A stretch of 64,000 bases of DNA from contig CAVWGE010000004.1 in NCBI GenBank assembly GCA_963754385.1, positions 118,780 through 182,779 on the forward strand. Direction: 5' to 3'. This document shows, one piece after another, positions 1-64,000 of the stretch (the stretch's first letter is position 1; each line of letters starts with the position of its first letter). A program made the position numbers and the translations under genes. This DNA is from an uncultured Chloroflexia bacterium (GTDB taxonomy: Bacteria > Chloroflexota > Dehalococcoidia > GIF9 > UBA5629). The notes under the pieces were generated by a model. It was not told where the DNA came from and searched no databases. It worked only from the letters and a program-made list of their open reading frames with translations.

Positions 1-120
1 TCTCTAATAGTGGTTGGCATTTTCTTGGGCGTCATCTTGAGTTCCTACTTGGTTTGATCTTACTGTTTGAAACTAGTATATCAAACAGGTTAAAAATAGC
101 AATTGGGAGTAGTGCTTAAT

Positions 121-2724
121 TTACCTACCGCAGCAGTGTTTATATTTCTTGCCTGAGCCGCAGGGGCAGGGGTCGTTGCGGCCGACTTTTCTGCCGGTGG
201 GGACAGCCACTTTCTGAGGCTGTCTTTGGGCTGGGGCTTCTTTTTTGGCGAGGCTGACTTTGTATATGGTGTACACGACGTCGTGTTCTATGCTGGCGGT
301 TAGGCTCTGGAACAGGGCGTGGCCTTCTTTCTTGTAGGCTACTATAGGGTCGATTTGCCGTGCAGCATAAAGGCCGGCCTGCTGTCGCAGATGGTCCATC
401 TCGGTGAGATGGTCTTTCCATAGGCTGTCGATGGCTCGCAGCATGACCAGTCTCTCCAGTAGCCGCATATTCTCAGCACCTATTTCTTTTTCACGCTGCT
501 CGTACAGTTGCTCGGCGTACTCAATCAACTTCTCGGTGATTTCTTTTGAACTCATCTTGGAGAGTGCCTGAGAATTTATCTGAGGTGGTAATGGGAATAT
601 TGTTGCTAGCTCTTCGATTAAGCCGGTGAAGTCCGGCTCTATAAGGTCACGGCTGCAACTGGCGGAAACCAGTTTTTCGATTTCGTCCCTAACCATGGGC
701 AGGATGTTTGCCTTGAGGTCAGCACCTTCCAGGATTTTCCTTCGCTCGGCGTAGATTACCTCGCGGTGCTTGTTGACTACATCGTCATAATCAACGAGGT
801 GTTTGCGGATGTCGAAGTGATAGCCTTCAACCTTGACCTGGGCATTTTCTATGGATTTGCTGACCATGGAATGCTCGATGGGCGTGTTTTCATCGAAGCC
901 GGCCCAGTCCATGAAGCCTTTGACACGGTCGCCGCCGAAGCGGCGGACGACATCGTCTTCGAGTGAGACATAGAAGCGGGAGCTGCCGGGGTCGCCCTGT
1001 CTTCCGGAGCGGCCACGTAGCTGGTTATCGATGCGCCTGGCTTCATGACGCTCGGTGCCGATGACGTGCAAGCCACCAAGCTCGATTACTTTGTCGTGCT
1101 GTTGCTGCCATTCCTTCCTGTCGCGGTCAGCAGGATTGCCGCCGAGGATGATATCGACGCCGCGCCCGGCCATGTTGGTGGCAACGGTTACAGCTCCTGT
1201 GCGTCCAGCCTGAGCTATGATAGCAGCTTCCTTTTCATGATTTTTGGCGTTGAGCACCTGGTGAGGTATGCCTCTCCTTTTGAGCAGGTCACTCAAACGC
1301 TCCGACTTCTCGATGGAGACGGTGCCTATAAGCACTGGTGTACCTTGCTGATGGAAAGTCTCGATTTCTCTGGCTACAGCCTTGAATTTGGTCTCCTCGT
1401 CCTTATAAATCTGGTCTGGGTTGTCGATGCGAATCATATCTTTGTTGGTGGGGATGACGTCGACTTCAAGCTTGTAAATCTTGTGAAATTCCTCGGCTTC
1501 GGTGGCGGCAGTGCCGGTCATGCCGGCAAGTTTCTTATAGAGACGGAAATAGTTCTGGAATGTTATGGTGGCTAGGGTTACGCTCTCCCGCTGGATTTTT
1601 ACTCTTTCCTTGGCTTCGATGGCCTGGTGCAGCCCCTCAGAGTACCTGCGGCCGAACATGAGCCGGCCGGTGAACTCATCAACGATAACGACCTGCCCAT
1701 CTTTGACTATGTAATCACGGTCTTTCTCGAACAGCACTTTGGCTTTCAGGGCATTCTCCAGGTATTGAGTCAAACTGTAGTTAGCCGGGTCATAGAGGCT
1801 GGGGGCTTTGAGCAAGCCGTCCCGGCGCAGCCATTTTTCCATCTTGGTCATGCCGGAATCGGTGAGGTAGGTCTGGCGTTCCTTTTCTTCAACTGTGTAG
1901 TCTTCATCTTTCTTGAGTTGAGGCACCAGGCGGGCAAAGATATTGTATTTTTCGGTGGCTTCTTCAGCAGTACCGCTGATTATGAGCGGTGTGCGGGCTT
2001 CATCGATGAGTATGTTGTCCACCTCGTCGACTATGGCGTAGTTTAGGGTACGCTGGACGCATTGGGAGAGGTCTATAGCCATGTTATCTCTGAGGTAGTC
2101 GAAGCCGAATTCGTTGTTGGTGCCGTAGGTAATGTCGGCTTGATAGGCCTGCTGGCGGCTGACGGGTCGGAAATGGGGCCAGCGGGTGTCCTTTTCATCG
2201 GTGTAGTCGGGGTCATAGAGACGGGCTGGCAGGTGCTCATCTGGATTTTGCGGTGGATAGATGCTGGCGACGGTTAAGCCGAGAGCATGATATATGGGCC
2301 CCATCCAGTAGGCATCACGACGTGCCAGGTAGTCGTTTACAGTAACGAGATGGCAGCCATCGCCGATGAGGGCATTTAGATATAGAGGCAGTGTAGCGAC
2401 TAAGGTTTTGCCCTCGCCGGTTTTCATCTCGGTGATTTTGCCATGGTGGAGGACAATGCCGCCTATAAGCTGGACATCGAAGTGGCGCTCGCCTATGGTG
2501 CGCCTGGCGGCTTCTCTGGCAGCGGCAAAGGCTTCAGGCAATATATCATCCAGCGTCTCGCCGTTTTTCAGCCGGGCTTTGAACTCGTCGGTCTTGGCAC
2601 GAAGCTCAGCATCGCTGAGCTTCTGGAATTCAGGTTCTAGCGAATTTATCTGAGCCACAATAGGCTCAAGACGCTTCAGTTCTTTTTCGTTGGAATCAAC
2701 AAGGCTACCGAGCCACTTAAGCAT
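121..2724 (-). CDS. secA: Preprotein translocase ATPase SecA
   Basis: 867-aa ORF with DEAD-like motor motifs and the C-terminal zinc-binding tail [15 protein letters not shown] typical of SecA. Confidence 0.95.
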
Positions 2725-2731
2725 AATTTTT

Positions 2732-3670
2732 CTACTCGAACATGGCGCCTATAGAGAGGCCGGTGTGAATGCGGTGTATGGCTTCGCCTAGGAGCGGAGC
2801 TATGGGCAGGACAGTTATCTTGTCCAGTCTCTTCTTTTTGTCAAGGGGGATGGTGTCGGTGACGACCACTTCTTTAATGGGTGATTTGGCTATTCGCTCT
2901 ATAGCTGGTCCGGATAATATGGGGTGTGTGCAGCAGGCGTAGACTTCAGTGGCACCGTGCTCCAGAAGGGTATTGACGACGCCGATAAGCGAGCCAGCAG
3001 TATCGATTTCATCGTCGATAGTTAAGGCGCGCATGCCTTTGACTTCGCCGATGATGTTGAGGGTTTCAGTGATGTCGACATTGCCAATGCGCCTTTTTTC
3101 GATAATAGCCAGCGGAGCGTTGAGCTTAGCTGCCATATCACGGGCATGTGCGGATATGCCGATATCGGTGGCAACGACTACCAGATTGTCCAGTGTTTTC
3201 CCTTTCCAGTATTCGCTGAGGATGAAGAGGGCGGTAAGTTCGTCAACAGGTATGTTGAAGAAGCCCTGGATTTGGGCGGCGTGAAGGTCTATGGTTAACA
3301 GACGGTTGGCGCCGGCGGTGGTGAGCAGGTCAGCTATCAACCTGGCAGTGATGGGCACTCGAGGCTGGTCTTTCTTGTCGGTGCGGCCGTAGGCATAGTA
3401 AGGGATGACAGCGGTGATTCTACCGGCAGAGGCTCGCTTGAAGGCATCGATCATAATGAGGAGTTCGACCAGGTTCTTGTTGACGGGTGTGGAAAACGGT
3501 TGGATGACGAATACATCTCGTTCACGGACATTTTCCTGAACTCGGACGAAAATGTTCTCATTCTTGAATTCGAAGACCTCAGCTTTGCCCAGCGGTATGT
3601 TTAGGTATTCGCATATTGCCTTGGCTAGCATCGGGTGGGCATTGCCGGTGAAGACCTTGAGTTCATCCAT
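2732..3670 (-). CDS. prs: Ribose-phosphate pyrophosphokinase (PRPP synthetase)
   Basis: 312 aa, Prs family sequence ([14 protein letters not shown] region, PRPP-binding loop), 8 nt upstream of secA on the same strand. Confidence 0.9.
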
Positions 3671-3781
3671 TAGTCACACCTACCATTTCTAGTGAGTTAA
3701 TTATAACACCAAAGAGGTTATTGTGTCCTATCAGCTGAGTTTTAAGGGGTCTATTTTGTCACCCTGAACCTTTTGCTTTAT

Positions 3782-3895
3782 GTCATTCTGAAGGAGCGAA
3801 GCGACTGAAGAATCTCACTCTGGGTAAGCTCCGTGAAGGCTCTGGATTCTTCGCTTCGCTCAGAATGACAGGGGGAACGTCTCAGAATGACAAGG
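3782..3895. repeat. Long imperfect palindromic intergenic element (gtcattctga..cgaagcg..gaagaatc / gattcttcg..cgctcagaatgac)
   Basis: Read directly: two arms are near-perfect reverse complements and can form a hairpin of roughly 40 bp. A related copy lies at 32647-32768. Sits in the divergent prs/nth intergenic region. Confidence 0.5.
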
Positions 3896-4031
3896 AGAGA
3901 TGTAGGGATGGAGGCTGTGCCTGAAAATGTAGTGCCGACCTTAGGGTTGAGCTCCCGAGGCTAAAGCCTCGGGACTACATGTTTAGTGTGTATTACTCTC
4001 CCGTCGAGGTAGAGGGAATGAGGCTAAGTTT

Positions 4032-4739
4032 GTGTTGTATAATATTTTTGAGGTGGTTAGCGTGAGCGCTAGACAAATCCTTAAGCTGTTGAGCAAGGAG
4101 TACGGGGAGAAGCGATGGCGCCGGCGGCAGAGCCCGATAGAAGTACTTGTCCAGACGATTCTTTCTCAGAACACGTCGGATAGAAACTCCGGGCGAGCTT
4201 TTGAGCAGCTTCTGGCTTCTTTTGGTAGTTGGGAAGATATGGCTGATGCCAGCGTTGGTGAGATTTCTCATTCTATTAAAGCTGGCGGTCTGGGGGAAGT
4301 TAAAGCCAGGTATATCAAGCAATCGCTGGAGGAAATACGGGGAAGGCAAGGCGGGTTCGAGCTAGACTTTTTGCGAAAGCTGCCTGTAGATGAAGCCAGG
4401 GACTGGCTAAGGCAGTTGTCCGGTGTAGGGATGAAGACAGCTAGCGTTGTTTTGCTTTTCTCGCTGGGTATGCCAGCTTTGCCGGTAGATACGCATGTTT
4501 CCCGTCTAGCTAAAAGGTTGGGGTTGATTGATTCTAAGGTTTCTGCGGAGAAAGCACACAAGCGGCTTGAGGGACTTGTGCCGCTTAAAGATATCTATCA
4601 GTTTCATGTTTTGTTGATAGAGCATGGCAGAAAGGTATGTAAAGCTCAGCGACCTCGCTGTAGGGAGTGTGTGTTAGGTAGATTGTGTCCTAGCTATGAG
4701 AAGTTTGTGGGGCAGAAGTGGAGTGGACAGGCAATCTAA
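4032..4739 (+). CDS. nth: Endonuclease III (DNA glycosylase/AP lyase)
   Basis: HhH-GPD fold sequence (LVQTILSQNTSD, LPGVGMKTASVVL) and a C-terminal 4Cys FeS loop (CKAQRPRCRECVLGRLC). The true start may be slightly downstream. Confidence 0.85.
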   Translation: MLYNIFEVVSVSARQILKLLSKEYGEKRWRRRQSPIEVLVQTILSQNTSDRNSGRAFEQLLASFGSWEDMADASVGEISHSIKAGGLGEVKARYIKQSLEEIRGRQGGFELDFLRKLPVDEARDWLRQLSGVGMKTASVVLLFSLGMPALPVDTHVSRLAKRLGLIDSKVSAEKAHKRLEGLVPLKDIYQFHVLLIEHGRKVCKAQRPRCRECVLGRLCPSYEKFVGQKWSGQAI

Positions 4740-6132
4740 CCACGAACTCTGTACCCTTGCCCAATGTGCTTTTTGCCATGATGTCGCCCCCATGAGCCAG
4801 GACTATCTGTCTGGCGATAGCCAGGCCCAAGCCAGCGCCAGCTTTGCCTGCCGAAGGGTCGGCCCGGTAGAAGCGTTCAAAGACATGCCGCAATTGCTCG
4901 CCAGGTATACCTGGTCCGGTATCAGTTACGACAATTTCGACGAAGCTGGGTTGTGGGTGTCGGGCGACGATGCTTACCTTGCCTCCGGAAGGGGTATGTT
5001 TCAAGGCATTGTCGAGCAAGTTGCTGAAGACCTGCTCCAAGCGGTCGATATCACCGGTGACAGGCGGCAAAGGCTCAATGTCTGTTCTCAGTTGTATGTT
5101 TTTTTCTTCTGCCCGAATTAGGAAAATCTCATGACACTGCTGCAGAAGGTCTTTCAAATCTACAGACTCCTTAACCATCGTGATCTGGCCTGATTCAAGT
5201 CTGGAAAACTCGAGCAGTTCCTCCACAAGCCGCATCATGCGCTTGGACTCGTCCTCAATGACACTAGCAGCTTTAAGTCGGGCCTTTTTATCTTTGGCAG
5301 TTCCATCGACTATAGCCTGGGCAAATCCCTTGATGGAGGTGAGTGGGCTTCTTAGCTCGTGGGAGGCATCAGCTACGAAGTCGCGCAGCATTTGCTGCGA
5401 GCTTTTTACCTGCTTTGCCATCTGGTTAAAGCTTGTGGCCAGACCTTTGACCTCTTTAGGGCCGGCCACTGGAACCTCTTGTTCATAGTTACCGCGGGCT
5501 ATTTCTTCGGCGGCGTTTGTAACGCGTCGGATAGGAACATACATGGAGCGAGCCAGGAGAATGGCTATAAGTATGGAGACGGCTAAGGCGGCAAGTCCTG
5601 CCCAGAGGAAAGGTTTAGCAAAGTCAACCCAAATGGCTAGAGCCTCCCGGCGAGGTATAGCCAGAACCAGAGTTTCTGGGGGGGTGGAGGGGTCTGGAGG
5701 TCTGAACAATCCGACAATGGGGTGGGCGACGAATATAAATCTTTCTCCACTAGGTGTGACGTAGATTCCGACATAAGGTGTTGGCATGCCGGGGGGTGGT
5801 TTTTCAATTTCCAGCTTTGAGGGTGGTATCCAGGAACTATCCTCGGGGATTGCCTGTCTGATAATGACATCTTGAGCGTCCAGTAGAAAGATGTACGTGC
5901 CCGTTTCCTGTGACATCTCCTCCAGATTGGTCCATGCTTGGTTCAGGGAAACTTGACCTCTGGCTGCTGCTCTAAACTGGACGTAGATGGGCAGGGCAGT
6001 GTCGGCCAGGCGTGCCATTGCCAGTCTGTTGAGCTGGTCACCGAGCAGAACTATCAGGGAAACGGCGACTATGCTTAGACATAAGACGATGATTAAAATG
6101 TAGGTGAGAATAAGGCGTGTACGCAGGCTCAT
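4690..6132 (-). CDS. Sensor histidine kinase (HAMP-HisKA-HATPase)
   Basis: N-terminal TM segment, H-box (ADASHELRSPLTSI) and G-boxes (TDTGPGIP, GLGLAIARQIV). The 3' end overlaps nth convergently by 50 nt. Confidence 0.85.
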   Translation of the reverse strand: MSLRTRLILTYILIIVLCLSIVAVSLIVLLGDQLNRLAMARLADTALPIYVQFRAAARGQVSLNQAWTNLEEMSQETGTYIFLLDAQDVIIRQAIPEDSSWIPPSKLEIEKPPPGMPTPYVGIYVTPSGERFIFVAHPIVGLFRPPDPSTPPETLVLAIPRREALAIWVDFAKPFLWAGLAALAVSILIAILLARSMYVPIRRVTNAAEEIARGNYEQEVPVAGPKEVKGLATSFNQMAKQVKSSQQMLRDFVADASHELRSPLTSIKGFAQAIVDGTAKDKKARLKAASVIEDESKRMMRLVEELLEFSRLESGQITMVKESVDLKDLLQQCHEIFLIRAEEKNIQLRTDIEPLPPVTGDIDRLEQVFSNLLDNALKHTPSGGKVSIVARHPQPSFVEIVVTDTGPGIPGEQLRHVFERFYRADPSAGKAGAGLGLAIARQIVLAHGGDIMAKSTLGKGTEFVVRLPVHSTSAPQTSHS

Positions 6133-6182
6133 ATAAACCTCTATTTATAGAACGGCTTTTTCTGTGACTAGAAACTCCGTTC

Positions 6183-6872
6183 TCAGCCGCTTAGTGTTCG
6201 TGATTTCAATGTCATCTTGTAGCCTATACCTCGGACTGTTTCTATTGAGGCGTTTGCTCCGCTCAATTTGTCCCGAAGGTGGTTGATATGGATGTCGACG
6301 GTTCTCGTTTCGCCATAGTAATCAGTTTCCCAAACTATCTCCAGGAGTCGGTCTCGGGTCAGGACGACACCCAGGTTTTGAGCCAAGGTTGCCAGCAGGT
6401 CGAACTCTTTAGTTCGTAGCTTAAGTGGCTGGCTATCTATAGCTGCCTCACGGCGAGCGAGGTCAATTTGTAGATTACCAACTTCTATGATCTGGCTGGG
6501 CTTGAGTCCGGACTTGTAACGGCGGAGAATCGCCTTGACTCTGGCTACCATCTCTCTAGGATTGAACGGTTTTGTCAGGTAATCATCAGCTCCCAGCTCA
6601 AGCCCGACTATTTTGTCCACGTCTTCTTTTCGGGCGGTAAGCATCAGGATGGGGACATCGCTTTTTTTGCGTATCTGCCGGCATATCTCAAAGCCATCTA
6701 TGTCAGGTAGCATTAAATCGAGGACGATGAGCGACGGCTTAGCCGAGCTAAGTTTTGAAAGGGCATCATTACCAGTACCAACTCCTTCTACCTGGTATCC
6801 TTCTTGCTCAAGGTAGAGCTTGGCGAGTTCTAAAATGTTCGCTTCATCATCGACGACCAGTATAGTTGTCAT
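6183..6872 (-). CDS. OmpR-family response regulator
   Basis: REC domain (ILVVDDE..D..LPDIDG) plus winged-helix trans_reg_C domain. Start placed at the internal Met of MTTILVVDDE; the ORF track extends to 6905. Confidence 0.85.
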   Translation of the reverse strand: MTTILVVDDEANILELAKLYLEQEGYQVEGVGTGNDALSKLSSAKPSLIVLDLMLPDIDGFEICRQIRKKSDVPILMLTARKEDVDKIVGLELGADDYLTKPFNPREMVARVKAILRRYKSGLKPSQIIEVGNLQIDLARREAAIDSQPLKLRTKEFDLLATLAQNLGVVLTRDRLLEIVWETDYYGETRTVDIHINHLRDKLSGANASIETVRGIGYKMTLKSRTLSG

Positions 6873-7028
6873 GACTTGCCTCGATAGTAACTTTGTAGTC
6901 TTCATTATTATATCTTAAAGTGTTTTGCTATGCTTACAGTTTTAAAGAAGGCAAGCCAGTCATAGCCTGGCTTGCCTTCTTTGTACACTCACACTATTTG
7001 TGTACTGTTGGACGTTGTCGTGGTCTCA

Positions 7029-8018
7029 TTACTGTGGTTCCATTGGTTCCCGTGGACCCATTGGCCCAATTTTTGGAACGTCTGGTCTGGCTTTTATCCA
7101 GGCTTTGTACTCATCTGCCTGCTGCTGGGTCCATGTGCCCTGATTTATCAGCTCTTGAAGTCTGGTGCCCAAAGATTTCTCACGCAATTCACCTTGGGCC
7201 TGCTTGAAGGCATTTTCAAGGTCTTCCTTGTTGATGTTAAGAATTTCGGCGACGCGTGCTGCCAAGGCATCGCGGTGCTCTTGGAGTTTAGCTACCCCAT
7301 TCTGGCGTAGTTCGGGACGAATTTTCGGCATATCAGGCTTTGATTCTAGCCATGCCTTGTACGCATCTGCCTGCGCTTGAGTTAGCTTGCCCTCATCCAG
7401 CAACTGCTTGAGTTGTCTGGGGCCAACCTTTGGTATATCCGCCGGTCTTGACTCCATCCAGGCTTTGTACTCATCTGCCTGCTGCTGAGTGATTATGCCT
7501 TCCTTTACAAGCCGCTCACCCATTGTTGGCATAATCTCTGGGATATCTGGCTTTGCCTCCATCCATGTCTTAAGCTGGTCTACCTGCTCTTGAGTTATGA
7601 TGCCGTTGTCCAGCGCCTCCTCAAGTTGTCCTGGGGGAACCATTGGGACATCCGGCTTGGCTTCCATCCATGCTTTAAGCTCGTTTGCCTGCTCCTGGGT
7701 CAATGTGCCCTCAGCTATTAATTCTTGAAGCCTGGCATTGAGAGTTTCCTCCCGCGATTCCGTTTGAGCTTGCTTGAGGGCATTCTCAAGCTCCTGCTGG
7801 TCAATACCCAGTATCTCGGCGACTCGAGCTATTAGGGTGCCTTGGCGTTCTGGAGTTTTGCCTTCTTGAGCCAGTGCTATAACTGGTATGCTGGCGATGA
7901 GCATTACGGCCACCAATATGGTGGCAAGAACGATCTTCTGGATTTTTTTCAATTTTTTGGACCTACTTTCTTTTGACTGGAAGCTAACTCCAGACCATGT
8001 AGGGGGTTCTGTGCCCAC
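7029..8018 (-). CDS. Membrane-anchored or secreted tandem-repeat protein of unknown function
   Basis: N-terminal hydrophobic anchor (IVLATILVAVMLIASIPVIALA) followed by five copies of a roughly 40-aa motif (LTQEQANELKAWMEAKPDVP and variants). N- and C-halves are duplicated. First gene of a repeat protein-RR-HK arrangement on the minus strand. Confidence 0.6.
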   Translation of the reverse strand: MGTEPPTWSGVSFQSKESRSKKLKKIQKIVLATILVAVMLIASIPVIALAQEGKTPERQGTLIARVAEILGIDQQELENALKQAQTESREETLNARLQELIAEGTLTQEQANELKAWMEAKPDVPMVPPGQLEEALDNGIITQEQVDQLKTWMEAKPDIPEIMPTMGERLVKEGIITQQQADEYKAWMESRPADIPKVGPRQLKQLLDEGKLTQAQADAYKAWLESKPDMPKIRPELRQNGVAKLQEHRDALAARVAEILNINKEDLENAFKQAQGELREKSLGTRLQELINQGTWTQQQADEYKAWIKARPDVPKIGPMGPREPMEPQ

Positions 8019-8180
8019 TGTCTGGGTGTGTCCAGGGTCGTGGTATGTCCGAGGTCTGGGTTAACTTTCCAGTCTAATGTTAGTGTAGCAGTGAATTGTT
8101 GCCTCGGTTTTATCCTTGTGTAAAGTTTTGGTAAAAATTCTTTATAATCAGGTTTATCTAGTTGATTATGAGGCTGTTTT

Positions 8181-8471
8181 ATGAAGAGAACAACAAGGAA
8201 TTACATCCTGAATGCTATGTTCGGCTTGGTGCTGTTATTTCAGGGAGTTTCTGGCTTTATACTTTGGTTTGTTTTGCCTGGTGGAGGCTATAGGTATAGG
8301 GGAGGTTTAGATTTGGAAGAGGTAAGTTCCACCTTTTTGTTTGTGCGGTACACCTGGCTTGACATCCATAAGTGGGTAGCGATAGCTCTATTGGTCATCT
8401 TCGCACTGCATATCGTAACACACTGGCAGTGGATTGTCAGCATAACGAAGTTATACTTTAGGCAAGGCTAA
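8181..8471 (+). CDS. Small membrane protein (DUF4405-like)
   Basis: 96 aa with two or three predicted TM helices; the His-containing pattern resembles DUF4405. Confidence 0.5.
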   Translation: MKRTTRNYILNAMFGLVLLFQGVSGFILWFVLPGGGYRYRGGLDLEEVSSTFLFVRYTWLDIHKWVAIALLVIFALHIVTHWQWIVSITKLYFRQG

Positions 8472-8530
8472 ATCAAAGAGTAATTGGCAGTTCACTTGGA
8501 TAGCTTTTGATGGGGCCGTATGAATCTCGC

Positions 8531-9283
8531 CTATTTTTTAATACTGAAGGTGTAGGAGCAAGCCATAATCATAGCTGTGGCAAATAGCGCCAGTATAAGA
8601 AATTCGGCATAAATTGGTAGCAGCGAACCCGTCCCGCCGAAAGTACCCCAACGCAGAACATCGACGCCGTAGGTTAGTGGATTTACATAGCTGAAATCTC
8701 TTAGCCAACCTGGAGCCGAAGTTAAAGGGAAGAGCGCGCCGCTGGTGAAGAAAATGGGCATAATCACCAGGCTCATGATGAAGTTGAAGCCTTCCATACT
8801 GGTTATAAGTGAGGCGATAAGCAGTCCAATACATACCAGTCCGATTGAGATGAGGATCATAGTGGGAATTAGTATTGCGAATGATATTGGTGACATGTGT
8901 ATACCTACTAAAAATGAAAGCGGTAGCAGGATGGAGCCCTGGATGAGCGCGCTTGTTCCACTGCCTAGAGCTTTACCGATGACTATCGAGGTGCGAGAGA
9001 CGGGCGCTACAATAATCTCTTTGAAGAAACCGAATTCTCTGTCCCAAATCACGGAAATGCCCGAGAAGACGGATGTGAAGAGGAGGGTCATCCCGATTAT
9101 GCCCGGGAATATATAGGTTTGATAACTCTGTGTGCCGGACAATTCCATGCCCCGCATGCCGCTACCAAAAACTAGTAGCCAGAGTACGGGCAATATGAGT
9201 GAAGAAAAGATGCGTGATTTTTCGCGCCAGTATCTAATTACCTCCCGGTGCCACAATCCATAGATTTTCCTGAGCTCACTCAT
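8531..9283 (-). CDS. ABC-2 type transporter permease
   Basis: 250 aa with 6 predicted TM segments, translationally coupled (4-nt overlap) to the upstream ATPase. Confidence 0.8.
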   Translation of the reverse strand: MSELRKIYGLWHREVIRYWREKSRIFSSLILPVLWLLVFGSGMRGMELSGTQSYQTYIFPGIIGMTLLFTSVFSGISVIWDREFGFFKEIIVAPVSRTSIVIGKALGSGTSALIQGSILLPLSFLVGIHMSPISFAILIPTMILISIGLVCIGLLIASLITSMEGFNFIMSLVIMPIFFTSGALFPLTSAPGWLRDFSYVNPLTYGVDVLRWGTFGGTGSLLPIYAEFLILALFATAMIMACSYTFSIKK

Positions 9284-10347
9284 CTAGTTCGCCTCCTCAT
9301 TATCATGTGCTTTTTGAGCGTTGACTCCGCTTCTTCTGCTCTTATCTCTCGACCTGTGTAGTGAAGGAACACATCATTTAGAGTTGGGCGGTGGACGGAT
9401 ACAGAACTGACTTCTACCCCAATCTCGGCAGCGATTTTAATTAGTCTGGGTATGAGTTTTTCTGCATTTGCGACAGCCAATCTTATGGTATCTCTTGATG
9501 AGTCTATGTGAGAGGTTAGTTTTAGTTCGGTCAATCTGGTGGCAAGTTTTTTTGGTTGAGCCGTAGTAATGGTTATGACATCGCCTTTCAAAGCTGTCTT
9601 CAAATTGGCAGGGGTGTCAATGACTTTGATTTTACCGTAGTCGATGATAGCAACTCGATTGCAAAGCCGGTCAGCTTCTTCCATATAATGGGTGGTGATG
9701 ATGGTAGTGATTTCAGCTGTTCGGGCCAGGTTTTCGATGTATGTCCAGAGGTGCTCTCGTGTTTGAGGGTCCAAGCCCAGGGTGGGCTCGTCAAGAAAGA
9801 GTACCTTGGGGTGATGAAGTAAACCTCTAGCCAGTTCTAATCGTCTTCTCATCCCGCCGGAGTAGGTTTTCATAGCGGAATCAGCTCTATCTTCTAATTC
9901 CACCAGTTTCAAGACTTCTGCGATGCGTTTTTTGGCCAGCTCTGTGGGTATATCGTAAAGGCAGGCGTGAAGCTGTAGGTTTTCTCTGCCGGTGAGGCGA
10001 TCATCAATGCTCGGGTCTTGAAAAACGATGCCGATGCTGCGCCTGACATTGGCGGACTGCCTCGATATATCGAAGCCGTTTACTGTGGCGTTGCCTGAAG
10101 ACGGGTTTATTATGGTACAAAGCATGGAGATTATCGTTGTCTTGCCGGCACCGTTCGGGCCGAGCAGACCGAATACCTCACCGTAATCTATTGTGAGGTT
10201 CAGTTTATCTACAGCGACAAGGTCGCCGTATTTCTTGGTTAGCTCTCTGGTTTCAATGGCAAATTTCGTTCTCATTGGTTTTACCACGGGCTTTTGATTT
10301 AGACTAGTGAAGAGGTTCTTCTTGCTGGAGACCTGATTGGTTGGCAA
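9280..10347 (-). CDS. ABC transporter ATP-binding protein
   Basis: Walker A GPNGAGKTT, signature YSGGMRRRLELA, Walker B LFLDEPT. The true start is probably the internal Met (MRTKFAIETREL). Confidence 0.9.
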   Translation of the reverse strand: MPTNQVSSKKNLFTSLNQKPVVKPMRTKFAIETRELTKKYGDLVAVDKLNLTIDYGEVFGLLGPNGAGKTTIISMLCTIINPSSGNATVNGFDISRQSANVRRSIGIVFQDPSIDDRLTGRENLQLHACLYDIPTELAKKRIAEVLKLVELEDRADSAMKTYSGGMRRRLELARGLLHHPKVLFLDEPTLGLDPQTREHLWTYIENLARTAEITTIITTHYMEEADRLCNRVAIIDYGKIKVIDTPANLKTALKGDVITITTAQPKKLATRLTELKLTSHIDSSRDTIRLAVANAEKLIPRLIKIAAEIGVEVSSVSVHRPTLNDVFLHYTGREIRAEEAESTLKKHMIMRRRTR

Positions 10348-10393
10348 AACGCTTTCTGTTTCTGTTTTTAGAAGAAAGTCTCATTAGTAAGTT

Positions 10394-11635
10394 CTAGTCT
10401 ATTCCCGGGGTGGGGAAATGGCTGCACATGGAACGCACTTGTTCGGCTATTCCCTTTTGTATTTTTTTGTCTTCAGGGTTGGAGAGCACCTTCATAATGA
10501 AAGAGGCAATCTGCCTCATTTCCTTGGGGCCAAAGCCTCTTGTTGTAATGGCTGGTGTACCCAGCCTGATACCGCTGGTGATTTGAGGTGGTCTGGGGTC
10601 GTCGGGGATTGCGTTCCTATTTACCAGGATGCCAGAGGCTTCTAGGGCTTCCTGAGCGGCTATACCTGTTATTCCGGTCGGGGTAAGGTCGATGAGGATG
10701 AGGTGGTTGTCAGTGCCACCAGAGATAAGTCGTAAGCCATGTTGCTTTAGCTCAACGGCGAGGACTTGAGCATTCTCCAGTACTCCCTTTTGGTAGGTGG
10801 CGAACTCAGGTTGCATGGCTTCAAAGAAGGCTATAGCTTTGGCAGCGATGGCGTGAATCATCGGTCCACCTTGCATCATGGGGAAAACGGCGGCATCTAT
10901 TTTTGTAGCCAGGGCTTCTTTGCATAGGATAAAGCCGCTGCGGGGACCACGCAAGGTCTTATGGGTTGAAGAGGTGATTATTTGTGCATGAGGTACTGGA
11001 GAAGGATGTAAATTGGTAGCTACTAATCCGGCAATGTGAGCCATATCTGCCACAAGCTGCGCGCCAGCGGCATCGGCTATGCTGCGGAAACGGCTGAAGT
11101 CAATAATTCGGGGATAGGCACTGGCTCCAGCTATTATCAACTTGGGTTTGTGTTTCAGGGCTAGTTTTTCTATCTCGTCGTAATCGAGCCTTTCAGTTTG
11201 TCGGTCAATTCCGTAGGTGACGAACTTGTACCATTTCCCTGAGAAGTTGGCTGGGGCACCGTGAGTCAGGTGACCGCCATGGCTTAAGCTCATACCCATA
11301 ACGGTATCGCCGGGCTTGAGCAGGGCGAAGTAGGCTCCCATATTGGCCTGGCTGCCGCTATGGGGTTGGACGTTGGCATGCTCGGCATGGAACAGTTTTT
11401 TGGCGCGTTCGATTGCCAGGCTTTCGATGGCATCTACATTAGGACAACCGGCATAATAGCGGTGTTGGGGGTAGCCTTCGGCGTACTTATTGGTTAATAT
11501 GGAGCCTTGAGCCTCAAGCACTGCTCGGCTGGCGTAATTTTCGGCAGCGATAAGATTTATAGTTTCCTTTTGCCGCTTAGCTTCTAGCTTAAGAAATCGG
11601 ACAGTTTCTACGTCTTGTTTTGGGTTATTGGACAA
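10394..11635 (-). CDS. glyA: Serine hydroxymethyltransferase
   Basis: 413 aa with [11 protein letters not shown] and the PLP-lysine motif [12 protein letters not shown]. Confidence 0.95.
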
Positions 11636-11752
11636 TATGCATCTCCAGAAGATTTATAGAATGATACCACCACCTTTAAATCAGGTCAACAATTTACGTT
11701 TTTACCGTATTTTGACTAGAAAAATGAATATCGAGGAGGGCTACAGTAACAC

Positions 11753-13288
11753 CTACTCCATAGGGGCGGCTGCTTGAGTGCCCTTCTGAAGGCGTAATGG
11801 AAGGAAAAAAGCCGGTATTACGCCAATTGAAATGATTATCGCCGATATAATATATTCCGTCTGAAAGGCAAAAACCGCGGCTCTTGCACTAGCCAATAGA
11901 TAGAGCAGGTAGACCGCTGTCTGCCTGGCTACCTCCAACGTCTGCCCCGCTTGCATAAGTATGACTTGTACCATTGAAATAAAATGCATGGTCTCGGAAG
12001 AACTGGGAGTAAGTGTCTGAGAGATGACGGCGAGGTTTGTTTTCTGGAAATTGGAAAGCATAGTAGCAAAGATGGCAATGCCGAGCGAAGCGAAAACAGT
12101 CCGGCTAACGTTCATTATCGACGAGGCTTGCGCCGTCATTTTCTGCTCTACTGAGGCTAAGGCATAGGTCATTACAGGCATCATGGCCAGCCCTATTCCC
12201 ATGCTTCTGACGAAAAGCATCAACCTTAGCAGATTATCCGGGGTGGTTACGTCTACAGTACGCATCCAAAAAGTGGCGGCACCCGCTACAATTAGCCCGG
12301 CCACAACCGGTATCTTGGGTCCTATTTTGTCATAAAGGCGTCCAGCCAGCGGCATAGTGACAATCGAGCCGAAAACGGCGGGGAGCATCAGTATGCCAGT
12401 CTCCAATGCTGTCAGGCCCCGAACGTTCTGTAGAAAGAGTGGCAGTAGAAAAACAATAGAAAAGAGGCCTATTGTGGTTACAAAAGTCAATCCTGTAGCC
12501 ATCGAGAAGCCACGGTTTTTGAATATACGAAGGTCAAGCATTGGCTGCGCTGATCGCAGTTCCAGCGTAATCCAAGTTATAAGGCAGATTCCACCCAGTA
12601 CCAACAGCCCCATGATGCGCACATCGTCCCATCCCCAGGTAGGAGCATAAGAAAGAGCATAAAGTACTGAACTGAATCCCATAGCCGCGAGCGCGAATCC
12701 TTTAAAATCGAAGCCTGCCGGCATCGCTGGAGTCTCCTGAAGCCAGGCCAAGCCCAGTAGAATGGCTACAAGCACTACGGGCACGTTCACATAGAAACAC
12801 ATGCGCCACGACCAATCGGTTACCAGATAGCCGCCGAGGGTTGGACCTATGGCGGGCCCAAGCATCATAGGGATACCGAAGATAGCCATAGCTGTGCCGC
12901 GCTGTTCGGATGGCACATTGAGAAAAAGCAGAGTCATGGCTGTCGGAGTGAGAAGACCACCGGCCAGACCCTGTAATATGCGGAATATTATCAGCGAGTC
13001 TGCGTTCCAGGAGAGACCGCATAAAATCGATCCAAATAGGAAACTTGCCTGGCTAAATATGTAGACCCTTTTGGTGCCGAAACGGTTACACAGGAAGGCG
13101 GCTGCCGGCGTAGTAATTGCTGTCGCCATTAAATATGCGGAAATAATAAGCTGGGCATGGTCTGTAGGAACATTGAAGACCGCCATGATATGCGGCAAGG
13201 CAATGTTCATAATTGTCTGGTCGAGTATGACCATGAAGGTGCCGGCTACGGCAACCAGTAAGATTTTCCACTGAGTAGTCTGTGGCAT
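11753..13288 (-). CDS. MFS drug:H+ antiporter (14-TMS EmrB/QacA-like)
   Basis: 511 aa with about 14 hydrophobic segments and MFS motifs; last gene of the tetR-adaptor-hlyD-MFS operon. Confidence 0.85.
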   Translation of the reverse strand: MPQTTQWKILLVAVAGTFMVILDQTIMNIALPHIMAVFNVPTDHAQLIISAYLMATAITTPAAAFLCNRFGTKRVYIFSQASFLFGSILCGLSWNADSLIIFRILQGLAGGLLTPTAMTLLFLNVPSEQRGTAMAIFGIPMMLGPAIGPTLGGYLVTDWSWRMCFYVNVPVVLVAILLGLAWLQETPAMPAGFDFKGFALAAMGFSSVLYALSYAPTWGWDDVRIMGLLVLGGICLITWITLELRSAQPMLDLRIFKNRGFSMATGLTFVTTIGLFSIVFLLPLFLQNVRGLTALETGILMLPAVFGSIVTMPLAGRLYDKIGPKIPVVAGLIVAGAATFWMRTVDVTTPDNLLRLMLFVRSMGIGLAMMPVMTYALASVEQKMTAQASSIMNVSRTVFASLGIAIFATMLSNFQKTNLAVISQTLTPSSSETMHFISMVQVILMQAGQTLEVARQTAVYLLYLLASARAAVFAFQTEYIISAIIISIGVIPAFFLPLRLQKGTQAAAPME

Positions 13289-13307
13289 GGGTGCTTCCTT
13301 ATTCAGG

Positions 13308-14030
13308 CTACTTTATGGCTATCTTTACCTCTACAGAAGTACCGGGGATAAGAATGTAACCTCCAGGGTTCTCGATAGTAATTTTTACGGGCACCACCTG
13401 TGCCACCTTGATGAAGTTCGCCGTGGTGTTATTCTGGGGTATAATTGAGAACGTAGCGGCAGTAGCCGCAGCGATGCCTTCCACGTGCCCCTTCAAAACG
13501 GCACCACCAAGGCTGTCAACGGTAATCTGTACTTCTTGCCCCGGCTTGAGCCGGTAAATATCTCCCTCAGTTACATTAGCTAATACCCACGTCTCAGAGA
13601 TGTCGTACACCGTTACTATCGGTTGACCCGGACTGACTACAGCGCCGGGATAAGTCCAGACTGCAGCTATATAGCCGTTGACCGGGGATTCAATGTTGGT
13701 CCGACCTATTGGAATCTCTTTTAATCCCTGCATGTTAATTGGGTTGTCGGAACGAGGCATTCCAACAATGGCAATCCTCTGACCCTTCTCCACATAGCTT
13801 CCATAATCAACGTCGAGGCTAATTATCTGACACGGTGTTAGTGCGCCAACAGATATTAGTGGTGCCGATATATTTGCGTTGCTGGTACTTATATATTTGT
13901 AGTTTTGGTACCAAAGATTGACGCCAAATGCTATGCCTCCAATCACAAGAGCACAAGCCACGAAGAAAATAATCTTGCCCATCCTTGTTGAGAGCACTGA
14001 GTTCATTCTTTCACCTAATTTATTTGCCAT
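13308..14030 (-). CDS. HlyD/EmrA-family membrane fusion protein
   Basis: 240 aa, N-terminal TM anchor then beta-barrel/lipoyl-like hairpin sequence typical of periplasmic adaptor subunits. Confidence 0.75.
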   Translation of the reverse strand: MANKLGERMNSVLSTRMGKIIFFVACALVIGGIAFGVNLWYQNYKYISTSNANISAPLISVGALTPCQIISLDVDYGSYVEKGQRIAIVGMPRSDNPINMQGLKEIPIGRTNIESPVNGYIAAVWTYPGAVVSPGQPIVTVYDISETWVLANVTEGDIYRLKPGQEVQITVDSLGGAVLKGHVEGIAAATAATFSIIPQNNTTANFIKVAQVVPVKITIENPGGYILIPGTSVEVKIAIK

Positions 14031-14067
14031 AACGTATGCCTCCGAAATAGTTACAATTGTCCAGTTA

Positions 14068-15753
14068 CTAGTCAGCGCTGTTCAGTGACCTGGCGGGCGT
14101 ATTGCCTGTTCCCAGTAATACTTTTTCACCTTCATTCAAGCCAGATAAAATTTCAGACTGAGTTCGGCTCTGTAAACCGACTTCCACCTGCCGCTGCTCT
14201 ATCAGACCTGTTTTGTCGTCTTTAACCACGTAAACCCAACTCTCAGCCCCCTGTAGATGTAAGGCACTGTTGGGTATTAGTAAAACATCTTTATGGCTGT
14301 CGACCAATATCTCAGCCGTAGCGGTAAGCCCGCCTGTGAGATATGTAGCATCCTTGGGGTCGAGTGCAATTTCAACCTTATAGGTAGCGGTGCCTGTCTG
14401 TAACGTCCCATATGGAGAAATGAATTGCACCTTGCCATCGAATACCTTGCCTGGAAAGGTATCAATCAGAATGGTTGCTTTCTGACCTTTTGATATCTTG
14501 ACCACATCTATTTCATCGACTATACCGGTCATCCTGACTGCGCTCTTGTTAGCGAGTTTCAGCACATAGGTATCAATAGGCAAGCCTTCTGGCGAGTATC
14601 TCTGGGTTATCATATCGCCCTCGTGTAGATTTACGTCCACCACCTCTCCATCAAATGGTGCCACTAGTTCAGTCTTGAGTAGCGCTTGCTTGGTACGCTC
14701 AAGGTTTATCAATGCGGTATGGACGTTTATATCGTAATCGCGCTCCGCCTTTAGATTAAGTCCCTGGCGGAAGGTTGAAACGTTCTCTTGAAGTATCTTA
14801 TCTCCAAGTTCAAGGTCGTGCATAGCCAATCGAAGTGTCTCGTTCAACTGTATGGCATCAAAGTCTTTCTCACCTGTCATTTTACTGAGTTCTTCAAGTT
14901 CAGTAAGCGCTTCATTTATTACGGTGAAAGTGGTGCAGGTATCTGGATATGTATAAGCACTAAGTGAACGAGTAGTTTGTTTAAGGACTGTCTGAGTGTC
15001 GGGCATCTCCATTAAGAGAGCTCTCAGCATTTTTGCTGCTTGGTCATAGCTGCCATCCTTAATTTGTTCTTGGATTGTGGACAGGCTATCCATTTCAGCT
15101 GTAAGCCTGTCAATGGCGATATCCACATCATGGCTTGAAATCACCGGCTGGTTCCACCCATTGAGCTCAGTCCTAAGGTTGCGGAATTGAGGGTCGATAT
15201 ATACTTTTTTCGCTGCATCGATATCGTATTTTGCCAGCGCTATTTGAGAAGCTACTTCTTCAAACCTGTCATCAGCTAGCAGAGACAGAGCCTTCTGAAT
15301 TTCCTGCGTAGCGAATTCAAACCGGAGTAAAGCTATTGTATCAGTGTCGGTATAGAAAGACGGCGCGCGTGTAACACCGCAGCAGACTGTCTGAACCACA
15401 TTGTTTATTGCCAGTTCCAGTGCATATTGTGCAGACTCTACCGTCATCTTCTGGGTTGTATCGTCCAATTTGGCAAGCAGAGTGCCGGCTTTAACCACGC
15501 TGCCTTTCTCGACGTATACCTTTTCAATTCTGGCACTATAAGGAGGAGTGAACATGGTTGTATCGAAATAGAGATTGACCGCGTCCGGCATTTCAATATA
15601 GCCATCCGCATCTATATTTACCTCGAGGTCACCTCGTTCCACCGAAGCTATTGTCCTCATTTCAGTGATGGGTTTATTAGAGGCGCAGCCAGTTAGCGCG
15701 ATTGCTACTATCAGCAGGAAAGCTGATACGATGGTAGATGTTCTTTTACTCAT
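14068..15753 (-). CDS. Lipoprotein, efflux periplasmic adaptor-like with long coiled-coil insert
   Basis: 561 aa, lipoprotein signal (LTGCAS). The C-terminal 150 aa resemble HlyD-family beta domains, and the middle is coiled-coil rich. Confidence 0.7.
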   Translation of the reverse strand: MSKRTSTIVSAFLLIVAIALTGCASNKPITEMRTIASVERGDLEVNIDADGYIEMPDAVNLYFDTTMFTPPYSARIEKVYVEKGSVVKAGTLLAKLDDTTQKMTVESAQYALELAINNVVQTVCCGVTRAPSFYTDTDTIALLRFEFATQEIQKALSLLADDRFEEVASQIALAKYDIDAAKKVYIDPQFRNLRTELNGWNQPVISSHDVDIAIDRLTAEMDSLSTIQEQIKDGSYDQAAKMLRALLMEMPDTQTVLKQTTRSLSAYTYPDTCTTFTVINEALTELEELSKMTGEKDFDAIQLNETLRLAMHDLELGDKILQENVSTFRQGLNLKAERDYDINVHTALINLERTKQALLKTELVAPFDGEVVDVNLHEGDMITQRYSPEGLPIDTYVLKLANKSAVRMTGIVDEIDVVKISKGQKATILIDTFPGKVFDGKVQFISPYGTLQTGTATYKVEIALDPKDATYLTGGLTATAEILVDSHKDVLLIPNSALHLQGAESWVYVVKDDKTGLIEQRQVEVGLQSRTQSEILSGLNEGEKVLLGTGNTPARSLNSAD

Positions 15754-15883
15754 ATCTTATGCTCCTGAAACATAATTAAATATTCCTCTTTTATACTTGG
15801 AACAGCGCGTGTTCCACAATTCTATAATATTCCTCTCGGTTTTTCGCCTCGTAGGGCTTGATTTATTTCCTTATATGGTCCCA

Positions 15884-16522
15884 TCACTCTCCTCGAATAC
15901 CTTTTAAAATCAGGTTTTTCACCTCAGCCACTAATTCCTGGTGCGGAATCCTCCGTAGCAGTCCTGCTTCCCCCTCAATTTTGGAGATAATTGATAAGCC
16001 TATTATCATGCCAAGCAAGGCTCGCACAACTATGGGAATATTCAAAGGGCGAAAAGTATTATTGGCTGTCCTCAATTCAAAGTATTTCTCCATTAGCTTG
16101 AAATTTGGTGCGACGACTTGCTCATTGTATTGCCTACGTAATTTTGGGTCACGCTGTATTTCGGTCATTAGAAGCTGTATTATACCAATGTTATCGAGGC
16201 CGATACTCAGGCGTTTATTAATAAGGGAAAAAAGGCAAGCGGTGTCACCCGATTCAAGCGGCTGCTCTAAGAGGCCGATAAAAGACTCGTTACTGATATA
16301 GTCCTTGATGATTGACAGTAGCAGGTCGTGCTTGCTCTGGTAGTAGTTGTAAATAGTGCCTATTGCTACTCCAGCCTCTTGGGCTATATCAGGAATAGTA
16401 GTCTGGTCAAACCCCTTTTTGGAAAAGACCTTCAGCGCAGCGTCAAAGATCTGCTGCTCTCTTTGTTTGGTAATACCCTCTTTCCGCTTCTGCTTGGTCA
16501 TTCGCATTGGTCTCTCCGGCAT
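15884..16522 (-). CDS. TetR/AcrR-family transcriptional regulator
   Basis: N-terminal HTH (TIPDIAQEAGVAIGTIYNYYQSK); first gene of the efflux operon. Confidence 0.85.
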   Translation of the reverse strand: MPERPMRMTKQKRKEGITKQREQQIFDAALKVFSKKGFDQTTIPDIAQEAGVAIGTIYNYYQSKHDLLLSIIKDYISNESFIGLLEQPLESGDTACLFSLINKRLSIGLDNIGIIQLLMTEIQRDPKLRRQYNEQVVAPNFKLMEKYFELRTANNTFRPLNIPIVVRALLGMIIGLSIISKIEGEAGLLRRIPHQELVAEVKNLILKGIRGE

Positions 16523-16642
16523 ACTGATGAATATCTATGCGTTGAATGAACGTTCATTCATTTAATGATACTACGATGTTTGACTTCTGTCAACACCTTG
16601 CTAAAATTGGTGCGCCTGTATATACTTTTGCTAGTTTGTTTA

Positions 16643-17056
16643 ATGGAGGGCGCATTAGTGAATTCTAATATCTTCAAAGTCGGGGCGGGCATAGTTGTGA
16701 TGGCGGTAGTGCTGTTTAGTTCTTGTTTGGTGACGCCGGAGCCGAAGGGGAACAAGCCGCCAGTAATCTCAAGTCTTGAAGCTGAATATGTAGATGTTTA
16801 TCCTAGGGGTGGCTCTGACATCAGATGCATTGCTTCTGACCCTGAAGGCGATGCGGTGCAGTTCAACTGGTCATCCACTGGTGGCACCTTAACTGGCGAA
16901 GGGCCTACTGTTACCTGGGAGTCACCAAATGATTACGGTGACTATCATATTATGGTAATTGTTAAAGATGTGAACGGAGGTAGTGCCGAAGCTACCTTAA
17001 CCATAAGCGTGATTCCCAGACCAAGTTCGGGCTGTTGTGGTCGATCAAGGAAATGA
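16643..17056 (+). CDS. PKD/Ig-like domain lipoprotein
   Basis: Start moved to the internal Met giving a lipoprotein signal (LFSSC). One repeat of type PPVISSL..C.A.DP.GD...W...GG..G..V.W..P...G.Y.I.V.V.D..GG, shared with the 17551 ORF. Confidence 0.6.
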   Translation: MEGALVNSNIFKVGAGIVVMAVVLFSSCLVTPEPKGNKPPVISSLEAEYVDVYPRGGSDIRCIASDPEGDAVQFNWSSTGGTLTGEGPTVTWESPNDYGDYHIMVIVKDVNGGSAEATLTISVIPRPSSGCCGRSRK

Positions 17057-17090
17057 GATAGGTTAAGTGTCGAAAATAGAGTGAGAGATA

Positions 17091-17471
17091 ATGAAAAGAG
17101 TGGCCAGGATTGTAGCTGTTGTTTTTGTGCTGGCCTTACTCGCTAGTTTTGCTGGGTGTGCCAAATCAGGTACACACGATGGCGGTGAGCTGAAGATACT
17201 GAGCCATAGCATGACGGTGCACGAGTTCAGTGGTGGCGTGCCTCAAAGTACAGCCGTGGTCATCGGCAGAGCTCAGAATGTTGGCAATGTCACCATAAAC
17301 TTTGCTACTATAGCAGTTAATTTCTATGATAAAAACAAGAATCTCATAGCTACGGCATCAGCTGTTAAGCAGAATCTGCAGCCAAACGAGGTGTGGGACT
17401 TTAATGTTAAGACTGTTGGCCCCGATGCGTGGAAGAGTATAAGCAATGATATTGCGGCTAGCACGGAATAA
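17091..17471 (+). CDS. Small lipoprotein (DUF4352-like)
   Basis: Lipobox LASFAGC followed by a predicted beta-rich domain of about 100 aa. Confidence 0.55.
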   Translation: MKRVARIVAVVFVLALLASFAGCAKSGTHDGGELKILSHSMTVHEFSGGVPQSTAVVIGRAQNVGNVTINFATIAVNFYDKNKNLIATASAVKQNLQPNEVWDFNVKTVGPDAWKSISNDIAASTE

Positions 17472-17550
17472 TACTATTGATGGTATTAGGGGGGTTGCTC
17501 TTATAACCGACAGTTTTGAGTTGAGATATACTTTTATGTAAGGGGGGTAA

Positions 17551-18702
17551 ATGAAAATGAGCATTTTCAAAAGCGGCTTCGGTATGGTCCTGGTTATGCT
17601 TACTGTTGTGGCCGTGATGGGTGCTGCCTGCGGTCCACAAGAGACGCCACCACCGACGCCTGGCGGTAATCAACCGCCGGTAATCTCCAGCCTGGTGGCA
17701 GAGAATATGCAGCTTTATCCATCGGGCAATACTGAGATTCAGTGCATAGCCCAGGATGCAGATGGCGACCAGATAGATTTTAAGTGGGCATGCACAGGTG
17801 GTGATTTCAGCGGTGCTGGCCCCATCGTTATCTGGAAGGCTCCGCCGGATTACGGGGCTTACACCATCACGGTCACTGTGGAGGACGGCAAGGGTGGTTC
17901 GGCACAGGCTAGTTTACCCATAACGGTTGGCGCCAATCAGTCGCCGGCAATTTCCAGCCTGGTTGCCGATCCTTCTGGGTTATTGTATGGAGGCAGGACG
18001 ACGATTACCTGCATTGCTACTGACCCTGACGGTGATGCGGTCAGTTATAGCTGGTCAGCCAGCGAGGGGAGCATCAGTGGCGTAGGCAACAAGGTTACCT
18101 GGGTAGCGCCGAATAAAGGCGGAAATTTTAACATTACAGTCATACTCAGCGATGGCAAAGGCGGCGAAACCACAGGAAATATAATGGTTACCGTGGCGGC
18201 AGCTGCAATGACAGTAACTATCACGCCGGTTGCTCAGGAGACTGGCACGGTACGTTCAGATGGGGCTACAGACAATTCTAGGACATGGGCTGGTGACGAT
18301 GAGAAGGACAGAGGTTATTGTGCCTTCTGGAGCTTTGATGTTTGGAGCTTGCAGGGGAAGAAAATACAAAACGCCAGTCTTAAGTTCCCTAACCCCAGAA
18401 TAGCTGGGGACCCATTCTCCAGCACTACTGGACTTAAAGGGCTGCGATTCTGGAAGGTCAGGTATGGTGATGAGCTGCCGGCATTTCAGTACACCGGCAG
18501 CAATCTGTGGAACGTCCCCGTTCAGACCGCCCCACCGACCGAATTAGATATAACTCAAGAAATAGTTAATGTTGCTGCTGCGGCTGCTACCCGCTTCCAG
18601 GTAGAAGCTCTATTCCTGAAGGGGTACAACGGCAACCATGTCGCCGAATTTATTGAATGGCCAGAAGGGGTCGTTCTTGAGGTTACCTATTCGGAGAAGT
18701 AA
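17551..18702 (+). CDS. PKD/Ig-like repeat lipoprotein
   Basis: Lipobox (MGAAC), two tandem PKD-like repeats homologous to the 16643 ORF, then a roughly 170-aa C-terminal domain. Confidence 0.65.
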   Translation: MKMSIFKSGFGMVLVMLTVVAVMGAACGPQETPPPTPGGNQPPVISSLVAENMQLYPSGNTEIQCIAQDADGDQIDFKWACTGGDFSGAGPIVIWKAPPDYGAYTITVTVEDGKGGSAQASLPITVGANQSPAISSLVADPSGLLYGGRTTITCIATDPDGDAVSYSWSASEGSISGVGNKVTWVAPNKGGNFNITVILSDGKGGETTGNIMVTVAAAAMTVTITPVAQETGTVRSDGATDNSRTWAGDDEKDRGYCAFWSFDVWSLQGKKIQNASLKFPNPRIAGDPFSSTTGLKGLRFWKVRYGDELPAFQYTGSNLWNVPVQTAPPTELDITQEIVNVAAAAATRFQVEALFLKGYNGNHVAEFIEWPEGVVLEVTYSEK

Positions 18703-18725
18703 CGGTAGATTCCTGTGACGGCTTG

Positions 18726-18754
18726 AAAAAGGCGGCCTTAAGGCCGCCTTTTTC
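18726..18754. terminator. Rho-independent terminator (aaggcggcc-ttaa-ggccgcctt + T tract)
   Basis: Perfect 9-bp GC-rich stem with a 4-nt loop followed by TTTTTC, 24 nt after the stop of the PKD lipoprotein gene. Confidence 0.6.
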
Positions 18755-18769
18755 ATTTCCTTTTCGGTT

Positions 18770-18798
18770 TTGACATATTTCTGGTATAGTGGTAAATT
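18770..18798 (+). promoter_or_regulatory. Sigma70-like promoter of hrcA-grpE-dnaK operon (TTGACA-17-TAAATT)
   Basis: Consensus -35 TTGACA at 18770-18775, 17-nt spacer, -10 TAAATT at 18793-18798, immediately upstream of CIRCE. Confidence 0.45.
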
Positions 18799-18805
18799 AT
18801 AGTAG

Positions 18806-18832
18806 TTAGCAGTCTTAGCGGGGGAGTGCTAA
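18806..18832 (+). promoter_or_regulatory. CIRCE operator (HrcA binding site) TTAGCAgTC-N9-GAGTGCTAA
   Basis: Matches the CIRCE consensus TTAGCACTC-N9-GAGTGCTAA with one mismatch; abuts the hrcA start codon. Confidence 0.7.
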
Positions 18833-18834
18833 AA

Positions 18835-19866
18835 ATGTTGAAGGGTTTGACTTCGAGAAGAGAAACTGTTCTGAGCATAATAGTCAGTGAGTATATTGCT
18901 ACGGCATTGCCTGTAGCTTCGGAGACTATTTTCCGCAATTATCGGCTAGGTGTGAGCCCGGCGACTATTCGTAACGACATGGCTTATCTTGAGGAAGAGG
19001 GCTATATCGCCCGACCTCATACCTCAGCCGGCAGCGTGCCTTTGGACAAAGGTTATCGACGTTATGTGAAGTCACTGGCTGATGAAGCGGAGCTTCCCTT
19101 GGAGGAACAATACCGGATTCGGGAACTTTTCCGCGATGTTGAAGAGGAATTTGAGCAATGGCTTAAGCTGGCGGCAACTATCGCAGCACGCTTGGTTAGA
19201 AATGCAGCTCTAGTCACTTTTCCTAAGCCAAGACAGTGCCGATTTAAGCGCTTAGAGCTGGTAGCCTTACAAGAGTTCGTGGCTCTCATGGTTTTAGTAC
19301 TTAGTGAGGCTATACTTAAGCGGCAGCCTTTGTCTTTCGAGGAACCGATGACGCAGGAAAGTCTAACGTTTATGGCTAACAAATTTAATGCTGCTTACTC
19401 AGGGTTAACAAGCTCCGAGATTTTGGCTAAGAAGCTAAAGCTTACCTCGGAAGAGGAGCAAGTAACTGAAGCTGTGATTGATATAATGGCTGCTGAGGAT
19501 GAGCTGGAATACGAGCAGCCTCATCTTGAAGGATTGCGTTTGATGCTTGGACAACCTGAGTTTGCTCAAAAGGACAAGATGTTGGGCATTATGGAGCTGA
19601 TGGAGACGAAGGAGTGGCTTAGCTCCGCTCTAGCCCAACGGTCGAGCCAGGTCGGGGTGCAAGTTGTGATTGGTGAAGAGAATCGAGATGAAACATTACA
19701 TGATTTGAGCCTGGTTTTCAGCAGCTATGGTATTCCTGGTCAGGTTGGTGGTACTATTGGGGTAATCGGCCCAACACGGATGGATTACCGTAGAGCTATT
19801 TCTATAGTGGACTATATGTCCGAGGTATTGAGTGGTCTAGTGGCTGGAGTTTGCCAGAGTGATTAG
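18835..19866 (+). CDS. hrcA: Heat-inducible transcription repressor HrcA
   Basis: HrcA family sequence throughout. ATG at 18835 preferred over the in-frame GTG at 18826 used by the ORF track. Confidence 0.9.
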   Translation: MLKGLTSRRETVLSIIVSEYIATALPVASETIFRNYRLGVSPATIRNDMAYLEEEGYIARPHTSAGSVPLDKGYRRYVKSLADEAELPLEEQYRIRELFRDVEEEFEQWLKLAATIAARLVRNAALVTFPKPRQCRFKRLELVALQEFVALMVLVLSEAILKRQPLSFEEPMTQESLTFMANKFNAAYSGLTSSEILAKKLKLTSEEEQVTEAVIDIMAAEDELEYEQPHLEGLRLMLGQPEFAQKDKMLGIMELMETKEWLSSALAQRSSQVGVQVVIGEENRDETLHDLSLVFSSYGIPGQVGGTIGVIGPTRMDYRRAISIVDYMSEVLSGLVAGVCQSD

Positions 19867-19883
19867 ATATGCTCTAAGGAGGC

Positions 19884-20444
19884 TTGATATTGGCTGAAGA
19901 AGACAAAGTGGTATCTGAGAGTGAAGCGTCAGGGCTAGTTGAGGATGATACAGAGTCTTTAAAAGAAGCCCTTGCTCAAGAGAAGGAGAAGGCTGAACGA
20001 TATCTAGCCAACTGGCAGAGGGCTGAGGCTGATTTTAGAAACTATAAAGCACGTGAAGAGCGAGGTAAAAAGGATTTGATAGACTGGGCCAACTCCGCGC
20101 TGGTTTGCGACATATTGCCGGTACTTGACGCTTTTGACCGTGCTTTTGGAGGAGTTGCTCCGACGGGAAAAGAACTCGGTTGGATTACCGGCTTTAGACA
20201 GATTCAGAAGATGTTATTGGATGTTTTGAGTAAACACGGGCTTGCCGAAATGAAGTGTGTCGGCGAGACATTCGACCCGAGCCTTCATGAAGCAGTAGTC
20301 CAACAGGATGGTGTGGAGGGTGTGATACTAGATGAGGTTCGAAAGGGATATAAACTGAAGGACAAGTTACTCCGGGCGCCACAGGTGGCGGTGGGGAAGG
20401 GTGACGAATCATCAGCTGCGGAAGCGGCTAAACAGGGCGGGTAA
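19884..20444 (+). CDS. grpE: Nucleotide exchange factor GrpE
   Basis: GrpE family (coiled-coil N-terminus, C-terminal beta domain). TTG start; an alternative TTG at 19890 has better spacing to the AAGGAGG RBS. Confidence 0.9.
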   Translation: MILAEEDKVVSESEASGLVEDDTESLKEALAQEKEKAERYLANWQRAEADFRNYKAREERGKKDLIDWANSALVCDILPVLDAFDRAFGGVAPTGKELGWITGFRQIQKMLLDVLSKHGLAEMKCVGETFDPSLHEAVVQQDGVEGVILDEVRKGYKLKDKLLRAPQVAVGKGDESSAAEAAKQGG

Positions 20445-20516
20445 GATTTAACCAAGTAAACAGAGTAGAAAAGTGAAAATACTGATTAAAGCAGCCAGTG
20501 TTAGAAGGAGGACAGT

Positions 20517-22436
20517 ATGGGCAAAACAGTTGGTATTGATTTAGGGACCACGTTCAGTCTGGTAGCAGTTATTGAGGGTGGTGAGCCAAAGATAATCCCC
20601 AATACTGAAGGGGAAAGGCTTACACCTTCGGTCGTAGCCATTGACAAGAAGGGTGAGCGGCTGGTGGGTTTGCTGGCTAAACGGCAGGCAATTACCAATC
20701 CAGACAATACTATTTTCAGTGTGAAGAGGTTGATGGGGCGCAAATTCAAAGACTCCGAAGTTCAGTATGACATAAAGCGGTTGCCTTATAAGATAGTCGA
20801 AGCTAGTAATGGTGATGCCTGGGTGGCGATGGGAGGCAAGCAGTACAGTCCAGCGGAAATCTCGGCTATGATTCTGCAGAAGCTGAAAATCGATGCTGAA
20901 GCTTACCTTGGCGAGAAGGTCACCGATGCTGTGGTCACAGTACCAGCTTATTTCAACGACAGCCAACGCCAGGCGACCAAGGATGCTGGCACCATTGCGG
21001 GGTTGAATGTGATACGTATAGTAAACGAGCCAACCGCTTCAGCTTTGGCTTACGGGCTGGATAAGAAGCAGGAGGAAACTATTGCTGTCTATGACCTCGG
21101 CGGCGGTACGTTTGACATTTCCATACTTGAACTTGGTGAGGGTCAATTCCAGGTTAAGTCGACCAATGGTGATACTCATCTCGGCGGCGATGATATTGAC
21201 CAGAGAATTATGGACTGGCTCTGTGATGAGTTTAAGAAGGAGTCAGGCATAGATTTGAAGCAGGACAGGATGGCATTGCAGCGGTTAAAGGATGCTGGCG
21301 AGAGAGCCAAGCGCGAGCTATCCACAGTGGGACAGACGGAGATAAACCTGCCCTTCGTCACAGCTGATGCCTCTGGACCTAAGCATATGAATATAACCCT
21401 GACACGGGCCAAGCTGGAGCAATTGTCTATGGACCTACTGGAAAGAAGCATAGAACCCTGCCGCAAAGCTTTGGCTGATGCCAAACTTACTGCTGCCCAG
21501 ATAACCGATGTGATTCTGGTTGGCGGCCAAACAAGGATGCCAAAGGTTCAGGACATGGTGCGCCAGTTTTTTGGCAAGGAGCCGGTTAAGGGTGTTAATC
21601 CTGATGAGGTGGTGGCATTGGGGGCTGCTATCCAGGCGGGTGTACTCAAGGGAGATGTCAAAGACATTCTCCTGCTTGATGTCACACCGCTTACTTTGAG
21701 TATTGAGACGTTGGGTGGTGTGGCCACACCGCTTATTCCACGTAACACTACTATTCCAACCAAAAAGAGCCAGATTTTCAGCACGGCGTCCGACAACCAG
21801 CCCAGTGTGGAAATTCATGTGCTGCAAGGTGAACGTCCCATGGCGACGGATAATCGGACTCTGGGTCGTTTTATACTTGACGGTATTTTGCCAGCACCTA
21901 GAGGTGTGCCCCAGGTTGAGGTTACGTTTGACATAAATGCTAATGGCATTTTGGAGGTCAGGGCACAGGACAAAGGCACGGGCAAAGAGCAGAAGATTAC
22001 CATCACTGCCTCCAGCGGTCTGAGCAAGGGAGAAGTGGAGAAGATGGCTAAGGAAGCTGAAGCCCATGCTACTGAAGATTCCAGAAAGAAAGAAGAGGTG
22101 GAAACTCGGAACACGGCTGATAACTTAGTTTACACTTCTGAACGTACGCTTCGCGAACAAGGGGACAAGATTCCTGCCGACTTAAAGCAGCAGTTGGAGG
22201 GGAAGATAGCTGCGGTGCGTTCGGCTCTTCAAGGTACGGATATAAATTATGTTCGCAGCACTACTGAAGAGCTGTCTCAAGCGATGCAAAAGATTGGTGC
22301 TGCTGTATATGGGCAGGCTGGAACACCACCTCCACCAGGTGAAGCCCCTGGTGGTGAAGCCTCTGGTGGCGAAGCTCCAGGCGGACCGCCCGGTGGCGAG
22401 GAAGGTACTGTAGAAGGCGAGTTCCGGGAAGTATAA
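20517..22436 (+). CDS. dnaK: Chaperone DnaK (Hsp70)
   Basis: 639 aa with Hsp70 signatures [27 protein letters not shown]. Strong RBS AAGGAGG 8 nt upstream. Confidence 0.97.
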
Positions 22437-22467
22437 GGCTTTCTCTCGATCTGCTTGACGGCTGTAG

Positions 22468-22508
22468 CAGCGGATGGTTTATTCCCATAGAACATCCGCT
22501 GTTTTTTT
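22468..22508 (+). terminator. Rho-independent terminator after dnaK
   Basis: Stem cagcggatg / catccgctg with a 16-nt loop followed by TTTTTTT, 30 nt after the dnaK stop. Confidence 0.6.
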
Positions 22509-22664
22509 GTTGGCATTGTTTCTGGCTGAGATTCTTCGGTCGCTAAGCTTATTTAGAATGGCAATCGGCTATTCGTAAACGACCTTAAATGGTATTGACA
22601 GTATAGCTAGGAATCAATAAAATGATATATAGACGAAATCCAAACTGAAGGAGGTCTGGTTCAT

Positions 22665-22817
22665 ATGGCTAAGAAAAGTATAACCATAAGTGGTGTAGTC
22701 GCAGGTATTATAGCCATAGTCGCTGGTGTGTTAATTCTGTTTAACTGGCTACCTCTTTACCTCATTGTTGGTGTTTTTCTTATTGTTTGGGGTGTGCTGG
22801 CCGTTATAAATAAGTAA
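22665..22817 (+). CDS. Small membrane protein, 50 aa (DUF3096-like), missed by the 60-aa ORF cutoff
   Basis: ATG preceded by GGAGG at -11. Encodes MAKKSITISGVVAGIIAIVAGVLILFNWLPLYLIVGVFLIVWGVLAVINK, two TM helices. Confidence 0.45.
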   Translation: MAKKSITISGVVAGIIAIVAGVLILFNWLPLYLIVGVFLIVWGVLAVINK

Positions 22818-22893
22818 CAGTGTTTCTGTTTGGTGTAAGTAGTATTTCACTCGGGCTGAGGACATTATTATTTTGAAAAGGAGGTAATGTATT

Positions 22894-23052
22894 ATGTTTG
22901 GCATCACTATAGCTCCCGTAGGTGGTTTAATAATGGGGATACTAACTCTTATCTTCGGTATAATCATTATGATTTTTCCCCGGATACTAAACTATCTTAT
23001 AGGAATTTATCTGATCATAATCGGTATATGGGCTATAATTCTGGCTATTTAA
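22894..23052 (+). CDS. Small membrane protein, 52 aa, paralogue of the 22665 ORF
   Basis: ATG preceded by AAGGAGG. Encodes MFGITIAPVGGLIMGILTLIFGIIIMIFPRILNYLIGIYLIIIGIWAIILAI with the same two-helix architecture. Confidence 0.45.
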   Translation: MFGITIAPVGGLIMGILTLIFGIIIMIFPRILNYLIGIYLIIIGIWAIILAI

Positions 23053-23139
23053 TTTCGTAAGAAATCGAACATTTAATTTATCCGCTTTATCAAGGCTGAG
23101 TCGGCTTTGTTTCTGCCGGTGGCTGTGCCAGGCTAAGTT

Positions 23140-23907
23140 GTGCTCTATTTCGGAACATCTGGTTTCAGTTATAATGATTGGGTAGGTAACTTCTATCCTC
23201 GTGGGATGCCGCGGAGGGAGTGGCTGAAATACTACGCCCGTGAATTCAACTCCTTAGAGCTGAACGCTACGTTTTATGCTCTGCCTAAGCTTTCTGTTCT
23301 GGAAGCTATGGTTGATAAAACCGGAGAAGGTTTCCTATTTTCAGTTAAGGCGAATCAGGAGATGACGCATCAACGTCAGCAAGATAACAGGGTTTTTGTG
23401 GCTTTTATTCATATGCTCCAACCTTTTATTGATGCTGGTAAGCTGGGCTGTGTGTTAGCTCAGTTTCCTTACAGTTTTCACTTCAGTCGCCAGAATCGCG
23501 ATTATCTTGAATTTTTCCGGGAACGGCTGGGTGATTTACCGGTGGTTTTTGAGTTCCGCAACTCTCAATGGCTGAAGCCCGAAGTCTTCGATTGGCTACG
23601 GAACTGTAACCTTGGTTTCTGTTGTGTTGACGAGCCGCAGTTGCCCAATCTGTTGCCACCTTTGGCCGAGGTTACTAGCGATATCGGCTATGTACGGTTT
23701 CATGGCCGTAATGAGGCTAAGTGGTGGCAACATGAGCACGCTTACGAAAGGTATGATTACACTTATTCAGTCGAGGAACTGAAAGAATGGCTGCCACGGA
23801 TAAATAAGCTGAAGAGTCTGGCTGAAAAGACTTTTATCTTTGCCAATAATCATTGGCGTGGCCAGGCAATAGGCACTATACGCCAGCTACGTCTCATGGC
23901 TGACTAG
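23140..23907 (+). CDS. DUF72 family protein
   Basis: N-terminal YFGTSGFSYNDW and overall DUF72 pattern. Confidence 0.8.
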   Translation: MLYFGTSGFSYNDWVGNFYPRGMPRREWLKYYAREFNSLELNATFYALPKLSVLEAMVDKTGEGFLFSVKANQEMTHQRQQDNRVFVAFIHMLQPFIDAGKLGCVLAQFPYSFHFSRQNRDYLEFFRERLGDLPVVFEFRNSQWLKPEVFDWLRNCNLGFCCVDEPQLPNLLPPLAEVTSDIGYVRFHGRNEAKWWQHEHAYERYDYTYSVEELKEWLPRINKLKSLAEKTFIFANNHWRGQAIGTIRQLRLMAD

Positions 23908-23970
23908 CTTGCTTTCCTAGATAGCATGGGCTAGAATAGTCTCCACAGAATTCCAGGACAGGTTTGCGAA

Positions 23971-24345
23971 ATGGCCATTTTTACTGATTTTTATGAGCGT
24001 TTAAAACAAGAGCAGGCGCGCCTGAAATATGAGCTTCAGCAGCTTAAGGCTGAGGAGAAGTCTGCCGATGAACAACGGGAAGGCAGTCCTTTTGGGAAGA
24101 GGGAGGAGGGAGCCACTGAGGCATTTGAGTTAGAGAAGAGGCTGGCTCTGGAGAGACGGTTGACTGACGCTTTGGTGGAAGTGGAGCACGCTCTTAAGAA
24201 GTATGAAGCTGGCACATATGGTATATGTGACCTGTGTAGTCGGCCCATAGGGCCAGCCAGGCTTGAGGCATTGCCGCAAGCGACCTTGTGTCTTGAGTGT
24301 AAAGCGCGCCAGGCTCAAAATGCCAGAAGTAGAACGACAAGGTAG
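23971..24345 (+). CDS. DksA/TraR-family C4-type zinc-finger protein
   Basis: Coiled-coil N-terminus and C-terminal CDLCSRPI...CLECK zinc finger, directly upstream of lspA. Confidence 0.75.
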   Translation: MAIFTDFYERLKQEQARLKYELQQLKAEEKSADEQREGSPFGKREEGATEAFELEKRLALERRLTDALVEVEHALKKYEAGTYGICDLCSRPIGPARLEALPQATLCLECKARQAQNARSRTTR

Positions 24346-24838
24346 TTGGTGGCGGGGAGGATTATTCCTCATCATCGCTGCCTTTGTGATAGTGTTAGAC
24401 CAGATAAGCAAGCTGTGGGTCAGGTCTCATTTAGGTCTCTATGAAGCATCGCCTGTAATCGGTTGCCTGAGCCTGACCCATGTACGGAATACGGGTTCGG
24501 CTTTTGGTCTTTTCGCAAATCAAGCCTTTCTGTTAACTCTGGTAGCTATCGTTGGGCTAGTGACTGTTCTGCTGTTCTATCGCTATTTCTCCAGGTCTAA
24601 CATTTTGGGCATCTCGGCTTTGGGCTTGGTTTTTGGCGGTGCTGTAGGCAATCTGATAGACCGTCTTCGTTTTGGTTATGTTACCGACTTTATTGATGTT
24701 CGCCTGTGGCGTGATTTTCACTGGCCAGCTTTTAATGTCGCTGACTCAGCCATCACAGTTGGTAGTATAATGCTGGTTATCTTTATTTTTTTGGCATTTA
24801 GAAAGGGAGATGGTAGTTCCTCTGGAGCCGGAAGTTAA
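24320..24838 (+). CDS. lspA: Lipoprotein signal peptidase II
   Basis: Motifs NTGSAFGLF and DRLRFGYVTDFIDV with 4 TM segments. Start moved to the internal Met (MPEVERQ); the track ORF begins at 24263 and overlaps the preceding gene. Confidence 0.85.
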   Translation: MPEVERQGSWWRGGLFLIIAAFVIVLDQISKLWVRSHLGLYEASPVIGCLSLTHVRNTGSAFGLFANQAFLLTLVAIVGLVTVLLFYRYFSRSNILGISALGLVFGGAVGNLIDRLRFGYVTDFIDVRLWRDFHWPAFNVADSAITVGSIMLVIFIFLAFRKGDGSSSGAGS

Positions 24839-25733
24839 AATATTGCGGGTTATTGAACCAGCAATTCGCCTTGATAGATATCTGGCTAAGGAATACCCCG
24901 AGTTATCACGCTCCCGCCTTCAGAAGCTGATTGAGCAGGGTTATATTAAGGTTAATGGGTGTGGAGCCAAGGCAAGCCAGAAGCTGAACGCTGGAGATGA
25001 GATCCATGTTAGCCTGCCACCTCCCGAGCAGGTCTCACTTGTTGCTGAACCCATTCCCCTGGATGTGATTTATGAGGATGATGACCTTCTGTTGCTAGAT
25101 AAGCCGGCTGGGTTAGTTGTCCATCCATCACCAGGCCATACTGCTCATACCTTGGTCAATGCCCTTTTAGCTCGTTGTCCAGATTTGGCTAACTTTGGTG
25201 ATGTCATGCGGCCGGGTATAGTTCACCGTTTGGACAGGGATACCTCGGGGTTGATGATTGTCGCCAAGAATAGCGCCGCTCAGCAATATCTAATTAATCA
25301 ATTCAAAGCCCGGTCGGTGTCCAAGGGTTACCTTGTCTTAGTTAAAGGCAGACTGACTCCGAGTCAGGGCATTATCGATGCTTCTGTCGGGCGTGACCCG
25401 TCCAATCGCAAACGCATGGCGGTAGTATCTGGAGGCAGACAAGCCCAGACCAGATATAAGGTTAAGGAATATCTGGGTGATTATACCTTGCTCGATGTTA
25501 TCACTGAGACTGGTCGAACCCATCAGATACGAGTTCATTTATCGGCTATAGGCTACCCGGTCGTTGGTGACCCGATATATGGCGTCAAGTCAGCTTACGT
25601 TAAGCGGCAGTTTGTCCATGCTTACCGGTTAGGTTTCCATTTACCTGCCAGTGGTGAATATCGGGAGTTCACCTGTGAATTGCCTCCAGACTTGAAGCAG
25701 GCTCTGAGATTTATAGGCGGTGCAAAGGTTTAA
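24810..25733 (+). CDS. rluD: 23S rRNA pseudouridine synthase, RluD family
   Basis: S4 domain N-terminus and catalytic motif HRLDRDTSGLMIVAKN. Confidence 0.9.
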   Translation: MVVPLEPEVKILRVIEPAIRLDRYLAKEYPELSRSRLQKLIEQGYIKVNGCGAKASQKLNAGDEIHVSLPPPEQVSLVAEPIPLDVIYEDDDLLLLDKPAGLVVHPSPGHTAHTLVNALLARCPDLANFGDVMRPGIVHRLDRDTSGLMIVAKNSAAQQYLINQFKARSVSKGYLVLVKGRLTPSQGIIDASVGRDPSNRKRMAVVSGGRQAQTRYKVKEYLGDYTLLDVITETGRTHQIRVHLSAIGYPVVGDPIYGVKSAYVKRQFVHAYRLGFHLPASGEYREFTCELPPDLKQALRFIGGAKV

Positions 25734-25803
25734 AATTCTTGCCCTTTCCTATTGCTAATGTATAGATAATGTGTTAAATTGTATTTGAAGAGAGGTATTA
25801 ACG

Positions 25804-26079
25804 ATGAAGGGTGCTGACAAATCTTTTGAGCAGATTAAAAAGGGCCAGATGGGACGTGAAGGTGAATTATATTCGCAACTTATGGGCAAGGGCGAATTTG
25901 GTGATTTAGAGACATTCGAAGCTGATTCGGCTGTTCGGAGGAATGAGTTACTATTTAAAATCCAAACTGATATGGAAGATACTAAGAATGCCTTGAAACA
26001 GGCTGAACAGCTGACTGAGCGGCTTAGGCGAAGATTGAGCGACCTTGAGGGCATGTACCGTATCCTTACCAGAAAGTAA
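25804..26079 (+). CDS. Hypothetical coiled-coil protein
   Basis: 91-aa ORF with an RBS-like GAGAGG upstream; no recognisable family. Confidence 0.4.
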   Translation: MKGADKSFEQIKKGQMGREGELYSQLMGKGEFGDLETFEADSAVRRNELLFKIQTDMEDTKNALKQAEQLTERLRRRLSDLEGMYRILTRK

Positions 26080-26220
26080 GGGTTCGTTATAAATCTATCA
26101 GTTGTTTCCTATCTTTCCAGGGTGTTTTCTAATGGCTTAAGCTCTGTAGGATGAGTTGCTGTCTTCGGTAAATCTTAGGAACGTGCCGTAAAAGCTAACG
26201 TTCTACAAAAGGAATCAGGG

Positions 26221-26679
26221 TTGGAGAAGAAGCCAAGAGAGTTTGCCTTAGAGTATGCTGGCTTCTGGGTTCGGCTCGGGGCGGGTGTTATCGACCTCTT
26301 GCCCTTAGGGTTTATTGTTGTGATTATAGCCTACTTTTTCCCTGCTCCGATAATCTGGGTGACGAGTGGGTTAGTAATATCGGCTGCTTATTGGTTGGGC
26401 TTTTGGGTATGGCGGGGTCAGACGCCGGGTAAGATGGCTTTGGGGATAAAGGTTATTCGAACTGACAGTTCTCCGGTTAAATGGCAGTGTGCGCTGTGCC
26501 GTTTTTTGGGATACATCGTCTCGGCGGTAACCCTGTTCATCGGCTTTATCTGGGTTGCCTTCGATGGTCGCAAACAAGGTATACAAGATAAGATTGCCGA
26601 TACCTATGTAGTGAAGCTGCCAGTAAGACAGGTGGCTTTCACAGGACATTATGCTCGAGGCCAGGCTAGCTATGTCTGA
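26221..26679 (+). CDS. RDD-family membrane protein
   Basis: Three TM segments, conserved R..D.D pattern, TTG start. Confidence 0.6.
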   Translation: MEKKPREFALEYAGFWVRLGAGVIDLLPLGFIVVIIAYFFPAPIIWVTSGLVISAAYWLGFWVWRGQTPGKMALGIKVIRTDSSPVKWQCALCRFLGYIVSAVTLFIGFIWVAFDGRKQGIQDKIADTYVVKLPVRQVAFTGHYARGQASYV

Positions 26680-28117
26680 AGCGATGGTTCGGGTTCGTTT
26701 TGCTCCCAGTCCAACCGGCTATCCTCATCTGGGTAACATCAGGACGGCTCTGTTTAACTGGGCATTTGCCCGGCATAATAACGGCGTTTTTATTTTGCGG
26801 ATTGAGGATACCGATGTCGCTCGCCTCGTGGAGGGGGCGACGGATGTTATTCTGGAGAGCCTGCGCTGGCTGGGGCTTGATTGGGATGAAGGCCCTTATT
26901 CCCAGTCACAACGGCTTGAATATTACCGTGAAGTAGCTGACGGATTATTGAAGCGTGGGCTTGCTTACCGTTGTTACTGCTCTCCACAGCGGCTCGACTC
27001 AATGCGACAAGAGCAGATGAAGCGGAAGCAGCCACCCGGCTATGACCGCCACTGCCGTAATCTTACACCAAAAGAATGCGCTGAGAAGGAGTCGAGCGGG
27101 ATTGTACCCGTGGTGCGTTTCAAGTCACCACTCGAAGGCCAAACCTCATTCAATGACCTGTTGCGTGGTCAGATAGTCTTTGAAAATACCACCCTTGATG
27201 ATTTCGTTCTACTCAAGTCCGATGGTTATCCTACTTATCATCTGGCTAATATAGTTGACGACCATCTGATGGAGATTTCCCATGTTCTACGGGCTGATGA
27301 GTGGCTATCTAGCACACCACGTCATGTTCTGCTATACCAGGCGCTCGGTTGGCAGCCACCGCAGTTTGCCCACCTGCCTATGATTTTGGGGCCGGATAGG
27401 TCGAAGTTGAGCAAACGGCATGGCGCTACGGCCATAACTGAATATCGAGAGCGGGGCTATTTGCCTGAGGCAATGTTTAACTTTCTAGTTCTGCTTGGCT
27501 GGGCGCTGGATGATAAGACGGAGCTTTTAACGCGAGAAGAGATAATAAAACATTTCTCCCTGGAACGAATAAGCAGAACTGCAGCTGTGTTCAACAAAGA
27601 TAAGCTCGATTGGATGAACGGGGTTTATATCAGGGCTTTGAGCTTGGAAGAATTTGTCCAGCGAGCTATCCCTTTTTTGGAAAGGGACTTACCTGCAGAA
27701 ATCAGTCGTCCGCTGGACGTTGGCTACATTCGCCAGTTTGCGCCTCTTGTCCAGGAGAGGGCTAGAACCCTGGCTGAAACACCACAGCTCAGCGAGTTTT
27801 TCTTTATTGATGAACTGGAATATGATTCCGGGCTGCTCTTGAGCAAAATCGATAAGGCTGAAGCGATTAAAAGTCTCCAGGCTTCGGTTGTCAGTATGGA
27901 TAGCTTGAAGGATTGGAACACGGCTTCGCTGGAGGCTGTTTTTCGGCCGTTGGCTGAAGAGCTTAAATTGAAGACCAGCGTGTTTTTTGGGCTGTTGCGT
28001 GTGGCGGTTACGGGAAGAACGGCAGCTCCGCCTCTATTTCAAACTATGGAGGTGTTGGGGAAGGAGCGGTGTCTTAAACGGCTCAGGGCAGCCTTGGATA
28101 AACTTTCGACTTCTTAG
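26672..28117 (+). CDS. gltX: Glutamate--tRNA ligase
   Basis: HIGH-type motif PSPTGYPHLGNIRTA and KMSKS-type motif KLSKR. Start placed at the internal Met (MSEAMVRVRFAPSPTG). Confidence 0.93.
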   Translation: MSEAMVRVRFAPSPTGYPHLGNIRTALFNWAFARHNNGVFILRIEDTDVARLVEGATDVILESLRWLGLDWDEGPYSQSQRLEYYREVADGLLKRGLAYRCYCSPQRLDSMRQEQMKRKQPPGYDRHCRNLTPKECAEKESSGIVPVVRFKSPLEGQTSFNDLLRGQIVFENTTLDDFVLLKSDGYPTYHLANIVDDHLMEISHVLRADEWLSSTPRHVLLYQALGWQPPQFAHLPMILGPDRSKLSKRHGATAITEYRERGYLPEAMFNFLVLLGWALDDKTELLTREEIIKHFSLERISRTAAVFNKDKLDWMNGVYIRALSLEEFVQRAIPFLERDLPAEISRPLDVGYIRQFAPLVQERARTLAETPQLSEFFFIDELEYDSGLLLSKIDKAEAIKSLQASVVSMDSLKDWNTASLEAVFRPLAEELKLKTSVFFGLLRVAVTGRTAAPPLFQTMEVLGKERCLKRLRAALDKLSTS

Positions 28118-28164
28118 AGCGGACAAAGCTGTGCGCCTTTTTAATTCTCTAATTTTCAGCTGAT

Positions 28165-28974
28165 CTAAAGCTTCTGGCATTTAGGGCAGAAGTAGCTGCC
28201 GCGGTTTCTGATGGCAAGGCGCTGGATGGGTGTGCCACAGATAGGGCATGGTTTGCCGCCACGGTGGGCGACGCTGAAGTTGGAATGAGCAGTGCCAAAC
28301 TGACCATCGGGGCGTTTATAGGTGTCAATACTGGCACCTTTGCTGTCGATGGCTGAGCGTAGAACATCAACGATGGCTTTATGGAGTTTTTTGATTTCTT
28401 TGGGTGACAAGCTATTTGCCTTGTTAAGCGGATGAATTCTGGCAGCGAACAGGGCTTCATCGGCATACATGTTTCCAATGCCGGCAATAAAAGATTGGTC
28501 GAGCAGAACAGCTTTTATCGGTGCCTTGTGTTTCTGCAGTCGTTTGGTTAGGAGTTCGGCGGTGAATTCGGGAGTTAACGGCTCGGGTCCAAGCTTGCCG
28601 ACTATAGCACGTTCATTTTCTACCAGCCAGAGAGCCCCTAAACGTCTGCGGTCGGTGAAGATAAGCTGGCTGCCGTTATCGAGGTTGAAGATGACTCTGG
28701 CGTGACGGTCGGTTTGCTCCAGATTCAGCAGCAGAGCGCCGGACATTTTGAGGTGTATAATCAGCACACCGCCGCTGGATAGATGGAAAATGAGATACTT
28801 GCCTCGACGCTCAAGGTTGTTTATCTTTTTCCCTATTAGTTTTCGGCGGAACTCTTCAACTGAAGGCTGGCGCACCAGTTTGGCATCGCAGACTGTAATA
28901 TCGGTGAATCGCCGTCCGATTACGTGTGCAGAAAGTTCGTTCCTTATCGTTTCTACTTCAGGCAGTTCAGGCAC
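28165..28974 (-). CDS. mutM: Formamidopyrimidine-DNA glycosylase
   Basis: GTG start gives the obligatory N-terminal PELPEVE. Also H2TH region and C-terminal zinc finger CPICGTPIQRLAIRNRGSYFCPKCQK. The track ORF is over-extended 5' to 29100. Confidence 0.88.
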   Translation of the reverse strand: MPELPEVETIRNELSAHVIGRRFTDITVCDAKLVRQPSVEEFRRKLIGKKINNLERRGKYLIFHLSSGGVLIIHLKMSGALLLNLEQTDRHARVIFNLDNGSQLIFTDRRRLGALWLVENERAIVGKLGPEPLTPEFTAELLTKRLQKHKAPIKAVLLDQSFIAGIGNMYADEALFAARIHPLNKANSLSPKEIKKLHKAIVDVLRSAIDSKGASIDTYKRPDGQFGTAHSNFSVAHRGGKPCPICGTPIQRLAIRNRGSYFCPKCQKL

Positions 28975-29115
28975 TATTTGATAGCCACCTTTGTTGTAAG
29001 GAGTTTTCAGTCGACTGTTGGTCGATAGGCACCTGTATTGTAGCCTAAAGTGCTTGTGTGTTAAACATTTGCTGGCTATAATCTTTAGGTAAATCCGCAA
29101 TACGGTTTTGTTTCA

Positions 29116-29868
29116 ATGGAAAGAAGGAGCGCAATGAGCTACAGAGGAGGGCTTGTGCTGGCGGCTTGCCTTGTATTTGCCACTGCGTTAATGCTAGTGA
29201 GCTGTGTGAGTCCGGCCCAAGAACACCTTAATAAAGGTGATGAGTACTTTGAGCAAGGGCGATATGATGAAGCCATTGTGGAATACACTGAAGCAATTGA
29301 GCTCGACGCACAGCTTGCTAGTAGTTATAGCAGCCGTGGACTTGCCTATCATAATAAAGGTGAGCTTGGTGAGGCGATAGCGGATTTTGATGAGGCGATT
29401 AAGCTTGACCCCAAACGTGCTGAGCTTTATTACAATCGTGGTAACGTGTATTTCGAGAGGGGACAGTTTCAATCAGCTGTAGCTAATTATGACAAGGCTA
29501 TTGTGCTTGCCCCGAGGTTTGTCATGGCTTACAACAATAGGGGACAGGCTTATGCCGGGCAGTATAAGTTTGATAGAGCCATAGCTGATTACGATAAGGC
29601 TATCGATTTAGACCCGAAGCTAGCTATTGCTTATGATAACCGGGGCCTTATGTACATCAACAAAGGAGAGTTCGACAAGGCTATAGCTGACTGCACTAGG
29701 GCAATAGAGCTGGAGCCGGAGCTAGCCACAGCGTATTTTAATCGGGCGTACGCCTATAATAAGAAGGGCGATGTAGCCCAGGCGAAAGCTGATTTAAAAA
29801 AGTGCATTGAAATATCAACTGACCCTAATCTCACCAAGGCGGCGAAAGACCTGCTGGTGAGGCTTTGA
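29116..29868 (+). CDS. TPR-repeat lipoprotein
   Basis: Signal/lipobox (LMLVSC) followed by about six 34-aa TPR units (AIxxYxxAIxLxP pattern). Confidence 0.8.
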   Translation: MERRSAMSYRGGLVLAACLVFATALMLVSCVSPAQEHLNKGDEYFEQGRYDEAIVEYTEAIELDAQLASSYSSRGLAYHNKGELGEAIADFDEAIKLDPKRAELYYNRGNVYFERGQFQSAVANYDKAIVLAPRFVMAYNNRGQAYAGQYKFDRAIADYDKAIDLDPKLAIAYDNRGLMYINKGEFDKAIADCTRAIELEPELATAYFNRAYAYNKKGDVAQAKADLKKCIEISTDPNLTKAAKDLLVRL

Positions 29869-29910
29869 GAAGCATTATTTTTGTTCCTATCTGTGAAGAT
29901 GCTACTGGGC

Positions 29911-32625
29911 TTATCCCATCTCGGCCCAGTTTTTGCCTAGCTTGATGTCTATCTTTAAGGGCACGCTGAGCTTTAAGGCTTGAGGCATTATCTCAGCTAC
30001 CAGTTCTTTCATCGTCTCTACTTCCTCTGGCGGCACCTCGAAGAGGAGTTCATCATGCACCTGAAGGGTCATTTTGGTTCGCAGATTCCGCCTTTCCATC
30101 TCGCGGTGAAGGTTGACCATGGCGATTTTGATGATATCGGCTGAGGTGCCCTGCACCGGCATGTTTACTGCCATTCTCTCGGCAGACTCTCTGACCTGCC
30201 GGTTTGGCGATTTGATTTCAGGTATGTAGCGCCTCCTGCCCATCACCGTCTGCACGTAACCCCGCTCTCTGGCCTGGCTCTTGGTGTTTTCGATATATTC
30301 TTTGACCCTGGGATATTTCTCGAAGTAAGAGACGATGAACTGCGCAGCTTCCTCTCGGCTGAAATCGGTGGCTTGCTCCAGGCCGTAATCGCTCATGCCG
30401 TAGATAACGCCGAAGTTGACCGTCTTAGCCACGCGGCGCATGTCCGGAGTAACCTTCTCCGGGGGGACATTGAAGACGAGGGAAGCGGTAGCGGTATGCA
30501 CGTCCTCGTCTCTGAGGAATGTGGCGATAAGCTCCGCGTCCTGTGAGATGTGGGCTAATACTCTTAGGTCGATTTGGGAATAATCGCCGGAGAGAAGGTA
30601 CCACCCTGGCTCGGCGATAATGGCTTGTCTTATTTTGCCGCCCAGCTCGCCCCTTATGGGGATGTTCTGCATGTTCGGCTCGCTGGATGAAAGACGGCCG
30701 GTAGTTGTGCCTGCCTGGTTGAAGCTGGTATGCAGCCTGCCTGTTTTAGGGTTGACGAGGGCAGGGAAAGCATCGGTGTAGGTTGACTTCAGTTTGGCGA
30801 GCTGTCGGTATTGCAGGACAAGCTCAATTATGGGGTGAGTCCCCTTTAGCTCCTCAAGCGCCGAGGCTTCAGTAGAATAGCCGCTTTTTGTTTTGCGTGG
30901 CTTGGGAAGTTTTAGCTCCTCGTAAAGGATTCTGGACAACTGTTGTGACGAATTTATGTTGAACCTGTAGCCGAGACTGTTGTAAACCTCGGCTTCCAGT
31001 CTGAGCATCTCCTTACCCAGGCTGTGAGACATATCTCGCAGCAGCTCGACATCTATAGCCACCCCATTTCTTTCCATAGCTACCAGCACCGGTACCAGGG
31101 GCATTTCCACTTCACTGAAAAGCTGCCATAGTCCTTCTTTTCGCAGCTCAGCGTCGAGCATGCTTTTAAGCCTTAAAGTGATATCGGCATCGGCACAGGC
31201 ATAGTCGGCAGCCTGCTCTATTGCTGCCATCGCCATGGATAGCTGCTTGGCTCCTTTGCCGATTAAGTCGGTGATGGGTGTCATCTCGACTCCTAGTTTA
31301 TTGAAAGCCAGCGCTTTAAGCCCGATTGACTTTTCACCCAGCAGATAGGCGGCAATCATGGTATCGAAGCTAAGATTCTCAAGCTTTATCCCGGATTCGG
31401 CGAGCACCGTCATATCAAATTTGCCATTTTGAGCTATTTTGGGGATTTTAGTGTCTTCAAGCACAGGCTTAAGCCTGGCAATGACTTGAGGCAGCGGCAG
31501 TTGATGTATCTGGCTTAAGCTGCGGTGCCCTACCGGTATGTAGTAGGCTTCTCCCGGCATCGATGACAGTGAGATGCCGACGAGTTCACAAGTCATGACT
31601 TCTTTGGCGGAAGTCTCCAGGTCAACGGAGAATTCTTTGGCGGCTAGCAATTTGGTAATTAGGTTATCTAAAGCTTGCTCAGTGTCAATTATGTGATAGT
31701 CTTTTTTGGATATGGGTGTGCCAAGAGCTACAGTTGGCGTTCCTTCTATCTCCTCGGGCAGTCTGGATAGCAATTGGGCGAATCCCAGCTCGCGGAAAAG
31801 TTCGACTACCTGAGGTCTGTCGTAGGCGCTGACCTGGCAAGCATCAAGATTCAAGTTTATGGGGACATCGGTGACTATTGTCGCCAGTTCCTTGTTTCGA
31901 AGGGCCTCGGCTTTATGGTCGAGGAGCGATGCCTGTAGCTTCTCAGGAGCTATTTCTTCAATGTGGGTGTAGATTCCTTCCAGGCTGTCGAATTGTCGCA
32001 ATAGCTTGACTGCTGTCTTGTCGCCGATACCGGGGATGCCCGGGATGTTATCGGAGGGGTCGCCGGTGAGAGCTTTGAAGTCGGCGAGCTGTCCGGGAGA
32101 TATGCCATATTTTTCCTCGACACCTGCCTCATCGTAGATTACCGTATCGCTGAAGCTTCGTCTTGGAGACATTACATTTGTGCTGGGTGAAACGACCTGA
32201 AGCATGTCGTTGTCGCCGGTGACGATGAGGGTATCTACGTTTTGCTGACCAGCCTGGCGGCTCAGGGTACCCAGAATGTCATCAGCCTCGTAGCCATCGA
32301 TTTCGAAGGTGGGAATATTGAAGGCAGCTACCAGTTGATGAACGCGCTTTATCTGACTGATGAGCTCTTCGGGGGCTTTGGGGCGTTGAGCCTTGTAATC
32401 CTCGAATTTTTCATGTCTGAAGGTCGGTCCGGGACGGTCGAAGGCAATAGCCCAGTGAGTCGGCTTGATTTCGTTCAGCACCTTGAGTAAGGTGCTGGCA
32501 AAGCCCTGGACGGCATTTATCATTTCCCCGGTTTTAGATACAGTTAGGGGAGGTATGGCGTGGAAAGCCCGGTGTACCAGAGCATTCCCATCGAAAAGCA
32601 AGAGCAAAGGTTTTTCTTTAGCCAT
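29911..32625 (-). CDS. polA: DNA polymerase I
   Basis: 904 aa: 5'-3' exonuclease N-terminus, 3'-5' exonuclease-like middle, polymerase motifs DYSQIDLRVLAH and QVHDELLFEV. Confidence 0.95.
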   Translation of the reverse strand: MAKEKPLLLLFDGNALVHRAFHAIPPLTVSKTGEMINAVQGFASTLLKVLNEIKPTHWAIAFDRPGPTFRHEKFEDYKAQRPKAPEELISQIKRVHQLVAAFNIPTFEIDGYEADDILGTLSRQAGQQNVDTLIVTGDNDMLQVVSPSTNVMSPRRSFSDTVIYDEAGVEEKYGISPGQLADFKALTGDPSDNIPGIPGIGDKTAVKLLRQFDSLEGIYTHIEEIAPEKLQASLLDHKAEALRNKELATIVTDVPINLNLDACQVSAYDRPQVVELFRELGFAQLLSRLPEEIEGTPTVALGTPISKKDYHIIDTEQALDNLITKLLAAKEFSVDLETSAKEVMTCELVGISLSSMPGEAYYIPVGHRSLSQIHQLPLPQVIARLKPVLEDTKIPKIAQNGKFDMTVLAESGIKLENLSFDTMIAAYLLGEKSIGLKALAFNKLGVEMTPITDLIGKGAKQLSMAMAAIEQAADYACADADITLRLKSMLDAELRKEGLWQLFSEVEMPLVPVLVAMERNGVAIDVELLRDMSHSLGKEMLRLEAEVYNSLGYRFNINSSQQLSRILYEELKLPKPRKTKSGYSTEASALEELKGTHPIIELVLQYRQLAKLKSTYTDAFPALVNPKTGRLHTSFNQAGTTTGRLSSSEPNMQNIPIRGELGGKIRQAIIAEPGWYLLSGDYSQIDLRVLAHISQDAELIATFLRDEDVHTATASLVFNVPPEKVTPDMRRVAKTVNFGVIYGMSDYGLEQATDFSREEAAQFIVSYFEKYPRVKEYIENTKSQARERGYVQTVMGRRRYIPEIKSPNRQVRESAERMAVNMPVQGTSADIIKIAMVNLHREMERRNLRTKMTLQVHDELLFEVPPEEVETMKELVAEIMPQALKLSVPLKIDIKLGKNWAEMG

Positions 32626-32646
32626 ATTCTAAACCTTTTACTGCAT

Positions 32647-32768
32647 GTCATTCTGAGCCTTTCTCCCCATGTCATTCTGAGCACAGCGAAGAATCTAAAC
32701 CCCCTTCTCTTTCCGCAGCAGATTATGCTGTACCAGATTCTTCGGTCACTTCGCTCCCTCAGAATGAC
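32647..32768. repeat. Palindromic intergenic element, second copy of the gtcattctgag...cagaatgac family
   Basis: Arms gtcattctgagcacagcgaagaatct and agattcttcggtcacttcgctccctcagaatgac, plus an extra gtcattctgagc half-copy at 32647. Lies in the divergent polA/argF promoter region. Confidence 0.5.
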
Positions 32769-32851
32769 ACGAAGGAAAGGTTTGAACTCATTATATAACA
32801 GGTTGACAGTCGTGGTATACTATTTCTCACCCTCAGGAAGGTAGCTCAAAA

Positions 32852-33781
32852 GTGAAGGCAAAAGACCTGCTTTCCGTAGCCGATTTGAGCGCTGCGGAGA
32901 TTGAAAAAATCATTGCTCAAGCGTTGAAAATGAAACGTGGGCCGGTGCCGCAGTTGCTGTCTGGTAAGATACTGGCTCTTGTGTTCGAGAAACCGTCTTT
33001 GCGCACCCGGGTCAGTTTTGAAGTGGCAGCATATCAGCTGGGGGGCTATTGCTTTTACCTGTCGCCCGATGAGGTGGGGCTGGGAAAGCGAGAGCCGGTT
33101 TCCGATGTAGCTCATGTTCTCAGCCGCTACGTGCATGGCATTATAGCCCGCACCTTCTCTCATGAGACTTTACAGACGCTGGCACGTTACTCAACTGTGC
33201 CGGTGATTAACGCCCTTTCCGATTTGGAGCACCCGTGCCAGGCTCTAGCTGATATATTGACCATTAACGAGAAAAAGGGAAAACTAAAGGGCTTGAACCT
33301 GGCTTTTGTCGGTGACGGTAATAATGTAGCTCATAGTTTGCTTCTGGCAGCCTCGCTTACCGGGATTAATTTCTGTATTGCCTCTCCGCCTGGATATACG
33401 GTGAATGATAAGATATTGCAGACGGCCAAGGAATTTGCGGCTCATAGCGGCAGCCGGATACTCTTAACCGAGGAGCCTGAGCAGGCGGTGAAGGATGCTG
33501 ACGTTGTTTATACAGATGTGTGGACGAGCATGGGGCAAGAATCCGAGGCTGAAAAGCGTCGTAAAGCCTTCGCTGGCTATCAGGTTGATGCCCGGCTATT
33601 GTCTTCAGCCAAGAAGGATGTTATATTTTTGCATCCTTTGCCGGCCCATCATGGTGAGGAGGTGGCTGTTGGGCTTCTTGATAGTCCATGCTCGGTGGTC
33701 TTTGCCCAGGCAGAAAATAGGCTCCATTTACAAAAGGCGTTGCTGGCTGAGATGTTTGGCAAGGTTGGACGCACCCGCTAG
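32852..33781 (+). CDS. argF: Ornithine carbamoyltransferase
   Basis: Motifs STRTRVSFE, HPCQALAD and HPLPAHHGEEV; GTG start with upstream AGGAAGG. Confidence 0.9.
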   Translation: MKAKDLLSVADLSAAEIEKIIAQALKMKRGPVPQLLSGKILALVFEKPSLRTRVSFEVAAYQLGGYCFYLSPDEVGLGKREPVSDVAHVLSRYVHGIIARTFSHETLQTLARYSTVPVINALSDLEHPCQALADILTINEKKGKLKGLNLAFVGDGNNVAHSLLLAASLTGINFCIASPPGYTVNDKILQTAKEFAAHSGSRILLTEEPEQAVKDADVVYTDVWTSMGQESEAEKRRKAFAGYQVDARLLSSAKKDVIFLHPLPAHHGEEVAVGLLDSPCSVVFAQAENRLHLQKALLAEMFGKVGRTR

Positions 33782-33831
33782 CAAGTGCTATTCTTTTATT
33801 AGCCAGTCACAATTCCGAAAGTGAGTAAAAC

Positions 33832-35172
33832 GTGAATCAGGTTGTAGCTATAGTTGGTCGAGCCAATGTCGGCAAGTCGACATTGTTTAACCGCCTGGCA
33901 GGTGAGCCGCTAGCTATTGTCGAGGACCTACCAGGGACAACGCGCGACCGTGTCTTTGCCGACGTTTCGTGGCAGGGACATGAGGTGACTTTGGTTGATA
34001 CTGGTGGTTTGGAGCCAAAGCCGGGCTCTTCTCTGGCTCAAAAAGTTAAGGGTCAAGTAGAGTTAGCCATAGCTGAAGCTGATGTCATTATTTTTATGGT
34101 GGATGTTCGAGATGGGGTGATTGCTGCCGATTGTGAGATAGCCGACCTGCTGCGTAGCTGCAATAAGCCGGTAGTTTTGGCGGCTAATAAAGCTGATAAC
34201 GCCAGGCTGGAGAGCCATACAGCCGATTTCTACCAGTTAGGTGTTGGCACTCCGGTGGCCATCAGTGCTCAACACGGTCGGGGTATAAGCGAGCTTTGGC
34301 AAGCGATAATTCATCTCCTCCCGGAGAGTTCTATCGGTTTTGTTGATTCAGATAGACCCAAATTGGCTATTGTGGGGCGGCCCAATGTAGGGAAATCAAT
34401 GCTATTGAATGCTATTGTTGGTGAGGAAAGAGCCATTGTGGACCAGGTTCCGGGGACGACCCGGGATGTAGTCGATACCGTTTTCACTCACCGGGGGCAG
34501 GAGTTGCTGTTGATAGATACTGCTGGCATCAGGCGGCGTGGGCGCGCTAGTATAGGAATAGAGTATTACAGCTTGATTCGAGCTTTGCGTGCCATTAATC
34601 GTTGCGATGTCGCCCTGTTGGTTACTGATGCCACTGAGTTTATTACTGCTCAGGATTTGCATATTGCCGGCTATATTAAGCAGGCGGGCAAAGGTATGGT
34701 GCTGGTGGTTAACAAGTGGGACCTTGTTTCCGGGCAGCCGAAGGAAGCGTATGCTCACCAAATTCAGCAGCGGCTAAAGTTTATGTCTCATGTGCCCGTT
34801 CTTTATGTTTCGGCTAAATTCAGGCGTGGCGTAGATGGTATAATACCTAAGGCTCTGGAGGTGTGGCAGGAAAGACAAAAGCAACTGCCAGACTCAGTAG
34901 TGGATAAGCTGATTAAGGAGGCGGTGACGGCGCATACGCGGCCACGAAAAGGTTTGAAGCAACTCGAAGTTATTCGTGCCTATCAGGCGGGCATCAATCC
35001 TCCTAGCTTTGCTCTTCTGGTTAATGACCCGGAGCTAGTGCATTTCTCTTATCAGCGCTATCTGGAGAACAGGCTCCGGCAAACCTTTGGCTTTTCCGGG
35101 ACCTCGTTGCGGCTTCTTTTCAAGAAGGCGAAATCAAGAAAGCGTGAAAAAGTGGGGGGTGGAAAGGCGTGA
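33832..35172 (+). CDS. der: GTPase Der (EngA)
   Basis: Two G domains (GRANVGKST, GRPNVGKSM; DTGG/DTAG; NKAD/NKWD) and a C-terminal KH-like domain. Confidence 0.93.
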   Translation: MNQVVAIVGRANVGKSTLFNRLAGEPLAIVEDLPGTTRDRVFADVSWQGHEVTLVDTGGLEPKPGSSLAQKVKGQVELAIAEADVIIFMVDVRDGVIAADCEIADLLRSCNKPVVLAANKADNARLESHTADFYQLGVGTPVAISAQHGRGISELWQAIIHLLPESSIGFVDSDRPKLAIVGRPNVGKSMLLNAIVGEERAIVDQVPGTTRDVVDTVFTHRGQELLLIDTAGIRRRGRASIGIEYYSLIRALRAINRCDVALLVTDATEFITAQDLHIAGYIKQAGKGMVLVVNKWDLVSGQPKEAYAHQIQQRLKFMSHVPVLYVSAKFRRGVDGIIPKALEVWQERQKQLPDSVVDKLIKEAVTAHTRPRKGLKQLEVIRAYQAGINPPSFALLVNDPELVHFSYQRYLENRLRQTFGFSGTSLRLLFKKAKSRKREKVGGGKA

Positions 35173-35819
35173 TAATCGCTAAATTCGTCCTTGTTGCGGT
35201 GATTGGCTATCTTATGGGCGCCATTCCGTTTGCTTTGATAATCAGCAAGCGGATGGCAGGGATTGATATTTCCAAGCGAGGTAGCGGTAATCTTGGCGGC
35301 ACCAACGTGTTGCGAGTTCTAGGTTTCAAGGCAGGAGCCATAGTTATGGCTCTTGACTTAGCCAAGGCATTTGCGCCGGTGATGCTGGCCAGATTCATTA
35401 TAGGTGACAGTGTGCTGTCCATAGCCGGTTTTACTATTAATTGGCAATGGGGTCAGGTCATAACGGCTTTGATGGTGATGGTGGGGCACAGCTGGTCAGT
35501 ATATATTAAATTTCGTGGTGGGAAGGGTGCAGCTGCTTACTTTGGTAGCTGGTTTGCTATTTGGCCAGTGGCAGCTTTGGTCGGCGGTGTGATTTTGATA
35601 GTGACGGTTTTGCTGAGTAAATACATGTCCCTAGGTTCCATAATTGGCTCATTGAGTATCTTATGTCTGTTCATGGTACTGACGTTGACTGATATGTCTC
35701 CCCCTGTATACTTAATTTATAGCCTGATAGCTGCAGCTTTGATTGTCTATCAACATCGGAGCAATATCAGCAGGCTACAAGCCGGGACTGAGAATCGGAT
35801 GGGACTAGGCCGTAAATAG
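35169..35819 (+). CDS. plsY: Glycerol-3-phosphate acyltransferase PlsY
   Basis: Motif GSGNLGGTNVLRVLG with 5 TM segments; overlaps der by 4 nt. Confidence 0.85.
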   Translation: MIIAKFVLVAVIGYLMGAIPFALIISKRMAGIDISKRGSGNLGGTNVLRVLGFKAGAIVMALDLAKAFAPVMLARFIIGDSVLSIAGFTINWQWGQVITALMVMVGHSWSVYIKFRGGKGAAAYFGSWFAIWPVAALVGGVILIVTVLLSKYMSLGSIIGSLSILCLFMVLTLTDMSPPVYLIYSLIAAALIVYQHRSNISRLQAGTENRMGLGRK

Positions 35820-35885
35820 GACAGCCCTGTGATTTGATACTTCATAACCACAAAGGCGTGAAAATTCGTCTTCTCTTTTGAGTAA

Positions 35886-36890
35886 TTGATTATGCCAAAA
35901 GTTGCTGTTATCGGTGCTACTACCTGGGGCAATACCCTGGGCAGGCTGTTGGGGGGCAAAGGGGTGATGGTCAGCGTTTGGGCGCGGACTGAAGCCAAAG
36001 CCGATGAGTTGAGAAAGGAGCACCAAGGCTTGCTATCGAAAGATGCCTCCGCTGATTGTCTTTCTTTTACTGGTAATATTGATGAGGCATTGCACTCGGC
36101 TGAGTTCGTTATCTGTGCCGTGCCGGCTCAACGCATGCGTCAAAATTTGAGGCTGAGCAGTCCTCACGTGGACTCTTCTGTTATCCTGGTAAGCGCAGCT
36201 AAGGGGCTGGAAGCGGAGACTGGCAAAAGGATGTCAGAGGTGATAGCGGAGGAGATTGCCTCTGCCTCTCAGGACAGTATATGTGCTTTATCCGGGCCGA
36301 ATCTTTCTGGAGAAATTAACCAAGGCTTACCTGCTACCTCGGTAATAGCTGGTCGGGATATGGAGGTTGCCAAAAAGGTGCAGGTATTACTAGATTCGCC
36401 GAATTTCTCCGTTTTCATCAGTGATGACATTGTTGGTGTTGAGCTATGCGGCGCCTTAAAGAATGTCATTGCTTTAGGGGCTGGAATTATGGATGGCTTG
36501 GATTTAGGCAACAATGCCAAAGCTGCGTTTATCACTCTAGGCTGGAGCGAGGTTGTTTCGCTTGGGATAGCCTTGGGAGCTAAGCCGGATACTTTTTATG
36601 GACTGGCTGGTTTAGGTGACCTCGTAGCTACCGGCAATAGTCTATTGAGTCGCAATCACTACGTAGGTTATGAATTGGGTAAAGGGCGACCTTTAAGTGA
36701 CATAGTTGCCTCTATGTCCCATGTTGCTGAGGGGGTTGATACAGCTATAGCCGCCCATCATTTGTCGAATAAGCTGAGACTTGAAACACCGATTATAAAC
36801 CTTGTGTACAGCGTGTTATTTGAGTCCCTGCCACCAGCTGAGATATCAAGGCGGTTCAAGAATGGACTGAAGCCTGAATCAATCCTCTAG
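35886..36890 (+). CDS. gpsA: NAD(P)H-dependent glycerol-3-phosphate dehydrogenase
   Basis: N-terminal Rossmann fold GATTWGNTL and GpsA family sequence. Confidence 0.9.
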   Translation: MIMPKVAVIGATTWGNTLGRLLGGKGVMVSVWARTEAKADELRKEHQGLLSKDASADCLSFTGNIDEALHSAEFVICAVPAQRMRQNLRLSSPHVDSSVILVSAAKGLEAETGKRMSEVIAEEIASASQDSICALSGPNLSGEINQGLPATSVIAGRDMEVAKKVQVLLDSPNFSVFISDDIVGVELCGALKNVIALGAGIMDGLDLGNNAKAAFITLGWSEVVSLGIALGAKPDTFYGLAGLGDLVATGNSLLSRNHYVGYELGKGRPLSDIVASMSHVAEGVDTAIAAHHLSNKLRLETPIINLVYSVLFESLPPAEISRRFKNGLKPESIL

Positions 36891-36913
36891 CTCTCGATGG
36901 GCGCGTCTCTAGC

Positions 36914-38008
36914 CTATTCGATAATTTCGTGGTCTTCGCCTTCGGGCATTTTCGCAGTGGGCAGTGTTTTAGCTAATTCTTCAAAAAGTCGTCGTTGATT
37001 GGCATCCATAGATTGCGGGGTTACTACCCGGATTATGACCAGTTGGTCTCCCCTACCTTTACTGTTAAGACGAGGCACCCCTTTGCCTTTTATGCGGAAC
37101 ACCTTTCTGTCCTGAGTCCCCGGCGGCATCTTCATCAGTGTTTTGCCGTCGAGGGTCGGCACTTCTATGTTATCTCCCAGGGCAGCTTGAGTGAAATTAA
37201 TGGGCAATTCATAGAGGATATCATTCCCCTTACGGGCAAAGAACTTATGTGATTTCACGGAGAAGTTGATGTAGATATCGCCAGGGGAGCCGCCGTATTT
37301 TCCGGCATCGCCTTCTTTACTGAGGCGCATCTGGTAGCTTTCGTCAATTCCTGGTGGAACGGTGACCGTCAGCTTGCGTTTTATTCTCTCTTTGCCGCTA
37401 CCTTTGCACTGGCGGCAGGGGTTGTTAATAACCGTGCCTTCGCCTTTGCAGTGTGGACAGGTAGCAGCGTGAACGAAGCGCCCGAAAAAGCTTTGTTGGA
37501 CTCGGCGTACTTCGCCATTGCCATTACAGTTGGGGCATTTTTGTGGATTTGTTCCCGGTTGACTACCGAGGCCTTGGCACACAGAGCAGTTTTCTATGTG
37601 CGAGACCTCGAATTGTTTGTCTGCACCGAAAACAGCTTCTTCAAAAGAAATGGTTAAGTTGGCTCGCAGGTCAGCTCCCTTTTGGGGGGAACGACGTTGA
37701 GCTCTGGCAGTGGTGGCGCCGAAGAAAGCATCGAAGATGTCACCTAAGCCACCGAAGCCGGAGTCTTCGAAATCGAACAAATCTGCAGTAGCTACACGGC
37801 CATAGCGGTCATAAGAGGCACGCTTCGTGGTGTCGGAGAGCACTTCATAGGCCTCGTTTATCTCCTTGAATTTCTCTTCAGCCGACTCATCTTTATTGTG
37901 GTCAGGATGATACTTGAAGGCTAACTTGCGGAAAGCCCTTTTAATTTCTTCGTCACTGGCGCCTCTGGGAACTCCAAGTATTTCGTAATAGTCGCGATTT
38001 CTAGGCAT
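36914..38008 (-). CDS. dnaJ: Chaperone DnaJ (full four-repeat zinc finger)
   Basis: J domain (YYEILGV..HPD), G/F region, four CxxCxGxG repeats, C-terminal domains. Start placed at the Met preceding RDYYEILGV. Confidence 0.9.
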
Positions 38009-38032
38009 AGATAAAACAAACCTCAACATTTC

Positions 38033-38062
38033 AGTATAGCTGACGGGTCAGCTTTTTAGCAA
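38033..38062 (-). promoter_or_regulatory. Putative dnaJ promoter (TTGCTA-18-TATACT) with embedded operator-like inverted repeat AGCTGAC-GG-GTCAGCT
   Basis: On the minus strand, -35 TTGCTA (plus coordinates 38057-38062) and -10 TATACT (38033-38038). A perfect 7-bp inverted repeat fills the spacer at 38038-38053. Confidence 0.4.
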
Positions 38063-38122
38063 ATTTTACATTAGGCCGCCTCATTAAAGCTGTATAATTT
38101 GTTTTGCACATGGTGGTAATGT

Positions 38123-38710
38123 ATGATTGGTTGTCAAATGAAAGAGAAGCTCAGGCAGGCTTTGGCTTCGTGGCAGAAGATGAGGTTAAGTGGTAGGGGG
38201 CTGACTGAAGCAGCGGTCCTAGTTCCGATTTTTTGCAAAGACGGGGAATACCATATCCTTTTTACCCGGCGAAGCGAACAGGTGCCACATCACAAGGGGC
38301 AGATATCGTTTCCTGGTGGGGCAAGAAGCGAAGATGACCCTGGCCTTTTGGATACAGCTCTTAGAGAGAGCTGGGAGGAGATTGGGTTGGAAGCCAAGGA
38401 TGCGGAGATTCTGGGAGAACTGGATGATACCCCAACAACAACATCGAGTTTCAATATCTCACCTTTTGTAGCTTTTATACCCTGTCCTTACGAGTTCAGC
38501 TTGAATCGCTATGAGATTGATGAGATTTTCAGCATACCTGTCTCAGTCTTGTTGAATAAAGCTAACAAAAAGGAGGGATGCTACACTTTTGGCAATGAGG
38601 TTTTTGTTGATTACTCCTATGAATATGAGGGAAAGGTAATATGGGGGGCTACAGCGCAGATTGTTCATCAGCTTCTTGAAGTTTGGCAATCAGCGAGTGG
38701 AGCTCAGTGA
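38123..38710 (+). CDS. NUDIX hydrolase
   Basis: Nudix box GGARSEDDPGLLDTALRESWEEIGL. Confidence 0.8.
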   Translation: MIGCQMKEKLRQALASWQKMRLSGRGLTEAAVLVPIFCKDGEYHILFTRRSEQVPHHKGQISFPGGARSEDDPGLLDTALRESWEEIGLEAKDAEILGELDDTPTTTSSFNISPFVAFIPCPYEFSLNRYEIDEIFSIPVSVLLNKANKKEGCYTFGNEVFVDYSYEYEGKVIWGATAQIVHQLLEVWQSASGAQ

Positions 38711-38910
38711 TAAGCATCTTAATTTTCTTCAAAACAGCCTGTCCGTAGTATCTTTCAAACTCATCGTTTATGTGAATAGTTCTCATCGTACAATGTTTAT
38801 ACCTTTGCCCCCTTATACAATCCGAGCCCAATTCATTGCTAATTATAAGATAATTAATTAACTTTGTCACTATAGTTAATATTTTTTATTAATATAGATA
38901 GAGCTCATAC

Positions 38911-38939
38911 TTGACAAAGATTAAGAAGTTATTTAAAAT
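38911..38939 (+). promoter_or_regulatory. Sigma70-like promoter of dnaJ2-hspR-clpB operon (TTGACA-17-TAAAAT)
   Basis: Consensus -35 at 38911-38916, 17-nt spacer, -10 TAAAAT at 38934-38939, 22 nt before the ATG. The surrounding region is strongly AT-rich. Confidence 0.45.
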
Positions 38940-38960
38940 AGTACAGTTAAAAGGCTCAAG

Positions 38961-39953
38961 GTGAAAGCTATGCCGGGTAAAGATTTTTATGCAATTTTGG
39001 GTGTAGGTCGTAGCGCCTCTGAAAAAGAGGTAAAGCAGGCTTATCGGCGGCTTGCCCGGAAATACCATCCTGATGTCAATCCTGGGGACAAGACGGCTGA
39101 AGCTAAGTTCAAAGAGATAAACGAGGCGTATGAGGTGCTTTCCGACCCGGAAAAGCGAAAGAAGTATGACAGTTATGGTGACCAGTGGCAATATGCCGAG
39201 CAATTTGCCAAAGCTGGCCAAGGGGCTCAACGGGATTTCAGCAGGGGGGGCACGTATACCACCTCTGATTTTGGTGACTTGGGTGATTTAGGTGATATCT
39301 TTGGTGGTATTTTTCAGGGCTTTGGTGGTGGCGCAGGCACTGCCCGACGTTCTGCCAGGGCCAGGAGCATGGAGTATCCTGTGGAGGTCACTCTGGAGGA
39401 AGCTTACCACGGTACAAGGCGTGTTCTTCAACTTCAGGCTGAGGAACCTTGCTCAGTTTGTGGTGGTAGTGGTAGGGTTGGCAGAGCACGATGTTCTAAC
39501 TGTGGGGGTTCAGGCAGGTTGTTGAGACCTAAGAGGCTTGAAGTCAAAATCCCACCGGGTGTCAGAGACGGTTCGAAGGTGCGGATTGCTGGTCAGGGAA
39601 GTCAAGGCTATGGTGGGGCTAAAGGCGACCTCTTTCTGGTAGTGAAAGTACTCCCTCACCGAATCTTTGAGCGTAAAGGCGATGACCTTCATGTTGAGGC
39701 ACCAGTCCCCTTGGCAACCGCCATGCTTGGTGGTGAGGTGGGAGTCCCGACACTTAAAGGAAATGTGGCTTTAAAGGTGCCGCCGGAGACCCAGAATGGC
39801 AAGGTGTTTCGTTTGTCAGGTCAGGGTATGCCGCATTTGAACGACTCTTCACGAGGTGACATATTTGCTAAAGTGAAGGTGGTGCTGCCGACAAAATTGA
39901 CGCAGCAGGAGAGGAAGCTTTTCGAGCAGTTGCGAAGTTACCGTCACGGTTAA
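38961..39953 (+). CDS. DnaJ-like co-chaperone with a half zinc finger (two CxxCxGxG repeats)
   Basis: J domain ([11 protein letters not shown]), G/F-rich region, only two CxxCGGSG repeats, DnaJ C-terminal domains. Co-oriented with hspR and clpB. Confidence 0.85.
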
Positions 39954-39987
39954 GTATTGTCATTGTATTGTTGAGGTGATAAGATAG

Positions 39988-40341
39988 ATGAATTCGGCTG
40001 GTTCAGAACCGAGATATGTAATAAGCGTTGCGGCTCGAATAGTGGGCATTGAGACGCACACCTTGCGTTATTATGAAAGAATTGGCTTAGTGCAGCCGTA
40101 TCGTTCCAAGGGGAACATCCGTTACTATTCGGAGGCTGAAATTGAACGCCTGTGTCACATTAAAACCCTGATGAGCGATTTGGGAATTAATCTGGCTGGA
40201 ATTGAGGTGGTAATACGTATGGCTGAGAGAATGACAGAAATGCAACGCCGAATTCAAGAGATGGAATTTGAGATTGAGCAGCTTAGACAAACTGAAACAG
40301 GAACGAAAGGGAAACTAAAGAGGAGAGTCAATGGTGACTAA
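39988..40341 (+). CDS. hspR: MerR-family heat shock regulator (HspR-like)
   Basis: MerR HTH (VISVAARIVGIETHTLRYYERIGLV) plus a C-terminal coiled coil. The dnaJ-hspR-clpB context matches HspR regulons. Confidence 0.8.
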   Translation: MNSAGSEPRYVISVAARIVGIETHTLRYYERIGLVQPYRSKGNIRYYSEAEIERLCHIKTLMSDLGINLAGIEVVIRMAERMTEMQRRIQEMEFEIEQLRQTETGTKGKLKRRVNGD

Positions 40342-40615
40342 GACAAAGATGGAACTGCAACCTGCCAAATGGCAGATTACGGCGACTACTATTCACTGTG
40401 ATTTGGTTGATGACTTCGTTACTATAATGGTGAACAATGATTGGTCGACTAAATGTGCTTGGTACAATCGGCACAAAAAGAAAGCCCTTGAGGACAAAAA
40501 GCAGAAATTAGATAGGAAAATGAGGTTTAAGATAGAGAAATGCCATGGGCCTGAGTGCTCCTATGTTAAAGATTACCGAGATAAGCTTATTAAAGAGGAG
40601 TTTGAGGAGGAGTAA
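40331..40615 (+). CDS. Small Cys/His-containing protein of unknown function in the hspR-clpB operon
   Basis: 94 aa, overlaps the hspR stop. Cysteines at C23, C42, C71, C76 with His (KCHGPEC) suggest a possible metal-binding module. The real start may be the internal Met (MELQPAKW). Confidence 0.5.
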   Translation: MVTKTKMELQPAKWQITATTIHCDLVDDFVTIMVNNDWSTKCAWYNRHKKKALEDKKQKLDRKMRFKIEKCHGPECSYVKDYRDKLIKEEFEEE

Positions 40616-40624
40616 TAGAGACCT

Positions 40625-43078
40625 ATGAGACCGGAAAGATTTACTGAACAAGCCAGAGAAATACTGGCTGTTTCGCAAGGTATTACTAGCCGATATCGCC
40701 ATGTCCAGTGGGATGTGGAGCATATCTTATTGGCATTGTTGGAGCAAGAAGGAGGCTTGACCTCGCAGATATTAGGAAGGTTGGGTGCGAATGTGGAGGC
40801 GGTAAAAAAGCGAGTTGAAGATAGCCTTGACCGTGCTCCGAAAGCGACCCAGGAGTCTGCTCAGATTTATGCCACGCCTCGAATCGCTCGACTCATGGAT
40901 AATGCCGCTCGTGAAGCTGACCGACTTAAGGACGATTTCATTAGCACTGAGCACCTGCTGATTGCTATTGCGGCGGAGGGTAGTGGGGAAGCAGCCACTA
41001 TTCTGAAAGAGTTTGGAATAGACCAGGAGAAAATCTACCGGGCGCTTCAGGATATTCGGGGTGGTCATCGGGTTGATAGCCCGACCGCTGAGAGCAGGTA
41101 TCGCTCCCTGGAGAAGTATGGGCGTGACCTAACTGAATTAGCTCGCCAGGGTAAACTCGACCCGGTGATTGGGCGTGATGAGGAGATAAAGCGGGTGATG
41201 CAGATATTAACGCGGCGCACCAAGAACAACCCTGTTATTATCGGCGAGGCTGGCGTTGGTAAAACAGCTATTGCAGAGGGGCTAGCCCAAAAAATCGCGG
41301 CTGGCGATGTACCTGATTCTCTTAAGGACAAGAGGGTGGTTGCTCTGGATATGGGGACGCTGGTTGCCGGCAGCAAGTTTCGGGGCGAGTTTGAGGAGAG
41401 GCTGAAGGCGGTTATGGATGAGGTCCGTCAGGGCAAGGGCGAGATTATCTTGTTTATAGACGAGATGCACACTGTAGTTGGTGCTGGAGCTGCTGAGGGG
41501 GCTATTGATGCCAGCAACATGTTGAAGCCGGCATTGGCTCGTGGTGAACTCCAGTGCGTTGGGGCAACTACTCTTGACGAATATCGACAGCATATTGAGA
41601 AGGATAAGGCGCTGGAGCGGCGGTTACAGCCCTTGTTTCTCAGTGAGCCGAGCGTCGAGGCGACCATAGAGATGCTGCGTGCCTTGCGTCCCAGGTATGA
41701 AGCCCATCACAAGATAAAAATCGATGACTCTGCTCTGGCGGCTGCGGTCAAACTTAGCCAGCGTTATATCTCAGACAGGTTCCTCCCGGATAAGGCAATT
41801 GACCTTATAGATGAGGCAGCAAGCAAGCTGCGCATTGACATGGAAAGTAAACCGCCGGATATCAAAGAGCTGGGCACAAAGATAAAGTATCTGCAAGATG
41901 AGGAAGATTCAGCCTCTCAGCGGGGAGATTATCAAAAAGCAGCTGAGTTAAGGTCACAAAGGTTGCAGCTCGAACCGGAGCGTGATAGGAAGGAAGCCGA
42001 GTGGCGCAAGGAGAAAAAAATCGACAGCGTTGTGGATGAGGAGGCTATCGCCGAACTGGTTTCCAAATGGACGGGTATCCCGGTGTCACGAATGCTGGAA
42101 GGTGAGGCTGAGAAGTTAATTCATATGGAAGAGCGGCTGCATGATAGGATTGTGAATCAGGAAGAGGCAGTTTCAGCTATATCTGAGGCTATCAGGCGTG
42201 GGCGAGCCGGGCTTAAAGACCCCAAGAGACCCGTAGGTAGTTTCATCTTCTTGGGTCCTACAGGTGTTGGTAAAACAGAGCTGGCCAAGGCTTTAGCTCA
42301 ATTTCTCTTTGACGATGAGGAAGCCATGATAAGGTTGGATATGTCAGAGTTTCAGGAGAAGCATACGGTATCTCGGCTCATCGGCGCCCCACCGGGATAT
42401 GTGGGTTATGAGGAGGCAGGACAGCTAACTGAAGCTGTGCGAAGGCGTCCGTTTCGAGTGATTCTTTTTGATGAGATTGAAAAGGCACATCCTGATGTAT
42501 TTAACATTCTGCTCCAGATTCTGGAGGATGGTAGGCTGACCGATGGCCATGGCAGGGCAGTCAATTTTAGGGAAACAGTGGTGATAATGACTAGCAACTT
42601 AGGTATGCCTGAATTCACCCGTCAGGCAAGCCGGGCAATAGGTTTTTCAACCCCTGGGGACAAGCAGGATAAAGACGAGATGGACAGGCTGAGGAGTTCT
42701 ATAGAGAGCGATTTGAAAAAGACCTTTCGCCCTGAGTTTCTCAATAGGATAGATGATACTATTATCTTCCAGCCGCTAACTGAAGAGCACCTGAAGAAGA
42801 TTGTTGACCTGTTAATTCTTGAAGTGCAGAAAAGATTGGATGAGCGCGATATAAAATTGGAGCTAAGTGACGAGGTAAAAGCCTGGCTGCTCAAGAAGGG
42901 CTATGAGCCGGCCTACGGAGCACGTCCGCTACGCCGGGCAATCCAACGCTATGTGGAGAATCCTCTGTCAAGCCGAATATTGCAGGGCGAAATAAAAGAC
43001 GGAGAGACTGTAGTTGTCGGCGTTAGTGGTGATGTGCTAAGCTTTAGCACCAAAAAGAAAGTCAAGGCAGCTAAATAG
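40625..43078 (+). CDS. clpB: Chaperone ClpB (Hsp104-type disaggregase)
   Basis: 817 aa: N-domain, two AAA+ modules ([25 protein letters not shown]), a long middle coiled-coil, and the sensor-2 region GARPLRR. Confidence 0.95.
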
Positions 43079-43079
43079 G

Positions 43080-43739
43080 ATGGCAAATTCCTCTTTAAAA
43101 GACGCCGTAACTGCGAATGTAGGAGACACACAAGGTTTATCCAAAAAGGACATTATAGTAAGTGTCCTATCCATACTGTTTACTATCTCTCTTTGTGTTG
43201 TTGCTATTTACTACAGAGATTACCTGCTGGATACAAAATATGTAGCAACTTATGGCCTCCTGGGTATGCTCATTGTTGCTTTCCTCGGCGGAAGCTTGTT
43301 GAGCATGATAGCCATACCCGTTCCCTATTGGATTTTAGTGTTCACACTACCGTCCATCTTGGCGCCAGAATTGCAGATAGGAGCGCCTATATTGGTAGCT
43401 CTAGTCTCAGGTTTTGGCGCCAGTTTGGGTCAGCTACTCACTTTCATGCTTGGCTGTGGGAGCAGGGACCTTTCTCAGAAACTCGCTTACAAGGTTAATA
43501 GGGGCTTGTATGATAGAGCCATGAACTTGGCCCAGCGGCATGGTTCGCTGGCTGTCTTTATCATGTCGGCCATAATAAATCCCTTCCATTTACCCATGAC
43601 TTTTGCTATGGCTTCGCTCCGGTTCCCAACTTGGAAGTATTTCCTTTACTCTTTTCTCGGTAATATAGTTAAGAGTTCGTTCATAGCGTTTTGTGGCTAT
43701 CTCGGATTAAATTCGCTTCTCCATCTTCTGGGAATATAG
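43080..43739 (+). CDS. DedA/TVP38 (VTT-domain) family membrane protein
   Basis: 219 aa with several TM segments and conserved glycine-rich loops of the DedA family. Confidence 0.75.
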   Translation: MANSSLKDAVTANVGDTQGLSKKDIIVSVLSILFTISLCVVAIYYRDYLLDTKYVATYGLLGMLIVAFLGGSLLSMIAIPVPYWILVFTLPSILAPELQIGAPILVALVSGFGASLGQLLTFMLGCGSRDLSQKLAYKVNRGLYDRAMNLAQRHGSLAVFIMSAIINPFHLPMTFAMASLRFPTWKYFLYSFLGNIVKSSFIAFCGYLGLNSLLHLLGI

Positions 43740-43758
43740 AAGGGAATGTAATTGAAAA

Positions 43759-44325
43759 GTGCATATTATTTTGTTTTGTATGTTAGGAATATCGCTAGGT
43801 TTAGTGAGCTGGCAATTAGTCGTCTGGTCCGGTGAGATTTCGCAAAAGAGCAAGAGATATAATGCTGCCGCTGCATGTGCCCGGAAGTTTGAGAAACCGT
43901 TGCTGATAGCCGGTGGTCCCTGGAGTAACAGAGGAATTCGCCGGTGGCTAAATATACCGGCGCATGGTGACGGTGACGTTTGTTTTGATATTGAGCGGCG
44001 AGCCTTTGAAGGTCACCCTTGTGGGGTGATTGCCGATGTTACCCAAATCCCGTTCTCCGATAAAGCGTTTGGAGCCGCTTTTGCCAGTCACTTACTGGAA
44101 CACATGCCAACAATTGATGACGCCGAAAGAGCCTTGGACGAACTCAACAGAGTAGCGAAAGTTGTTTTTATTGCTTATCCTTCGAGACAATCTATCGGGG
44201 CATGGCTTCATCGCGGGCACCATCTATGGGTTTGGCAAAAAGGCAATGCCATCTATTTTGAGCAGAGGGGTAATTCAACAGGTGAGAAGAATGCAAAATA
44301 TCACCTTATTGATGCAGTTAGGTAG
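43759..44325 (+). CDS. Class I SAM-dependent methyltransferase-like protein
   Basis: Methyltransf_11-like core (DVTQIPFSDKAFGAAFASHLLEHMP) with an N-terminal hydrophobic segment. Confidence 0.7.
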   Translation: MHIILFCMLGISLGLVSWQLVVWSGEISQKSKRYNAAAACARKFEKPLLIAGGPWSNRGIRRWLNIPAHGDGDVCFDIERRAFEGHPCGVIADVTQIPFSDKAFGAAFASHLLEHMPTIDDAERALDELNRVAKVVFIAYPSRQSIGAWLHRGHHLWVWQKGNAIYFEQRGNSTGEKNAKYHLIDAVR

Positions 44326-44381
44326 CTGCTTCATCGATTAAGTTTTCTTACAAGGGCCAAAAATGTCACAGGGGATTAGAA

Positions 44382-45155
44382 ATGACTAGTGCGAATCTGA
44401 CTTTACGAGAAGAGGCCTATCGTTTGGCTTCACAACTTTTTGGTAGTGAGGAAGCAGGTACTGACTTCGCTAATCAAGTTTTGGATGTTTGTGCCAGAGC
44501 CAGAGGTAAAGACTTCCTTATTGTTCATAACCCCGGTGGTTGGGGGAATGCTCGATTAGAGCAATGCCTGGCGTGGGAGAGGAGCATAGTGGCCGGAATC
44601 AAAGGCGTAATAGAGGAAATGGGGTATAGTTTGTTACTGACTCAATATTTCCGCAGTGGCAGAGGATGGGGGGAGCAGATGCGGGACATGAGAGAGCAAT
44701 TTCGCTTCTTTGCGCCTAAGGCAAGGGTAATGGCAGGCTGGCTGCGATTTATCCTCACGCATGTCAATGATATCAAGGTGATACTGGTAGGGGTAAGCCA
44801 AGGAGCTGCTTTCGGCAACTCAGTTATGCGGCAGCTAGGTGGACTTTACCCGGTCTATAGCATTGAGTTGGGCTTTCCGTTCCAGTATAAATCCTGGCGG
44901 ATAATTACCGGTAGAACGCTAGCTATAGATAGTAATGGAGTCAGGCCTGATGTCCTGGCGCAAGGAAATTTGAGGGTTGGGGCTGGAATCCTTATGTCTG
45001 CTCCTTTTAAATGGATGTGGTACCGGCTTAGGGGGAAACGGGTATCTTTTGCCCATTGCGTTAATGCTCCGGGACATGAATACGATTGGGATGATCCTGA
45101 GATACAGAAGCCAATCAGAGATTTCCTTAAAACATATTTCGGCGCTAAGAAATAG
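44382..45155 (+). CDS. Alpha/beta-hydrolase-like protein
   Basis: HGGG-like LIVHNPGGWG and a nucleophile-elbow-like GVSQG; otherwise unassigned. Confidence 0.6.
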   Translation: MTSANLTLREEAYRLASQLFGSEEAGTDFANQVLDVCARARGKDFLIVHNPGGWGNARLEQCLAWERSIVAGIKGVIEEMGYSLLLTQYFRSGRGWGEQMRDMREQFRFFAPKARVMAGWLRFILTHVNDIKVILVGVSQGAAFGNSVMRQLGGLYPVYSIELGFPFQYKSWRIITGRTLAIDSNGVRPDVLAQGNLRVGAGILMSAPFKWMWYRLRGKRVSFAHCVNAPGHEYDWDDPEIQKPIRDFLKTYFGAKK

Positions 45156-45285
45156 GCGCGGGTTGAGCATGAGTCAAGAGGAACTTGGTGAGTGGCAGGG
45201 GGTACTGCCCACCTTAGTTGCGGCTCTGGCTGAAGCCAGGGGCTGGAAAATTGCGGTGCCTCGTCTGAGTTAGAGTTGCCCTTTC

Positions 45286-45528
45286 ATGAATGCTAAAGAT
45301 GGAGGTGTGAATTTGAACATGGGAGAACAAAGAAGCTGGCAGGTAGCCCTTCTTCTGTCCATCTTTCTTGGTTTTTTTGGCGCTGACCGTTTTTATATCG
45401 GCAGAACGCGGTCGGCGATTGTTAAGCTCGTTACCTTGAGCTGTTTTGGTGTCTGGTGGCTTAGCGATTTTATCCTCATTGCCAGCGATTGGCGCAGGGA
45501 TGCTTGGGGTCGGCCTCTAAAGCACTGA
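45286..45528 (+). CDS. TM2-domain membrane protein
   Basis: TM2 signature LLLSIFLGFFGADRFYIG...WWLSDFILIA. Confidence 0.7.
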   Translation: MNAKDGGVNLNMGEQRSWQVALLLSIFLGFFGADRFYIGRTRSAIVKLVTLSCFGVWWLSDFILIASDWRRDAWGRPLKH

Positions 45529-45571
45529 TAACGTGTGAGTTCCGCTGAGTATTTGCCGGACTTTTTGGAGT

Positions 45572-45647
45572 GAAGTTGTAGCTCAGTTGGGAGTGCGTTT
45601 GATTTGCAGTAAAAAGGTAGCGGGTTCGAATCCCATCAGCTGCACTA
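45572..45647 (+). pseudogene. Degenerate duplicate of tRNA-Ala (anticodon-position TGC, 3' CTA), likely pseudo-tRNA
   Basis: 76-nt cloverleaf-alignable copy of the 46507 tRNA, including about 12 bp of shared 5' flank (gactttttgg). It carries mismatches in the acceptor (2-71 A.G), D (12-23 T.T), anticodon (30-40 G.A) and T (50-64 C.A) stems, A3-T70 instead of the alanine G3-U70 identity pair, and CTA instead of CCA. Confidence 0.55.
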
Positions 45648-45689
45648 AACGACATACCTATGATTCATCAGCGCTCGTGCTTACGGTGT

Positions 45690-46247
45690 CTATTTTTTAA
45701 CAAGCCTGAATAGATTGCCGTGTTTGCCATTCAGCGAAAACAAACCATCAGTGTAGCTAAAGATCCTGTCCTTCATGCCGTCATGTATCGCTAAAATACC
45801 GTCTTTCTTTAATACCCTGTGCAGCTCTTCTAATACCGCCCGTTTTTGCCTGACCTCATGAAAGACGTCGCACATCCAGATTATATCGATGCACTGATCG
45901 GGTAAGGTGATTTTTGTATCTGAGAGCATTATTACGATATTGGACAGCCCTTCTTTGCGTGCTCTCTTTTGAACTGTCCGCAGTTGGCGTGGGAAACAAT
46001 CTAAGGCGTATACTGTTCCCTTCTTGCCTACAATCTTAGCCGCAGGGATGGCAAAATCACCGGTACCGCAGCCATAATCAAGAAAGCACTGACCTTCTTT
46101 TAGCAAGTTATATTTGCTCCACAGCCGCCGAATGGCTCGTCCGCTATATAGACTCCTCCACAATGGCCACCAGTAGACCCAAAGTGCATAGTGGGCTCTA
46201 TATAACGGGTTTAACTTTTCTTCAAGGAAGCACTCTATTTTCTCCAC
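45690..46247 (-). CDS. Class I SAM-dependent methyltransferase
   Basis: Motif I FLDYGCGTGDF, motif II YALDCF, post-II IWMCDVFHE; 185 aa. Confidence 0.8.
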   Translation of the reverse strand: MEKIECFLEEKLNPLYRAHYALWVYWWPLWRSLYSGRAIRRLWSKYNLLKEGQCFLDYGCGTGDFAIPAAKIVGKKGTVYALDCFPRQLRTVQKRARKEGLSNIVIMLSDTKITLPDQCIDIIWMCDVFHEVRQKRAVLEELHRVLKKDGILAIHDGMKDRIFSYTDGLFSLNGKHGNLFRLVKK

Positions 46248-46506
46248 AGTTCCTCTTTTCTCTCGGAGGCTAGTTGGAAATTATGGCCGGCATATTTTGG
46301 CAATGCGGTTTCACCTTTTGCGGTATTCTCAGAATCAAAGCACGGGTGAGCAATAATATCCAGGGTTTCTAACTTTCTCTGGCGGGATTTCTTTCTGAAC
46401 GCAAACCGAAGTTGGCATGACGGTTAATTATACCATGCTTTGTCAAATTATCGGACGGGTGCAGGTGGTTGAGTTTGGTTGAGTTTTTTGCTAGACTTTT
46501 TGGCGT

Positions 46507-46582
46507 GGGGCTGTAGCTCAATTGGGAGAGCGTTTGACTGGCAGTCAAAAGGTAGTGGGTTCGAATCCCATCAGCTCCACCA
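46507..46582 (+). tRNA. tRNA-Ala (anticodon GGC)
   Basis: Folded by hand: 7-bp acceptor stem with the G3-U70 alanine identity pair, D stem gctc/gagc, anticodon loop ctGGCag, T arm gtggg-ttcgaat-cccat, discriminator A, encoded CCA. Total 76 nt. Confidence 0.9.
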
Positions 46583-46668
46583 GTAACCTTCCTAAGGCTA
46601 ATATCAATTCAAATCACCTTTCGACTAGCGAAAGTCCCAATACGCAATTAGCTATCCCATTACACCGT

Positions 46669-47565
46669 TTGATTGAAGGATTTCTGTTATCCTGCAAAGT
46701 AGAGAACAAGTCTCCTGCCACAATAAGCTTCTACAAGAACATCCTCGGTAAGTTCGAATGGTATCTCAGTAAATTCGGTATTGAAACGATTGATGCCAGT
46801 ATAATCAGGAACTTTCTAGGATACGTAAAAGACACTGAAAATAGATGGGATAGCACTAATGCGAGAGCTAATAGGATGGTTTCTCCTACAACAGTAAAAA
46901 GCTATTACATCAGTCTATCTGCCTTATTTACCTGGGCAATTGAAGAGCAGTTAATCACGTCTAATCCCATGGCTACAGTGAAGAGGCCTAAGTTACCCAA
47001 TAAATCAGTAAAAGGATGTGAACCTGAGACTTTAAAGATATTATTAAACGCTTTTAATGGTATGAGTTTGAATGATTTACGCAATAAAGCTATGCTCCTC
47101 ATGTTCTTAGATACTGGCTTAAGGTTATCTGAACTTGCAGGTCTGACTTTATCTGATATCAATATTGAGAAAGGCATCATCAAAGTCATTGGTAAAGGCA
47201 ATAAAGAAAGATACGCTAGAATAGGAGTCAAGACACAGAAAGCATTATGGAATTATTTAGCTCATAGACCAGTGGAAAAGGAGTATGTATGGTTGGGAAA
47301 AGGCTATGGCAAAATGACAGTAGATGGCATTGCTCTTGTTATTAGAAACTTGGGTAAGAGATTAGGGATTAGATTGTCACCGCATAGGTTGAGACATAGT
47401 TTTGCTATAATCTTCCTAAGGAACGGAGCTAATTCGTTTGAGCTACAGATAGCGTTAGGCCACACTACCTTAGAAATGACCAGGAGATATACACAGGCAT
47501 TAGGTTTTGATGATGTGTTCAAGAGGCATGTGGTGGCGAGTCCGGTAGATAGATTGATACGTTAG
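46669..47565 (+). CDS. Tyrosine-type site-specific integrase
   Basis: N-terminal SAM-like core-binding domain (LIEGFLLSCKVENKSPATISFYKN) and catalytic domain with R..(HRLRHSFA)..Y (RRY). The track ORF starts inside the tRNA; start moved to an in-frame TTG at 46669 because no ATG is available, so the boundary is approximate. Confidence 0.8.
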   Translation: MIEGFLLSCKVENKSPATISFYKNILGKFEWYLSKFGIETIDASIIRNFLGYVKDTENRWDSTNARANRMVSPTTVKSYYISLSALFTWAIEEQLITSNPMATVKRPKLPNKSVKGCEPETLKILLNAFNGMSLNDLRNKAMLLMFLDTGLRLSELAGLTLSDINIEKGIIKVIGKGNKERYARIGVKTQKALWNYLAHRPVEKEYVWLGKGYGKMTVDGIALVIRNLGKRLGIRLSPHRLRHSFAIIFLRNGANSFELQIALGHTTLEMTRRYTQALGFDDVFKRHVVASPVDRLIR

Positions 47566-47779
47566 ACTATGATGCGGTAGAGGCACATAAGATATCATCG
47601 CCCATTGATAGCCTCAAATCTTGACTGTATTGTGATAGCAAACCCAACTTAAGAAATGGTATAAATATTGGGGCAGGTCATCATGAGTAGCGATACAATA
47701 ATCTATACAATAATCTTGAGTAGCGAACTATATGCTAAGTCAGCGTCATTTATAAAAGTAAAGGCCGGTACTGAAAGTC

Positions 47780-48049
47780 ATGAACGAAGAAAACACTTGT
47801 GAGAACGCAATAGAACAGGAAGAACAAATCAGAGAAAGAATGGATGCTAACGGAATTAGGTGGCGGAAAATCTATGTTGGAGGCGGTGCTCACGCTAAGA
47901 ACTGGATACAACAGAGTAAAGAAATTTACGGCGAAGAAAATTTACAAATTGAAGAAGTAGAGTCGCCTGGCCCTAAATGCTACGAGGAGAGTAGCGAAAA
48001 ACAACTCAGAATCTGGGTAAGAATAAATAAAGCAACCCCTGTCACATAG
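47780..48049 (+). CDS. Hypothetical acidic protein (island cargo)
   Basis: 89-aa ORF, no family recognised. Confidence 0.3.
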   Translation: MNEENTCENAIEQEEQIRERMDANGIRWRKIYVGGGAHAKNWIQQSKEIYGEENLQIEEVESPGPKCYEESSEKQLRIWVRINKATPVT

Positions 48050-48070
48050 TAGGACACCAATATTGTCCGG

Positions 48071-48463
48071 CTAGAAGGTCTCTACCTCCTCGACGGCTAT
48101 TCTCACCACGTTGCGCACCTTTATGTTTCTGCTCACCCACTCGGCTACGGCATTGTCGAAAATGTCGCCGGATTTGAATATTTCACCCTTTCCCCAGATG
48201 CGACAGCCCTTGCGTGCTACTGCGTCTAGACAAATAACGGCAACCTGCGGATTTTCCTTGATGTTGGCGATGGTGCGTGGAGAAGCGATGTCAGCGAATA
48301 GAATATGCTCATCATCTAGAATACGTATAGAGCCTTTTGCAGAAACATTCGGTTTGCCGGTCTTGCTTGCCGTGGCCACGAGTGATGGATGTATTTCTCG
48401 GATTGCCTTTTTTGCTTCTTCAGTGAGCTTTACCATGGTTACCTCCTGTAATAAGATTGGCAC
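48071..48463 (-). CDS. Pyridoxamine 5'-phosphate oxidase-like FMN-binding split-barrel protein
   Basis: 130 aa; pattern HPSLVATASKTGKPNVSAKGS...ENPQVAVICLD typical of PPOX/general stress protein 26 family proteins. Confidence 0.7.
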   Translation of the reverse strand: MPILLQEVTMVKLTEEAKKAIREIHPSLVATASKTGKPNVSAKGSIRILDDEHILFADIASPRTIANIKENPQVAVICLDAVARKGCRIWGKGEIFKSGDIFDNAVAEWVSRNIKVRNVVRIAVEEVETF

Positions 48464-48500
48464 TATTATAAATCAGTCCTTAGTCTCTGTACATACCTTT

Positions 48501-48533
48501 GACCTGCCCCCAATACTTATACCACTTCTTAAC
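48501..48533. repeat. R repeat copy 1 (gacctgcccccaatacttataccacttctta)
   Basis: One of four 30-33-bp near-identical copies (48501, 48835, 51335, 55769). The reverse complement reads GTGGTATAAGTATTGGG, an extended -10-like motif, positioned 6-40 bp upstream of minus-strand ORFs. Confidence 0.55.
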
Positions 48534-48566
48534 AAATACTCATAAGGACGACAAATCAAAGCAATT

Positions 48567-48818
48567 CTAAACTCTACCATTTGTTATTGACCTCAGTTTA
48601 TCCTTTCTCTTAAGTCGCTTAATTCTATGCTCCATTCTAGAGGCATGCGCTTTATCGTCACAATCCCACTTGGCTAGCAATTTAACAGGCCTTCTTCCTC
48701 TAGTGTATTTAGAGCCAGTCCCTGAGTTGTGTTGCCTTATCCGCTCATCAATATCATTACTGATTCCTGTATAAAATGTTCCATCATTACACTCAACTAT
48801 ATAAACACACCAATTCAT
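48567..48818 (-). CDS. GIY-YIG (URI-domain) nuclease family small protein
   Basis: Motifs VYIVECNDGTFYTGISNDIDERIRQHN and KYTRGRRPVKLL; 83 aa. Flanked on both sides by R repeats. Confidence 0.8.
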   Translation of the reverse strand: MNWCVYIVECNDGTFYTGISNDIDERIRQHNSGTGSKYTRGRRPVKLLAKWDCDDKAHASRMEHRIKRLKRKDKLRSITNGRV

Positions 48819-48834
48819 TACAATTTCCTATAGT

Positions 48835-48867
48835 GACCTGCTCCCAATACTTATACCACTTCCTAAT
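48835..48867. repeat. R repeat copy 2
   Basis: gacctgctcccaatacttataccacttcctaat, 16 bp upstream (minus strand) of the GIY-YIG start. Confidence 0.55.
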
Positions 48868-48894
48868 CTAGTCCCACAAGCACAATAGCCTCAG

Positions 48895-48966
48895 GCGCAG
48901 GCTTTGGGATTTGATGATGTATTCAAGAGGCATGTGATGGCGTCACCGGTGGATAGGTTGATGTAG
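48895..48966 (+). pseudogene. Integrase 3'-terminal remnant b (..QALGFDDVFKRHVMASPVDRLM*)
   Basis: About 72 bp that are roughly 85% identical to the last 24 codons plus stop of the 46669 integrase. An in-frame TAG lies 9 codons upstream, so no upstream integrase body remains. Confidence 0.6.
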
Positions 48967-49039
48967 GACTAGTCTGTAGGGCAGGTCAGTTATCTGAGTG
49001 AATTAACGTGCGTCATATTATCACCTATTTTGCTACTTG

Positions 49040-49678
49040 TTAAGCAACGCGTATACGAAATCGAAGCGTTGAGAATATCATAGAACCAATGATGGCAGTG
49101 GCAAAAATACCAATTGACACAATAGGATTTAGGTATGATATGCCCATTGCAATCACGAAAAGGGCTATACCAACCATTACTGTCATATTACGTATTCTTA
49201 CTTCATGCAAGTCAATGTCTGTATCTACTAGTCGATATCTTCCCGTGGCATATGTCCACTTTATGTAGCACATAAGCATACAGGCCAGAAAATTGCCCCC
49301 ATATAATAGGACTGGCAACTGTTGTCCCATATACTCTCCTAGAAGAGACGTTGAAAAGGGTAGTAGCGCCGTAAACATCAGAAATAGAATGTTTATCCAG
49401 ATCAGCATGGTGTCTGCACGTTTGATGAAACTGAACTGCCAATGATGCATGCACCACATATAACCTAGCACTAAAAACGTAACGGCGTAGCTTGCGAATT
49501 TTGGCCACATATCAAGTAACTGCTTAAATTCCTGGTGCATTGAGCTTTCCCTAAACACAGGAACACCGAGCCCCAATACCAACAGCGTCATTACGATAGC
49601 GAAGACCCCATCGGTTAGAGCCTCGAGTCTTTTTGGAGATAATGCAATTTTTGTCACTTGCTGTTCTGAATTAGTCAT
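49040..49678 (-). CDS. TMEM175-like (DUF1211) putative cation channel
   Basis: 212 aa, 6 TM segments. N-terminal signature RLEALTDGVFAIVMTLLVL matches the RxxxFSDGVFAIAITLL filter helix of TMEM175/DUF1211 proteins. Confidence 0.65.
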   Translation of the reverse strand: MTNSEQQVTKIALSPKRLEALTDGVFAIVMTLLVLGLGVPVFRESSMHQEFKQLLDMWPKFASYAVTFLVLGYMWCMHHWQFSFIKRADTMLIWINILFLMFTALLPFSTSLLGEYMGQQLPVLLYGGNFLACMLMCYIKWTYATGRYRLVDTDIDLHEVRIRNMTVMVGIALFVIAMGISYLNPIVSIGIFATAIIGSMIFSTLRFRIRVA

Positions 49679-49844
49679 AGTTTACCCCCTTATTTAGAAT
49701 TGTCTGGACTATTAGAATCACCTGTAGTGCTCCCATGTTACATCCCTATATATTAGCCGTCAACGAGAAGCAGTTAGTAATTTGTAAATACTAATAAAAT
49801 TGAGGATCTGCCTTCGGGTCAGTTACGTAATGGATAATTCGATA

Positions 49845-49913
49845 GCATTAGGATTTGATGATGTGTTTAAGAGGCATGTGCTGGCTAGTCCGGTGGATAG
49901 GCTGGTGAGGTAA
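49845..49913 (+). pseudogene. Integrase 3'-terminal remnant c (..IALGFDDVFKRHVLASPVDRLVR*)
   Basis: 69-bp homologue of the integrase C-terminus plus stop, isolated in non-coding DNA. Confidence 0.6.
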
Positions 49914-50111
49914 GGTAACTGAGTGTGTTCGACGTCAGCAAAAATTGGACACATTGTGGATACTAGGTAATGGACAGTCTGGGGTTTGCTGCTGCCGCCT
50001 GAGAAGACTATTGCTGATGGATGCAGAAATACCGCAGTTCATTCAACATTAAGGCAGAGATTTGAAAGGAGTCCAAGACCCCCCTCATCTCACTACCCGT
50101 ACCTCTTTAGC

Positions 50112-50564
50112 TTACTCAGATGGTTGCTTTTTGGCCTTGAGCCTTCTCGCCTCCTGATCCTCGGCTATCGCCTGTTCTCTAGTCAAGTCGGCTTTCCTTC
50201 TCGCCTGCTTTTTGACTAGTCGCCCAGCTTCCTCAGTAGCGCGCTTCTCTGATCCCTTGGCTTTCCTTGCTTTCAAAGCCTTTTCAATCGCCTCTTCTCT
50301 AGTCAAGTCGGCTTTCCTTCTCGCCTGCTTTTTGACTAGTCGCCCAGCTTCCTCAGTAGCACGCTTCTCTGATCCCTTGGCTTTCCTTGCTTTCAAAGCC
50401 TTTTCAATCGCCTCTTCTCTAGTCAAGTCGGCTTTCCTTCTCGCCTGCTTTTTGACTAGTCGCCCAGCTTCCTCAGTAGCGCGCTTCTCTGATCCCCTGG
50501 CCTCCTTTAGTGATTGTTCTTCTTGGTCTCTCATCGTTCTACCTATCAACATTGAGATAATCAT
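50112..50564 (-). CDS. Basic tandem-repeat protein (three 40-aa repeats KARKAKGSEKRATEEAGRLVKKQARRKADLTREEAIEKAL)
   Basis: ORF spans three near-perfect 120-bp DNA repeats. Lys/Arg/Glu-rich helical repeats with a short hydrophobic N-terminus. Coding status is supported only by the maintained frame across the repeats. Confidence 0.5.
   Translation of the reverse strand: MIISMLIGRTMRDQEEQSLKEARGSEKRATEEAGRLVKKQARRKADLTREEAIEKALKARKAKGSEKRATEEAGRLVKKQARRKADLTREEAIEKALKARKAKGSEKRATEEAGRLVKKQARRKADLTREQAIAEDQEARRLKAKKQPSE
50161..50520. repeat. Near-perfect 3 x 120-bp tandem direct repeat
   Basis: Units 50161-50280, 50281-50400 and 50401-50520 are identical except for about 1 nt internally and divergent outer edges. 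Confidence 0.85.
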
Positions 50565-50805
50565 GGAACCGGCGGTAAATCACTTTGTTGCAGCAACTTG
50601 CCCCAAATTATTGTACTACCTTTTATGTTAGGGTTGTCAAGACATGAACGGTTAGTACAGTGTACTCCACCCTATTAATCACGCGACCAGTAAGTTCGCT
50701 ACATTATGGCTCAAGAATTGTGGAGACAGCTTGATGCCGCAGAGGCTATTGGGACATACTACACTGATGATGACGAATAGGTACTGTCAAGCGGTAGGAT
50801 GCTTG

Positions 50806-50859
50806 GATGCGGTGGAAGCGCATAAGAAGTATTCACCTATTGATAACATTAAAATATAG
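50806..50859 (+). pseudogene. Divergent integrase C-terminus-like remnant f (DAVEAHKKYSPIDNIKI*)
   Basis: Shares the pattern D-x-V-x-x-H-x-x-x-SP[IV]D-x-[IL]-x-[IR]-stop with the integrase tail (DDVFKRHVVASPVDRLIR*). Starts the 560-bp segmental duplication. Confidence 0.4.
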
Positions 50860-50958
50860 CTTCTTCATATCTGGACTAGTTCTCCGGGGTGCAATCACTC
50901 AAAATACCCCTCGTCAATCCACTACTGCTCAATTTAACCCTGTATTGATCTAATTTCC

Positions 50959-51330
50959 TCAAGCTTCTGTTTCCTCTATATTAAGCTCTTCATCCCCAGA
51001 TACCTCGGTTAAACTCTCTTGCTCTGTTTCTACCTCTTCCCTCCCTTGCTCTTGATAGGCTGAAAAGTACTCTGCGATATTAATGTCACGATAGTACACT
51101 TCACAGACCAACCTATTGTGTTGTACACCGTCCGGTGATCCCAATTCAACCTTCTTGTTGTGGATAAGGCCAGAGAGCTTTTGTTCGACAGCTATCGCTC
51201 CTTTCCCACTCTTCGGAGCAGTGTAACCTTTCACTTGCACGAGATTTCCTGTTTCATCTCCGAGTTCCCACTTGGGAGATACCTCGAAAGTGTTTCCGTC
51301 AATAACTGCTACTACGGTGAATGTCTCCAA
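50959..51330 (-). CDS. SNase-like (thermonuclease/OB-fold) protein, probably non-catalytic, with acidic C-terminal tail
   Basis: VIDGNTFEV and VQVKGYTAPKSG align to the SNase DGDT and RLxGIDTPE regions, but with Asp-to-Asn and Asp-to-Tyr substitutions at metal ligands. TTG start; paralogue at 55393. Confidence 0.5.
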   Translation of the reverse strand: METFTVVAVIDGNTFEVSPKWELGDETGNLVQVKGYTAPKSGKGAIAVEQKLSGLIHNKKVELGSPDGVQHNRLVCEVYYRDINIAEYFSAYQEQGREEVETEQESLTEVSGDEELNIEETEA

Positions 51331-51334
51331 TACT

Positions 51335-51366
51335 GACCTGCCCCCAATAGTTATACCACTTCTTAT
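51335..51366. repeat. R repeat copy 3
   Basis: gacctgcccccaatagttataccacttctta, 5 bp upstream (minus strand) of the SNase-like gene start. Confidence 0.55.
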
Positions 51367-51395
51367 GTTAGTCTACAAGAACAATAGCTTAGGAG

Positions 51396-51470
51396 CAGGC
51401 ATTGGGGTTTGATGATGTGTTTAAAAGACATGTAATGGCTAGTCCGGTCGACAAACCGAAGAGGTCATAA
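51396..51470 (+). pseudogene. Integrase 3'-terminal remnant d (..ALGFDDVFKRHVMASPVDKPKRS*)
   Basis: Homologous to the integrase tail through SPVD, then divergent; preceded by the same roughly 40-bp spacer sequence as remnant b. Confidence 0.55.
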
Positions 51471-51514
51471 AAATCCTCAAAGACAGACAGGTTGATGCTG
51501 AAGATGTTGCTCAG

Positions 51515-51781
51515 GTGCTCCAAGCTGTTAAGGAATTTCGGACTGAAAAGGAAACTCAATCGTATCACTTAGTTATGAAAAATGGCGCGGTTGATAATAT
51601 TGGGCAGGCTGCAAAGCCGCATCGTATCACTTTTAAGAATAATCCCCAGTTTTTGAGGCTTCTGGACAGCCTTATTCGAAAAGGTCGTGGGGTTCCAACT
51701 ATTCAAAGTGAGCTTAGGGCTAATGGTTATGACGTGCCTTACGCTACTTTGGGGAGGTGGATTCGAAAGCATAAGAAGTAG
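51515..51781 (+). CDS. Small HTH protein (transposase/resolvase-type HTH)
   Basis: C-terminal GRGVPTIQSELRANGYDVPYATLGRWIRKHKK resembles HTH_23/HTH_28 DNA-binding domains of IS-family transposases; no catalytic domain. Confidence 0.45.
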   Translation: MLQAVKEFRTEKETQSYHLVMKNGAVDNIGQAAKPHRITFKNNPQFLRLLDSLIRKGRGVPTIQSELRANGYDVPYATLGRWIRKHKK

Positions 51782-51863
51782 GAGAAATATCAGTCAGTGG
51801 TATTTAGGATGCTATGCCACCGTATTCATCACGTCGTTCAAAGCGTTAATGTAACTAACCTGC

Positions 51864-53120
51864 TTACATGGACTCGCTTGTTTTAGTCCGCCTTAGAATT
51901 ACACTTAAGATAAGACCCATAACACTGACAGCAGCACTGACCAGGAAAGCCACATTATAGCTGCTGGTAACATCAAAAATATAACCAGCCAGAAACGGAC
52001 CGGCGGCTGCCCCGATGCAATAACCAAAGTTAATAACCCCCAGAATCAAGCTATGCGACCTCAGCCCAAAAAGCTCTGCCACTAGAGGCGACGCTGACGC
52101 AGCACAGCCCCCAGTGGCAAAACCAAAGATAGCAGCAGACAGATACAGCGCCCATGCCTCTGTGGCTGGTATTAACCAGAACAAAGCAGCTGTCATCAGA
52201 ACAAAGCCGATAATAAAAACCTGCCTATTCCCGATTCTATCGGCAGCCCAACCCAACACCAACCTGCCGATAATACCCGCGCCGCCAGCAGTAGCCAAAA
52301 TGTTGGCCGCAGTGGCAGCTGAAAATTCCAGGTCAGTGGCATACGGTGCAATATGCACCAGGATGGCATACCATGAAAATCCCAAACAAAGGTACATGCT
52401 CAAAGCAAGCCAGAATTGTCTCCCGGAAGCTGCCTCCCTGAGGGAAAATACCTTGGCGCTCCCTTTCAGCTCCATTTCTTCTTTACTCTCCCCGTGGGGC
52501 GTTAGACCCATCTGGGCCGGGTCACGCCTTAGAAGCTGGGCAAAAAGTATAACAGCAACCAAAGTCATGCTGCCCAGTATGATGTAGGATACACGCCAAT
52601 CATAAATAGAGATAAGCCAATTAGCCAACGGTGGTGCAATCAATCCGCCTACTCCTGAACCGGCTATGACAATACCGGTCATCGCACCTCTTCTCTTAAC
52701 AAACCATCTAGCTACTGTTGATGCTATTGGGACAAATGCTCCACTCATGCCGGTGCCTATTATCACTCCATAAAACAGATATAGCTGCCAGAGAGCATTG
52801 GTTTGTGACATCAGCAAGTAGCCTAGACCAAAAATGAAGCCACAAACCGAAATCACTATCCGAGGGCCAAGCCTATCGTTAACCCTCCCCACAGCAATAG
52901 CCAGCAAGCCTTGTATAATCCAAAAAACTGAAAAAGCGCCTGAGGTTACTGCTCTGGTCCAGCCAAGGTCGGTCAGCATTGGCTTGAAGAAGATACCAAA
53001 CGTGAATTGCATGCCAAGCATCAACAGCATAATAAAGAAGGCAGCTACCACCACGATATAGCCATAAAAGAACCGTGGTTTAGCCCTGGTAGGGGATTGG
53101 TAAACTCTCTGATTAGGCAT
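51864..53120 (-). CDS. MFS transporter (oxalate/formate antiporter-like)
   Basis: 12 predicted TM helices and MFS motif between TM2 and TM3 (GRVNDRLGPR). Start placed at the internal Met; the track ORF extends to 53162. Confidence 0.85.
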   Translation of the reverse strand: MPNQRVYQSPTRAKPRFFYGYIVVVAAFFIMLLMLGMQFTFGIFFKPMLTDLGWTRAVTSGAFSVFWIIQGLLAIAVGRVNDRLGPRIVISVCGFIFGLGYLLMSQTNALWQLYLFYGVIIGTGMSGAFVPIASTVARWFVKRRGAMTGIVIAGSGVGGLIAPPLANWLISIYDWRVSYIILGSMTLVAVILFAQLLRRDPAQMGLTPHGESKEEMELKGSAKVFSLREAASGRQFWLALSMYLCLGFSWYAILVHIAPYATDLEFSAATAANILATAGGAGIIGRLVLGWAADRIGNRQVFIIGFVLMTAALFWLIPATEAWALYLSAAIFGFATGGCAASASPLVAELFGLRSHSLILGVINFGYCIGAAAGPFLAGYIFDVTSSYNVAFLVSAAVSVMGLILSVILRRTKTSESM

Positions 53121-53340
53121 ACTAAAACCAAGCGCAGCTAAGTGCTGTGCCTTTAAGGGCAACTTTCACTACTGAAACCCAATTATAGCAGCACCGACCT
53201 GTGCGTTAATACTTTCCGCGTCATTTTGTTACACTCGTTACTAGCCCACCCTGCTGTAGAGCTTTGGCTGGACTTGCACACATCCCGATTGAACACCAAC
53301 AGACATAGTCTCTATAGTGAATGATTTCACAAAGCTATTT

Positions 53341-53520
53341 CAGCTTAACGGTGACTTGTAGAACTTCAGGCTATATTGGAAAGTAACTGACCCGCTTGTG
53401 CTTAGCTACTGACCAGCCTGTAAAGCTTCAGACTATCCCCAAAGTTAACTGACCTGGTATGTCCTAGCTAGTAACTCGCTTGTAATGCTTCAGGCAATCC
53501 TCAAAGGTTATACTTCTGGT
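53341..53520. repeat. Degenerate roughly 62-bp tandem repeat array (about 3 units) in non-coding DNA
   Basis: Units of form aactgacc-gcttgt-cttagct / actgacc-gcctgtaaagcttcag-c-at-c-caaagtt recur three times with substitutions. Confidence 0.5.
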
Positions 53521-53661
53521 ATACCGGAGAACCATACTCAAATCAGATCAACCGCCAAGATACATAATATCTAGAGTTGAAAGCCAGCGGGTTAAAACTG
53601 GCGGACGTAATAAGAGGACAGGGCTAAAGCAGAAGAGGGATAAACCATAATGCTAAAAGAG

Positions 53662-54015
53662 TTAAACCCTCTGTCTGTGGTTATTAAAGATAACTCCGAG
53701 CCTGTTAACCCTTATGTTAACCCCAAATTGACTACCTGCTCTTACCGTGGAGGTAGCGCAGGTTTTTATTTGAAGCGAAAATTGATTTCCTGAATTGTTG
53801 GTTAAAAACCTATCGATGTCCGTATCTCCACCTGGGCCAGGCCTAATTTGGCATTTAAGGTGCTTGTGTGCAATCTCATCAAGCAATGATTCGAAGGCAT
53901 GTCCTTTCACTGGGCGTAGAGTATTAGGGTCAGATACTACTACTTCATCAACAACGTCCCAAGACACGTTGACCCCTATTCTATCCATGAATTCTGAAAA
54001 TATATCCCTTGCCAT
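53662..54015 (-). CDS. Hypothetical protein (island cargo)
   Basis: 117-aa ORF; no motif recognised with confidence. Confidence 0.35.
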   Translation of the reverse strand: MARDIFSEFMDRIGVNVSWDVVDEVVVSDPNTLRPVKGHAFESLLDEIAHKHLKCQIRPGPGGDTDIDRFLTNNSGNQFSLQIKTCATSTVRAGSQFGVNIRVNRLGVIFNNHRQRV

Positions 54016-54177
54016 TCAAATATTCCTTCGGAGGTCTACAACACTGATGATGAAAATACCGATCAGGGTCAGATTCAACAGCGGTGCCTTACTATGGCCT
54101 AGCTCAAGGAATATTGTACCGCTCGGTATTTCGTAATGGAATGCCACTACCGTATGACTAGTAATTAGACGATCGGT

Positions 54178-54213
54178 TTGCCTAACAATTAGTCGGTTTG
54201 ATTATGAATCCGT
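54178..54213. repeat. Direct repeat DR-A copy 1 (acgatcggtttgcctaacaattagtcggtttgatta)
   Basis: About 36 bp, roughly 80% identical to 55166-55200. The two copies bracket a 1-kb AT-rich segment containing two small TM-protein genes. Confidence 0.5.
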
Positions 54214-54354
54214 TACTCGAAGCTAAGTGTTAAGCAGACTGAAGCTGAACGTTAAGCAAGACCTTACGAGAGGGAATCAGTAGGTCTAAATGGTATTCAC
54301 TGCCTATGCTTGTAGGAGCAGAGTGATTTCATAAAGAAATAGGAAGTATTTGTA

Positions 54355-54645
54355 TTATTCAACCTGTCTTCTGATCCACGCAGCGACAAAAGCTAATATC
54401 AAAAAAAGGATCCCAAATCCAATGAACATTAGTTGAATGGTAACAAAAGATGCAACTGACAAGATATCAAAGCTTACTAATACTAAATTAGCGATACCAC
54501 ATGCGAAGCAAATACATCCAAGAACGAATAGTACCCATGCCGCTGTTGTAGCTAGATTTTTAAGCGAGTTCGGCACTACTATCCTCTGACGCTGTTCCTG
54601 CAATTTACGCTCCTCATGTACTCTTCTAGTCTTTACTTCTGTCAT
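54355..54645 (-). CDS. Small membrane protein (2 TM)
   Basis: 96 aa with a charged N-terminus then two hydrophobic helices; markedly AT-rich. Confidence 0.4.
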   Translation of the reverse strand: MTEVKTRRVHEERKLQEQRQRIVVPNSLKNLATTAAWVLFVLGCICFACGIANLVLVSFDILSVASFVTIQLMFIGFGILFLILAFVAAWIRRQVE

Positions 54646-54693
54646 TACTATTCCCTCACAACAATTTCTCAGTCACCATATTAATTTAGGCGA

Positions 54694-54906
54694 TTATCCC
54701 TTAAGGACAAGTAAACTGCCGATTAAATAGGCAATTCCTACGAAAAGCAGAACAATGCTATACAGCCATATCGCCTTAGCTCTATCTTGTTTCTTGTCTT
54801 CTGATGCTGATAGATAACGACCAAAGTGGAGCATAAATGCTCCGATTCCAATTATGACCCATGCTATGCCTATTATAATGAGCTTGTAGATTATATTAGC
54901 ATCCAT
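54694..54906 (-). CDS. Small membrane protein (2 TM)
   Basis: 70 aa, two hydrophobic helices separated by a KKQDRAKA loop. Confidence 0.4.
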   Translation of the reverse strand: MDANIIYKLIIIGIAWVIIGIGAFMLHFGRYLSASEDKKQDRAKAIWLYSIVLLFVGIAYLIGSLLVLKG

Positions 54907-55165
54907 CTTGATTGCCTCCGATATCTAGAGGTTACAATCCAAGTTTTCCTTGTTGCCAGGGATAATCGCATTAGTTTATCTTAACTCACTATATTACAGC
55001 ATAAAATGGTAATAAATAAAAGAGCAAGATGCTTAGTTATATTCGTTGGCTAGAGTAAGATCCGATCATGTGAAATACTGCTAGACAAACTAACCTTCTG
55101 ATTAAGAATCAAAAGGCCAAATCAAAGTCAGTCTAGGGATACTCGGCTTTCACTTAACAATCAAA

Positions 55166-55200
55166 CGATCGGTTTGCCTACCAATCAAACGGTCAGATTA
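55166..55200. repeat. Direct repeat DR-A copy 2
   Basis: acgatcggtttgcctaccaatcaaacggtcagatta, directly abutting integrase remnant e. Confidence 0.5.
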
Positions 55201-55202
55201 CA

Positions 55203-55232
55203 GCCAGTCCGGTAGATAGGCTGGTACGTTAG
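55203..55232 (+). pseudogene. Integrase 3'-terminal remnant e (..ASPVDRLVR*)
   Basis: 30 bp matching the last 9 codons plus stop of the integrase. Confidence 0.5.
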
Positions 55233-55239
55233 AGACTTA

Positions 55240-55293
55240 GATGCAGTGGAAAGTCATAAGAGGTATGGGCCAGTGGATAATATTAAAATATAG
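55240..55293 (+). pseudogene. Divergent integrase C-terminus-like remnant g (DAVESHKRYGPVDNIKI*)
   Basis: Paralogue of remnant f; begins the second copy of the 560-bp segmental duplication. Confidence 0.4.
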
Positions 55294-55392
55294 CTATGTT
55301 ATGTCGGGACTAGTTCTCTTGGGTGCAATCACTTAAAATACCCCTCGTCAATCCACTACTGCTCAATTTAGCCCTGTATTGATCTAATTTCC

Positions 55393-55776
55393 TCAAGCTT
55401 CTGTCTCCTCTATATTTAGCTCTTCATCCCCAGATACCTCGGTTAAACTCTCTCGCTCTGTTTCTACATCTTCCCTCGCTTGCTCTTGATAGGCTGAAAA
55501 ATACTCTGCGATATTAATACCGCGATAGTATACTTCACAGATCAACCTATTGTGTTGTACGCCGTCCGGTGATCCCAATTCAACCTTCTTGTTGTGGATA
55601 AGGCCAGAGAGCTTTTGTTCGACAGCCATCGCTCCTTTCCCACTCTTCGGAGCAGTGTAACCTTTCGCTTGCACGAGATTTCCTGTTTCGTCTCCGAGTT
55701 CCCACTTGGGGGATACCTCGAAAGTGTTTCCGTCAATAACTGCTACTACGGTGAATGTCTCCAATACTGACCTGCC
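55393..55776 (-). CDS. SNase-like protein, paralogue of the 50959 ORF
   Basis: About 93% identical to the first copy over the shared length. The track ORF (to 55818) reads through R repeat copy 4 to an upstream ATG, so the true start is uncertain. Confidence 0.5.
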   Translation of the reverse strand, partial: GRSVLETFTVVAVIDGNTFEVSPKWELGDETGNLVQAKGYTAPKSGKGAMAVEQKLSGLIHNKKVELGSPDGVQHNRLICEVYYRGINIAEYFSAYQEQAREDVETERESLTEVSGDEELNIEETEA

Positions 55777-55794
55777 CCCAATAGTTATACCACT
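55769..55794. repeat. R repeat copy 4
   Basis: gacctgcccccaatagttataccact, followed 50 bp later by the attR tRNA fragment. Confidence 0.55.
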
Positions 55795-55843
55795 GAAGGT
55801 GATTATACCACTAAGCATTTTGTAACGGAATGTCTCGTTTGAC

Positions 55844-55895
55844 TCATAGTCAAAAGGTAGTGGGTTCGAATCCCATCAGCTCCACCATCTTTGGG
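55844..55895 (+). repeat. attR: partial direct repeat of tRNA-Ala 3' portion (anticodon stem to CCA)
   Basis: cgtttgact[cat]agtcaaaaggtagtgggttcgaatcccatcagctccacca matches tRNA positions 25-76 except for 3 nt in the anticodon loop. The 40-nt 3' part is identical, so crossover must lie 3' of the loop. Confidence 0.8.
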
Positions 55896-56030
55896 GCAAT
55901 TTTCGCCCGCCACAACTCAAAATTTCCTCGGTTCGATTGATGTTCAGGTTGCGTCTAGTGCCCCTGGCAATATATACTTTGATGTTGGTTTTGGGTCAAA
56001 AGCTTATAAATATTGTTTGGGAGGTGGGCA

Positions 56031-56798
56031 ATGAATTTTTCTCCGGATGATTTCTCTCTAAAAGGCAAAGTGGCTCTGGTAACCGGCGGTAGCCGCGGCA
56101 TCGGTAAGGCTATTGCTGTTGGACTTGCTAAGGCTGGCGCCGACGTGGCTTTAGCCAGTCGGAAATTACCAGACCTCGAGGAGGTGGCTAAAGAGATAAA
56201 GGGATTGGGGCGGAAGTCGTTAGCTGTAGCGGCACACATAGGCAGGCTCGAGGAGATAAACAATTTAGTCGGTAGGGTAAAAGATGAATTTGGCAGAATT
56301 GATATACTTGTAAATAACGCAGCTACCAACCCGACTATGGACCAGGCCATAGACATAGGGGAGCGTGCCTGGGACTCCATTATGAATCTAAATCTAAAGG
56401 GGCTGTTCTTTCTCAGTCAGGCAGTGGCCATGTTGATGAAGGAGCAAGGCGGTGGCAAAATTGTGAATGTTGCCTCGATAGAAGGGATTACCCCTGGCAT
56501 ATTGCCCGTTTATGCCATAAGTAAAGCCGGGGTGATCATGGCAACGAAGGTCATGGCGCAGCAATGGGCTAAGTACGGTATCAGGGTGAATGCAATAGCA
56601 CCGGGACTGACCAAAACCCGTTTCAGTGAAGCCCTCTGGAGCAACCCTGATATTCTGAGCGTTGCTATGATGATGACGCCGATGGGGCGGGTAGCCGAGC
56701 CTGAGGAGATGATTGGCGCTGTGATTTTCCTGGCCTCTGATGCTTCTGGCTATGTAACCGGACAGGTTCTCGCCGTAGATGGCGGCGCTACTATATAA
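56031..56798 (+). CDS. Short-chain dehydrogenase/reductase (3-oxoacyl-ACP reductase-like)
   Basis: TGGSRGIG cofactor motif, NNAA, and catalytic YxxxK (YAISKAG). Start at the ATG after the GGAGG RBS rather than track position 56013. Confidence 0.85.
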   Translation: MNFSPDDFSLKGKVALVTGGSRGIGKAIAVGLAKAGADVALASRKLPDLEEVAKEIKGLGRKSLAVAAHIGRLEEINNLVGRVKDEFGRIDILVNNAATNPTMDQAIDIGERAWDSIMNLNLKGLFFLSQAVAMLMKEQGGGKIVNVASIEGITPGILPVYAISKAGVIMATKVMAQQWAKYGIRVNAIAPGLTKTRFSEALWSNPDILSVAMMMTPMGRVAEPEEMIGAVIFLASDASGYVTGQVLAVDGGATI

Positions 56799-56816
56799 AA
56801 GAGAAAGGAGAATAGG

Positions 56817-57599
56817 ATGAAATTCGAGACGATTATCTATGAGAAGAAGGACAACGTTGCCTGGATAACCTTTAACCGGCCTGAGAAGTTTAATGCTCAA
56901 AATCAGACTTTGCTGAACGAGGTTACCGCTGCCCTGGAGGAAGCTAAGGATGACGATGAGGTGCAGGTTATCGTTTTCACAGGGGCAGGCGACAAGGCTT
57001 TCAGCGCTGGTGCCGATGTCAACATGTTTCTTGATTGGACTCCCGTTAGCGTCATTAAGTGGTCCAAAGGGTCAAAGAGAGCATATACTTACATAAGGGA
57101 GATCCCCAAGCCGGTCATAGCTATGGTGAACGGGCTGGCTCTAGGTGGCGGGTGCGAAATGGCTATGAGTTGCGACATTATTATAGCCTCGGAGAATGCT
57201 CGATTCGGACAGCCTGAGATAAGTGTCGGAGTCATACCCGGGGGCACCGGAACTCAGATTTTGCCCAGGCTTGTGGGGGAGAAGAAGGCGAAAGAGATGA
57301 TTCTTATCGGCGACCCTATTTCGGCTGAGGAAGCTCTGCGGCTCGGCTTGGTGAATAAGGTTGTCCCTGCGGATAAGCTGAGGGAAACAGTCGATGAGGT
57401 CATAAAGAAGCTTAAAAGCAAGAGCCCGGCTATATTGAAAATCGCTAAGCTTGCGGTAAACAAGTCGCTCGAGACACCGATTTCGATTGGTGTTCAGTGT
57501 GAAGAGGAGTTGTTTGCCCTGTGTTTTGGTACACAGGACTCGAAGGAGGGGATAAAGGCTTTCCTGGAGAAACGACCTGCTAAGTACACGGGGAAATAG
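56817..57599 (+). CDS. Enoyl-CoA hydratase/isomerase (crotonase family)
   Basis: Crotonase fold motifs (VIVFTGAGDKAFSAGADV, ALGGGCEMAMSCD). Confidence 0.85.
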   Translation: MKFETIIYEKKDNVAWITFNRPEKFNAQNQTLLNEVTAALEEAKDDDEVQVIVFTGAGDKAFSAGADVNMFLDWTPVSVIKWSKGSKRAYTYIREIPKPVIAMVNGLALGGGCEMAMSCDIIIASENARFGQPEISVGVIPGGTGTQILPRLVGEKKAKEMILIGDPISAEEALRLGLVNKVVPADKLRETVDEVIKKLKSKSPAILKIAKLAVNKSLETPISIGVQCEEELFALCFGTQDSKEGIKAFLEKRPAKYTGK

Positions 57600-57672
57600 T
57601 TCAAAACGCGATTACAGCGATTGGATAAGATAACGGCGAGAAAAGATTAGATATGCCCCATATTCATCATAT

Positions 57673-58083
57673 TTAATCATTCTTTCCGAACTTCTGTCTT
57701 TCAATCCTATATAGGGCGGCATCACCGATGCCGAAATGGTGGGCGATCTCGTGGCGTACTACTCTGCCAATCTCCATCTCGATTTCTTTGTCGGAGCTAC
57801 ATTTCAGTTCGATGGGCTTCTGAAAGATGGTTATCTTGTCTGGTGGAACCAGGTTGTAGCCACTGTCTCGCTTGGTCTGGGGTACTCCTTCGTAAAGACC
57901 CAGTAGCTGCGTCTTATATCTGAGTCCTAGCCGTCTGATTTGGTTTGGACTGGGCCAGTCTTCAATCAGCACATCGACATTCTCCAGCTTGCTTTGAAAC
58001 TCCGCTGGCAGTGTTTCTATGGCCCTGGAGACGATGGCTTCAAATTTTTGCTTTTCCATGTCTCTTAATCCGCTTGTTTTCAT
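57673..58083 (-). CDS. Zincin-like metallopeptidase (HExxH)
   Basis: HEIAHHFGIGD zinc-binding motif near the C-terminus. Start placed at an internal Met; the track ORF extends to 58128. Confidence 0.6.
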   Translation of the reverse strand: MKTSGLRDMEKQKFEAIVSRAIETLPAEFQSKLENVDVLIEDWPSPNQIRRLGLRYKTQLLGLYEGVPQTKRDSGYNLVPPDKITIFQKPIELKCSSDKEIEMEIGRVVRHEIAHHFGIGDAALYRIERQKFGKND

Positions 58084-58365
58084 TATACACTGCTTTGTTT
58101 CATTCTGGCAGTTGTCTGCTAATAACATGTAGTGGCGGGGCTGAAGCCCCGCCTCGGCGACTTTAAAAGGTCGCCGCTACATTGGTTGGTGGTAGGCGAA
58201 CCTTAAAAGGTCAGGGCTACACTCGTTGAATCCGCGTGGTTGACTGAACGGCCTCGACGGGATAAAATCAGCCTCAGTTGTAAAGATTTATGTAGATGAA
58301 CTTGTGACATTTACGTAATGATACGTATATTTGCTTGAAGTAAGGTTATGTGAGGGGGAGTTAAG

Positions 58366-58609
58366 ATGTTAGATATACTGAAAAATCCTTTTGTTGGTGT
58401 TATGAATTAAGGAAGAATCTGACAGCTTCTTAGTGGTAAAGAAGATGGGGGTGATGTTGTAATCACGCAGCAGGGAAAACCTGTAGCTTTTGGTGGATTT
58501 AGAAGATATACTTGAGATGAAGCAAGTTTTGAAGGAGTTTTTTGAACCAGAGTATCTGGCTGCTCTATTGGAGGCGGAGGAGGGAAATTCGGGAGGGAAG
58601 GTACGGTAA
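58366..58609 (+). pseudogene. Frameshifted Phd/YefM-type antitoxin remnant
   Basis: Three frames piece together MLDILKNPFVGVMN*, ..DVVITQQGKPVAF.. and ..LEDILEMKQVLKEFFEPEYLAALLEAEEG.., which resembles Phd/YefM antitoxins. It is interrupted by stops and shifts. Confidence 0.4.
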
Positions 58610-58639
58610 AAAGTTTTTGCCAATAAAGGGCTGTAATGT

Positions 58640-58857
58640 ACCGAGCTATGTTTTCCAGCTGGGCAGAAAAAGTCTTTATGAGCGTGTGATAGGGAAGCTA
58701 GAAGAGTTAAAGAGGCGATACAAAAGCTTATAGAGAATCCTGATGGAACGATGAAGTTGGAAGAAGCAAAGGTAGATAGTTATAGATATAGGATTGGAGA
58801 TTAAGGATTATTTTTGATATAGATGAAGAAGTTAAAGTTATAGAAATATTGGAATAG
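58640..58857 (+). pseudogene. Frameshifted RelE/ParE-type toxin remnant
   Basis: ..EARRVKEAIQKLIENPDGTMKLEEAKVDSYRYRIGD then, after a 1-nt indel, RIIFDIDEEVKVIEILE*. This matches the RelE/ParE core (..NP..G..L.....YR.R.GDYRIIY.ID.E...V.IL.I..R). Confidence 0.5.
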
Positions 58858-58879
58858 AAAAAGAGATGAGAGAAAGGTT

Positions 58880-61327
58880 ATGTGTGCTTCTAAGTATAAT
58901 CCTCAGGAAATCGAGAAGAAGTGGCAGGAGAAATGGGCGGCCGACCGCCTTTACGAAGTTAAGGATGGTGACAGCCGCCCTAAGTTTTATGCCCTGACCA
59001 TGTTCCCTTATACCTCGGGAGACCTCCATATCGGGCACTGGTATGCTATGGCGCCTTCGGATGTCCATGCCAGGTTCAAGCGTATGCAGGGCTACAACGT
59101 GCTGCATCCCATGGGTTTCGATGCTTTCGGCCTGCCGGCGGAGAATGCAGCCATTAAACATGGCATTCATCCTTACAACTGGACGATGGACAATGTCGAG
59201 AACATGCGCCGCCAGCTGAGGAGCATCGGTGCCATTTATGATTGGAGCCGTGAGGTAGTCACCTGCCTGCCCGAATATTATAAATGGACGCAGTGGTTTT
59301 TCCTCAAGCTTTATGAAGCCGGTTTGGCTTATCGGGCTAAGGCACCGGTCAACTGGTGTCCCACGTGCCAGACGGTGCTGGCTAATGAACAGGTGGTCGG
59401 CGAAGGCTCCTGTGAGCGCTGCGGCACAGCCGTGCTCAAGAAATTACTCGAGCAGTGGTTTTTCCGTATAACCAAATATGCCGATGAGCTTCTCGACTTC
59501 AGCAAGATAGATTGGCCCGAGCGTATAGAAATCATGCAAAACAACTGGATTGGCAAGAGCACCGGCGCCGAGATTTCCTTTGGCCTGGAGCATAAGGGCG
59601 TCGATACCAAGGAGATAAGTGTATTCACCACCCGTCCTGACACTATCTTCGGGGTGACCTTCTTCGTCCTGGCGCCGGAGCATCCTCTGGTACCTCTGCT
59701 TACCACACCGGAACATAAGGCTGAGGTCGAGGCTTATATCCTTCAGACGCAGAGACAGACGGAAATTGAAAGAACGTCTGCGGAGCGGGAAAAGACCGGT
59801 GTCTTCCTGGGGAGCTATGTAATTAACAGGCTGAGCGGTCAGCCTGTGCCCATCTGGATTACCGATTATGTGCTGCTCAGCTATGGCACCGGTGCAGTGA
59901 TGGGTGTGCCGGCACATGACCAGCGTGACTTCGAGTTCGCCAAGAAGTATGGCTTACCTATTCGGGTAGTCATCGCGCCTCCGGACTGGTTGGGGGAGGA
60001 GCTTGAATGCGCTTACACCGAAACCGGGACTATGGCAAACTCGGGGCAGTTCAACGGCCTGCCCAGCGAGCAGGGGTTTGAGGTTATCTGCGATTATATG
60101 GAGAAAAAGAGCTGGGGGAAGCGGGCTGTCACCTATAGACTTCGCGACTGGCTCATCTCCCGGCAGCGCTACTGGGGGGCGCCGATTCCGATGGTTTATT
60201 GTGAAAAGTGCGGCATCGTACCGGTGCCGGAGAAAGATTTGCCGGTTCTGCTGCCTCCTGATGCCGAGTTCAGGCCTACCGGGGAATCGCCATTGAAGTA
60301 TTGCGAATCTTTCGTTAACACCACCTGCCCGAAGTGCTCCGCACCAGCACAGCGAGAGACCGATACCATGGACACCTTTATGTGCTCATCGTGGTATTTC
60401 ATGCGTTATACCAGCCCGGGTGTTGATGATTATCCTTTCGACAAGAAGAAGCTGAAGCACTGGATGCCGGTTGACCTGTACACCGGTGGTGCTGAGCACG
60501 CTGTCATGCATCTTCTCTATTCCCGCTTCTTCATCAAGGCGATTAGAGATATGGGGCTGGTTGATTTCGATGAGCCGTTCATAAAGCTGTTCAATCAGGG
60601 GACGATAATTTACCAGGGCGACAAAATGAGCAAGTCCCGTGGCAATGTGGTTACTCCTGATGTCTATGTGTCCGAGATAGGGGCTGATGCCGTCAGGGCT
60701 TATCTCATGTTTATCGGTCCCTGGGAACTGGGTGGGGAGTGGAGCGACCAGGGCATTGTGGGCATGAGCCGCTGGGTGAACCGGGTCTGGAACCTGGTGA
60801 CAGCCGGCTATTCGGAAAAGAAGGTTGACCCTGATGCGGGAAAAGAGCTGAGCCGTCTCATTCACCAGACCATCAAAAGGGTGACCAATGACATGGAGCG
60901 GTTCCGCTTCAATACCATGCTGGCAGCGCTTATGGAGTTCACCAATTATCTGGCCAAGGTACAGGAGGTAGGCACAGTCTCTGTCTCCCTGTGGAACGAG
61001 ACTGTAACGGGTTTGTTGCTCCTCCTGGCGCCGACGGCACCGCATCTTACCGAAGAGCTATGGGAAAGGATCGGGCATACTTACAGCATACACAACCAGC
61101 CCTGGCCGAAGTGGGATGAGGAGCTGGCTAAAGAAGAAGAGGTCACGCTGGTCATACAGGTCAATGGCAAGCTACGGGACAGAATTACCGTGCCCGTATC
61201 CATCACTGAAGCCGAAGCCAAAGAGCTGGCTCTGAGCCGCGAGCGGATAAAGGCCTACGTCAAAGACAACAAGGTCGCCAGGATTATCTACGTCCCCCAG
61301 CGGCTGGTCAATATAGTTGTGGGGTAG
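58880..61327 (+). CDS. leuS: Leucine--tRNA ligase
   Basis: 815 aa: HIGH motif (DLHIGHW), editing domain, KMSKS motif (KMSKSRGN), anticodon-binding C-terminus. Confidence 0.95.
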   Translation: MCASKYNPQEIEKKWQEKWAADRLYEVKDGDSRPKFYALTMFPYTSGDLHIGHWYAMAPSDVHARFKRMQGYNVLHPMGFDAFGLPAENAAIKHGIHPYNWTMDNVENMRRQLRSIGAIYDWSREVVTCLPEYYKWTQWFFLKLYEAGLAYRAKAPVNWCPTCQTVLANEQVVGEGSCERCGTAVLKKLLEQWFFRITKYADELLDFSKIDWPERIEIMQNNWIGKSTGAEISFGLEHKGVDTKEISVFTTRPDTIFGVTFFVLAPEHPLVPLLTTPEHKAEVEAYILQTQRQTEIERTSAEREKTGVFLGSYVINRLSGQPVPIWITDYVLLSYGTGAVMGVPAHDQRDFEFAKKYGLPIRVVIAPPDWLGEELECAYTETGTMANSGQFNGLPSEQGFEVICDYMEKKSWGKRAVTYRLRDWLISRQRYWGAPIPMVYCEKCGIVPVPEKDLPVLLPPDAEFRPTGESPLKYCESFVNTTCPKCSAPAQRETDTMDTFMCSSWYFMRYTSPGVDDYPFDKKKLKHWMPVDLYTGGAEHAVMHLLYSRFFIKAIRDMGLVDFDEPFIKLFNQGTIIYQGDKMSKSRGNVVTPDVYVSEIGADAVRAYLMFIGPWELGGEWSDQGIVGMSRWVNRVWNLVTAGYSEKKVDPDAGKELSRLIHQTIKRVTNDMERFRFNTMLAALMEFTNYLAKVQEVGTVSVSLWNETVTGLLLLLAPTAPHLTEELWERIGHTYSIHNQPWPKWDEELAKEEEVTLVIQVNGKLRDRITVPVSITEAEAKELALSRERIKAYVKDNKVARIIYVPQRLVNIVVG

Positions 61328-61485
61328 TGACTGGAACTTGCAGCGGCTTTTGTAGGATGTATAATGTCATAAGTTGTACCCTGTTTTAGCGAGTGAGACG
61401 GAGTATAAGCCTGTGAATAGTTTGTACTAAATTTGGTTTGAGTCTTAGAGTTCAAGCGATAATTACTGGCTAGGGAGGTAGAGGA

Positions 61486-62364
61486 GTGAAAATAGAAGTA
61501 ACTTTGAGAAATCCGCAAGCTATTGAGATAGTAAAAAATTTGCCAAAAGAGACGAGAGACGAAATTATTGAGAAATACATAATTTTGGGGAATATGGTTG
61601 CCTTTCACGCTTCGATAAGTACCAGTAAGGAGACTGTTGAGACTTTCTTTGCACCTCTTAGATCAGACATTGAAATGATAAGAGAACAGCTGAAATTGAT
61701 AGTTCCAACGATAGCTATACCTGCATCTAAAGGTGGAGTGACTGCCGAGAATGTTTTTAAAAGCTTCGAAGGGCATTTTATGGATGATTGTTTTGAAGAT
61801 GTTTCAGCCATAGGTAAATATTCAGATATTAAAGCAACAACTTCTGAGACTAAAGTAGTCGTTCTTATTGAGGTTAAAGATTATTCCCAAAGTGTCCCCA
61901 GTGGTGAGGTTGAAAAATTTTGGAGAGATATGGAAAGACGTGATGCGCGTTATGGTATCTTTCTGTCTCTGCGTTCGCCGATAGCGAAAATTTCTGGGCC
62001 CATAAAATTAGAAACGAAAATGAGTCGGACAGCAATATTTGTTGTTGATAGTGCGTTGAATTGGTCTGGGCATTTGTTCGCATATTATGTGGTTAAGAAA
62101 CTAATAGAGCTAGAGACCTTAAAGAAAAAGCAATTAAAGGGTGAAGATCTTGCTAAAGTTATCTCAAAGGTTAACCATTATTTAATTGAGATACAAAAAG
62201 ACATAGAAATAATCGAGGAGATTCAAGACACAGCAGATAAACTCAAAACTACTTGTACAAATAGACTTCAAACACTAATCGACCCTGCTGACAGATATAA
62301 GAGAAAACTTAATGAAAAGATTGGCGAGGCATTCCAAGAGATAGAAAAGGCGGAGGTAAAATGA
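61486..62364 (+). CDS. Mrr-like restriction endonuclease (PD-(D/E)xK) domain protein with C-terminal coiled coil
   Basis: GTG start with a GGAGG RBS. The core FEGHFMDDCFEDVSAIGKYSDIKA...VVVLIEVKDY...EVEKFWRDM...GIFLS fits the Mrr_cat / PD-(D/E)xK pattern (D...ExK). Strongly AT-rich compared with leuS. Confidence 0.55.
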   Translation: MKIEVTLRNPQAIEIVKNLPKETRDEIIEKYIILGNMVAFHASISTSKETVETFFAPLRSDIEMIREQLKLIVPTIAIPASKGGVTAENVFKSFEGHFMDDCFEDVSAIGKYSDIKATTSETKVVVLIEVKDYSQSVPSGEVEKFWRDMERRDARYGIFLSLRSPIAKISGPIKLETKMSRTAIFVVDSALNWSGHLFAYYVVKKLIELETLKKKQLKGEDLAKVISKVNHYLIEIQKDIEIIEEIQDTADKLKTTCTNRLQTLIDPADRYKRKLNEKIGEAFQEIEKAEVK

Positions 62365-62582
62365 ACATATTTTGTCCGTTTTTCAAGGACAGATGCAAAG
62401 GCAACGAATGCGTGATGTGGAAAGATGAGAAGTGTTTGATAATTTCATTTATGGAAAATTGTATAACGCCTCCTGAAGAGGAGGTTGAAGAGCTTGAACG
62501 AATTGGCCGTGAGATGAGGGGAATAAGGGAAATGGAAGTTCCAGATGAAATAAAGTCAGCCAAAACGAACTATCGCAGATGA
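62361..62582 (+). CDS. Small Cys-rich protein, translationally coupled to the Mrr-like gene
   Basis: ATGA start/stop overlap. 73 aa with C5, C12, C17, C25, C34 (MNIFCPFFKDRCKGNECVMWKDEKC) and an acidic tail. Confidence 0.45.
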   Translation: MNIFCPFFKDRCKGNECVMWKDEKCLIISFMENCITPPEEEVEELERIGREMRGIREMEVPDEIKSAKTNYRR

Positions 62583-63284
62583 ATTACCATCTTTAATTAA
62601 TTCGTGTGTTGATTGGGCTAGAGGTCATGGGCTTAAAACAGTTACGAAACAGATAAGAAGCGTTTTAATTGATAGAAATATTGAAATCCTGCCCAAAACA
62701 CAAAGATCATTGTACGCATGTAAATTTAGGCAATGGCTGTGAGAAGCCCTGTTTATATTTATACTTCGTGTTTTTGTCTCATAGTTGGATTTGGGGTACG
62801 CAACATGAAAGGGGATGAAATACTGGCAACGAAGACAATAGTGGTTAAATTTTATTGCTCCTGTCTATAGATACTACAATTAATGCTTTGTATGGATGCA
62901 ATCGATCAGAAGATGAAACAAGGGCTAAAGTTATCATACTTATTTCATCTCCCGGTGGTTCCGTACTTTCACGGGCTATCGCTTACAACTATCTCGTGTG
63001 GAGAAAGGCTTGCCTGTGGATGTAACACGTAATTTTCAGTGTTGATAGTTGTGTTTTGGGGGGAGCAAGAGGCTCTCTGTCCCTCAGCAAGATTTCTGCT
63101 TCATGGTGTGAGCCTGGTTTCCAAAATGAGTGGAAGAGACACTGAGAGAGACTAAAGGGCTTAAGATTGACATAAAGAATATCGCCAAGGTTGTAGCAAA
63201 TAGGTAAGAACTTTCAGGATGTCACAAATGCCATGGTGAAAGAACTACTGAATCCTGATGATACGTGTCTGAGCATTAGCTACT

Positions 63285-63932
63285 ATGGCAATGAAAATCG
63301 TATTAATAGTCGTACTGTGCATCCTGGCGTTTCTTATCCTGTGGCTTAGCCTGGCTAAACTAATCAGGAAGATGTTTCGTTTTCCGGCACCGGCGTTTAT
63401 CGGGCGGCTTCTGGATAGCGGCTACAGGAGGCGAATACAGCCGCCGGCTCAGTTGATAGAGCGCAGCGGCATAAAGAAGGGTATGAATGTTCTGGACCTC
63501 GGCTGTGGCAGCGGGGCTTTTACACCTTTTATTGCCCGGACAGTCGGCGAGAAGGGCAAGGTCTATGCGCTGGACATACAAGCGGATATGTTGAAGCAGC
63601 TTGAGAATAAGCTGTCCAGGCCTGAAAACAATGATATTAAGAATATCAAGCTCATCGAGGGCAATGCCTATGAGCTGCCATTTGAGGACAATTCTCTGGA
63701 TTTGGTGAATATGGTGACTGTCCTCCAGGAGATACCGGACAGAAACAGGGCTTTGCAGGAGGTCAATAGGGTATTGAAGCCGGGAGGGTTTTTTGCTGTG
63801 ACGGAACTGTTTCCCGACCCTGACTATCCGTGGAAGTCCACTACTATCAAGTTAGGCAAGGGAACCGGCTTTGTGGTGGATGAGGTTTCGGGGAATTTTT
63901 TCAACTACACAGTCAGATTTAAGAAGCCGTGA
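63285..63932 (+). CDS. Membrane-anchored class I SAM-dependent methyltransferase
   Basis: N-terminal TM helix, motif I VLDLGCGSGAF, motif II YALDI, and a Methyltransf_11-like core. Confidence 0.8.
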   Translation: MAMKIVLIVVLCILAFLILWLSLAKLIRKMFRFPAPAFIGRLLDSGYRRRIQPPAQLIERSGIKKGMNVLDLGCGSGAFTPFIARTVGEKGKVYALDIQADMLKQLENKLSRPENNDIKNIKLIEGNAYELPFEDNSLDLVNMVTVLQEIPDRNRALQEVNRVLKPGGFFAVTELFPDPDYPWKSTTIKLGKGTGFVVDEVSGNFFNYTVRFKKP

Positions 63933-64000
63933 GATTGCCACGTCCCGATTGCATCGGGACTCGCAATGACGATGGGTAACGGCTCAGAATGCCAGGTGAG

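Follow-up and report, generated by a model that had tools for sequence, protein, structure and literature searches.

Head-to-head TGTC-tagged hairpin repeats between prs and nth and upstream of polA: probable cognate repeats of a small Ssn-type GIY-YIG nuclease clade

The closest described relative of the repeats analyzed here is the Ssn system of Neisseria, whose nuclease SsnA is a 94-aa single-domain GIY-YIG protein (CDD cd10448; Chenal 2025, PMC11893778). According to that report, SsnA binds the hairpin repeat NTS, CGTCATTCCCGCGMAVGCGGGAATCYRG, solely as single-stranded DNA and on one strand only, is inactive on duplex DNA and on RNA, and has its cut site a few bases 5' of NTS, with the Neisseria cleavage placed ~3 nt 5' of the tag. 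The C of the tail is named as the base most critical for binding by Neisseria SsnA, and single-strand-specific and strand-specific binding and nicking are reported for four homologues (PMC11893778). Ssn-related motifs occur near 71% of SsnA homologues, and SsnA is encoded by 81% of the genomes that have more than 200 SRM repeats (PMC11893778). The Neisseria Ssn system restricts transforming DNA, and an IS-like NTS-ssnA-NTS layout and origin is offered by Chenal et al. as a hypothesis only (PMC11893778). The published SRM search pattern, HGTCWYN(0-2)YYVSBRHN(0-5)WNVSBRGN(0-2)RNCYNB, was derived from 29 genomes and is a search tool rather than a functional definition.

A second related group is formed by the CGTC-tagged REPs (Di Nocera 2013, PMC3733652). 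These repeats have an unpaired CGTC tag, often replaced by TGTC (or CCTC), followed by an 8-9 bp stem with A-T at positions 1-2, a 4-5 nt loop and a short tail. They are mostly found as head-to-head dimers with occasional in-frame gene insertions, their members include Neisseria dRS3 and Rickettsia RPE-4/-6, and five phyla are reported (PMC3733652). CGTC-type repeats are described there without an adjacent RAYT or an associated transposase (PMC3733652). The sequence type described below is absent from the families given in the text and supplement of that report, its consensus figure aside. A full-text search of the literature for the repeat sequence returned unrelated primer matches only.

The present repeats were recognized in a 64-kb window, meaning the whole stretch of 64,000 nucleotides that was analyzed. 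An earlier note on this DNA had described two copies with common arms at 3782-3895 and 32647-32768, flanked by the divergent housekeeping genes prs/nth and polA/argF. Sequence and motif counts bear out the two copies, hereafter called A and B, and the flanks are as described, with secA-prs on the minus strand and nth on the plus strand around A and with polA on the minus strand and argF on the plus strand around B. The extra partial arm that had been noted in each copy is also real and has a degenerate partner on the opposite side of each element; the composites span 3758-3891 for A and 32647-32791 for B. The two copies lie in opposite orientation (A on the plus strand, B on the minus strand), and when oriented alike they have an identical order of parts: a truncated head of 11-12 nt, a pyrimidine-rich spacer of 11-13 nt, a long arm of 33 nt, a loop of 30 or 40 nt, a short arm of 25 nt, a spacer and a truncated head. 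The 33-nt long-arm consensus is GTCATTCTGArGGAGCGAAGyGACyGAAGAATC and the 25-nt short-arm consensus, given as reverse complement, is GTCATTCTGAGCrmAGCGAAGAATC. Each arm is an imperfect palindrome composed of ATTCT, G.A/A.G, GC, GAA, GC, G.A/A.G and AGAAT, with (T)GTC before it and C after it, so that hairpin units of the window type can be written as TGTCAYYCTGAR arms with the top strand TGTCATTCTGAGCGAAGCGAAGAATCTC.

On the plus strand, element A begins with the outer truncated head GTCACCCTGAAC of the ACCCT subtype (3758..3769), which was found by a generic head scan of the sequence and which pairs with 3881-3891 in the DNA fold. The same composite, with this outer head included, is found at another locus, L067. 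Next comes a 12-nt pyrimidine-rich spacer CTTTTGCTTTAT (3770..3781), whose final T opens the TGTC tag, and then the 33-nt long arm GTCATTCTGAAGGAGCGAAGCGACTGAAGAATC (3782..3814), in which head and inner box covary as ATTCT/AGAAT. The unstranded 30-nt loop (3815..3844) contains a module, CACTCTGGGTAAGCTCCGTGAAGG, that A has in common with other Chloroflexota copies and that recurs in L067, L127, L111, L186 and L203. The remaining parts are assigned to the minus strand. They consist of the 25-nt short arm, reverse complement GTCATTCTGAGCGAAGCGAAGAATC (3845..3869), which is identical to the consensus arm beside ssn genes, an 11-nt spacer that reads AGGGGGAACGT on the plus strand (3870..3880), and the outer truncated head CTCAGAATGAC (3881..3891), which was located by motif scan and is the sole part of A left in the assembly L003 described below.

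In plus-strand order, the first part of element B is the outer truncated head GTCATTCTGAG (32647..32657, plus strand), at a distance of 21 nt from the start codon of polA (32625). It continues on the same strand with a 13-nt pyrimidine-rich spacer CCTTTCTCCCCAT (32658..32670), assigned from sequence and spacer statistics, and with the 25-nt short arm GTCATTCTGAGCACAGCGAAGAATC (32671..32695). The unstranded 40-nt loop (32696..32735) has a small hairpin of its own, GCAGCAGATTATGCTGT, in folding, and the 33-nt long arm, reverse complement GTCATTCTGAGGGAGCGAAGTGACCGAAGAATC, occupies 32736..32768 on the minus strand; both arms are defined by sequence and motif scan. Beyond the long arm, the spacer ACGAAGGAAAGG and the degenerate outer head TTTGAACTCAT (32769..32791, minus strand) are a weak assignment made from the inverted repeat, which reaches 32783, and from the DNA fold, in which the spacers pair; the head remnant itself is at ~32781-32791. 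A third unit of a sister subtype is located at the right edge of the window (63933..63993, minus strand), where a solo arm GTCATTGCGAG-TCCCGATGCAATCGGGA-CGTGGCAATC, of the form GTCATTGCGAG...GGCAATC, comes after a head GGCATTCTGAG and a 12-nt spacer CCGTTACCCATC, and where the unit directly adjoins the stop codon of the ORF 63285-63932. The window holds three repeat units, and at least 120 genome loci carry the family. The truncated heads are likewise a recurrent feature, present within 40 nt upstream in 39 of 528 distinct arms against ~2 expected.

The clustering of these motifs exceeds chance. With up to one mismatch allowed, GTCATTCTGAG has 7 matches in the 64-kb window against 1.19 expected, a number reached in 0 of 100 shuffles. 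Exact matches lie at 3859, 3881, 32647, 32671 and 32758 and a match with one mismatch at 3782, while the inner box GAAGAATC/GATTCTTC is found at 3807, 3845, 32688 and 32736. The earlier note had proposed hairpins of about 40 bp and a comparison of their folding with shuffled controls. Both copies do fold better than shuffles as RNA (z -3.5 to -4.3, on either strand) and as DNA, where the two full composites reach -28.8 and -26.9 kcal/mol (z -4.8 and -4.5), although the arms measure 33 and 25 nt and not ~40 bp. Under nearest-neighbour DNA parameters, which may be ill suited to the GCGAAGC mini-hairpin and to G.A pairs in tandem, a single arm is predicted to adopt the expected shape as a weak hairpin of -1.9 kcal/mol (z -0.3), and the Neisseria NTS in the same energy model gives -8.9 kcal/mol (z -3.9).

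To describe the family beyond the window, databases were scanned with the dimer pattern GTCATTCTGAG-N50-80-CTCAGAATGAC. This pattern has 13 matches in viral contigs, and in contigs representing one genome per species it is found at at least 120 loci in ~17 phylum-level groups by record title, a breadth that derives largely from MAGs, in which binning errors occur and some labels may be wrong. For example, L024 (Saccharimonadales) and L029 (Acidobacteriota) are one and the same locus under different phyla. Groups among the loci listed are Chloroflexota, Acidobacteriota, Bacteroidota, Planctomycetota, Verrucomicrobiota, Bacillota, Patescibacteria, Melainabacteria, Desulfobacterota, Alpha- and Betaproteobacteria, Nitrospirota, Ignavibacteria, Omnitrophota, Calditrichota, Armatimonadota, Gemmatimonadota and Bdellovibrionota, and the Bacteroidota dimers include one from the isolate Spirosoma profusum. 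Across 139 distinct dimers of 72-125 bp, the two boxes of each arm are conserved and the loops and arm interiors are variable, with the interiors often folding into a mini-hairpin of their own; several loci have 3-4 repeat clusters within 8 kb. Of 138 dimers, 123 have T and 9 have C immediately before GTC (-1), and 124 have A immediately after GAC (+1). Within arms, the head covaries with the inner box as ATTCT/AGAAT (286), ATCCT/AGGAT (11), ACCCT/AGGGT (4) and ATGCT/AGCAT (1), and a C directly follows the palindrome (ATTCT...AGAAT-C) in the compensated variants as well. Given this covariation, a single arm could form a hairpin by itself, and an imperfect hairpin with a TGTC tag would qualify as a REP-like unit of the CGTC-tagged superfamily. 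Arm-to-arm pairing within a dimer of one subtype is likewise in line with these counts.

The genomic context of the dimers is ordinary. Among the 139 there are 60 in tandem, 22 in convergent and 18 in divergent contexts, against 228, 62 and 76 in the intergenic-gap background. Because these contexts are close to background, the divergent location of A and B is unremarkable, and the earlier view of it as atypical is not supported. In L019, the linker of an NtrC-type activator seems to contain one copy as a genuine in-frame insertion; other dimers scored as inside an ORF are mostly read-through artefacts of crude gene calls.

The dispersal of the copies and their variability between strains support a dispersed repeat family, and to this extent the earlier suggestion of a MITE-like mobile repeat stands. 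A classical MITE does not, since target-site duplications, the further feature that had been proposed for checking, are absent at k=2-9 from either boundary of 138 dimers, the flanks are no more alike than expected by chance, and there is no transposase in the vicinity. The palindrome also continues only marginally beyond its ends, with 3.8 versus 3.3 of 12 flanking positions. An origin from a DDE-type insertion sequence through loss of its gene, with recognition via TG...CA terminal inverted repeats, would be in keeping with the termini TGTCAT...ATGACA, with a length of 72-125 bp and variable interiors, and with copies that are polymorphic between strains. However, besides lacking target-site duplications the family has no transposase family that recurs in its flanks, and complete single arms occur alone and beside a GIY-YIG gene. 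The same-arm covariation allows a single-arm hairpin, though arm-to-arm pairing fits too. No full-length element that combines the same ends with a DDE transposase and duplications was seen at these loci, and we consider a DDE-type origin very unlikely.

Clustering of ORFs from 133 element loci gave no recurrent neighbour beyond generic families, and Pfam analysis of ORFs bracketed by two elements returned ordinary metabolic and phage genes with one exception, a GIY-YIG gene. At L014, a 114-aa GIY-YIG ORF (PF01541) lies between a dimer and a solo arm. Its protein has 3597 homologues, many of them 70-90% identical and mostly on short contigs. Among 22 aligned homologues of the A2 sample, 10 have the C-terminus ...RDSSLRSE* or a one-residue variant of it. 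This peptide is the arm read in frame (AGA GAT TCT TCG CTT CGC TCA GAA TGA), with the stop codon within CAGAATGAC, and one aligned homologue has an N-terminal read-through, ...VILGKAKNL..., that corresponds to the upstream arm. The associated GIY-YIG proteins are single-domain proteins of 94-111 aa, often with the stop codon inside the 3' arm; in Pfam they match PF01541 only, they fall in the same length class as SsnA, and searches of NCBIfam and PDB with the nuclease sequence gave no matches. In 79 of 80 metagenome loci, arm heads are present within 300 nt of the GIY-YIG gene. They are found upstream of the gene in 68/73 of these loci, downstream in 61/74 and on both sides in 50/67, and head density is 5.5/kb near the gene versus 0.35/kb elsewhere, a ~15-fold enrichment. 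The closest relatives share a fixed geometry, consisting of T|GTCATTCTGAGCGAAGCGAAGAATCTCTC with the head 79 nt before the ORF, the ORF, ~30 nt, and GAGAGATTCTTCGCTTCGCTCAGAATGAC|A, and the sequence outside these two ends is unrelated among them. The sole recurrent protein partner of the repeats is a small GIY-YIG nuclease, probably of the Ssn family. A binding-site pair for a regulator, as had also been suggested, is not borne out, as this nuclease is the only recurrent partner and its characterized relatives bind the hairpin solely in single-stranded DNA.

A relationship to Ssn is also indicated by the proteins. With the consensus protein as query, tblastn gave matches of 50.6% identity (E 2e-18) in two chromosomes of N. 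gonorrhoeae that PLSDB lists as plasmids. The N. gonorrhoeae ORF, which has 48% identity by BLASTP (E 2e-27), sits among 8 canonical NTS/SRM repeats and is the gene for SsnA. Members of the nuclease clade include P0001 and Planktothrix WP_083616022.1. A homologue on a Planktothrix plasmid, 62% identical, has on both sides GTCATTCTGAG dimers whose truncated heads stand in tandem, the arrangement also seen in the window, and a homologue on a Spirosoma plasmid is flanked by a matching variant, GTCATCCCGAG...GGGATC. From these two matching cases, repeat subtype appears to track the nuclease. The arms of the window fail the published SRM pattern, which the Neisseria NTS matches, and in 254 kb of cognate nuclease loci that pattern has 1 match compared with 326 heads. 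By this sequence criterion the present arms appear to constitute a new, undescribed subfamily of a known repeat-nuclease system. An example of a pattern that admits the present subfamily is YGTCAYYCYGAR...RRTC.

The adjacency of a GIY-YIG gene in 79/80 loci also bears on whether the repeats are REP/REPIN doublets mobilized by a REP-associated tyrosine (HUH Y1) transposase. Such doublets are likewise inverted pairs of imperfect palindromes, and one weak RayT-like ORF is present in L065 (E 1.3e-4). However, the tag is TGTC and not GTAG/GTGG, and a phmmer search of 1.31 Mb of loci with E. coli RayT, which as a single query sequence is of limited sensitivity, gave this lone match, 2.4 kb from the element. 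Di Nocera et al. likewise report no RAYT beside CGTC-type repeats (PMC3733652). We regard mobilization by a RAYT as very unlikely.

Comparison of related assemblies indicates that the prs-nth intergenic region is variable. An identical prs protein is found in three other assemblies, and element A is present in two. L003 has an identical prs and near-identical flanks, with 3727-3880 (154 nt) replaced by ~38 unrelated nt; it retains the outer head next to nth as well as both genes and their proximal promoter regions. We considered L003 as a clean empty site and rejected this in favor of a block replacement. The block at A differs among strains that share an identical prs protein, which implies that the change is recent. 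An exact-protein look-up of argF for strains that lack element B found nothing on record.

A predicted sigma70-like site for prs (3729-3700, minus strand) lies between prs and element A, and a TGnTATAAT-like box can be read from the sequence just upstream of nth, which would place A between two promoters and upstream of both. At the second locus, the sole promoter-like match facing polA is a weak sigma70-like match within B (32749-32722, minus strand; 9/12 positions). With 21 nt between B and the start codon of polA, B is probably transcribed in the polA leader or is the source of the polA promoter. A rival reading is that the elements are a structured RNA or a regulator operator that controls the DNA-repair genes nth and polA and acts in their direction. 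When placed in common orientation A points to nth and B to polA, the RNA folds are more stable than shuffles, and B is in or near the polA leader. Several observations argue against such a role. An Rfam search at the gathering threshold found two tRNAs and nothing else in the whole window, and at E<=10 around element A it found chance-level matches only, so no Rfam family is indicated. The neighbouring genes in ~17 phylum-level groups are unrelated and none is recurrent; DNA-repair neighbours are limited to nth and polA (n=2), with no echo in the other loci. Element A lies upstream of the promoter predicted for prs and a good way upstream of nth, and L003 lacks A and yet has kept both genes and the proximal promoter regions. 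Control of nth and polA by these elements is consequently quite improbable.

We estimate a probability of roughly 0.8 that the window elements are cognate repeats of a GIY-YIG Ssn-type nuclease clade. The unit would be an unpaired TGTC tag, an imperfect stem-loop and a C tail of the CGTC/TGTC-tagged class, and in the window elements two such units would be joined head to head, with a truncated head and a ~12 nt spacer as a short extension on the 5' side of each. These units would be the Ssn-related motifs of a clade of small GIY-YIG nucleases that have a single domain and are homologues of Neisseria SsnA. By analogy with the characterized homologues, the window arms may be substrates of such a nuclease, which would nick DNA a few bases 5' of the tag where a single strand is exposed during replication, repair or DNA uptake. 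Other copies would then serve as templates for recombinational repair, which would allow units to spread, duplicate, truncate and nest, with truncated heads as a recurrent by-product. Spread of this type would account for the untidy junctions, for the missing target-site duplications and for block replacement between strains, and the window copies would presumably be passengers in two divergent promoter regions. GIY-YIG enzymes cut DNA and are not known to rejoin it or to carry out strand transfer, which is why we favor repair-based copying over transposition.

An alternative to ongoing spread is that the window copies are inert relics, meaning Ssn-type repeats that only decay after loss of the nuclease from the genome. 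There is no ssn gene within the 64-kb window, which is the part of the genome that the ssn search covers. The window copies carry arm mismatches (GAA for GAG at 3792) and degenerate outer heads, and according to PMC11893778, 81% and not all of the genomes with more than 200 SRM repeats encode SsnA. Against decay, 5/6 heads are exact 11-mers, both short arms are near-consensus, and the block differs between strains with identical prs protein, which implies recent change. We consider relics a serious but unlikely alternative to nick-and-repair.

A more specific form of nuclease-driven spread is that the dimers are gene-less derivatives of an arm-ssn-arm mobile unit in which the nuclease would promote both its own spread and that of the hairpins through homing-like repair at nicks, with no transposase chemistry. 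We hold this possibility only tentatively and consider it on balance doubtful. The fixed geometry of the closest relatives, breakpoints exactly 5' of the tag in a comparison of L148 with L149, the strain polymorphism and the lack of target duplications are compatible with such a unit. If true, it would represent a class of prokaryotic selfish element that has not yet been demonstrated, and its near-identical 25-nt ends in ~17 phylum-level groups would imply frequent cross-phylum transfer. Cleavage ~12 nt outside the tag as the event that defines a mobile unit was also considered and is unsupported, given that the Neisseria cut is ~3 nt 5' of the tag.

Recognition of this subfamily has several consequences. 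As the SRM pattern misses the whole subfamily, published Ssn association figures and host range are likely underestimates, and the Ssn system would reach Chloroflexota, Acidobacteriota, Bacteroidota, Planctomycetota, Verrucomicrobiota and others. Several reading frames stay open across the repeats, among them ...VILSEAKNL... and ...RFFASLRMT.... The repeats can therefore seed spurious ORFs or extend real ones, and they probably break assemblies, with many ssn homologues found on ~1 kb contigs. In this genome, the repeats appear to mark hypervariable spots where housekeeping genes are controlled, and the spot at polA is 21 nt away from its start codon. Additionally, any Ssn/repeat pair may offer a new specificity for tools that act on single-stranded DNA, and the present pair is unusual in having an A/T-rich, G.A-mismatched hairpin.

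For completeness, we compare the present repeats with the known systems. They share with Correia and RPE MITEs a size of 75-150 bp, terminal inverted repeats, intergenic dispersion and an occasional in-frame insertion, but they differ in having neither a target-site duplication nor a transposase-encoding parent, and their basic unit is a single hairpin that is also found alone. Like the REP/BIME/REPIN-RAYT systems of Proteobacteria, they are short imperfect palindromes in inverted doublets, extragenic and polymorphic, and they are tied to one small nuclease-type gene flanked by repeats; unlike those systems, the tag is TGTC and not GTAG/GTGG and the enzyme fold is GIY-YIG and not HUH-Y1. With the CGTC-tagged REPs (PMC3733652) they have in common an unpaired tag, a ~9 bp stem that starts with A-T, a short tail, head-to-head dimers, an in-frame insertion (L019) and no RAYT nearby. 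In contrast to those REPs, the present loop is 3 nt and not 4-5 nt, two of the 9 stem positions are G.A, and the phylum range is much wider than the five phyla reported. The stem of the SRM/NTS repeats is G+C-rich, ATTCCCGC, whereas the present one is A/T-rich, contains two tandem G.A mismatches and has GAA as its loop. The present repeats are also for the most part arranged in inverted pairs, with loops of 30-60 nt and with truncated heads as extensions, and they are found mainly in Chloroflexota, Acidobacteriota, Bacteroidota, the PVC group and others. The biochemistry described is that of the characterized Ssn homologues. The present arms and SRM/NTS are nevertheless alike in their core, in which an (H)GTC tag immediately precedes the hairpin, the hairpin opens with AT and the next base after it is C, and in both the repeats bracket the gene of a single-domain GIY-YIG protein.

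Repeat arms, the TGTC-tagged imperfect hairpin units that pair head to head as dimers, also form the 3' ends of many ssn genes, which encode small single-domain GIY-YIG proteins homologous to the Neisseria ssDNA nuclease SsnA. Among the metagenome loci of ssn homologues (L141-L220) and in an alignment of 22 homologues, A2, many ORFs stop inside the 3' arm, with the C-terminus ...RDSSLRSE* and the TGA of CAGAATGAC as stop codon, and others end in ...PNRVSF* within a forward-oriented arm. Because these ORFs terminate within arms, it is the repeat that encodes the last residues of the partner protein and provides the codon that ends it.

Within the window, a third unit, which belongs to a sister subtype of the repeat, lies on the minus strand at 63933-63993 and consists of a head GGCATTCTGAG, a 12-nt spacer and a solo arm GTCATTGCGAG-TCCCGATGCAATCGGGA-CGTGGCAATC. 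The TGA of an ORF at 63285-63932 immediately precedes the start of this unit, and 7 nt remain between the unit and the end of the window. A perfect 9-bp hairpin, TCCCGAGGC-TAAA-GCCTCGGGA, is found once in the window, at 3953-3974 between nth and element A (the copy next to prs), and is conserved in each of the three related strains, even where element A is missing, as it is in one of them. The sole Rfam matches in the window are two tRNA genes, at 45572-45644 (with a low score of 36 bits) and 46507-46579.

Arms are also accompanied by partial copies of themselves. Tandem arrays of truncated heads, in which 11-18 nt from the 5' end of the arm and a spacer of 6-29 nt occur together 2-4 times, adjoin full arms in Planktothrix agardhii plasmid p1 (L140) and at loci L007, L053, L202, L205 and L211. 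Among the 528 distinct arms, 39 are accompanied by a truncated head, where about 2 would be expected. Recombination at the hairpin apex, slippage and nested insertion are all possible origins of these heads. L007, which carries an SPP1-type portal protein, is one of the phage-like IMG/VR contigs (with L006/L011) in which nearly every intergenic gap holds a repeat cluster, and these clusters include heterodimers of an ATTCT-type and an ATCCT-type arm, as named by head box. In another viral contig, L014, the unit of dimer, ssn gene and arm is flanked by direct copies of a different hairpin repeat, GGCGCACCCTTnTGnTTTnAAnGGTGCGG, at 10648-10678 and 11247-11277.

Across the 1.31 Mb of loci searched, the only RayT-like (Y1 transposase) ORF is on the minus strand at L065:5288-5632 (E 1.3e-4); a dimer lies 2.4 kb away and the ORF has no flanking arms. 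Separately, two PLSDB records (L138; NZ_CP119142.1 and NZ_CP119140.1) are labeled as plasmids, yet are 2.17-Mb Neisseria gonorrhoeae chromosomes whose annotation is nearly absent; the ssnA-like ORF in them is unannotated.

In a Gastranaerophilales MAG, two near-identical dimers (L079:2350-2439 and 7837-7926) are inverted with 5.4 kb between them, and their outer flanks are likewise mutual reverse complements; the segment could be invertible, or a long stretch may have been duplicated in inverted orientation. A dimer in a Bacteroidales MAG (L019:2764-2840) lies in frame in an NtrC-type sigma-54 activator, in the linker that joins the AAA+ lid to the HTH_8 domain, much as Rickettsia palindromic elements insert in frame into genes. 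Finally, L148 and L149 have in common an ssn gene, the dimer downstream of it and the 3' flank, but lose all similarity just 5' of T|GTCATTCTGAG, which places a rearrangement breakpoint at the tag, where characterised Ssn enzymes cut.

Follow-up and report, generated by a model that had tools for sequence, protein, structure and literature searches.

The 64,000-nt stretch of DNA analysed here (the window) carries, beside a tRNA-Ala gene, a ∼9.3-kb region (46583-55887) that our analysis supports as a patchwork of foreign genes. Very probably it is a composite integrative genomic island, from a family specific to Dehalococcoidia that targets the 3' part of tRNA-Ala(GGC) through a small tRNA-adjacent Xer-like recombinase (Table 1). 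The island is a mosaic from several acquisitions at a hot spot, not one pristine element. Later elements or cassettes accumulated, older integrase (int) genes were cut to their last 30-190 nt, the end module was duplicated, and int itself took up pieces of alleles from other lineages by recombination. The original prediction of a tyrosine-integrase island at tRNA-Ala(GGC) is supported, but its single clean element is replaced by a composite of decayed and accreted units.

Table 1. Features of the island and its flanks (window positions; strand "." as given for composite modules).
Feature	Position	Strand	Evidence or remark
Degenerate tRNA-Ala-like copy, anticodon TGC, no G3:U70	45572-45645	+	ARAGORN; Rfam 36.3 bits vs. 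69.5 for functional tRNA
Class I methyltransferase, between degenerate and functional tRNA copies	45690-46247	-	Pfam Methyltransf_31/11/25
tRNA-Ala(GGC), intact, attL	46507-46582	+	ARAGORN; Rfam tRNA 69.5 bits
attL repeat block	46531-46582	+	
Xer-like tyrosine integrase	46669-47565	+	Pfam, NCBIfam, alignment to XerD 1A0P
D3a, last ∼70 nt of int, QALGFDDVFKRHVVASPVDRLIR	47494-47565	+	Segment recurring in shortened copies
P motif, plus orientation, TGGTATAAATATTGGGGCAGGTCA	47657-47680	+	Just 3' of int, 3 nt ahead of ATG
PNPOx-like flavoprotein	48071-48463	-	Pfam PNPOx_N 1.6e-17
P motif upstream of PNPOx gene	48500-48525	-	Plus strand reads TGACCTGCCCCCAATACTTATACCAC
Small GIY-YIG domain protein	48567-48818	-	Pfam 8.6e-18
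Composite intergenic module	48834-48988	.	P with its upstream part, x1, 48834-48897, D3b (truncated int 3' end) 48898-48965, degenerate plus-oriented P copy 48966-48988
TMEM175-family channel	49040-49678	-	Pfam 9.2e-29
D3c, truncated int 3' end	49842-49911	+	94% identical to L006 copy
Lys/Glu/Arg-rich repeat protein	50112-50564	-	120-nt tandem repeat, 2.8 copies, 50167-50501
Strongly diverged int C-terminal remnant, then element E	50668-50850	+	tblastn
123-aa ORF of unknown fold	50959-51330	-	Paralogue of 55393-55764
Second P-x1 module joined to D3d (truncated int 3' end)	51334-51463	.	P-x1 51334-51395, D3d 51396-51463
MFS transporter	51864-53162	-	Pfam MFS_1 1e-59
Three small ORFs (117, 96, 70 aa)	53662-54906	-	96 and 70 aa, predicted membrane proteins
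Partial int 3' end (last ∼30 nt), then element E	55203-55233	+	Repeat families D9, D1; opens duplicated end module
Paralogue of 123-aa ORF, adjoining attR	55393-55764 (/55818)	-	
P motif + second TTATACCAC box, directly inside attR	55768-55811	-	
attR, displaced 3' 52 nt of tRNA-Ala, anticodon CAT	55836-55887	+	
Right core flank, SDR + enoyl-CoA hydratase genes	56031-57599	+	Pfam; syntenic in L030, L041, L039

The intact tRNA-Ala(GGC) and the tyrosine integrase after it were found as predicted. The last 52 nt of the tRNA recur downstream as a direct repeat (49/52 identical, start-to-start distance 9,305 nt). As had also been noted, the mismatch falls at the anticodon alone (ctGGCag vs. ctCATag), but the copy lies 8 nt to the left of the predicted 55844-55895. 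Attachment sites exact to the nucleotide had been claimed. The repeat limits are exact, whereas the crossover appears to lie somewhere within the perfectly identical 39-nt block (46544-46582 and 55849-55887). A crossover 3' of the anticodon loop, as proposed, would fit the attR variants of two related loci (L041 and L004; relatives are given L numbers), which are identical from the anticodon loop onward. The downstream copy is not part of a second tRNA gene; ARAGORN and Rfam called none there. The interior is AT-richer than the flanks, as predicted (43.2 vs. 47.2-47.5% GC, 4-5 points lower inside). An incoming element would carry a tRNA copy that starts at the anticodon stem and runs through to the CCA end. 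By recombining 3' of the anticodon, it would rebuild the intact tRNA at attL, and the original tRNA 3' part, joined to the mismatched anticodon segment of the element, would move to attR. As the integrase is intact and attL and attR match perfectly over 39 nt, excision of the entire 9.3 kb as one unit may still be possible.

The integrase ORF is open from 46522, within the tRNA, to 47565, and its start codon is uncertain; TTG at 46669 gives 298 aa, and homologues are annotated at 298 or 343 aa. It matches Phage_integrase (PF00589, 1.2e-31) and SAM-like N-domains in Pfam. The catalytic R, K, HxxR, H, and Y are all present in the alignment with XerD (1A0P), and the enzyme is apparently intact. 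No recognisable arm-binding domain was found by Pfam, NCBIfam, or the XerD alignment, and the NCBIfam integron-integrase model gave 50 bits vs. a cutoff of 265. The int genes of the window and L004 are 97.7% identical over 299 nt and 69-85% elsewhere, with flanks at 78%. The mosaic breakpoint is at ∼47380-47409, and a remnant boundary at 47395-47401 recurs in L006, L007, L010, and L011. Conservation of the integrase across genera equals or exceeds that of the core genes on either side; it may thus have resided here for long and not have arrived recently.

Truncated int 3' ends begin at 48898, 49842, 51396, and 55203, and a diverged one at 50668 (42% aa identity to integrase residues 249-306); there are at least four copies, all co-oriented. 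Many Dehalococcoidia genomes have such tail arrays, in which nearly always just the last 30-190 nt survive. In 37 of the 38 truncated copies measured, just the last 30-191 nt of the 927-nt int gene remain. All truncated copies stop at the int stop codon, in the same orientation within each locus, and int N-terminal fragments number merely 4-5 in total. The left boundaries of the remnants range from -190 to +42 relative to D3, which gives no single crossover point. D3 conservation is purely codon-periodic, with variation at third codon positions and no core conserved at the DNA level. No tRNA fragments were found between the tail copies in the window or in L018, where eight copies are spaced 0.5-1.1 kb apart (one gap is 3.5 kb) and neighbouring copies mostly enclose one minus-strand ORF. 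The promoter-like P motif is confined to the island. In L041, two P-x1-D3 modules are just ∼80 nt apart, and the P-x1 end shared by the window and L035 adjoins a different D3 in each, with different cargo downstream. The duplicated end module spans ∼560 nt (55236-55794). Element E, an int-downstream element, was seen after the remnants at 50668 and 55203.

Among the cargo, the predicted PNPOx_N, GIY-YIG, TMEM175, and MFS_1 assignments are significant in Pfam, but the label "SNase-like" has no Pfam or PDB match. The cargo had been described as unusual; it is not especially so for such islands. The PNPOx gene probably starts at the ATG at 48436, with an AGGAGG ribosome-binding site. An identical GIY-YIG protein was found in L035 in another context. 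The segment 48966-49721 with the TMEM175 gene is 89% identical to L015 1888-2643, while the flank of that genome is 69% identical; the shared segment travels with neither adjoining D3. These identity patterns of TMEM175 and the integrase are evidence of horizontal exchange. The Lys/Glu/Arg-rich gene has one repeat fewer in L036. The two 123-aa ORFs share a 300-nt repeat at 89% identity and gave no match in Pfam even at E ≤ 5 or to PDB sequences at E ≤ 10; the AlphaFold model is unusable (pLDDT 42). Pfam recognised no excisionase, conjugation, or phage genes among the ORFs. Most cargo genes read toward the integrase, many with the same promoter-like leader TGGTATAAnTATTGGGGGCAGGTCA, which may serve as the cargo promoter.

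We compared the locus among relatives. The tRNA-int junction with a syntenic left flank is present in L001-L004, L007, L041, L043, and L044 (Dehalococcoidia MAGs). L041 has both flanks 89-92% identical to those of the window, yet its 4.5-kb island is a different one, has other cargo, and ends in a tRNA fragment of its own. L025-L033, several of them close, have the tRNA without int, D3, or the P motif. L039, a more distant and short metagenomic contig, places tRNA-Ala ∼250 nt from the right-flank SDR gene (77.6% identical), and this order shows the empty-site arrangement that the original prediction proposed to look for. No empty site was found in the same species, nor was an excised circle, and the exact right-junction sequence is unmatched in the metagenome collection. 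In L030, tRNA and SDR are separated by 6.9 kb of different genes without an integrase, so the locus does not have a single ancestral state. Two successive tRNA fragments in L004 show tandem elements. The interior also occurs in L036, from another sample, with the same arrangement at 99% identity. Of the near-identical strain pairs (L036 vs. window; L004 vs. L043), none differs by exactly one D3-to-D3 unit. Across genera the integrase is kept at tRNA-Ala with completely different cargo, and related islands are all small (1.5-9 kb) with metabolic or membrane cargo. The comparisons with L041, L039, and the integrase-free relatives support insertion at tRNA-Ala.

Some observations do not sit easily with a composite island built by accretion. 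Random deletion after accretion does not predict the bias to the last 30-190 nt of int, and simple accretion does not predict the lack of tRNA fragments between remnants. The putative empty site comes from a short, fairly distant contig, and L030 has other genes there. The integrase conservation at the level of core genes, the failure to find a same-species empty site or circle, the right-junction sequence without a match in the metagenome collection, the lack of mobility genes among the ORFs, and of integrase relatives in IMG/VR (2.9 million viral contigs), also weigh against it. Tandem accretion followed by decay is still the likeliest origin of the tail remnants.

It is possible, though unlikely, that the island was acquired long ago, became immobile, and is now a vertically inherited variable region with the integrase and repeats as remnants. 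The many int pseudogene fragments and degenerate modules, the missing excisionase and transfer genes, the L036 interior, and the failure to find a circle or an empty junction would all be expected. Against this, the integrase ORF is intact with complete catalytic residues, and attL/attR are mismatch-free over 39 nt, whereas identity of the older tRNA copy at 45572 has fallen to 86%. L041, with ∼90% flank identity, already has completely different cargo, and the nearly identical 299-nt int segment shared with the 78%-identical genome of L004 indicates recent exchange.

Rather unlikely is an integron-like capture, in which the resident tRNA-Ala-linked integrase would anchor cassettes entering the last 30-190 nt of int. 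Promoter-bearing cassettes would enter by site-specific or Campbell-type homologous recombination; each would supply a replacement int 3' end and shift the old one downstream, with P-x1-D3 as an attC-like joint and the row of co-oriented tails as the record of successive captures. This would account for the confinement and co-orientation of the tails, the few N-terminal fragments, the mostly single-ORF spacing in L018 free of tRNA fragments, and the third-position variation of D3, as if each copy must encode a working C-terminus. It would also fit the coincidence of the int mosaic breakpoint with the remnant boundary, the constant P-x1 end in the window and L035, the closely spaced L041 modules, and a constant integrase with wholly different cargo. 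However, D3 has no DNA-level core, inter-cassette regions fold no better than shuffles (z = -0.34 and +0.49), the remnant left boundaries are scattered, and D3 and the tRNA target are not significantly similar (p = 0.03-0.75). The TMEM175 segment is shared without either neighbouring D3, no near-identical pair differs by one D3-to-D3 unit, and the integrase lacks integron-integrase features. Survivorship could give the skew, since homologous recombination with the live gene would purge long int fragments.

Local duplication of the tRNA gene is a very improbable source of the 52-nt repeat; the repeat would then not be an attachment site, and the integrase would have nothing to do with the boundaries. 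The full-length degenerate copy 935 nt upstream, promoter region included, indicates that tRNA duplication does occur at the locus. But the first 24 nt are missing from the downstream copy, which begins in the anticodon stem, equivalent fragments from the anticodon stem/loop close the L041 and L004 islands, and core-flank homology restarts 3-56 nt past the fragment end (55890 in L041, 55943 in L030). A prophage or conjugative element remnant, suggested by the tyrosine integrase beside the tRNA, is scarcely credible in view of ORFs free of phage and conjugation domains, the absence of integrase relatives among the viral contigs, and the small size and metabolic or membrane cargo of the related islands.

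In tRNA-targeting islands, int adjoins an intact tRNA at attL, and attR holds a displaced tRNA 3' fragment; GC is lowered, presence is strain-specific, and tandem arrays share one tRNA. Sublocation classes of such integration were reportedly set out by Williams in 2002, and the K. pneumoniae Asn-tDNA islands and streptococcal ICE/CIME accretion are said to be examples of tRNA-targeting islands or tandem accretion. The window shares all these traits. Unlike the classical islands, it has a short Xer-like integrase in which no arm-binding domain is recognisable, has no recognised excisionase, and has integrase tails, not tRNA fragments, as its internal repeats. Chromosomal integrons (IntI, attI, attC arrays) resemble the window family in the Xer-related recombinase at a fixed chromosomal site, in short, mostly single-gene, co-oriented units split by a recurring ∼70-150-nt module, and in content wholly different between relatives. 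They differ in that the window integrase falls far below the integron-integrase cutoff, and its recurring module is a coding remnant without a conserved inverted-repeat core or stable fold. Its units have their own promoter-like motif and point toward the integrase, and tRNA att repeats bound the platform. In SSV-type archaeal integrases, attP lies inside int, and integration leaves the provirus between one N-terminal and one C-terminal int fragment. Integrase gene fragments beside tRNA-linked integrated elements are common to both, but the window has an intact integrase, and nearly all of its fragments are tandem C-terminal tails.

tRNA-Ala islands with an adjoining recombinase are already known in Dehalococcoidia. 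High-plasticity region 1 (HPR1) of Dehalococcoides begins after tRNA-Ala-1 (McMurdie et al. 2009; PMC2764846); in the islands integrated there, 3' fragments of tRNA-Ala recur, and the recombinase by the tRNA has a truncated homologue. The D. mccartyi HPR1 islands come from the same bacterial class as the window and share with it a tRNA-Ala target, a site-specific recombinase beside the tRNA, tRNA 3' fragments repeated downstream, truncated recombinase homologues, and highly variable content. Unlike D. mccartyi, the source of the window is an uncultured Dehalococcoidia lineage, and its island is without reductive dehalogenase genes. Arrays of integrase 3' remnants and the P motif are features of the window that the available text of PMC2764846 does not describe. 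A reductive dehalogenase gene was seen near the tRNA-Ala of L027.

The degenerate tRNA copy upstream, overlooked in the original prediction together with the repeated internal modules, follows the TM2 gene directly, at the ancestral position. Over 94 nt, 20 nt of upstream sequence included, it matches 46487-46580 at 86% identity, and the left-flank alignment of L004, L006, and L030 extends into it. The methyltransferase gene that follows is present in L025, L026, and L041 and absent in L004 and L030; this segment is likely an older integrase-less insert.

The intact tRNA-Ala(GGC) gene of the original prediction was recovered by both ARAGORN and Rfam and forms one end of the island. At the far end, a repeat finder detected a direct repeat of the 3' part of this tRNA, with a start-to-start spacing of 9,305 nt between the copies. 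Reading of both stretches showed that the sole three differences are in the anticodon (ctGGCag vs. ctCATag) and that the final 39 nt are identical. The difference confined to the anticodon had been foreseen, and so had the AT-richer interior (43.2% GC vs. 47.2-47.5% in the flanks); the predicted position of the far copy, 55844-55895, was 8 nt too far to the right. Neither ARAGORN nor Rfam called a tRNA at the far copy, and therefore it does not represent a second tRNA gene, the outcome that would have spoken against an island. An Rfam scan of the island returned no RNA family besides tRNAs.

Features of the island and its surroundings in the window (D3, last ∼70 nt of the integrase gene; P, promoter-like motif; E, element found downstream of the integrase gene)
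Feature	Position (nt)	Description
tRNA-Ala(GGC)	46507-46582	Rfam score 69.5 bits
Direct repeat of tRNA 3' part	46531-46582 and 55836-55887	52 nt, 94% identity (49/52)
Integrase ORF	ends at 47565	
P motif, GTGGTATAAnTATTGGGGGCAGGTCA	47657-47680, 48500-48525, 48834-48859, 51334-51359, 55768-55811	
D3 copies	48898, 49842, 51396	co-oriented
Partial D3 copy	55203	
Integrase C-terminal remnant	50668-50850	strongly diverged
Duplicated end module	50802-51360 and 55236-55794	560 nt, 89% identity; element E, 123-aa ORF, and P
120-nt tandem repeat	50167-50501	2.8 copies, 98% matches; within a Lys/Glu/Arg-rich 150-aa ORF
62-nt tandem repeat	53380-53506	2.1 copies, 77% matches; non-coding, between the MFS gene and a 117-aa ORF
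Region with degenerate tRNA-Ala copy	45572-46506	
Methyltransferase gene next to tRNA	45690-46247	minus strand
Methyltransferase gene outside island	63273-63929	

The ORF immediately after the tRNA had been proposed to encode a tyrosine integrase. This was confirmed by a match to Phage_integrase (PF00589, 1.2e-31), accompanied by SAM-like N-terminal domains, and by alignment of all catalytic residues (R, K within an identical GKGNKER motif, HxxR, H, and Y) with E. coli XerD (1A0P). The nearest NCBIfam models were XerA, XerD, and XerC, with scores far under their cutoffs. Together these matches point to a short integrase of the Xer-like type, in which no arm-binding domain could be recognised. 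Among the homologues listed, its relatives were found only in Dehalococcoidia/Chloroflexota MAGs. The gene is a mosaic: window 47110-47408 is 97.7% identical to positions 10469-10767 of the related locus L004 (7 mismatches in 299 nt), whereas the identity is 69% in 46695-47109 and about 85% beyond 47408, and the flanks of both genomes are about 78% identical. The patch indicates a recent horizontal exchange, in which integrase alleles from different lineages recombined.

The order of tRNA-Ala(GGC) followed by this integrase was also found in other genomes or metagenomes (loci L001-L004, L007, L041, L043, and L044). The left flank is syntenic (ClpC-like ATPase, VTT protein, methyltransferase, 257-aa protein, and TM2 protein). 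The best comparator is L041, with flanks 89-92% identical on both sides and an integrase 93% identical; its island is only 4.5 kb and carries other cargo between the tRNA end at 10049 and a tRNA fragment at 14479-14524. Core homology resumes 3-56 nt past the repeat, at window position 55890 (L041) or 55943 (L030, a relative in which unrelated genes occupy 6.9 kb from the tRNA to the right-flank SDR gene). Between the tRNA fragment and the resumed homology, L041 has 72 nt (14525-14596) with no window counterpart, possibly left over from a previous event at this site. Two successive tRNA fragments in L004 indicate tandem elements. L044 (integrase 93% identical) carries unrelated downstream cargo and an IS1595 transposase, and was uninformative on cassettes. 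In L025-L033, the tRNA is present with no integrase, integrase remnant, or island motif. One of these, L027, has a reductive dehalogenase gene (9376-10773) ∼2 kb downstream of the same tRNA.

A candidate for the empty site that the original prediction proposed to look for is the arrangement in L039, a short (1.3 kb) and fairly distant metagenomic contig recovered by a second metagenome scan with the conserved SDR block as query. It contains the 3' 67 nt of tRNA-Ala(GGC) and, ∼250 nt on, an SDR orthologue (77.6% identical); the first ∼50 nt past the tRNA weakly resemble window 55888-55940. No same-species empty site was found: the exact right-junction sequence had no match in the metagenomes. 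Exact-protein look-ups of the right-flank SDR and enoyl-CoA hydratase returned no record. Contigs L020/L021, from a strain with 96.6% identity to the window, diverge from it at their position 11176 (window 46460), 47 nt upstream of the tRNA. They end within 130-190 nt of the divergence point, short of informing on the island, and the divergence may reflect a further insertion or a break in the assembly at a repeat.

The far-end tRNA fragments (attR) vary among loci. In the window and in the first of the two L004 fragments, the 5' anticodon stem is kept and the loop altered (CTCATAG, TTAGGAG); for L041 and the other L004 fragment, identity begins at the loop (ACTGGCAG). The combined variants suggest a crossover somewhere 3' of the anticodon, in agreement with the original prediction. 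The excised circle would read ...GGAATGTCTCGTTTGACTCATAGTCAAAAGGTAGTGGGTTCGAATCCCATCAGCTCCACCAGTAACCTTCCTAAGG..., and the repaired empty site is predicted as tRNA ...CAGCTCCACCA followed by TCTTTGGGGCAATTTTCGCC.

We consider it very probable that the locus is a composite integrative island, one of a Dehalococcoidia family targeting tRNA-Ala(GGC) via a Xer-like integrase. Repeated acquisitions at this hot spot would build the island, which would then have partly decayed and been reshuffled. The proposal of a tRNA-Ala integrative island was thus essentially right; its portrayal as a single unitary element did not hold, given the integrase remnants and the duplicated module. The ends, the integrase, the differences among relatives, the mosaic structure, and the remnants were directly observed; the chemistry of integration, the place of the crossover, and any mobility at the present day are inferred. 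That the island is a relic, now fixed and immobile, is possible but rather unlikely, and would be compatible with a composite island. In a second sample (JGI 3300056594), the sister contig L036 shows the same arrangement, with an interior 99% identical to the window; the left flank also occurs in JGI samples 3300032069 and 3300032163.

Comparable regions were described in Dehalococcoides. High-plasticity region 1 starts after tRNA-Ala-1, genomic islands are integrated at tRNA-Ala and show repeats of its 3' fragments, and in strain VS such a repeat occurs with a truncated homologue of the tRNA-adjacent recombinase gene (McMurdie et al., 2009; PMC2764846). The window likewise has a variable region after tRNA-Ala, a recombinase next to the tRNA, and tRNA-Ala 3' fragments in repeated copies. 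Its locus thus belongs to a kind already known, and comes from an uncultured lineage in the class that includes Dehalococcoides. It differs in cargo: the reductive dehalogenases of the Dehalococcoides islands are absent, and Pfam found no Dehalogenase domain in the island ORFs. As a tRNA-Ala island the locus is ordinary; it carries over to uncultured Dehalococcoidia a hot spot already known in Dehalococcoides to supply new genes, dehalogenases included. It is also a well-delimited example: the integrase is intact, the limits of the repeat are exact, and a sister locus holds different cargo. Its interest rests almost wholly on unexplained arrays of integrase tails.

D3, which encodes QALGFDDVFKRHVVASPVDRLIR, recurs within the island in truncated copies. 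A 70-nt profile detected D3 in almost every integrase-related locus fetched, with the same orientation within each locus (four copies in L004, five in L006, four in L010, and eight in L018). Among 38 truncated copies with measurable extent, 37 are limited to the final 30-191 nt of the 927-nt gene, and the remaining copy has 425 nt; all reach the stop codon. By tblastn there were 29 C-terminal vs. 4 N-terminal integrase fragments, the C-terminal ones in tandem. This differs from an SSV-type split integrase, where one N-terminal and one C-terminal part flank the integrated element, as does the intact integrase of the window. The eight L018 tails lie in 8.3 kb (3041-11300) with no integrase gene within that stretch. 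Intervals between them are 0.5-1.1 kb, apart from one of 3.5 kb, and a single minus-strand ORF mostly separates neighbours. A degenerate tRNA-Ala 3' fragment is present at L018 476-507.

Variation in D3 falls mostly at third codon positions and conservation ends at the stop codon, from which the copies appear to have diverged as working gene ends. No conserved core was found at the DNA level, where conservation is 3-periodic (coding) only. Mimicry of the tRNA target was rejected as unsupported: when local alignments were compared with those of shuffled sequences, p was 0.03-0.06 with one copy and 0.70-0.75 with the consensus. Folding of the inter-cassette modules as DNA (z = -0.34 and +0.49) was no better than shuffles, and attC-like hairpins were discarded. 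The left boundaries of the remnants form recurrent classes common to several genomes. One class, at 47395-47401 (L006, L007, L010, and L011), coincides with the integrase mosaic breakpoint. Another is the joint of a composite module in which P, its upstream part x1, and D3 follow one another (P-x1-D3; twice in the window and twice in L041, also in L015 and L035). The two L041 modules (12873-13210) are ∼80 nt apart with no intervening ORF, an "empty" unit. In L035, the GIY-YIG/P-x1 end is 96% identical to the window, and it is followed by another D3 (83% identical to that of the window neighbour, 97% to an L006 copy) and other cargo.

The P motif (TGACCTGCCCCCAATAsTTATACCAC) is confined to the island within the 64-kb window, where the GGGCAGGTCA core and the GTGGTATAA box each occur five times in exact form (0.3 expected for GTGGTATAA). 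Short inverted GGGCAGGTCA copies are present, but they are part of P. All window copies closely precede an ORF, and P recurs before unrelated genes at other loci. It was also seen in L001, L006, L010, L015, L018, L027, and L041, in places with the conserved ∼40-nt x1; the L027 copy is upstream of a gene near a reductive dehalogenase. On the coding strand, P has the form of an extended -10 box (TGGTATAAn) with a G-rich leader after it. The TGnTATAA box and the position before ORFs suggest that P may be a portable promoter. A simple sigma-70 scan did not flag P, with promoter-like matches not above chance, so that we refer to it as a putative promoter.

The tails, with this shared promoter-like leader on cargo genes, are the part worth pursuing. 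They could stem from cassette capture at the 3' end of the integrase gene. The Xer-like integrase beside tRNA-Ala(GGC) would act as an integron-like platform with its own gene as docking site: promoter-bearing cassettes would enter the last 30-190 nt, each bringing a replacement C-terminal end and displacing the old end downstream, with P-x1-D3 in the role of attC. Rows of co-oriented tails would be left behind, 4-5 in the window and 8 in L018. The extreme C-terminal bias and common orientation of the remnants, the lack of tRNA fragments between tail copies, the coding-type variation of D3, the boundary shared with the integrase breakpoint, and the P-x1-D3 modules all fit such capture, and co-oriented single-gene cassettes that vary between relatives (in the window, L018, and L041 vs. 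the window) resemble an integron. However, there is neither a conserved core nor a fold, the left boundaries are scattered, the likeness of D3 to the tRNA site is not significant, and no single-unit polymorphism was observed. One shared cargo segment, that with the TMEM175 gene, travels with neither adjacent D3. IntI-type features are also lacking, as the integron-integrase model TIGR02249 matched only the C-terminus (50.3 bits vs. a cutoff of 265), and the codon-periodic D3 and the inter-cassette DNA, which folds no better than shuffles, differ from attC inverted-repeat hairpin cores. We regard cassette capture as doubtful. Survivorship offers a neutral alternative for the C-terminal bias, in which homologous recombination with the live gene would purge long integrase fragments. 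If the arrays stem from a directed process, they would represent a new way for streamlined genomes to accumulate cassettes and a readable record of acquisition order; if they are mere decay, they still provide a sequence marker for old islands in Dehalococcoidia MAGs.

The tRNA, adjacent integrase, 3' direct repeat, and deviant GC content of tRNA-targeting tyrosine-integrase islands are all present here. A local duplication of the tRNA is very improbable. Least probable of all is a prophage or ICE remnant: unlike ICEs, IMEs, and prophages, the island ORFs contain no conjugation, mobilisation, or virion Pfam domains, and no integrase relative was found in viral contigs.

The predicted cargo of a GIY-YIG nuclease, a flavoprotein (PNPOx-like), a TMEM175 channel, and an MFS transporter was upheld by Pfam. 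The SNase-like label found no support, with no Pfam match even at E<=5, no PDB sequence match, and an unusable AlphaFold single-sequence model (pLDDT 42). Ten of the 13 island ORFs are directed toward the integrase. Of the two copies of the end module, one adjoins D3 and one adjoins the tRNA fragment. The copy number of the 120-nt tandem repeat differs between samples, as L036 has one unit fewer; a 62-nt tandem repeat is also present.

Upstream of the functional tRNA, a degenerate full-length tRNA-Ala copy occupies the ancestral tRNA position together with its upstream 20 nt. It has anticodon TGC, lacks G3:U70, and scores 36 bits with Rfam; a methyltransferase gene lies between it and the functional tRNA. 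The region looks like an older, integrase-less insert between two tRNA copies. The degenerate copy is also present in L041, and L025 and L026 have the methyltransferase without it. This methyltransferase is 32% identical to the product of L018 4511-5167, a gene between two integrase-tail remnants, and the methyltransferase outside the island shares 56% protein identity with the same L018 gene.

Follow-up and report, generated by a model that had tools for sequence, protein, structure and literature searches.

What kind of element is a short repeat that recurs directly upstream of minus-strand genes in a genomic island, and does it promote their transcription? The question arises in a 64,000-nt stretch of Chloroflexota DNA (the window), in which GACCTGCYCCCAATASTTATACCACT occurs exactly at 48501, 48835, 51335 and 55769 on the plus strand. 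No further match was found in the window at up to three mismatches, and the chance expectation is 0 (100 shuffles). The first-pass annotation had reported these four copies, which exact matching confirmed, and had rightly read TGgTATAA[G/C] on their minus strand and placed them directly upstream of minus-strand genes, the start of GACCTGCYCCCAATASTTATACCACT lying 4, 16, 37 or 63 nt from the gene starts. Its overall interpretation holds for the repeats, their position, the motif and the junctions that they mark, but not for an island-specific promoter element, since the repeat is very probably the right end (IRR) of an insertion sequence (IS).

Repeat copies and adjacent genes

The conserved unit begins one base before GACCTGCYCCCAATASTTATACCACT, at the T of TGACCTG (48500, 48834, 51334 and 55768), and its inward extent differs among copies (27-80 nt). 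Copy 1 (48500..48532, minus strand; IS positions 1178-1210) is a solo relic whose tip at 48500 faces a PNPOx-like gene (48071-48437/48463, minus strand). The gene's first GTG lies 37 nt from the start of GACCTGCYCCCAATASTTATACCACT; the ATG at 48437, its likely start and one with an AGGAGG SD, lies at 63 nt. Copy 2 (48834..48897, minus strand; IS positions ~1134-1210) includes the last ~12 OrfB codons (PAPEAIVLVGLD and the stop); it is 80% identical to IS 1134-1210 over 80 nt (blastn) and was also aligned to full-length copies. Between these two copies sits a GIY-YIG domain gene (48567..48818, minus strand; Pfam GIY-YIG, E 9e-18), whose ATG lies 16 nt from the GACCTGCYCCCAATASTTATACCACT start of copy 2 and 15 nt from its tip. 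The homologue in the sister island L076 (79% nucleotide identity) differs in its upstream region, where TTATAAT occurs, and the homology begins ~5 nt from the IRR tip; this comparison indicates that the native upstream region of the window gene is replaced by copy 2.

Copies 3 (51334..51395, minus strand; IS ~1136-1210, with decayed OrfB 3′ codons) and 4 (55768..55794, minus strand; IS positions 1184-1210 only) precede the first and second copies of a hypothetical gene (50959..51330 and 55393..55764, minus strand, from the ORF list), both TTG starts lying 4 nt from the GACCTGCYCCCAATASTTATACCACT start and 3 nt from the IRR tip. Both repeats belong to a larger duplication of ~560 bp that takes in the downstream gene, and the sequences upstream of them are unrelated. 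Near copy 4 there is a second TTATACCACT (55803-55812), which on the minus strand forms a perfect TGGTATAAT separate from the copy and 18 nt farther upstream; the sister island L057 has an identical arrangement. The hypothetical gene has a dN/dS of 0.11-0.42 (four copies compared) and no Pfam or NCBIfam match, so that the earlier labels 'SNase-like 1' and 'SNase-like 2' are unsupported even at E≤1; the labels of the other two genes are borne out by Pfam (PNPOx_N and GIY-YIG).

A fifth, inverted IRR relic (AACTTAAGAAATGGTATAAATATTGGGGCAGGTCA; 47646-47680, plus strand; nhmmer E 5e-8; blastn to IS 1175-1210) lies ~80 nt past the stop of the island's intact integrase, with its tip at 47680 directed at an ORF at 47780-48049; the sister island L073 shows the same arrangement at 11056-11097. 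A possible, decayed sixth IRR (50596..50645, minus strand) gives weak matches (nhmmer E 0.47 and 0.058). Its minus strand reads TTGACA ... TACAAT, and it lies upstream of a repeat-protein gene (50112-50564) whose homologues in L002 and L036 are each preceded, at 33 nt, by a clear IRR/MITE.

The right end of an IS3-family element

We regard the window repeats, with high confidence, as solo relics of the IRR of an IS3-family insertion sequence with IS407-type termini; the explanation as a whole, which adds an island history and a possible promoter, is probably sound. Relic IS ends beside island genes are a known, ordinary type of feature. The complete element is 1210 bp long, with imperfect inverted repeats of ~45 nt that start TGACCTGCCCCC and are of the IS407 type. 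Its copies at L008 273-1482 and L003 532-1741 are 99.7% identical, with IRL TGACCTGCCCCCCGAAAAGCAGTCCAG... and IRR TGACCTGCCCCCAATACTTATACCAC... at their ends; published counterparts are the IS407A inverted repeats TGACCTGCCCCCT/AGGGGGCAGGTCA (PMC2877748) and the IRR of ISPa32 (IS3), TGACCTGCCCCCAGTTTTAGTACCGCTGCCTAGTTAGTAGG (PMC7378034). OrfA and OrfB are encoded in the 0 and -1 frames, respectively; OrfA matches HTH_Tnp_1 (Pfam, E 2e-18), and OrfB matches rve/rve_3/HTH_21 (Pfam) and the NCBIfam model NF033516 'IS3 family transposase' (242 bits, cut-off 160). The last codons of OrfB and its stop fall in the overlap with the IRR, and these C-terminal codons are still carried by window copy 2. 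Full-length elements do end in the repeat sequence, and its closest relatives do link to IS3 transposase genes.

All copies have a sharp boundary at the TG of TGACCTG, with outward flanks unrelated to each other; this boundary, combined with conservation over 35-80 nt across unrelated genes, is the behaviour of a transposon end and not of a promoter. Solo copies are truncated on their inner side at anything from 27 to 160 nt, a spread that indicates independent decay. Because the window contains no transposase gene and no convincing IRL match by profile (the four copies other than copy 2 are without an IRL partner), its copies are read as solo-IRR relics. At none of the window's own insertion points did a full-length copy turn up; L066, a candidate for one, was rejected because its flank is unrelated. 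IS407-group elements normally produce 4-bp target-site duplications; none was visible at ~10 full-length and 4 MITE-like copies, for which metagenome assemblies across repeats are possibly chimeric.

Nor is the repeat restricted to this island family: as an IS end it is scattered through numerous Chloroflexota genomes and metagenomes, its exact 23-mer occurring in 9 Dehalococcoidia/Chloroflexota genomes and 63 metagenome contigs, and full-length copies with OrfA and OrfB are present in Dehalococcoidia/Chloroflexota MAGs and metagenomes. The copies were gathered by exact-match search, which accounts for part of the conservation seen within the repeat. Among 88 IRR copies, 27 adjoin a transposase gene (orfB), 4 are MITE-like and the remainder are truncated. 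This distribution makes it hardly credible that the repeat is a dedicated extended -10 promoter (or promoter-operator) evolved in this island family for its cargo genes, as TGgTATAA[G/C] on the minus strand and the location of every window copy before a gene might suggest: the same IS terminus stands in many unrelated contexts, 27 times beside the transposase gene, none of the first nine repeat loci has a tRNA, and conservation spans unrelated genes up to the sharp TG boundary. The link to the full-length IS refutes an island-evolved origin of the repeat; only the claim of activity survives.

Integrase-tail relics and a proposed history of the island

The island is associated with a tRNA-Ala(GGC) gene (46507..46582, plus strand; ARAGORN; Rfam tRNA, 69.5 bits), whose 3′ 52 nt constitute attL (46531-46582, plus strand) and recur as a direct repeat (family D5; 94% identity, blastn) in attR (55836..55887, plus strand); no internal att copies were found in the island. 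The intact tyrosine integrase (46669..47565, plus strand; Pfam Phage_integrase, E 1e-31) has Xer-like NCBIfam matches under the cut-offs and 246 homologues adjoining tRNA-Ala in syntenic loci, and its C-terminal tail spans 47494-47565 (...QALGFDDVFKRHVVASPVDRLIR and the stop). Relics of this tail recur on the plus strand farther into the island. Relic 2 (48898..48965; repeat family D3, alignment, tail profile E 1.6e-19) is joined on its left side to the IS fragment at a common CAGGC and is directly followed by a 24-nt IRL-like tip, identified by sequence (GGACTAGTCTGTAGGGCAGGTCA; 48966..48988, plus strand) and not significant alone by profile; the same tail/IRL-tip junction is found in L076 (12237-12262). 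Together, copy 2 and this tip make up a unit of 155 bp with TGACCTGC.../...GCAGGTCA at its ends. In relic 4 (51396..51457) the IS/tail junction is that of relic 2, and relic 5 is partial (55203..55233; families D7 and D9, alignment), with a small repeat before it (55159-55202) and ~60 nt of post-integrase sequence after it. Relic 3 (49842..49914; repeat family, alignment, tail profile) has no clear IRR upstream; a badly decayed one is perhaps present at ~49800-49841 (by eye, not significant).

The copies do mark, as had been proposed, the junctions between modules in a composite tRNA-Ala island: copy 4 stops 41 nt short of attR, and OrfB 3′ coding sequence of 37 and 35 nt separates copies 2 and 3, respectively, from integrase-tail relics. 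The sister islands L073, L057, L016 and L076 share the tRNA-Ala/integrase context and hold IRR, IRR-tail units and integrase fragments of differing length. IRR/tail junctions occur at two distinct points, that of L073 unit b lying 12 nt farther upstream, and the fusions are therefore recurrent. The IRR-integrase-tail junctions have the look of deletion scars, left where tandem tRNA-Ala islands became fused. In such a history, IS copies would have inserted directly upstream of island cargo genes, displacing the native promoter at GIY-YIG, and islands would have built up in tandem at the tRNA. Deletions between an IS and the next island's integrase gene could then have taken out the internal att site, the body of the IS and the greater part of the integrase, probably aided by the short homology CAGGAG...CAGGC common to the orfB 3′ end (antisense) and the integrase gene 3′ end; the products left at module junctions would be the IRR-integrase-tail scars.

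The absence of internal att copies would also fit an integron-like cassette system using repeats and integrase tails as recombination sites, in which the tyrosine recombinase captures modules at the 3′ end of its own gene and each brings a replacement tail; the tail relics at 48898, 49842, 51396 and ~8540 in L057 indeed start at the same nucleotide while their upstream sequences differ. We consider this very improbable. Integrase fragments of ~40 and 138 codons in L076, together with the upstream-shifted junction of L073 unit b, mean that the tail boundary is not fixed, and the coincident junctions are explained by short-homology deletion because IS and integrase have CAGGAG/CAGGC in common; moreover, the repeat has neither dyad symmetry nor a stable fold (z-scores +0.7 to +1.4), and evidence for circular cassettes is absent. 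It is likewise unlikely, if less so, that some copies are still-mobile MITEs mobilised in trans by full-length IS. The best candidate, the 155-bp unit at 48834-48988 (bounds TGACCTGCTCCC, GGGCAGGTCA) with the integrase tail as passenger, has both kinds of tip, L002, L006, L009 and L036 contain IRL+IRR units of 105-138 bp, and IRR-tail units are recurrent in L073. However, the IRL-like tip is short and its profile match not significant, the window's other copies have no such partner, target duplications flank no unit, and every IRR-tail unit found lies in a tRNA-Ala island of this family; the two L073 junction points favour repeated deletions over copies of one mobile unit.

Outward promoters or inert scars

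Relics of an IRR may nonetheless have a plausible, unproven role as outward promoters for neighbouring genes, and the chance that the window copies still promote transcription is put at little short of even. The IRR appears to carry an outward-facing extended -10-like element (TGGTATAAy), the TATAAy block of which is specific to IRR and absent from IRL; TGGTATAAT is read by 45% of non-redundant family copies. In an active IS, this element would direct transcription over the circle junction and into orfA, like a junction promoter, and in relics the adjacent gene would be transcribed from a start ~12 nt inside the tip. The mRNAs of the hypothetical gene, earlier expected to be nearly leaderless, would then have a short leader of ~15 nt containing GGGGGCAGG. 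At five places in the window, every IRR tip faces a gene start. Across the family, 47 tips have a co-directional gene as their first outward neighbour and 12 a convergent one (p 5e-6), a bias that depended on the gene caller used; the ratio is 29:6 for solo/MITE copies and 14:1 for IS-attached copies, against 5:6, that is no bias, for IRL ends. Insertion preference or selection against antisense transcription could be its source. In the IS407-group elements ISPam3 and ISPfe1, outward promoters in the terminal parts activate promoterless tetA (PMC3281130).

The copies might instead be inert scars, that is, IS-end relics without promoter activity in this genome, with TGGTATAAy serving the transposition machinery or the active IS only; this is a serious contender, though somewhat short of probable. 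Adjacent genes would then depend on read-through or on other promoters, such as an MFS gene (51864-53162) reading into the first hypothetical gene or a TATAAT at 48470-48465 serving the PNPOx gene. At the last -10 position, where a T is normally near-invariant, the window copies show G, G, C, C and A; across the family this position is unconstrained (T 33, C 32, G 5, A 4; IS-attached and solo copies alike). A conserved -35 is also absent, the -35-like TTGTGG being transposase coding sequence found only in the subfamily whose OrfB ends in LVGLT and the stop. A sigma-70 consensus scan called no IRR copy and found a better, independent candidate for the PNPOx gene, TGTACA-17-TATAAT at 48493..48465, between copy 1 and that gene; the separate perfect TGGTATAAT upstream of copy 4 points the same way. 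Against inertness, and in favour of retained promoter activity, stand the experimental outward promoters of the IS407 group (PMC3281130), the loss of the native GIY-YIG promoter region, the maintained genes that begin 3-16 nt from a tip even where, as at copies 3 and 4, the upstream sequences are unrelated, and the IRR-specific bias toward gene starts, which is also seen in solo copies.

Origin of the repeat

The four plus-strand copies described in the first-pass annotation are real, sharing the 26-mer GACCTGCYCCCAATASTTATACCACT at 48501, 48835, 51335 and 55769 (copies 1 to 4), and the distances reported for them are essentially right. No further 26-mer match with up to three mismatches is present in the window, where chance expectation is likewise none; profile searches additionally recovered an inverted fifth copy at 47646-47680, approximately 80 nt past the stop codon of the intact integrase gene, and a weak candidate at 50596-50645 (E 0.058). 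The conserved unit starts one base earlier than first annotated, at the T of TGACCTG, and extends inward for 27-80 nt depending on the copy, and a duplication of ~560 bp contains copies 3 and 4 along with the downstream gene.

In an exact-pattern scan, the repeat was found in nine Dehalococcoidia/Chloroflexota genomes, in none of which a tRNA lies near it, and in 63 metagenome contigs. Conservation sets in sharply at TGACCTG in every copy, with unrelated sequence on the outward flank and a conserved inward continuation, TGACCTGCCCCCAATAnTTATACCACTTnTTAAGTTAG... In two of the related loci, L003 and L008, the inward side carries an IS3-type gene pair, in which OrfA (92 aa) matches HTH_Tnp_1 (PF01527) and OrfB (269 aa), encoded in the -1 frame relative to OrfA, matches rve (PF00665), rve_3 (PF13683), HTH_21 and the NF033516 model 'IS3 family transposase' (242 bits, cut-off 160). 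These full-length relatives thus possess the two-ORF DDE (rve) transposase in 0/-1 frames by which IS3 elements are recognized. They are 99.7% identical across exactly 1210 bp and are bounded by a left terminal inverted repeat (IRL), TGACCTGCCCCCCGAAAAGCAGTCCAGTTTTAATGTTAGACTGG, and a right one (IRR), TGACCTGCCCCCAATACTTATACCACTTGTTAAGTTAGTCCC, which both open with TGACCTGCCCCC and remain imperfectly similar for ~45 nt, so that the element has the 5'-TG...CA-3' ends and the TGACCTGCCCCC... tips of the IS407 group. Since OrfB terminates 30 nt short of the outer end, or tip, the IRR overlaps the last OrfB codons (...PPAPEVVLVGLT*).

These termini match published ones, namely those of IS407A (TGACCTGCCCCCT/AGGGGGCAGGTCA, with 4-bp target repeats; PMC2877748) and the IRR of ISPa32, an IS3-family member (TGACCTGCCCCCAGTTTTAGTACCGCTGCCTAGTTAGTAGG; PMC7378034), the first 12-13 nt of the inverted repeats of IS407/IS407A and ISPa32 being identical to those found here, TGACCTGCCCCC(A/T) (PMC2877748, PMC7378034). 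The element further resembles IS407/IS407A and their relatives in its size (~1.2 kb), its HTH OrfA and DDE OrfB in 0/-1 frames, the overlap of the IRR with the end of orfB, and its occurrence in multiple copies along with truncated ones. In contrast to these relatives, its host is Chloroflexota/Dehalococcoidia, the interior of its IRR reads AATAnTTATACCAC instead of the AGTTTTAGTACCGC of ISPa32, and neither 4-bp target duplications nor an A6G-type slippery motif was found. The element is probably IS407-like, a group assignment made from the inverted-repeat tips alone and not from a transposase phylogeny.

When the full element was aligned to the window, only IS positions 1175-1210, 1178-1210, 1134-1210, 1164-1210 and 1184-1210 were recovered. 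Neither a transposase nor a convincing IRL is present in the window, four of the five copies being without any IRL; the sole IRL-like tip, 24 nt long, belongs to the unit at 48834-48988. The window repeats are therefore solo relics left by the right end of an IS3-family, IS407-like insertion sequence; being pieces of such an element, they are not IS members themselves, and their initial designation as an island-specific promoter was mistaken. Structural readings fared no better: the repeat lacks the dyad symmetry and stable hairpin expected of REP or attC-like elements, no stable single-strand fold was found (DNA folds of the 62-150-nt units were no better than those of shuffles, z +0.7 to +1.4), and an Rfam scan of the repeat returned no family. 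A cassette (attC-like) or integrase arm site was likewise discarded because of the link to a transposase and the abrupt boundary at TG.

Among all fetched DNA, 88 IRR copies were counted, of which 27 adjoin orfB and four (in L002, L006, L009 and L036) belong to MITE-like IRL+IRR units of 105-138 bp, while the remainder have no IS body. Measured from the tip, the inner break points of these bodiless copies are scattered over 27-160 nt, pointing to truncations that arose independently. More than 12 contigs contain elements of 1209-1220 bp (1306 bp in one case) between differing flanks, in keeping with the multi-copy, unrelated-flank distribution and 1.1-1.5 kb size of IS3-family members. Target-site duplications are expected of DDE IS3-family elements. 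None of 3-4 bp was detected, even with shifted boundaries allowed, at ~10 full-length copies (including L003, L008, L023, L040, L047, L052, L053 and L061) or at the four MITE-like ones, all in metagenome or MAG assemblies where multi-copy flanks are possibly mis-joined; this absence may reflect an assembly artefact or recombination between copies. IS-derived MITEs and solo inverted repeats are exemplified by the promoter-bearing Correia elements of Neisseria. The four MITE-like derivatives resemble these in lying upstream of genes, whereas the window copies do not qualify as MITEs: four of the five consist of an IRR only, and these four, with variable inner ends and no target duplications seen, behave as deletion relics and not as transposed units.

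The full IS in L066, whose outward flank at first resembled that of copies 3 and 4, was considered as a filled site corresponding to them and was rejected, its flank being unrelated past ~5 nt and encoding no homologue. L075, a locus syntenic with the island, harbors two 99.7%-identical IS3-family copies (11821-12965 and 16716-17862; ends TGTATACTGCTCCCC.../...GGGGTGCAGTACA), which proved to be a different IS3 member (OrfB only 23% identical to that of the element described here); islands of this kind collect IS3 elements generally. The element described here is common in Dehalococcoidia/Chloroflexota MAGs and probably unannotated in them, and a concrete IS label should help the annotation of these uncultured genomes.

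The tRNA-Ala island and its module junctions

The repeats lie in a tRNA-integrating island, in which an intact tyrosine integrase gene (46669-47565) is located next to tRNA-Ala(GGC) (46507-46582), the 3' end of the tRNA recurs as a 52-nt copy, attR, at the far boundary (55836-55887), and the cargo is variable, as the syntenic loci L057, L073, L075 and L076 each carry different genes. Relics of the integrase 3' end are found at 48898, 49842 and 51396 (tails 2, 3 and 4) and, partially, at 55203 (tail 5). The 35-37 nt separating copies 2 and 3 from the neighbouring tails are IS sequence; on the minus strand copy 2 reads PAPEAIVLVGLD*, the decayed OrfB end. The junction between IS fragment and integrase tail falls at CAGGC, where the IS (CTCAGGAG-CAGGCGG) and the integrase gene (CCAGGAG-ATATACA-CAGGCATT) have a short homology in common.

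Sister islands, located at the same chromosomal site, are built of the same components. L073, whose integrase is 92% identical, has an inverted IRR past the integrase gene and two IRR-tail units, and an IRR abuts the same hypothetical gene as in the window; one of the two units is joined 12 nt deeper in the integrase gene, so the fusion occurred more than once. In L076, integrase fragments of ~40 and 138 codons are accompanied by two extra att copies (these features lying at 12100-12262, 12427-12843, 15271-15310 and 16775-16820), and fragments of unequal length with additional att sites constitute direct evidence that islands accreted in tandem at this tRNA-Ala. L057 shares its right end with the window but not its cargo. 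From these arrangements, we infer a history in which ISs would have resided at the right ends of islands that piled up in tandem at tRNA-Ala, and deletions from an IS to the next integrase gene would have taken out the body of the IS together with the internal att site and the greater part of the integrase. With such deletions, the earlier proposal that the repeat marks module boundaries holds in the sense that it marks them as a scar, and its interpretation as a dedicated boundary element falls. The mosaic of the tRNA-Ala island is thereby explained as tandem islands fused by IS-associated deletions.

Tandem tRNA- or tmRNA-targeting islands with integrase relics are exemplified by the ssrA islands of Dehalococcoides. 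As in those, the integrase here lies by the tRNA, attL and attR are direct repeats of the tRNA 3' end, several integrase fragments show module accretion, and cargo differs among sister genomes. The two systems differ in that the target here is tRNA-Ala(GGC), the internal att sites of the window island are gone, and the module junctions are IS-end/integrase-tail fusions.

Several further features of the island were observed. The tails at 48898, 49842 and 51396 and that of L057 (~8494-8540) open at the same nucleotide ([CAG]GC|ATT[A/G]GG) after three unrelated upstream sequences; the short IS homology partly accounts for this, as it covers two of the coincident starts but does not obviously extend to tail 3 or to L057. 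A second small repeat family (...CTCGGTATTTCGTAATGGAATGCC...ACGATCGGTTTGCCTAnCAAT...GGTCAGATTA) is present in the window (54118-54204 and 55159-55202), L057 (~7576-7610 and 8445-8494), L038 (1531-1589) and L064 (144-202), abutting partial tail 5 in the window and splitting the integrase tail in L057. The segment 47681-48499, comprising ORF 47780-48049 and the PNPOx-like gene, lies between inward-facing IRR tips at 47680 and 48500, the geometry left by a composite transposon with two inverted IS copies. The tRNA-Ala TGC and GGC genes, 935 nt apart, have a common 94-nt block (45552-45645 and 46487-46580), 86% identical and including upstream sequence, the gene after each lying on the opposite or the same strand, an arrangement suggestive of local duplication around the tRNA.

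Outward promoter potential of the right end

The case for an outward promoter begins with gene orientation. Genes were called from codon usage (trained on long ORFs of these sequences, and recovering the island genes correctly), and copies were deduplicated by their flanks. Of the first genes found up to 400 nt outward of the IRR tip, 47 were co-directional and 12 convergent (p 5e-6), typically at a distance of tens of nucleotides. The bias is present in solo/MITE copies (29 vs 6) and IS-attached copies (14 vs 1), while IRL ends are unbiased (5 vs 6), and the TATAAy block is confined to the IRR and is not found in the IRL. This count replaced naive ORF-based tests, which were contradictory (29:10 and 17:21) because antisense shadow ORFs were counted. 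An insertion preference can also explain the orientation bias. In the window, all five copies have a co-directional gene start shortly downstream. The hypothetical gene present in two copies (50959-51330 and 55393-55764, minus strand), which begins with a TTG 3 nt away from the tip, shows purifying selection (dN/dS 0.11-0.42, dS <=0.35, four copies), and copies 3 and 4 have no common sequence upstream of it beyond the 27-nt IRR. In L076, the GIY-YIG homologue is preceded by an upstream region of its own, which contains a TATAAT box; homology between the window and L076 genes sets in ~5 nt from the IRR tip, indicating that the native promoter region gave way to the IS end.

The sequence of the block itself argues the other way for the window copies. 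All of them have the TG and the A at position 2 of a sigma-70 extended -10, and none has the T at position 6, the last -10 base reading G, G, C, C and A. This base is normally, with the A at position 2, among the most constrained. Across 74 non-redundant family copies it is T in 33, which have a perfect extended -10, TGGTATAAT, C in 32, G in 5 and A in 4, in solo and IS-attached copies alike. A -35-like TTGTGG is LVGLT* coding sequence of one subfamily only, and a consensus promoter scan calls none of the window copies, the same scan picking out TGTACA-17-TATAAT in the interval from copy 1 to the ATG of the PNPOx gene. Per-position conservation is uninformative as a promoter test because the copies were collected by exact match, so that, with positions inside the 22-nt search pattern unusable, only its N positions and the flanks can be read. 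On balance, promoter activity is rather probable for the TATAAT variants of the family, and for the window copies we lean slightly against it. If they are active, transcription would start ~12 nt inside the IRR tip, and the hypothetical genes, first described as nearly leaderless, would instead have a leader of ~15 nt containing GGGGGCAGG. Their former label, 'SNase-like', is unsupported, with no Pfam match at E<=1 and no NCBIfam match; the gene is conserved in four islands (dN/dS ~0.1-0.4) and encodes an acidic C-terminal tail.

Outward promoters in IS ends are known from IS6110 (IS3 family), ISAba1 and IS10 (pOUT). Within the IS407 group, ISPam3 and ISPfe1 provide experimental precedent (PMC3281130). 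As in ISPam3 and ISPfe1, the IS end studied here lies just upstream of a gene, faces it and contains a -10-like sequence, and the orientation bias is consistent with such a role. Unlike in those elements, the candidate is a predicted -35-less extended -10, the window copies are without its last T, and most copies are truncated relics with no intact IS. A second precedent is the junction promoter (Pjunc) of IS3-family circles, known from IS911, IS2, IS3 and IS150, which is classically a hybrid with its -35 in the IRR and its -10 in the IRL. By analogy with IS3-family biology, an IRR promoter of the active element would read over the IRR-IRL circle junction into orfA once the two ends abut, which would give a reason for an IRR-specific promoter block; unlike in Pjunc, the entire extended -10 would lie in the IRR, so it would be expected to fire in the integrated state too. 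The literature searched yielded no relevant report of a solo IS3 inverted repeat with promoter function.

A broader interpretation, which we consider unlikely, is that solo IRRs have been selectively retained as exapted, portable promoters and IS/integrase homology recurrently fused tandem islands. The IS would insert so as to separate a cargo gene from its native promoter, and the IRR extended -10, originally a circle-junction promoter, would take over expression; after loss of the IS body, only deletions keeping the IRR would survive. The CAGGAG/CAGGC homology between the 3' ends of orfB and the integrase gene would repeatedly zip tandem tRNA-Ala islands into a composite island with IRR-tail scars, and each cargo gene would have its expression tuned by whether the last -10 base is a pyrimidine or a purine. 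Outward promoters in IS ends, MITE derivatives, solo inverted repeats and IS-scarred tandem islands are already established, and the findings leave the current understanding of IS biology unchallenged, offering a testable case of IS ends replacing the native promoters of island cargo genes.

Two further observations concern sequences near IRR copies. The decamer TTATACCACT occurs at 55785-55794 and again, at an offset of 18 nt, at 55803-55812, where it reads on the minus strand as a perfect TGGTATAAT; an ATG at 55818 starts a 141-aa frame that crosses the IRR into the hypothetical gene, and the arrangement at 55795-55835 is identical in L057. Three tandem 120-nt repeats (50135-50508) lie inside a minus-strand ORF (50112-50564) whose lysine/glutamate-rich product has no family match; its homologues in L002 and L036 have an IRR/MITE 33 nt upstream, and this repeat-containing gene and the IS end seem to travel together.
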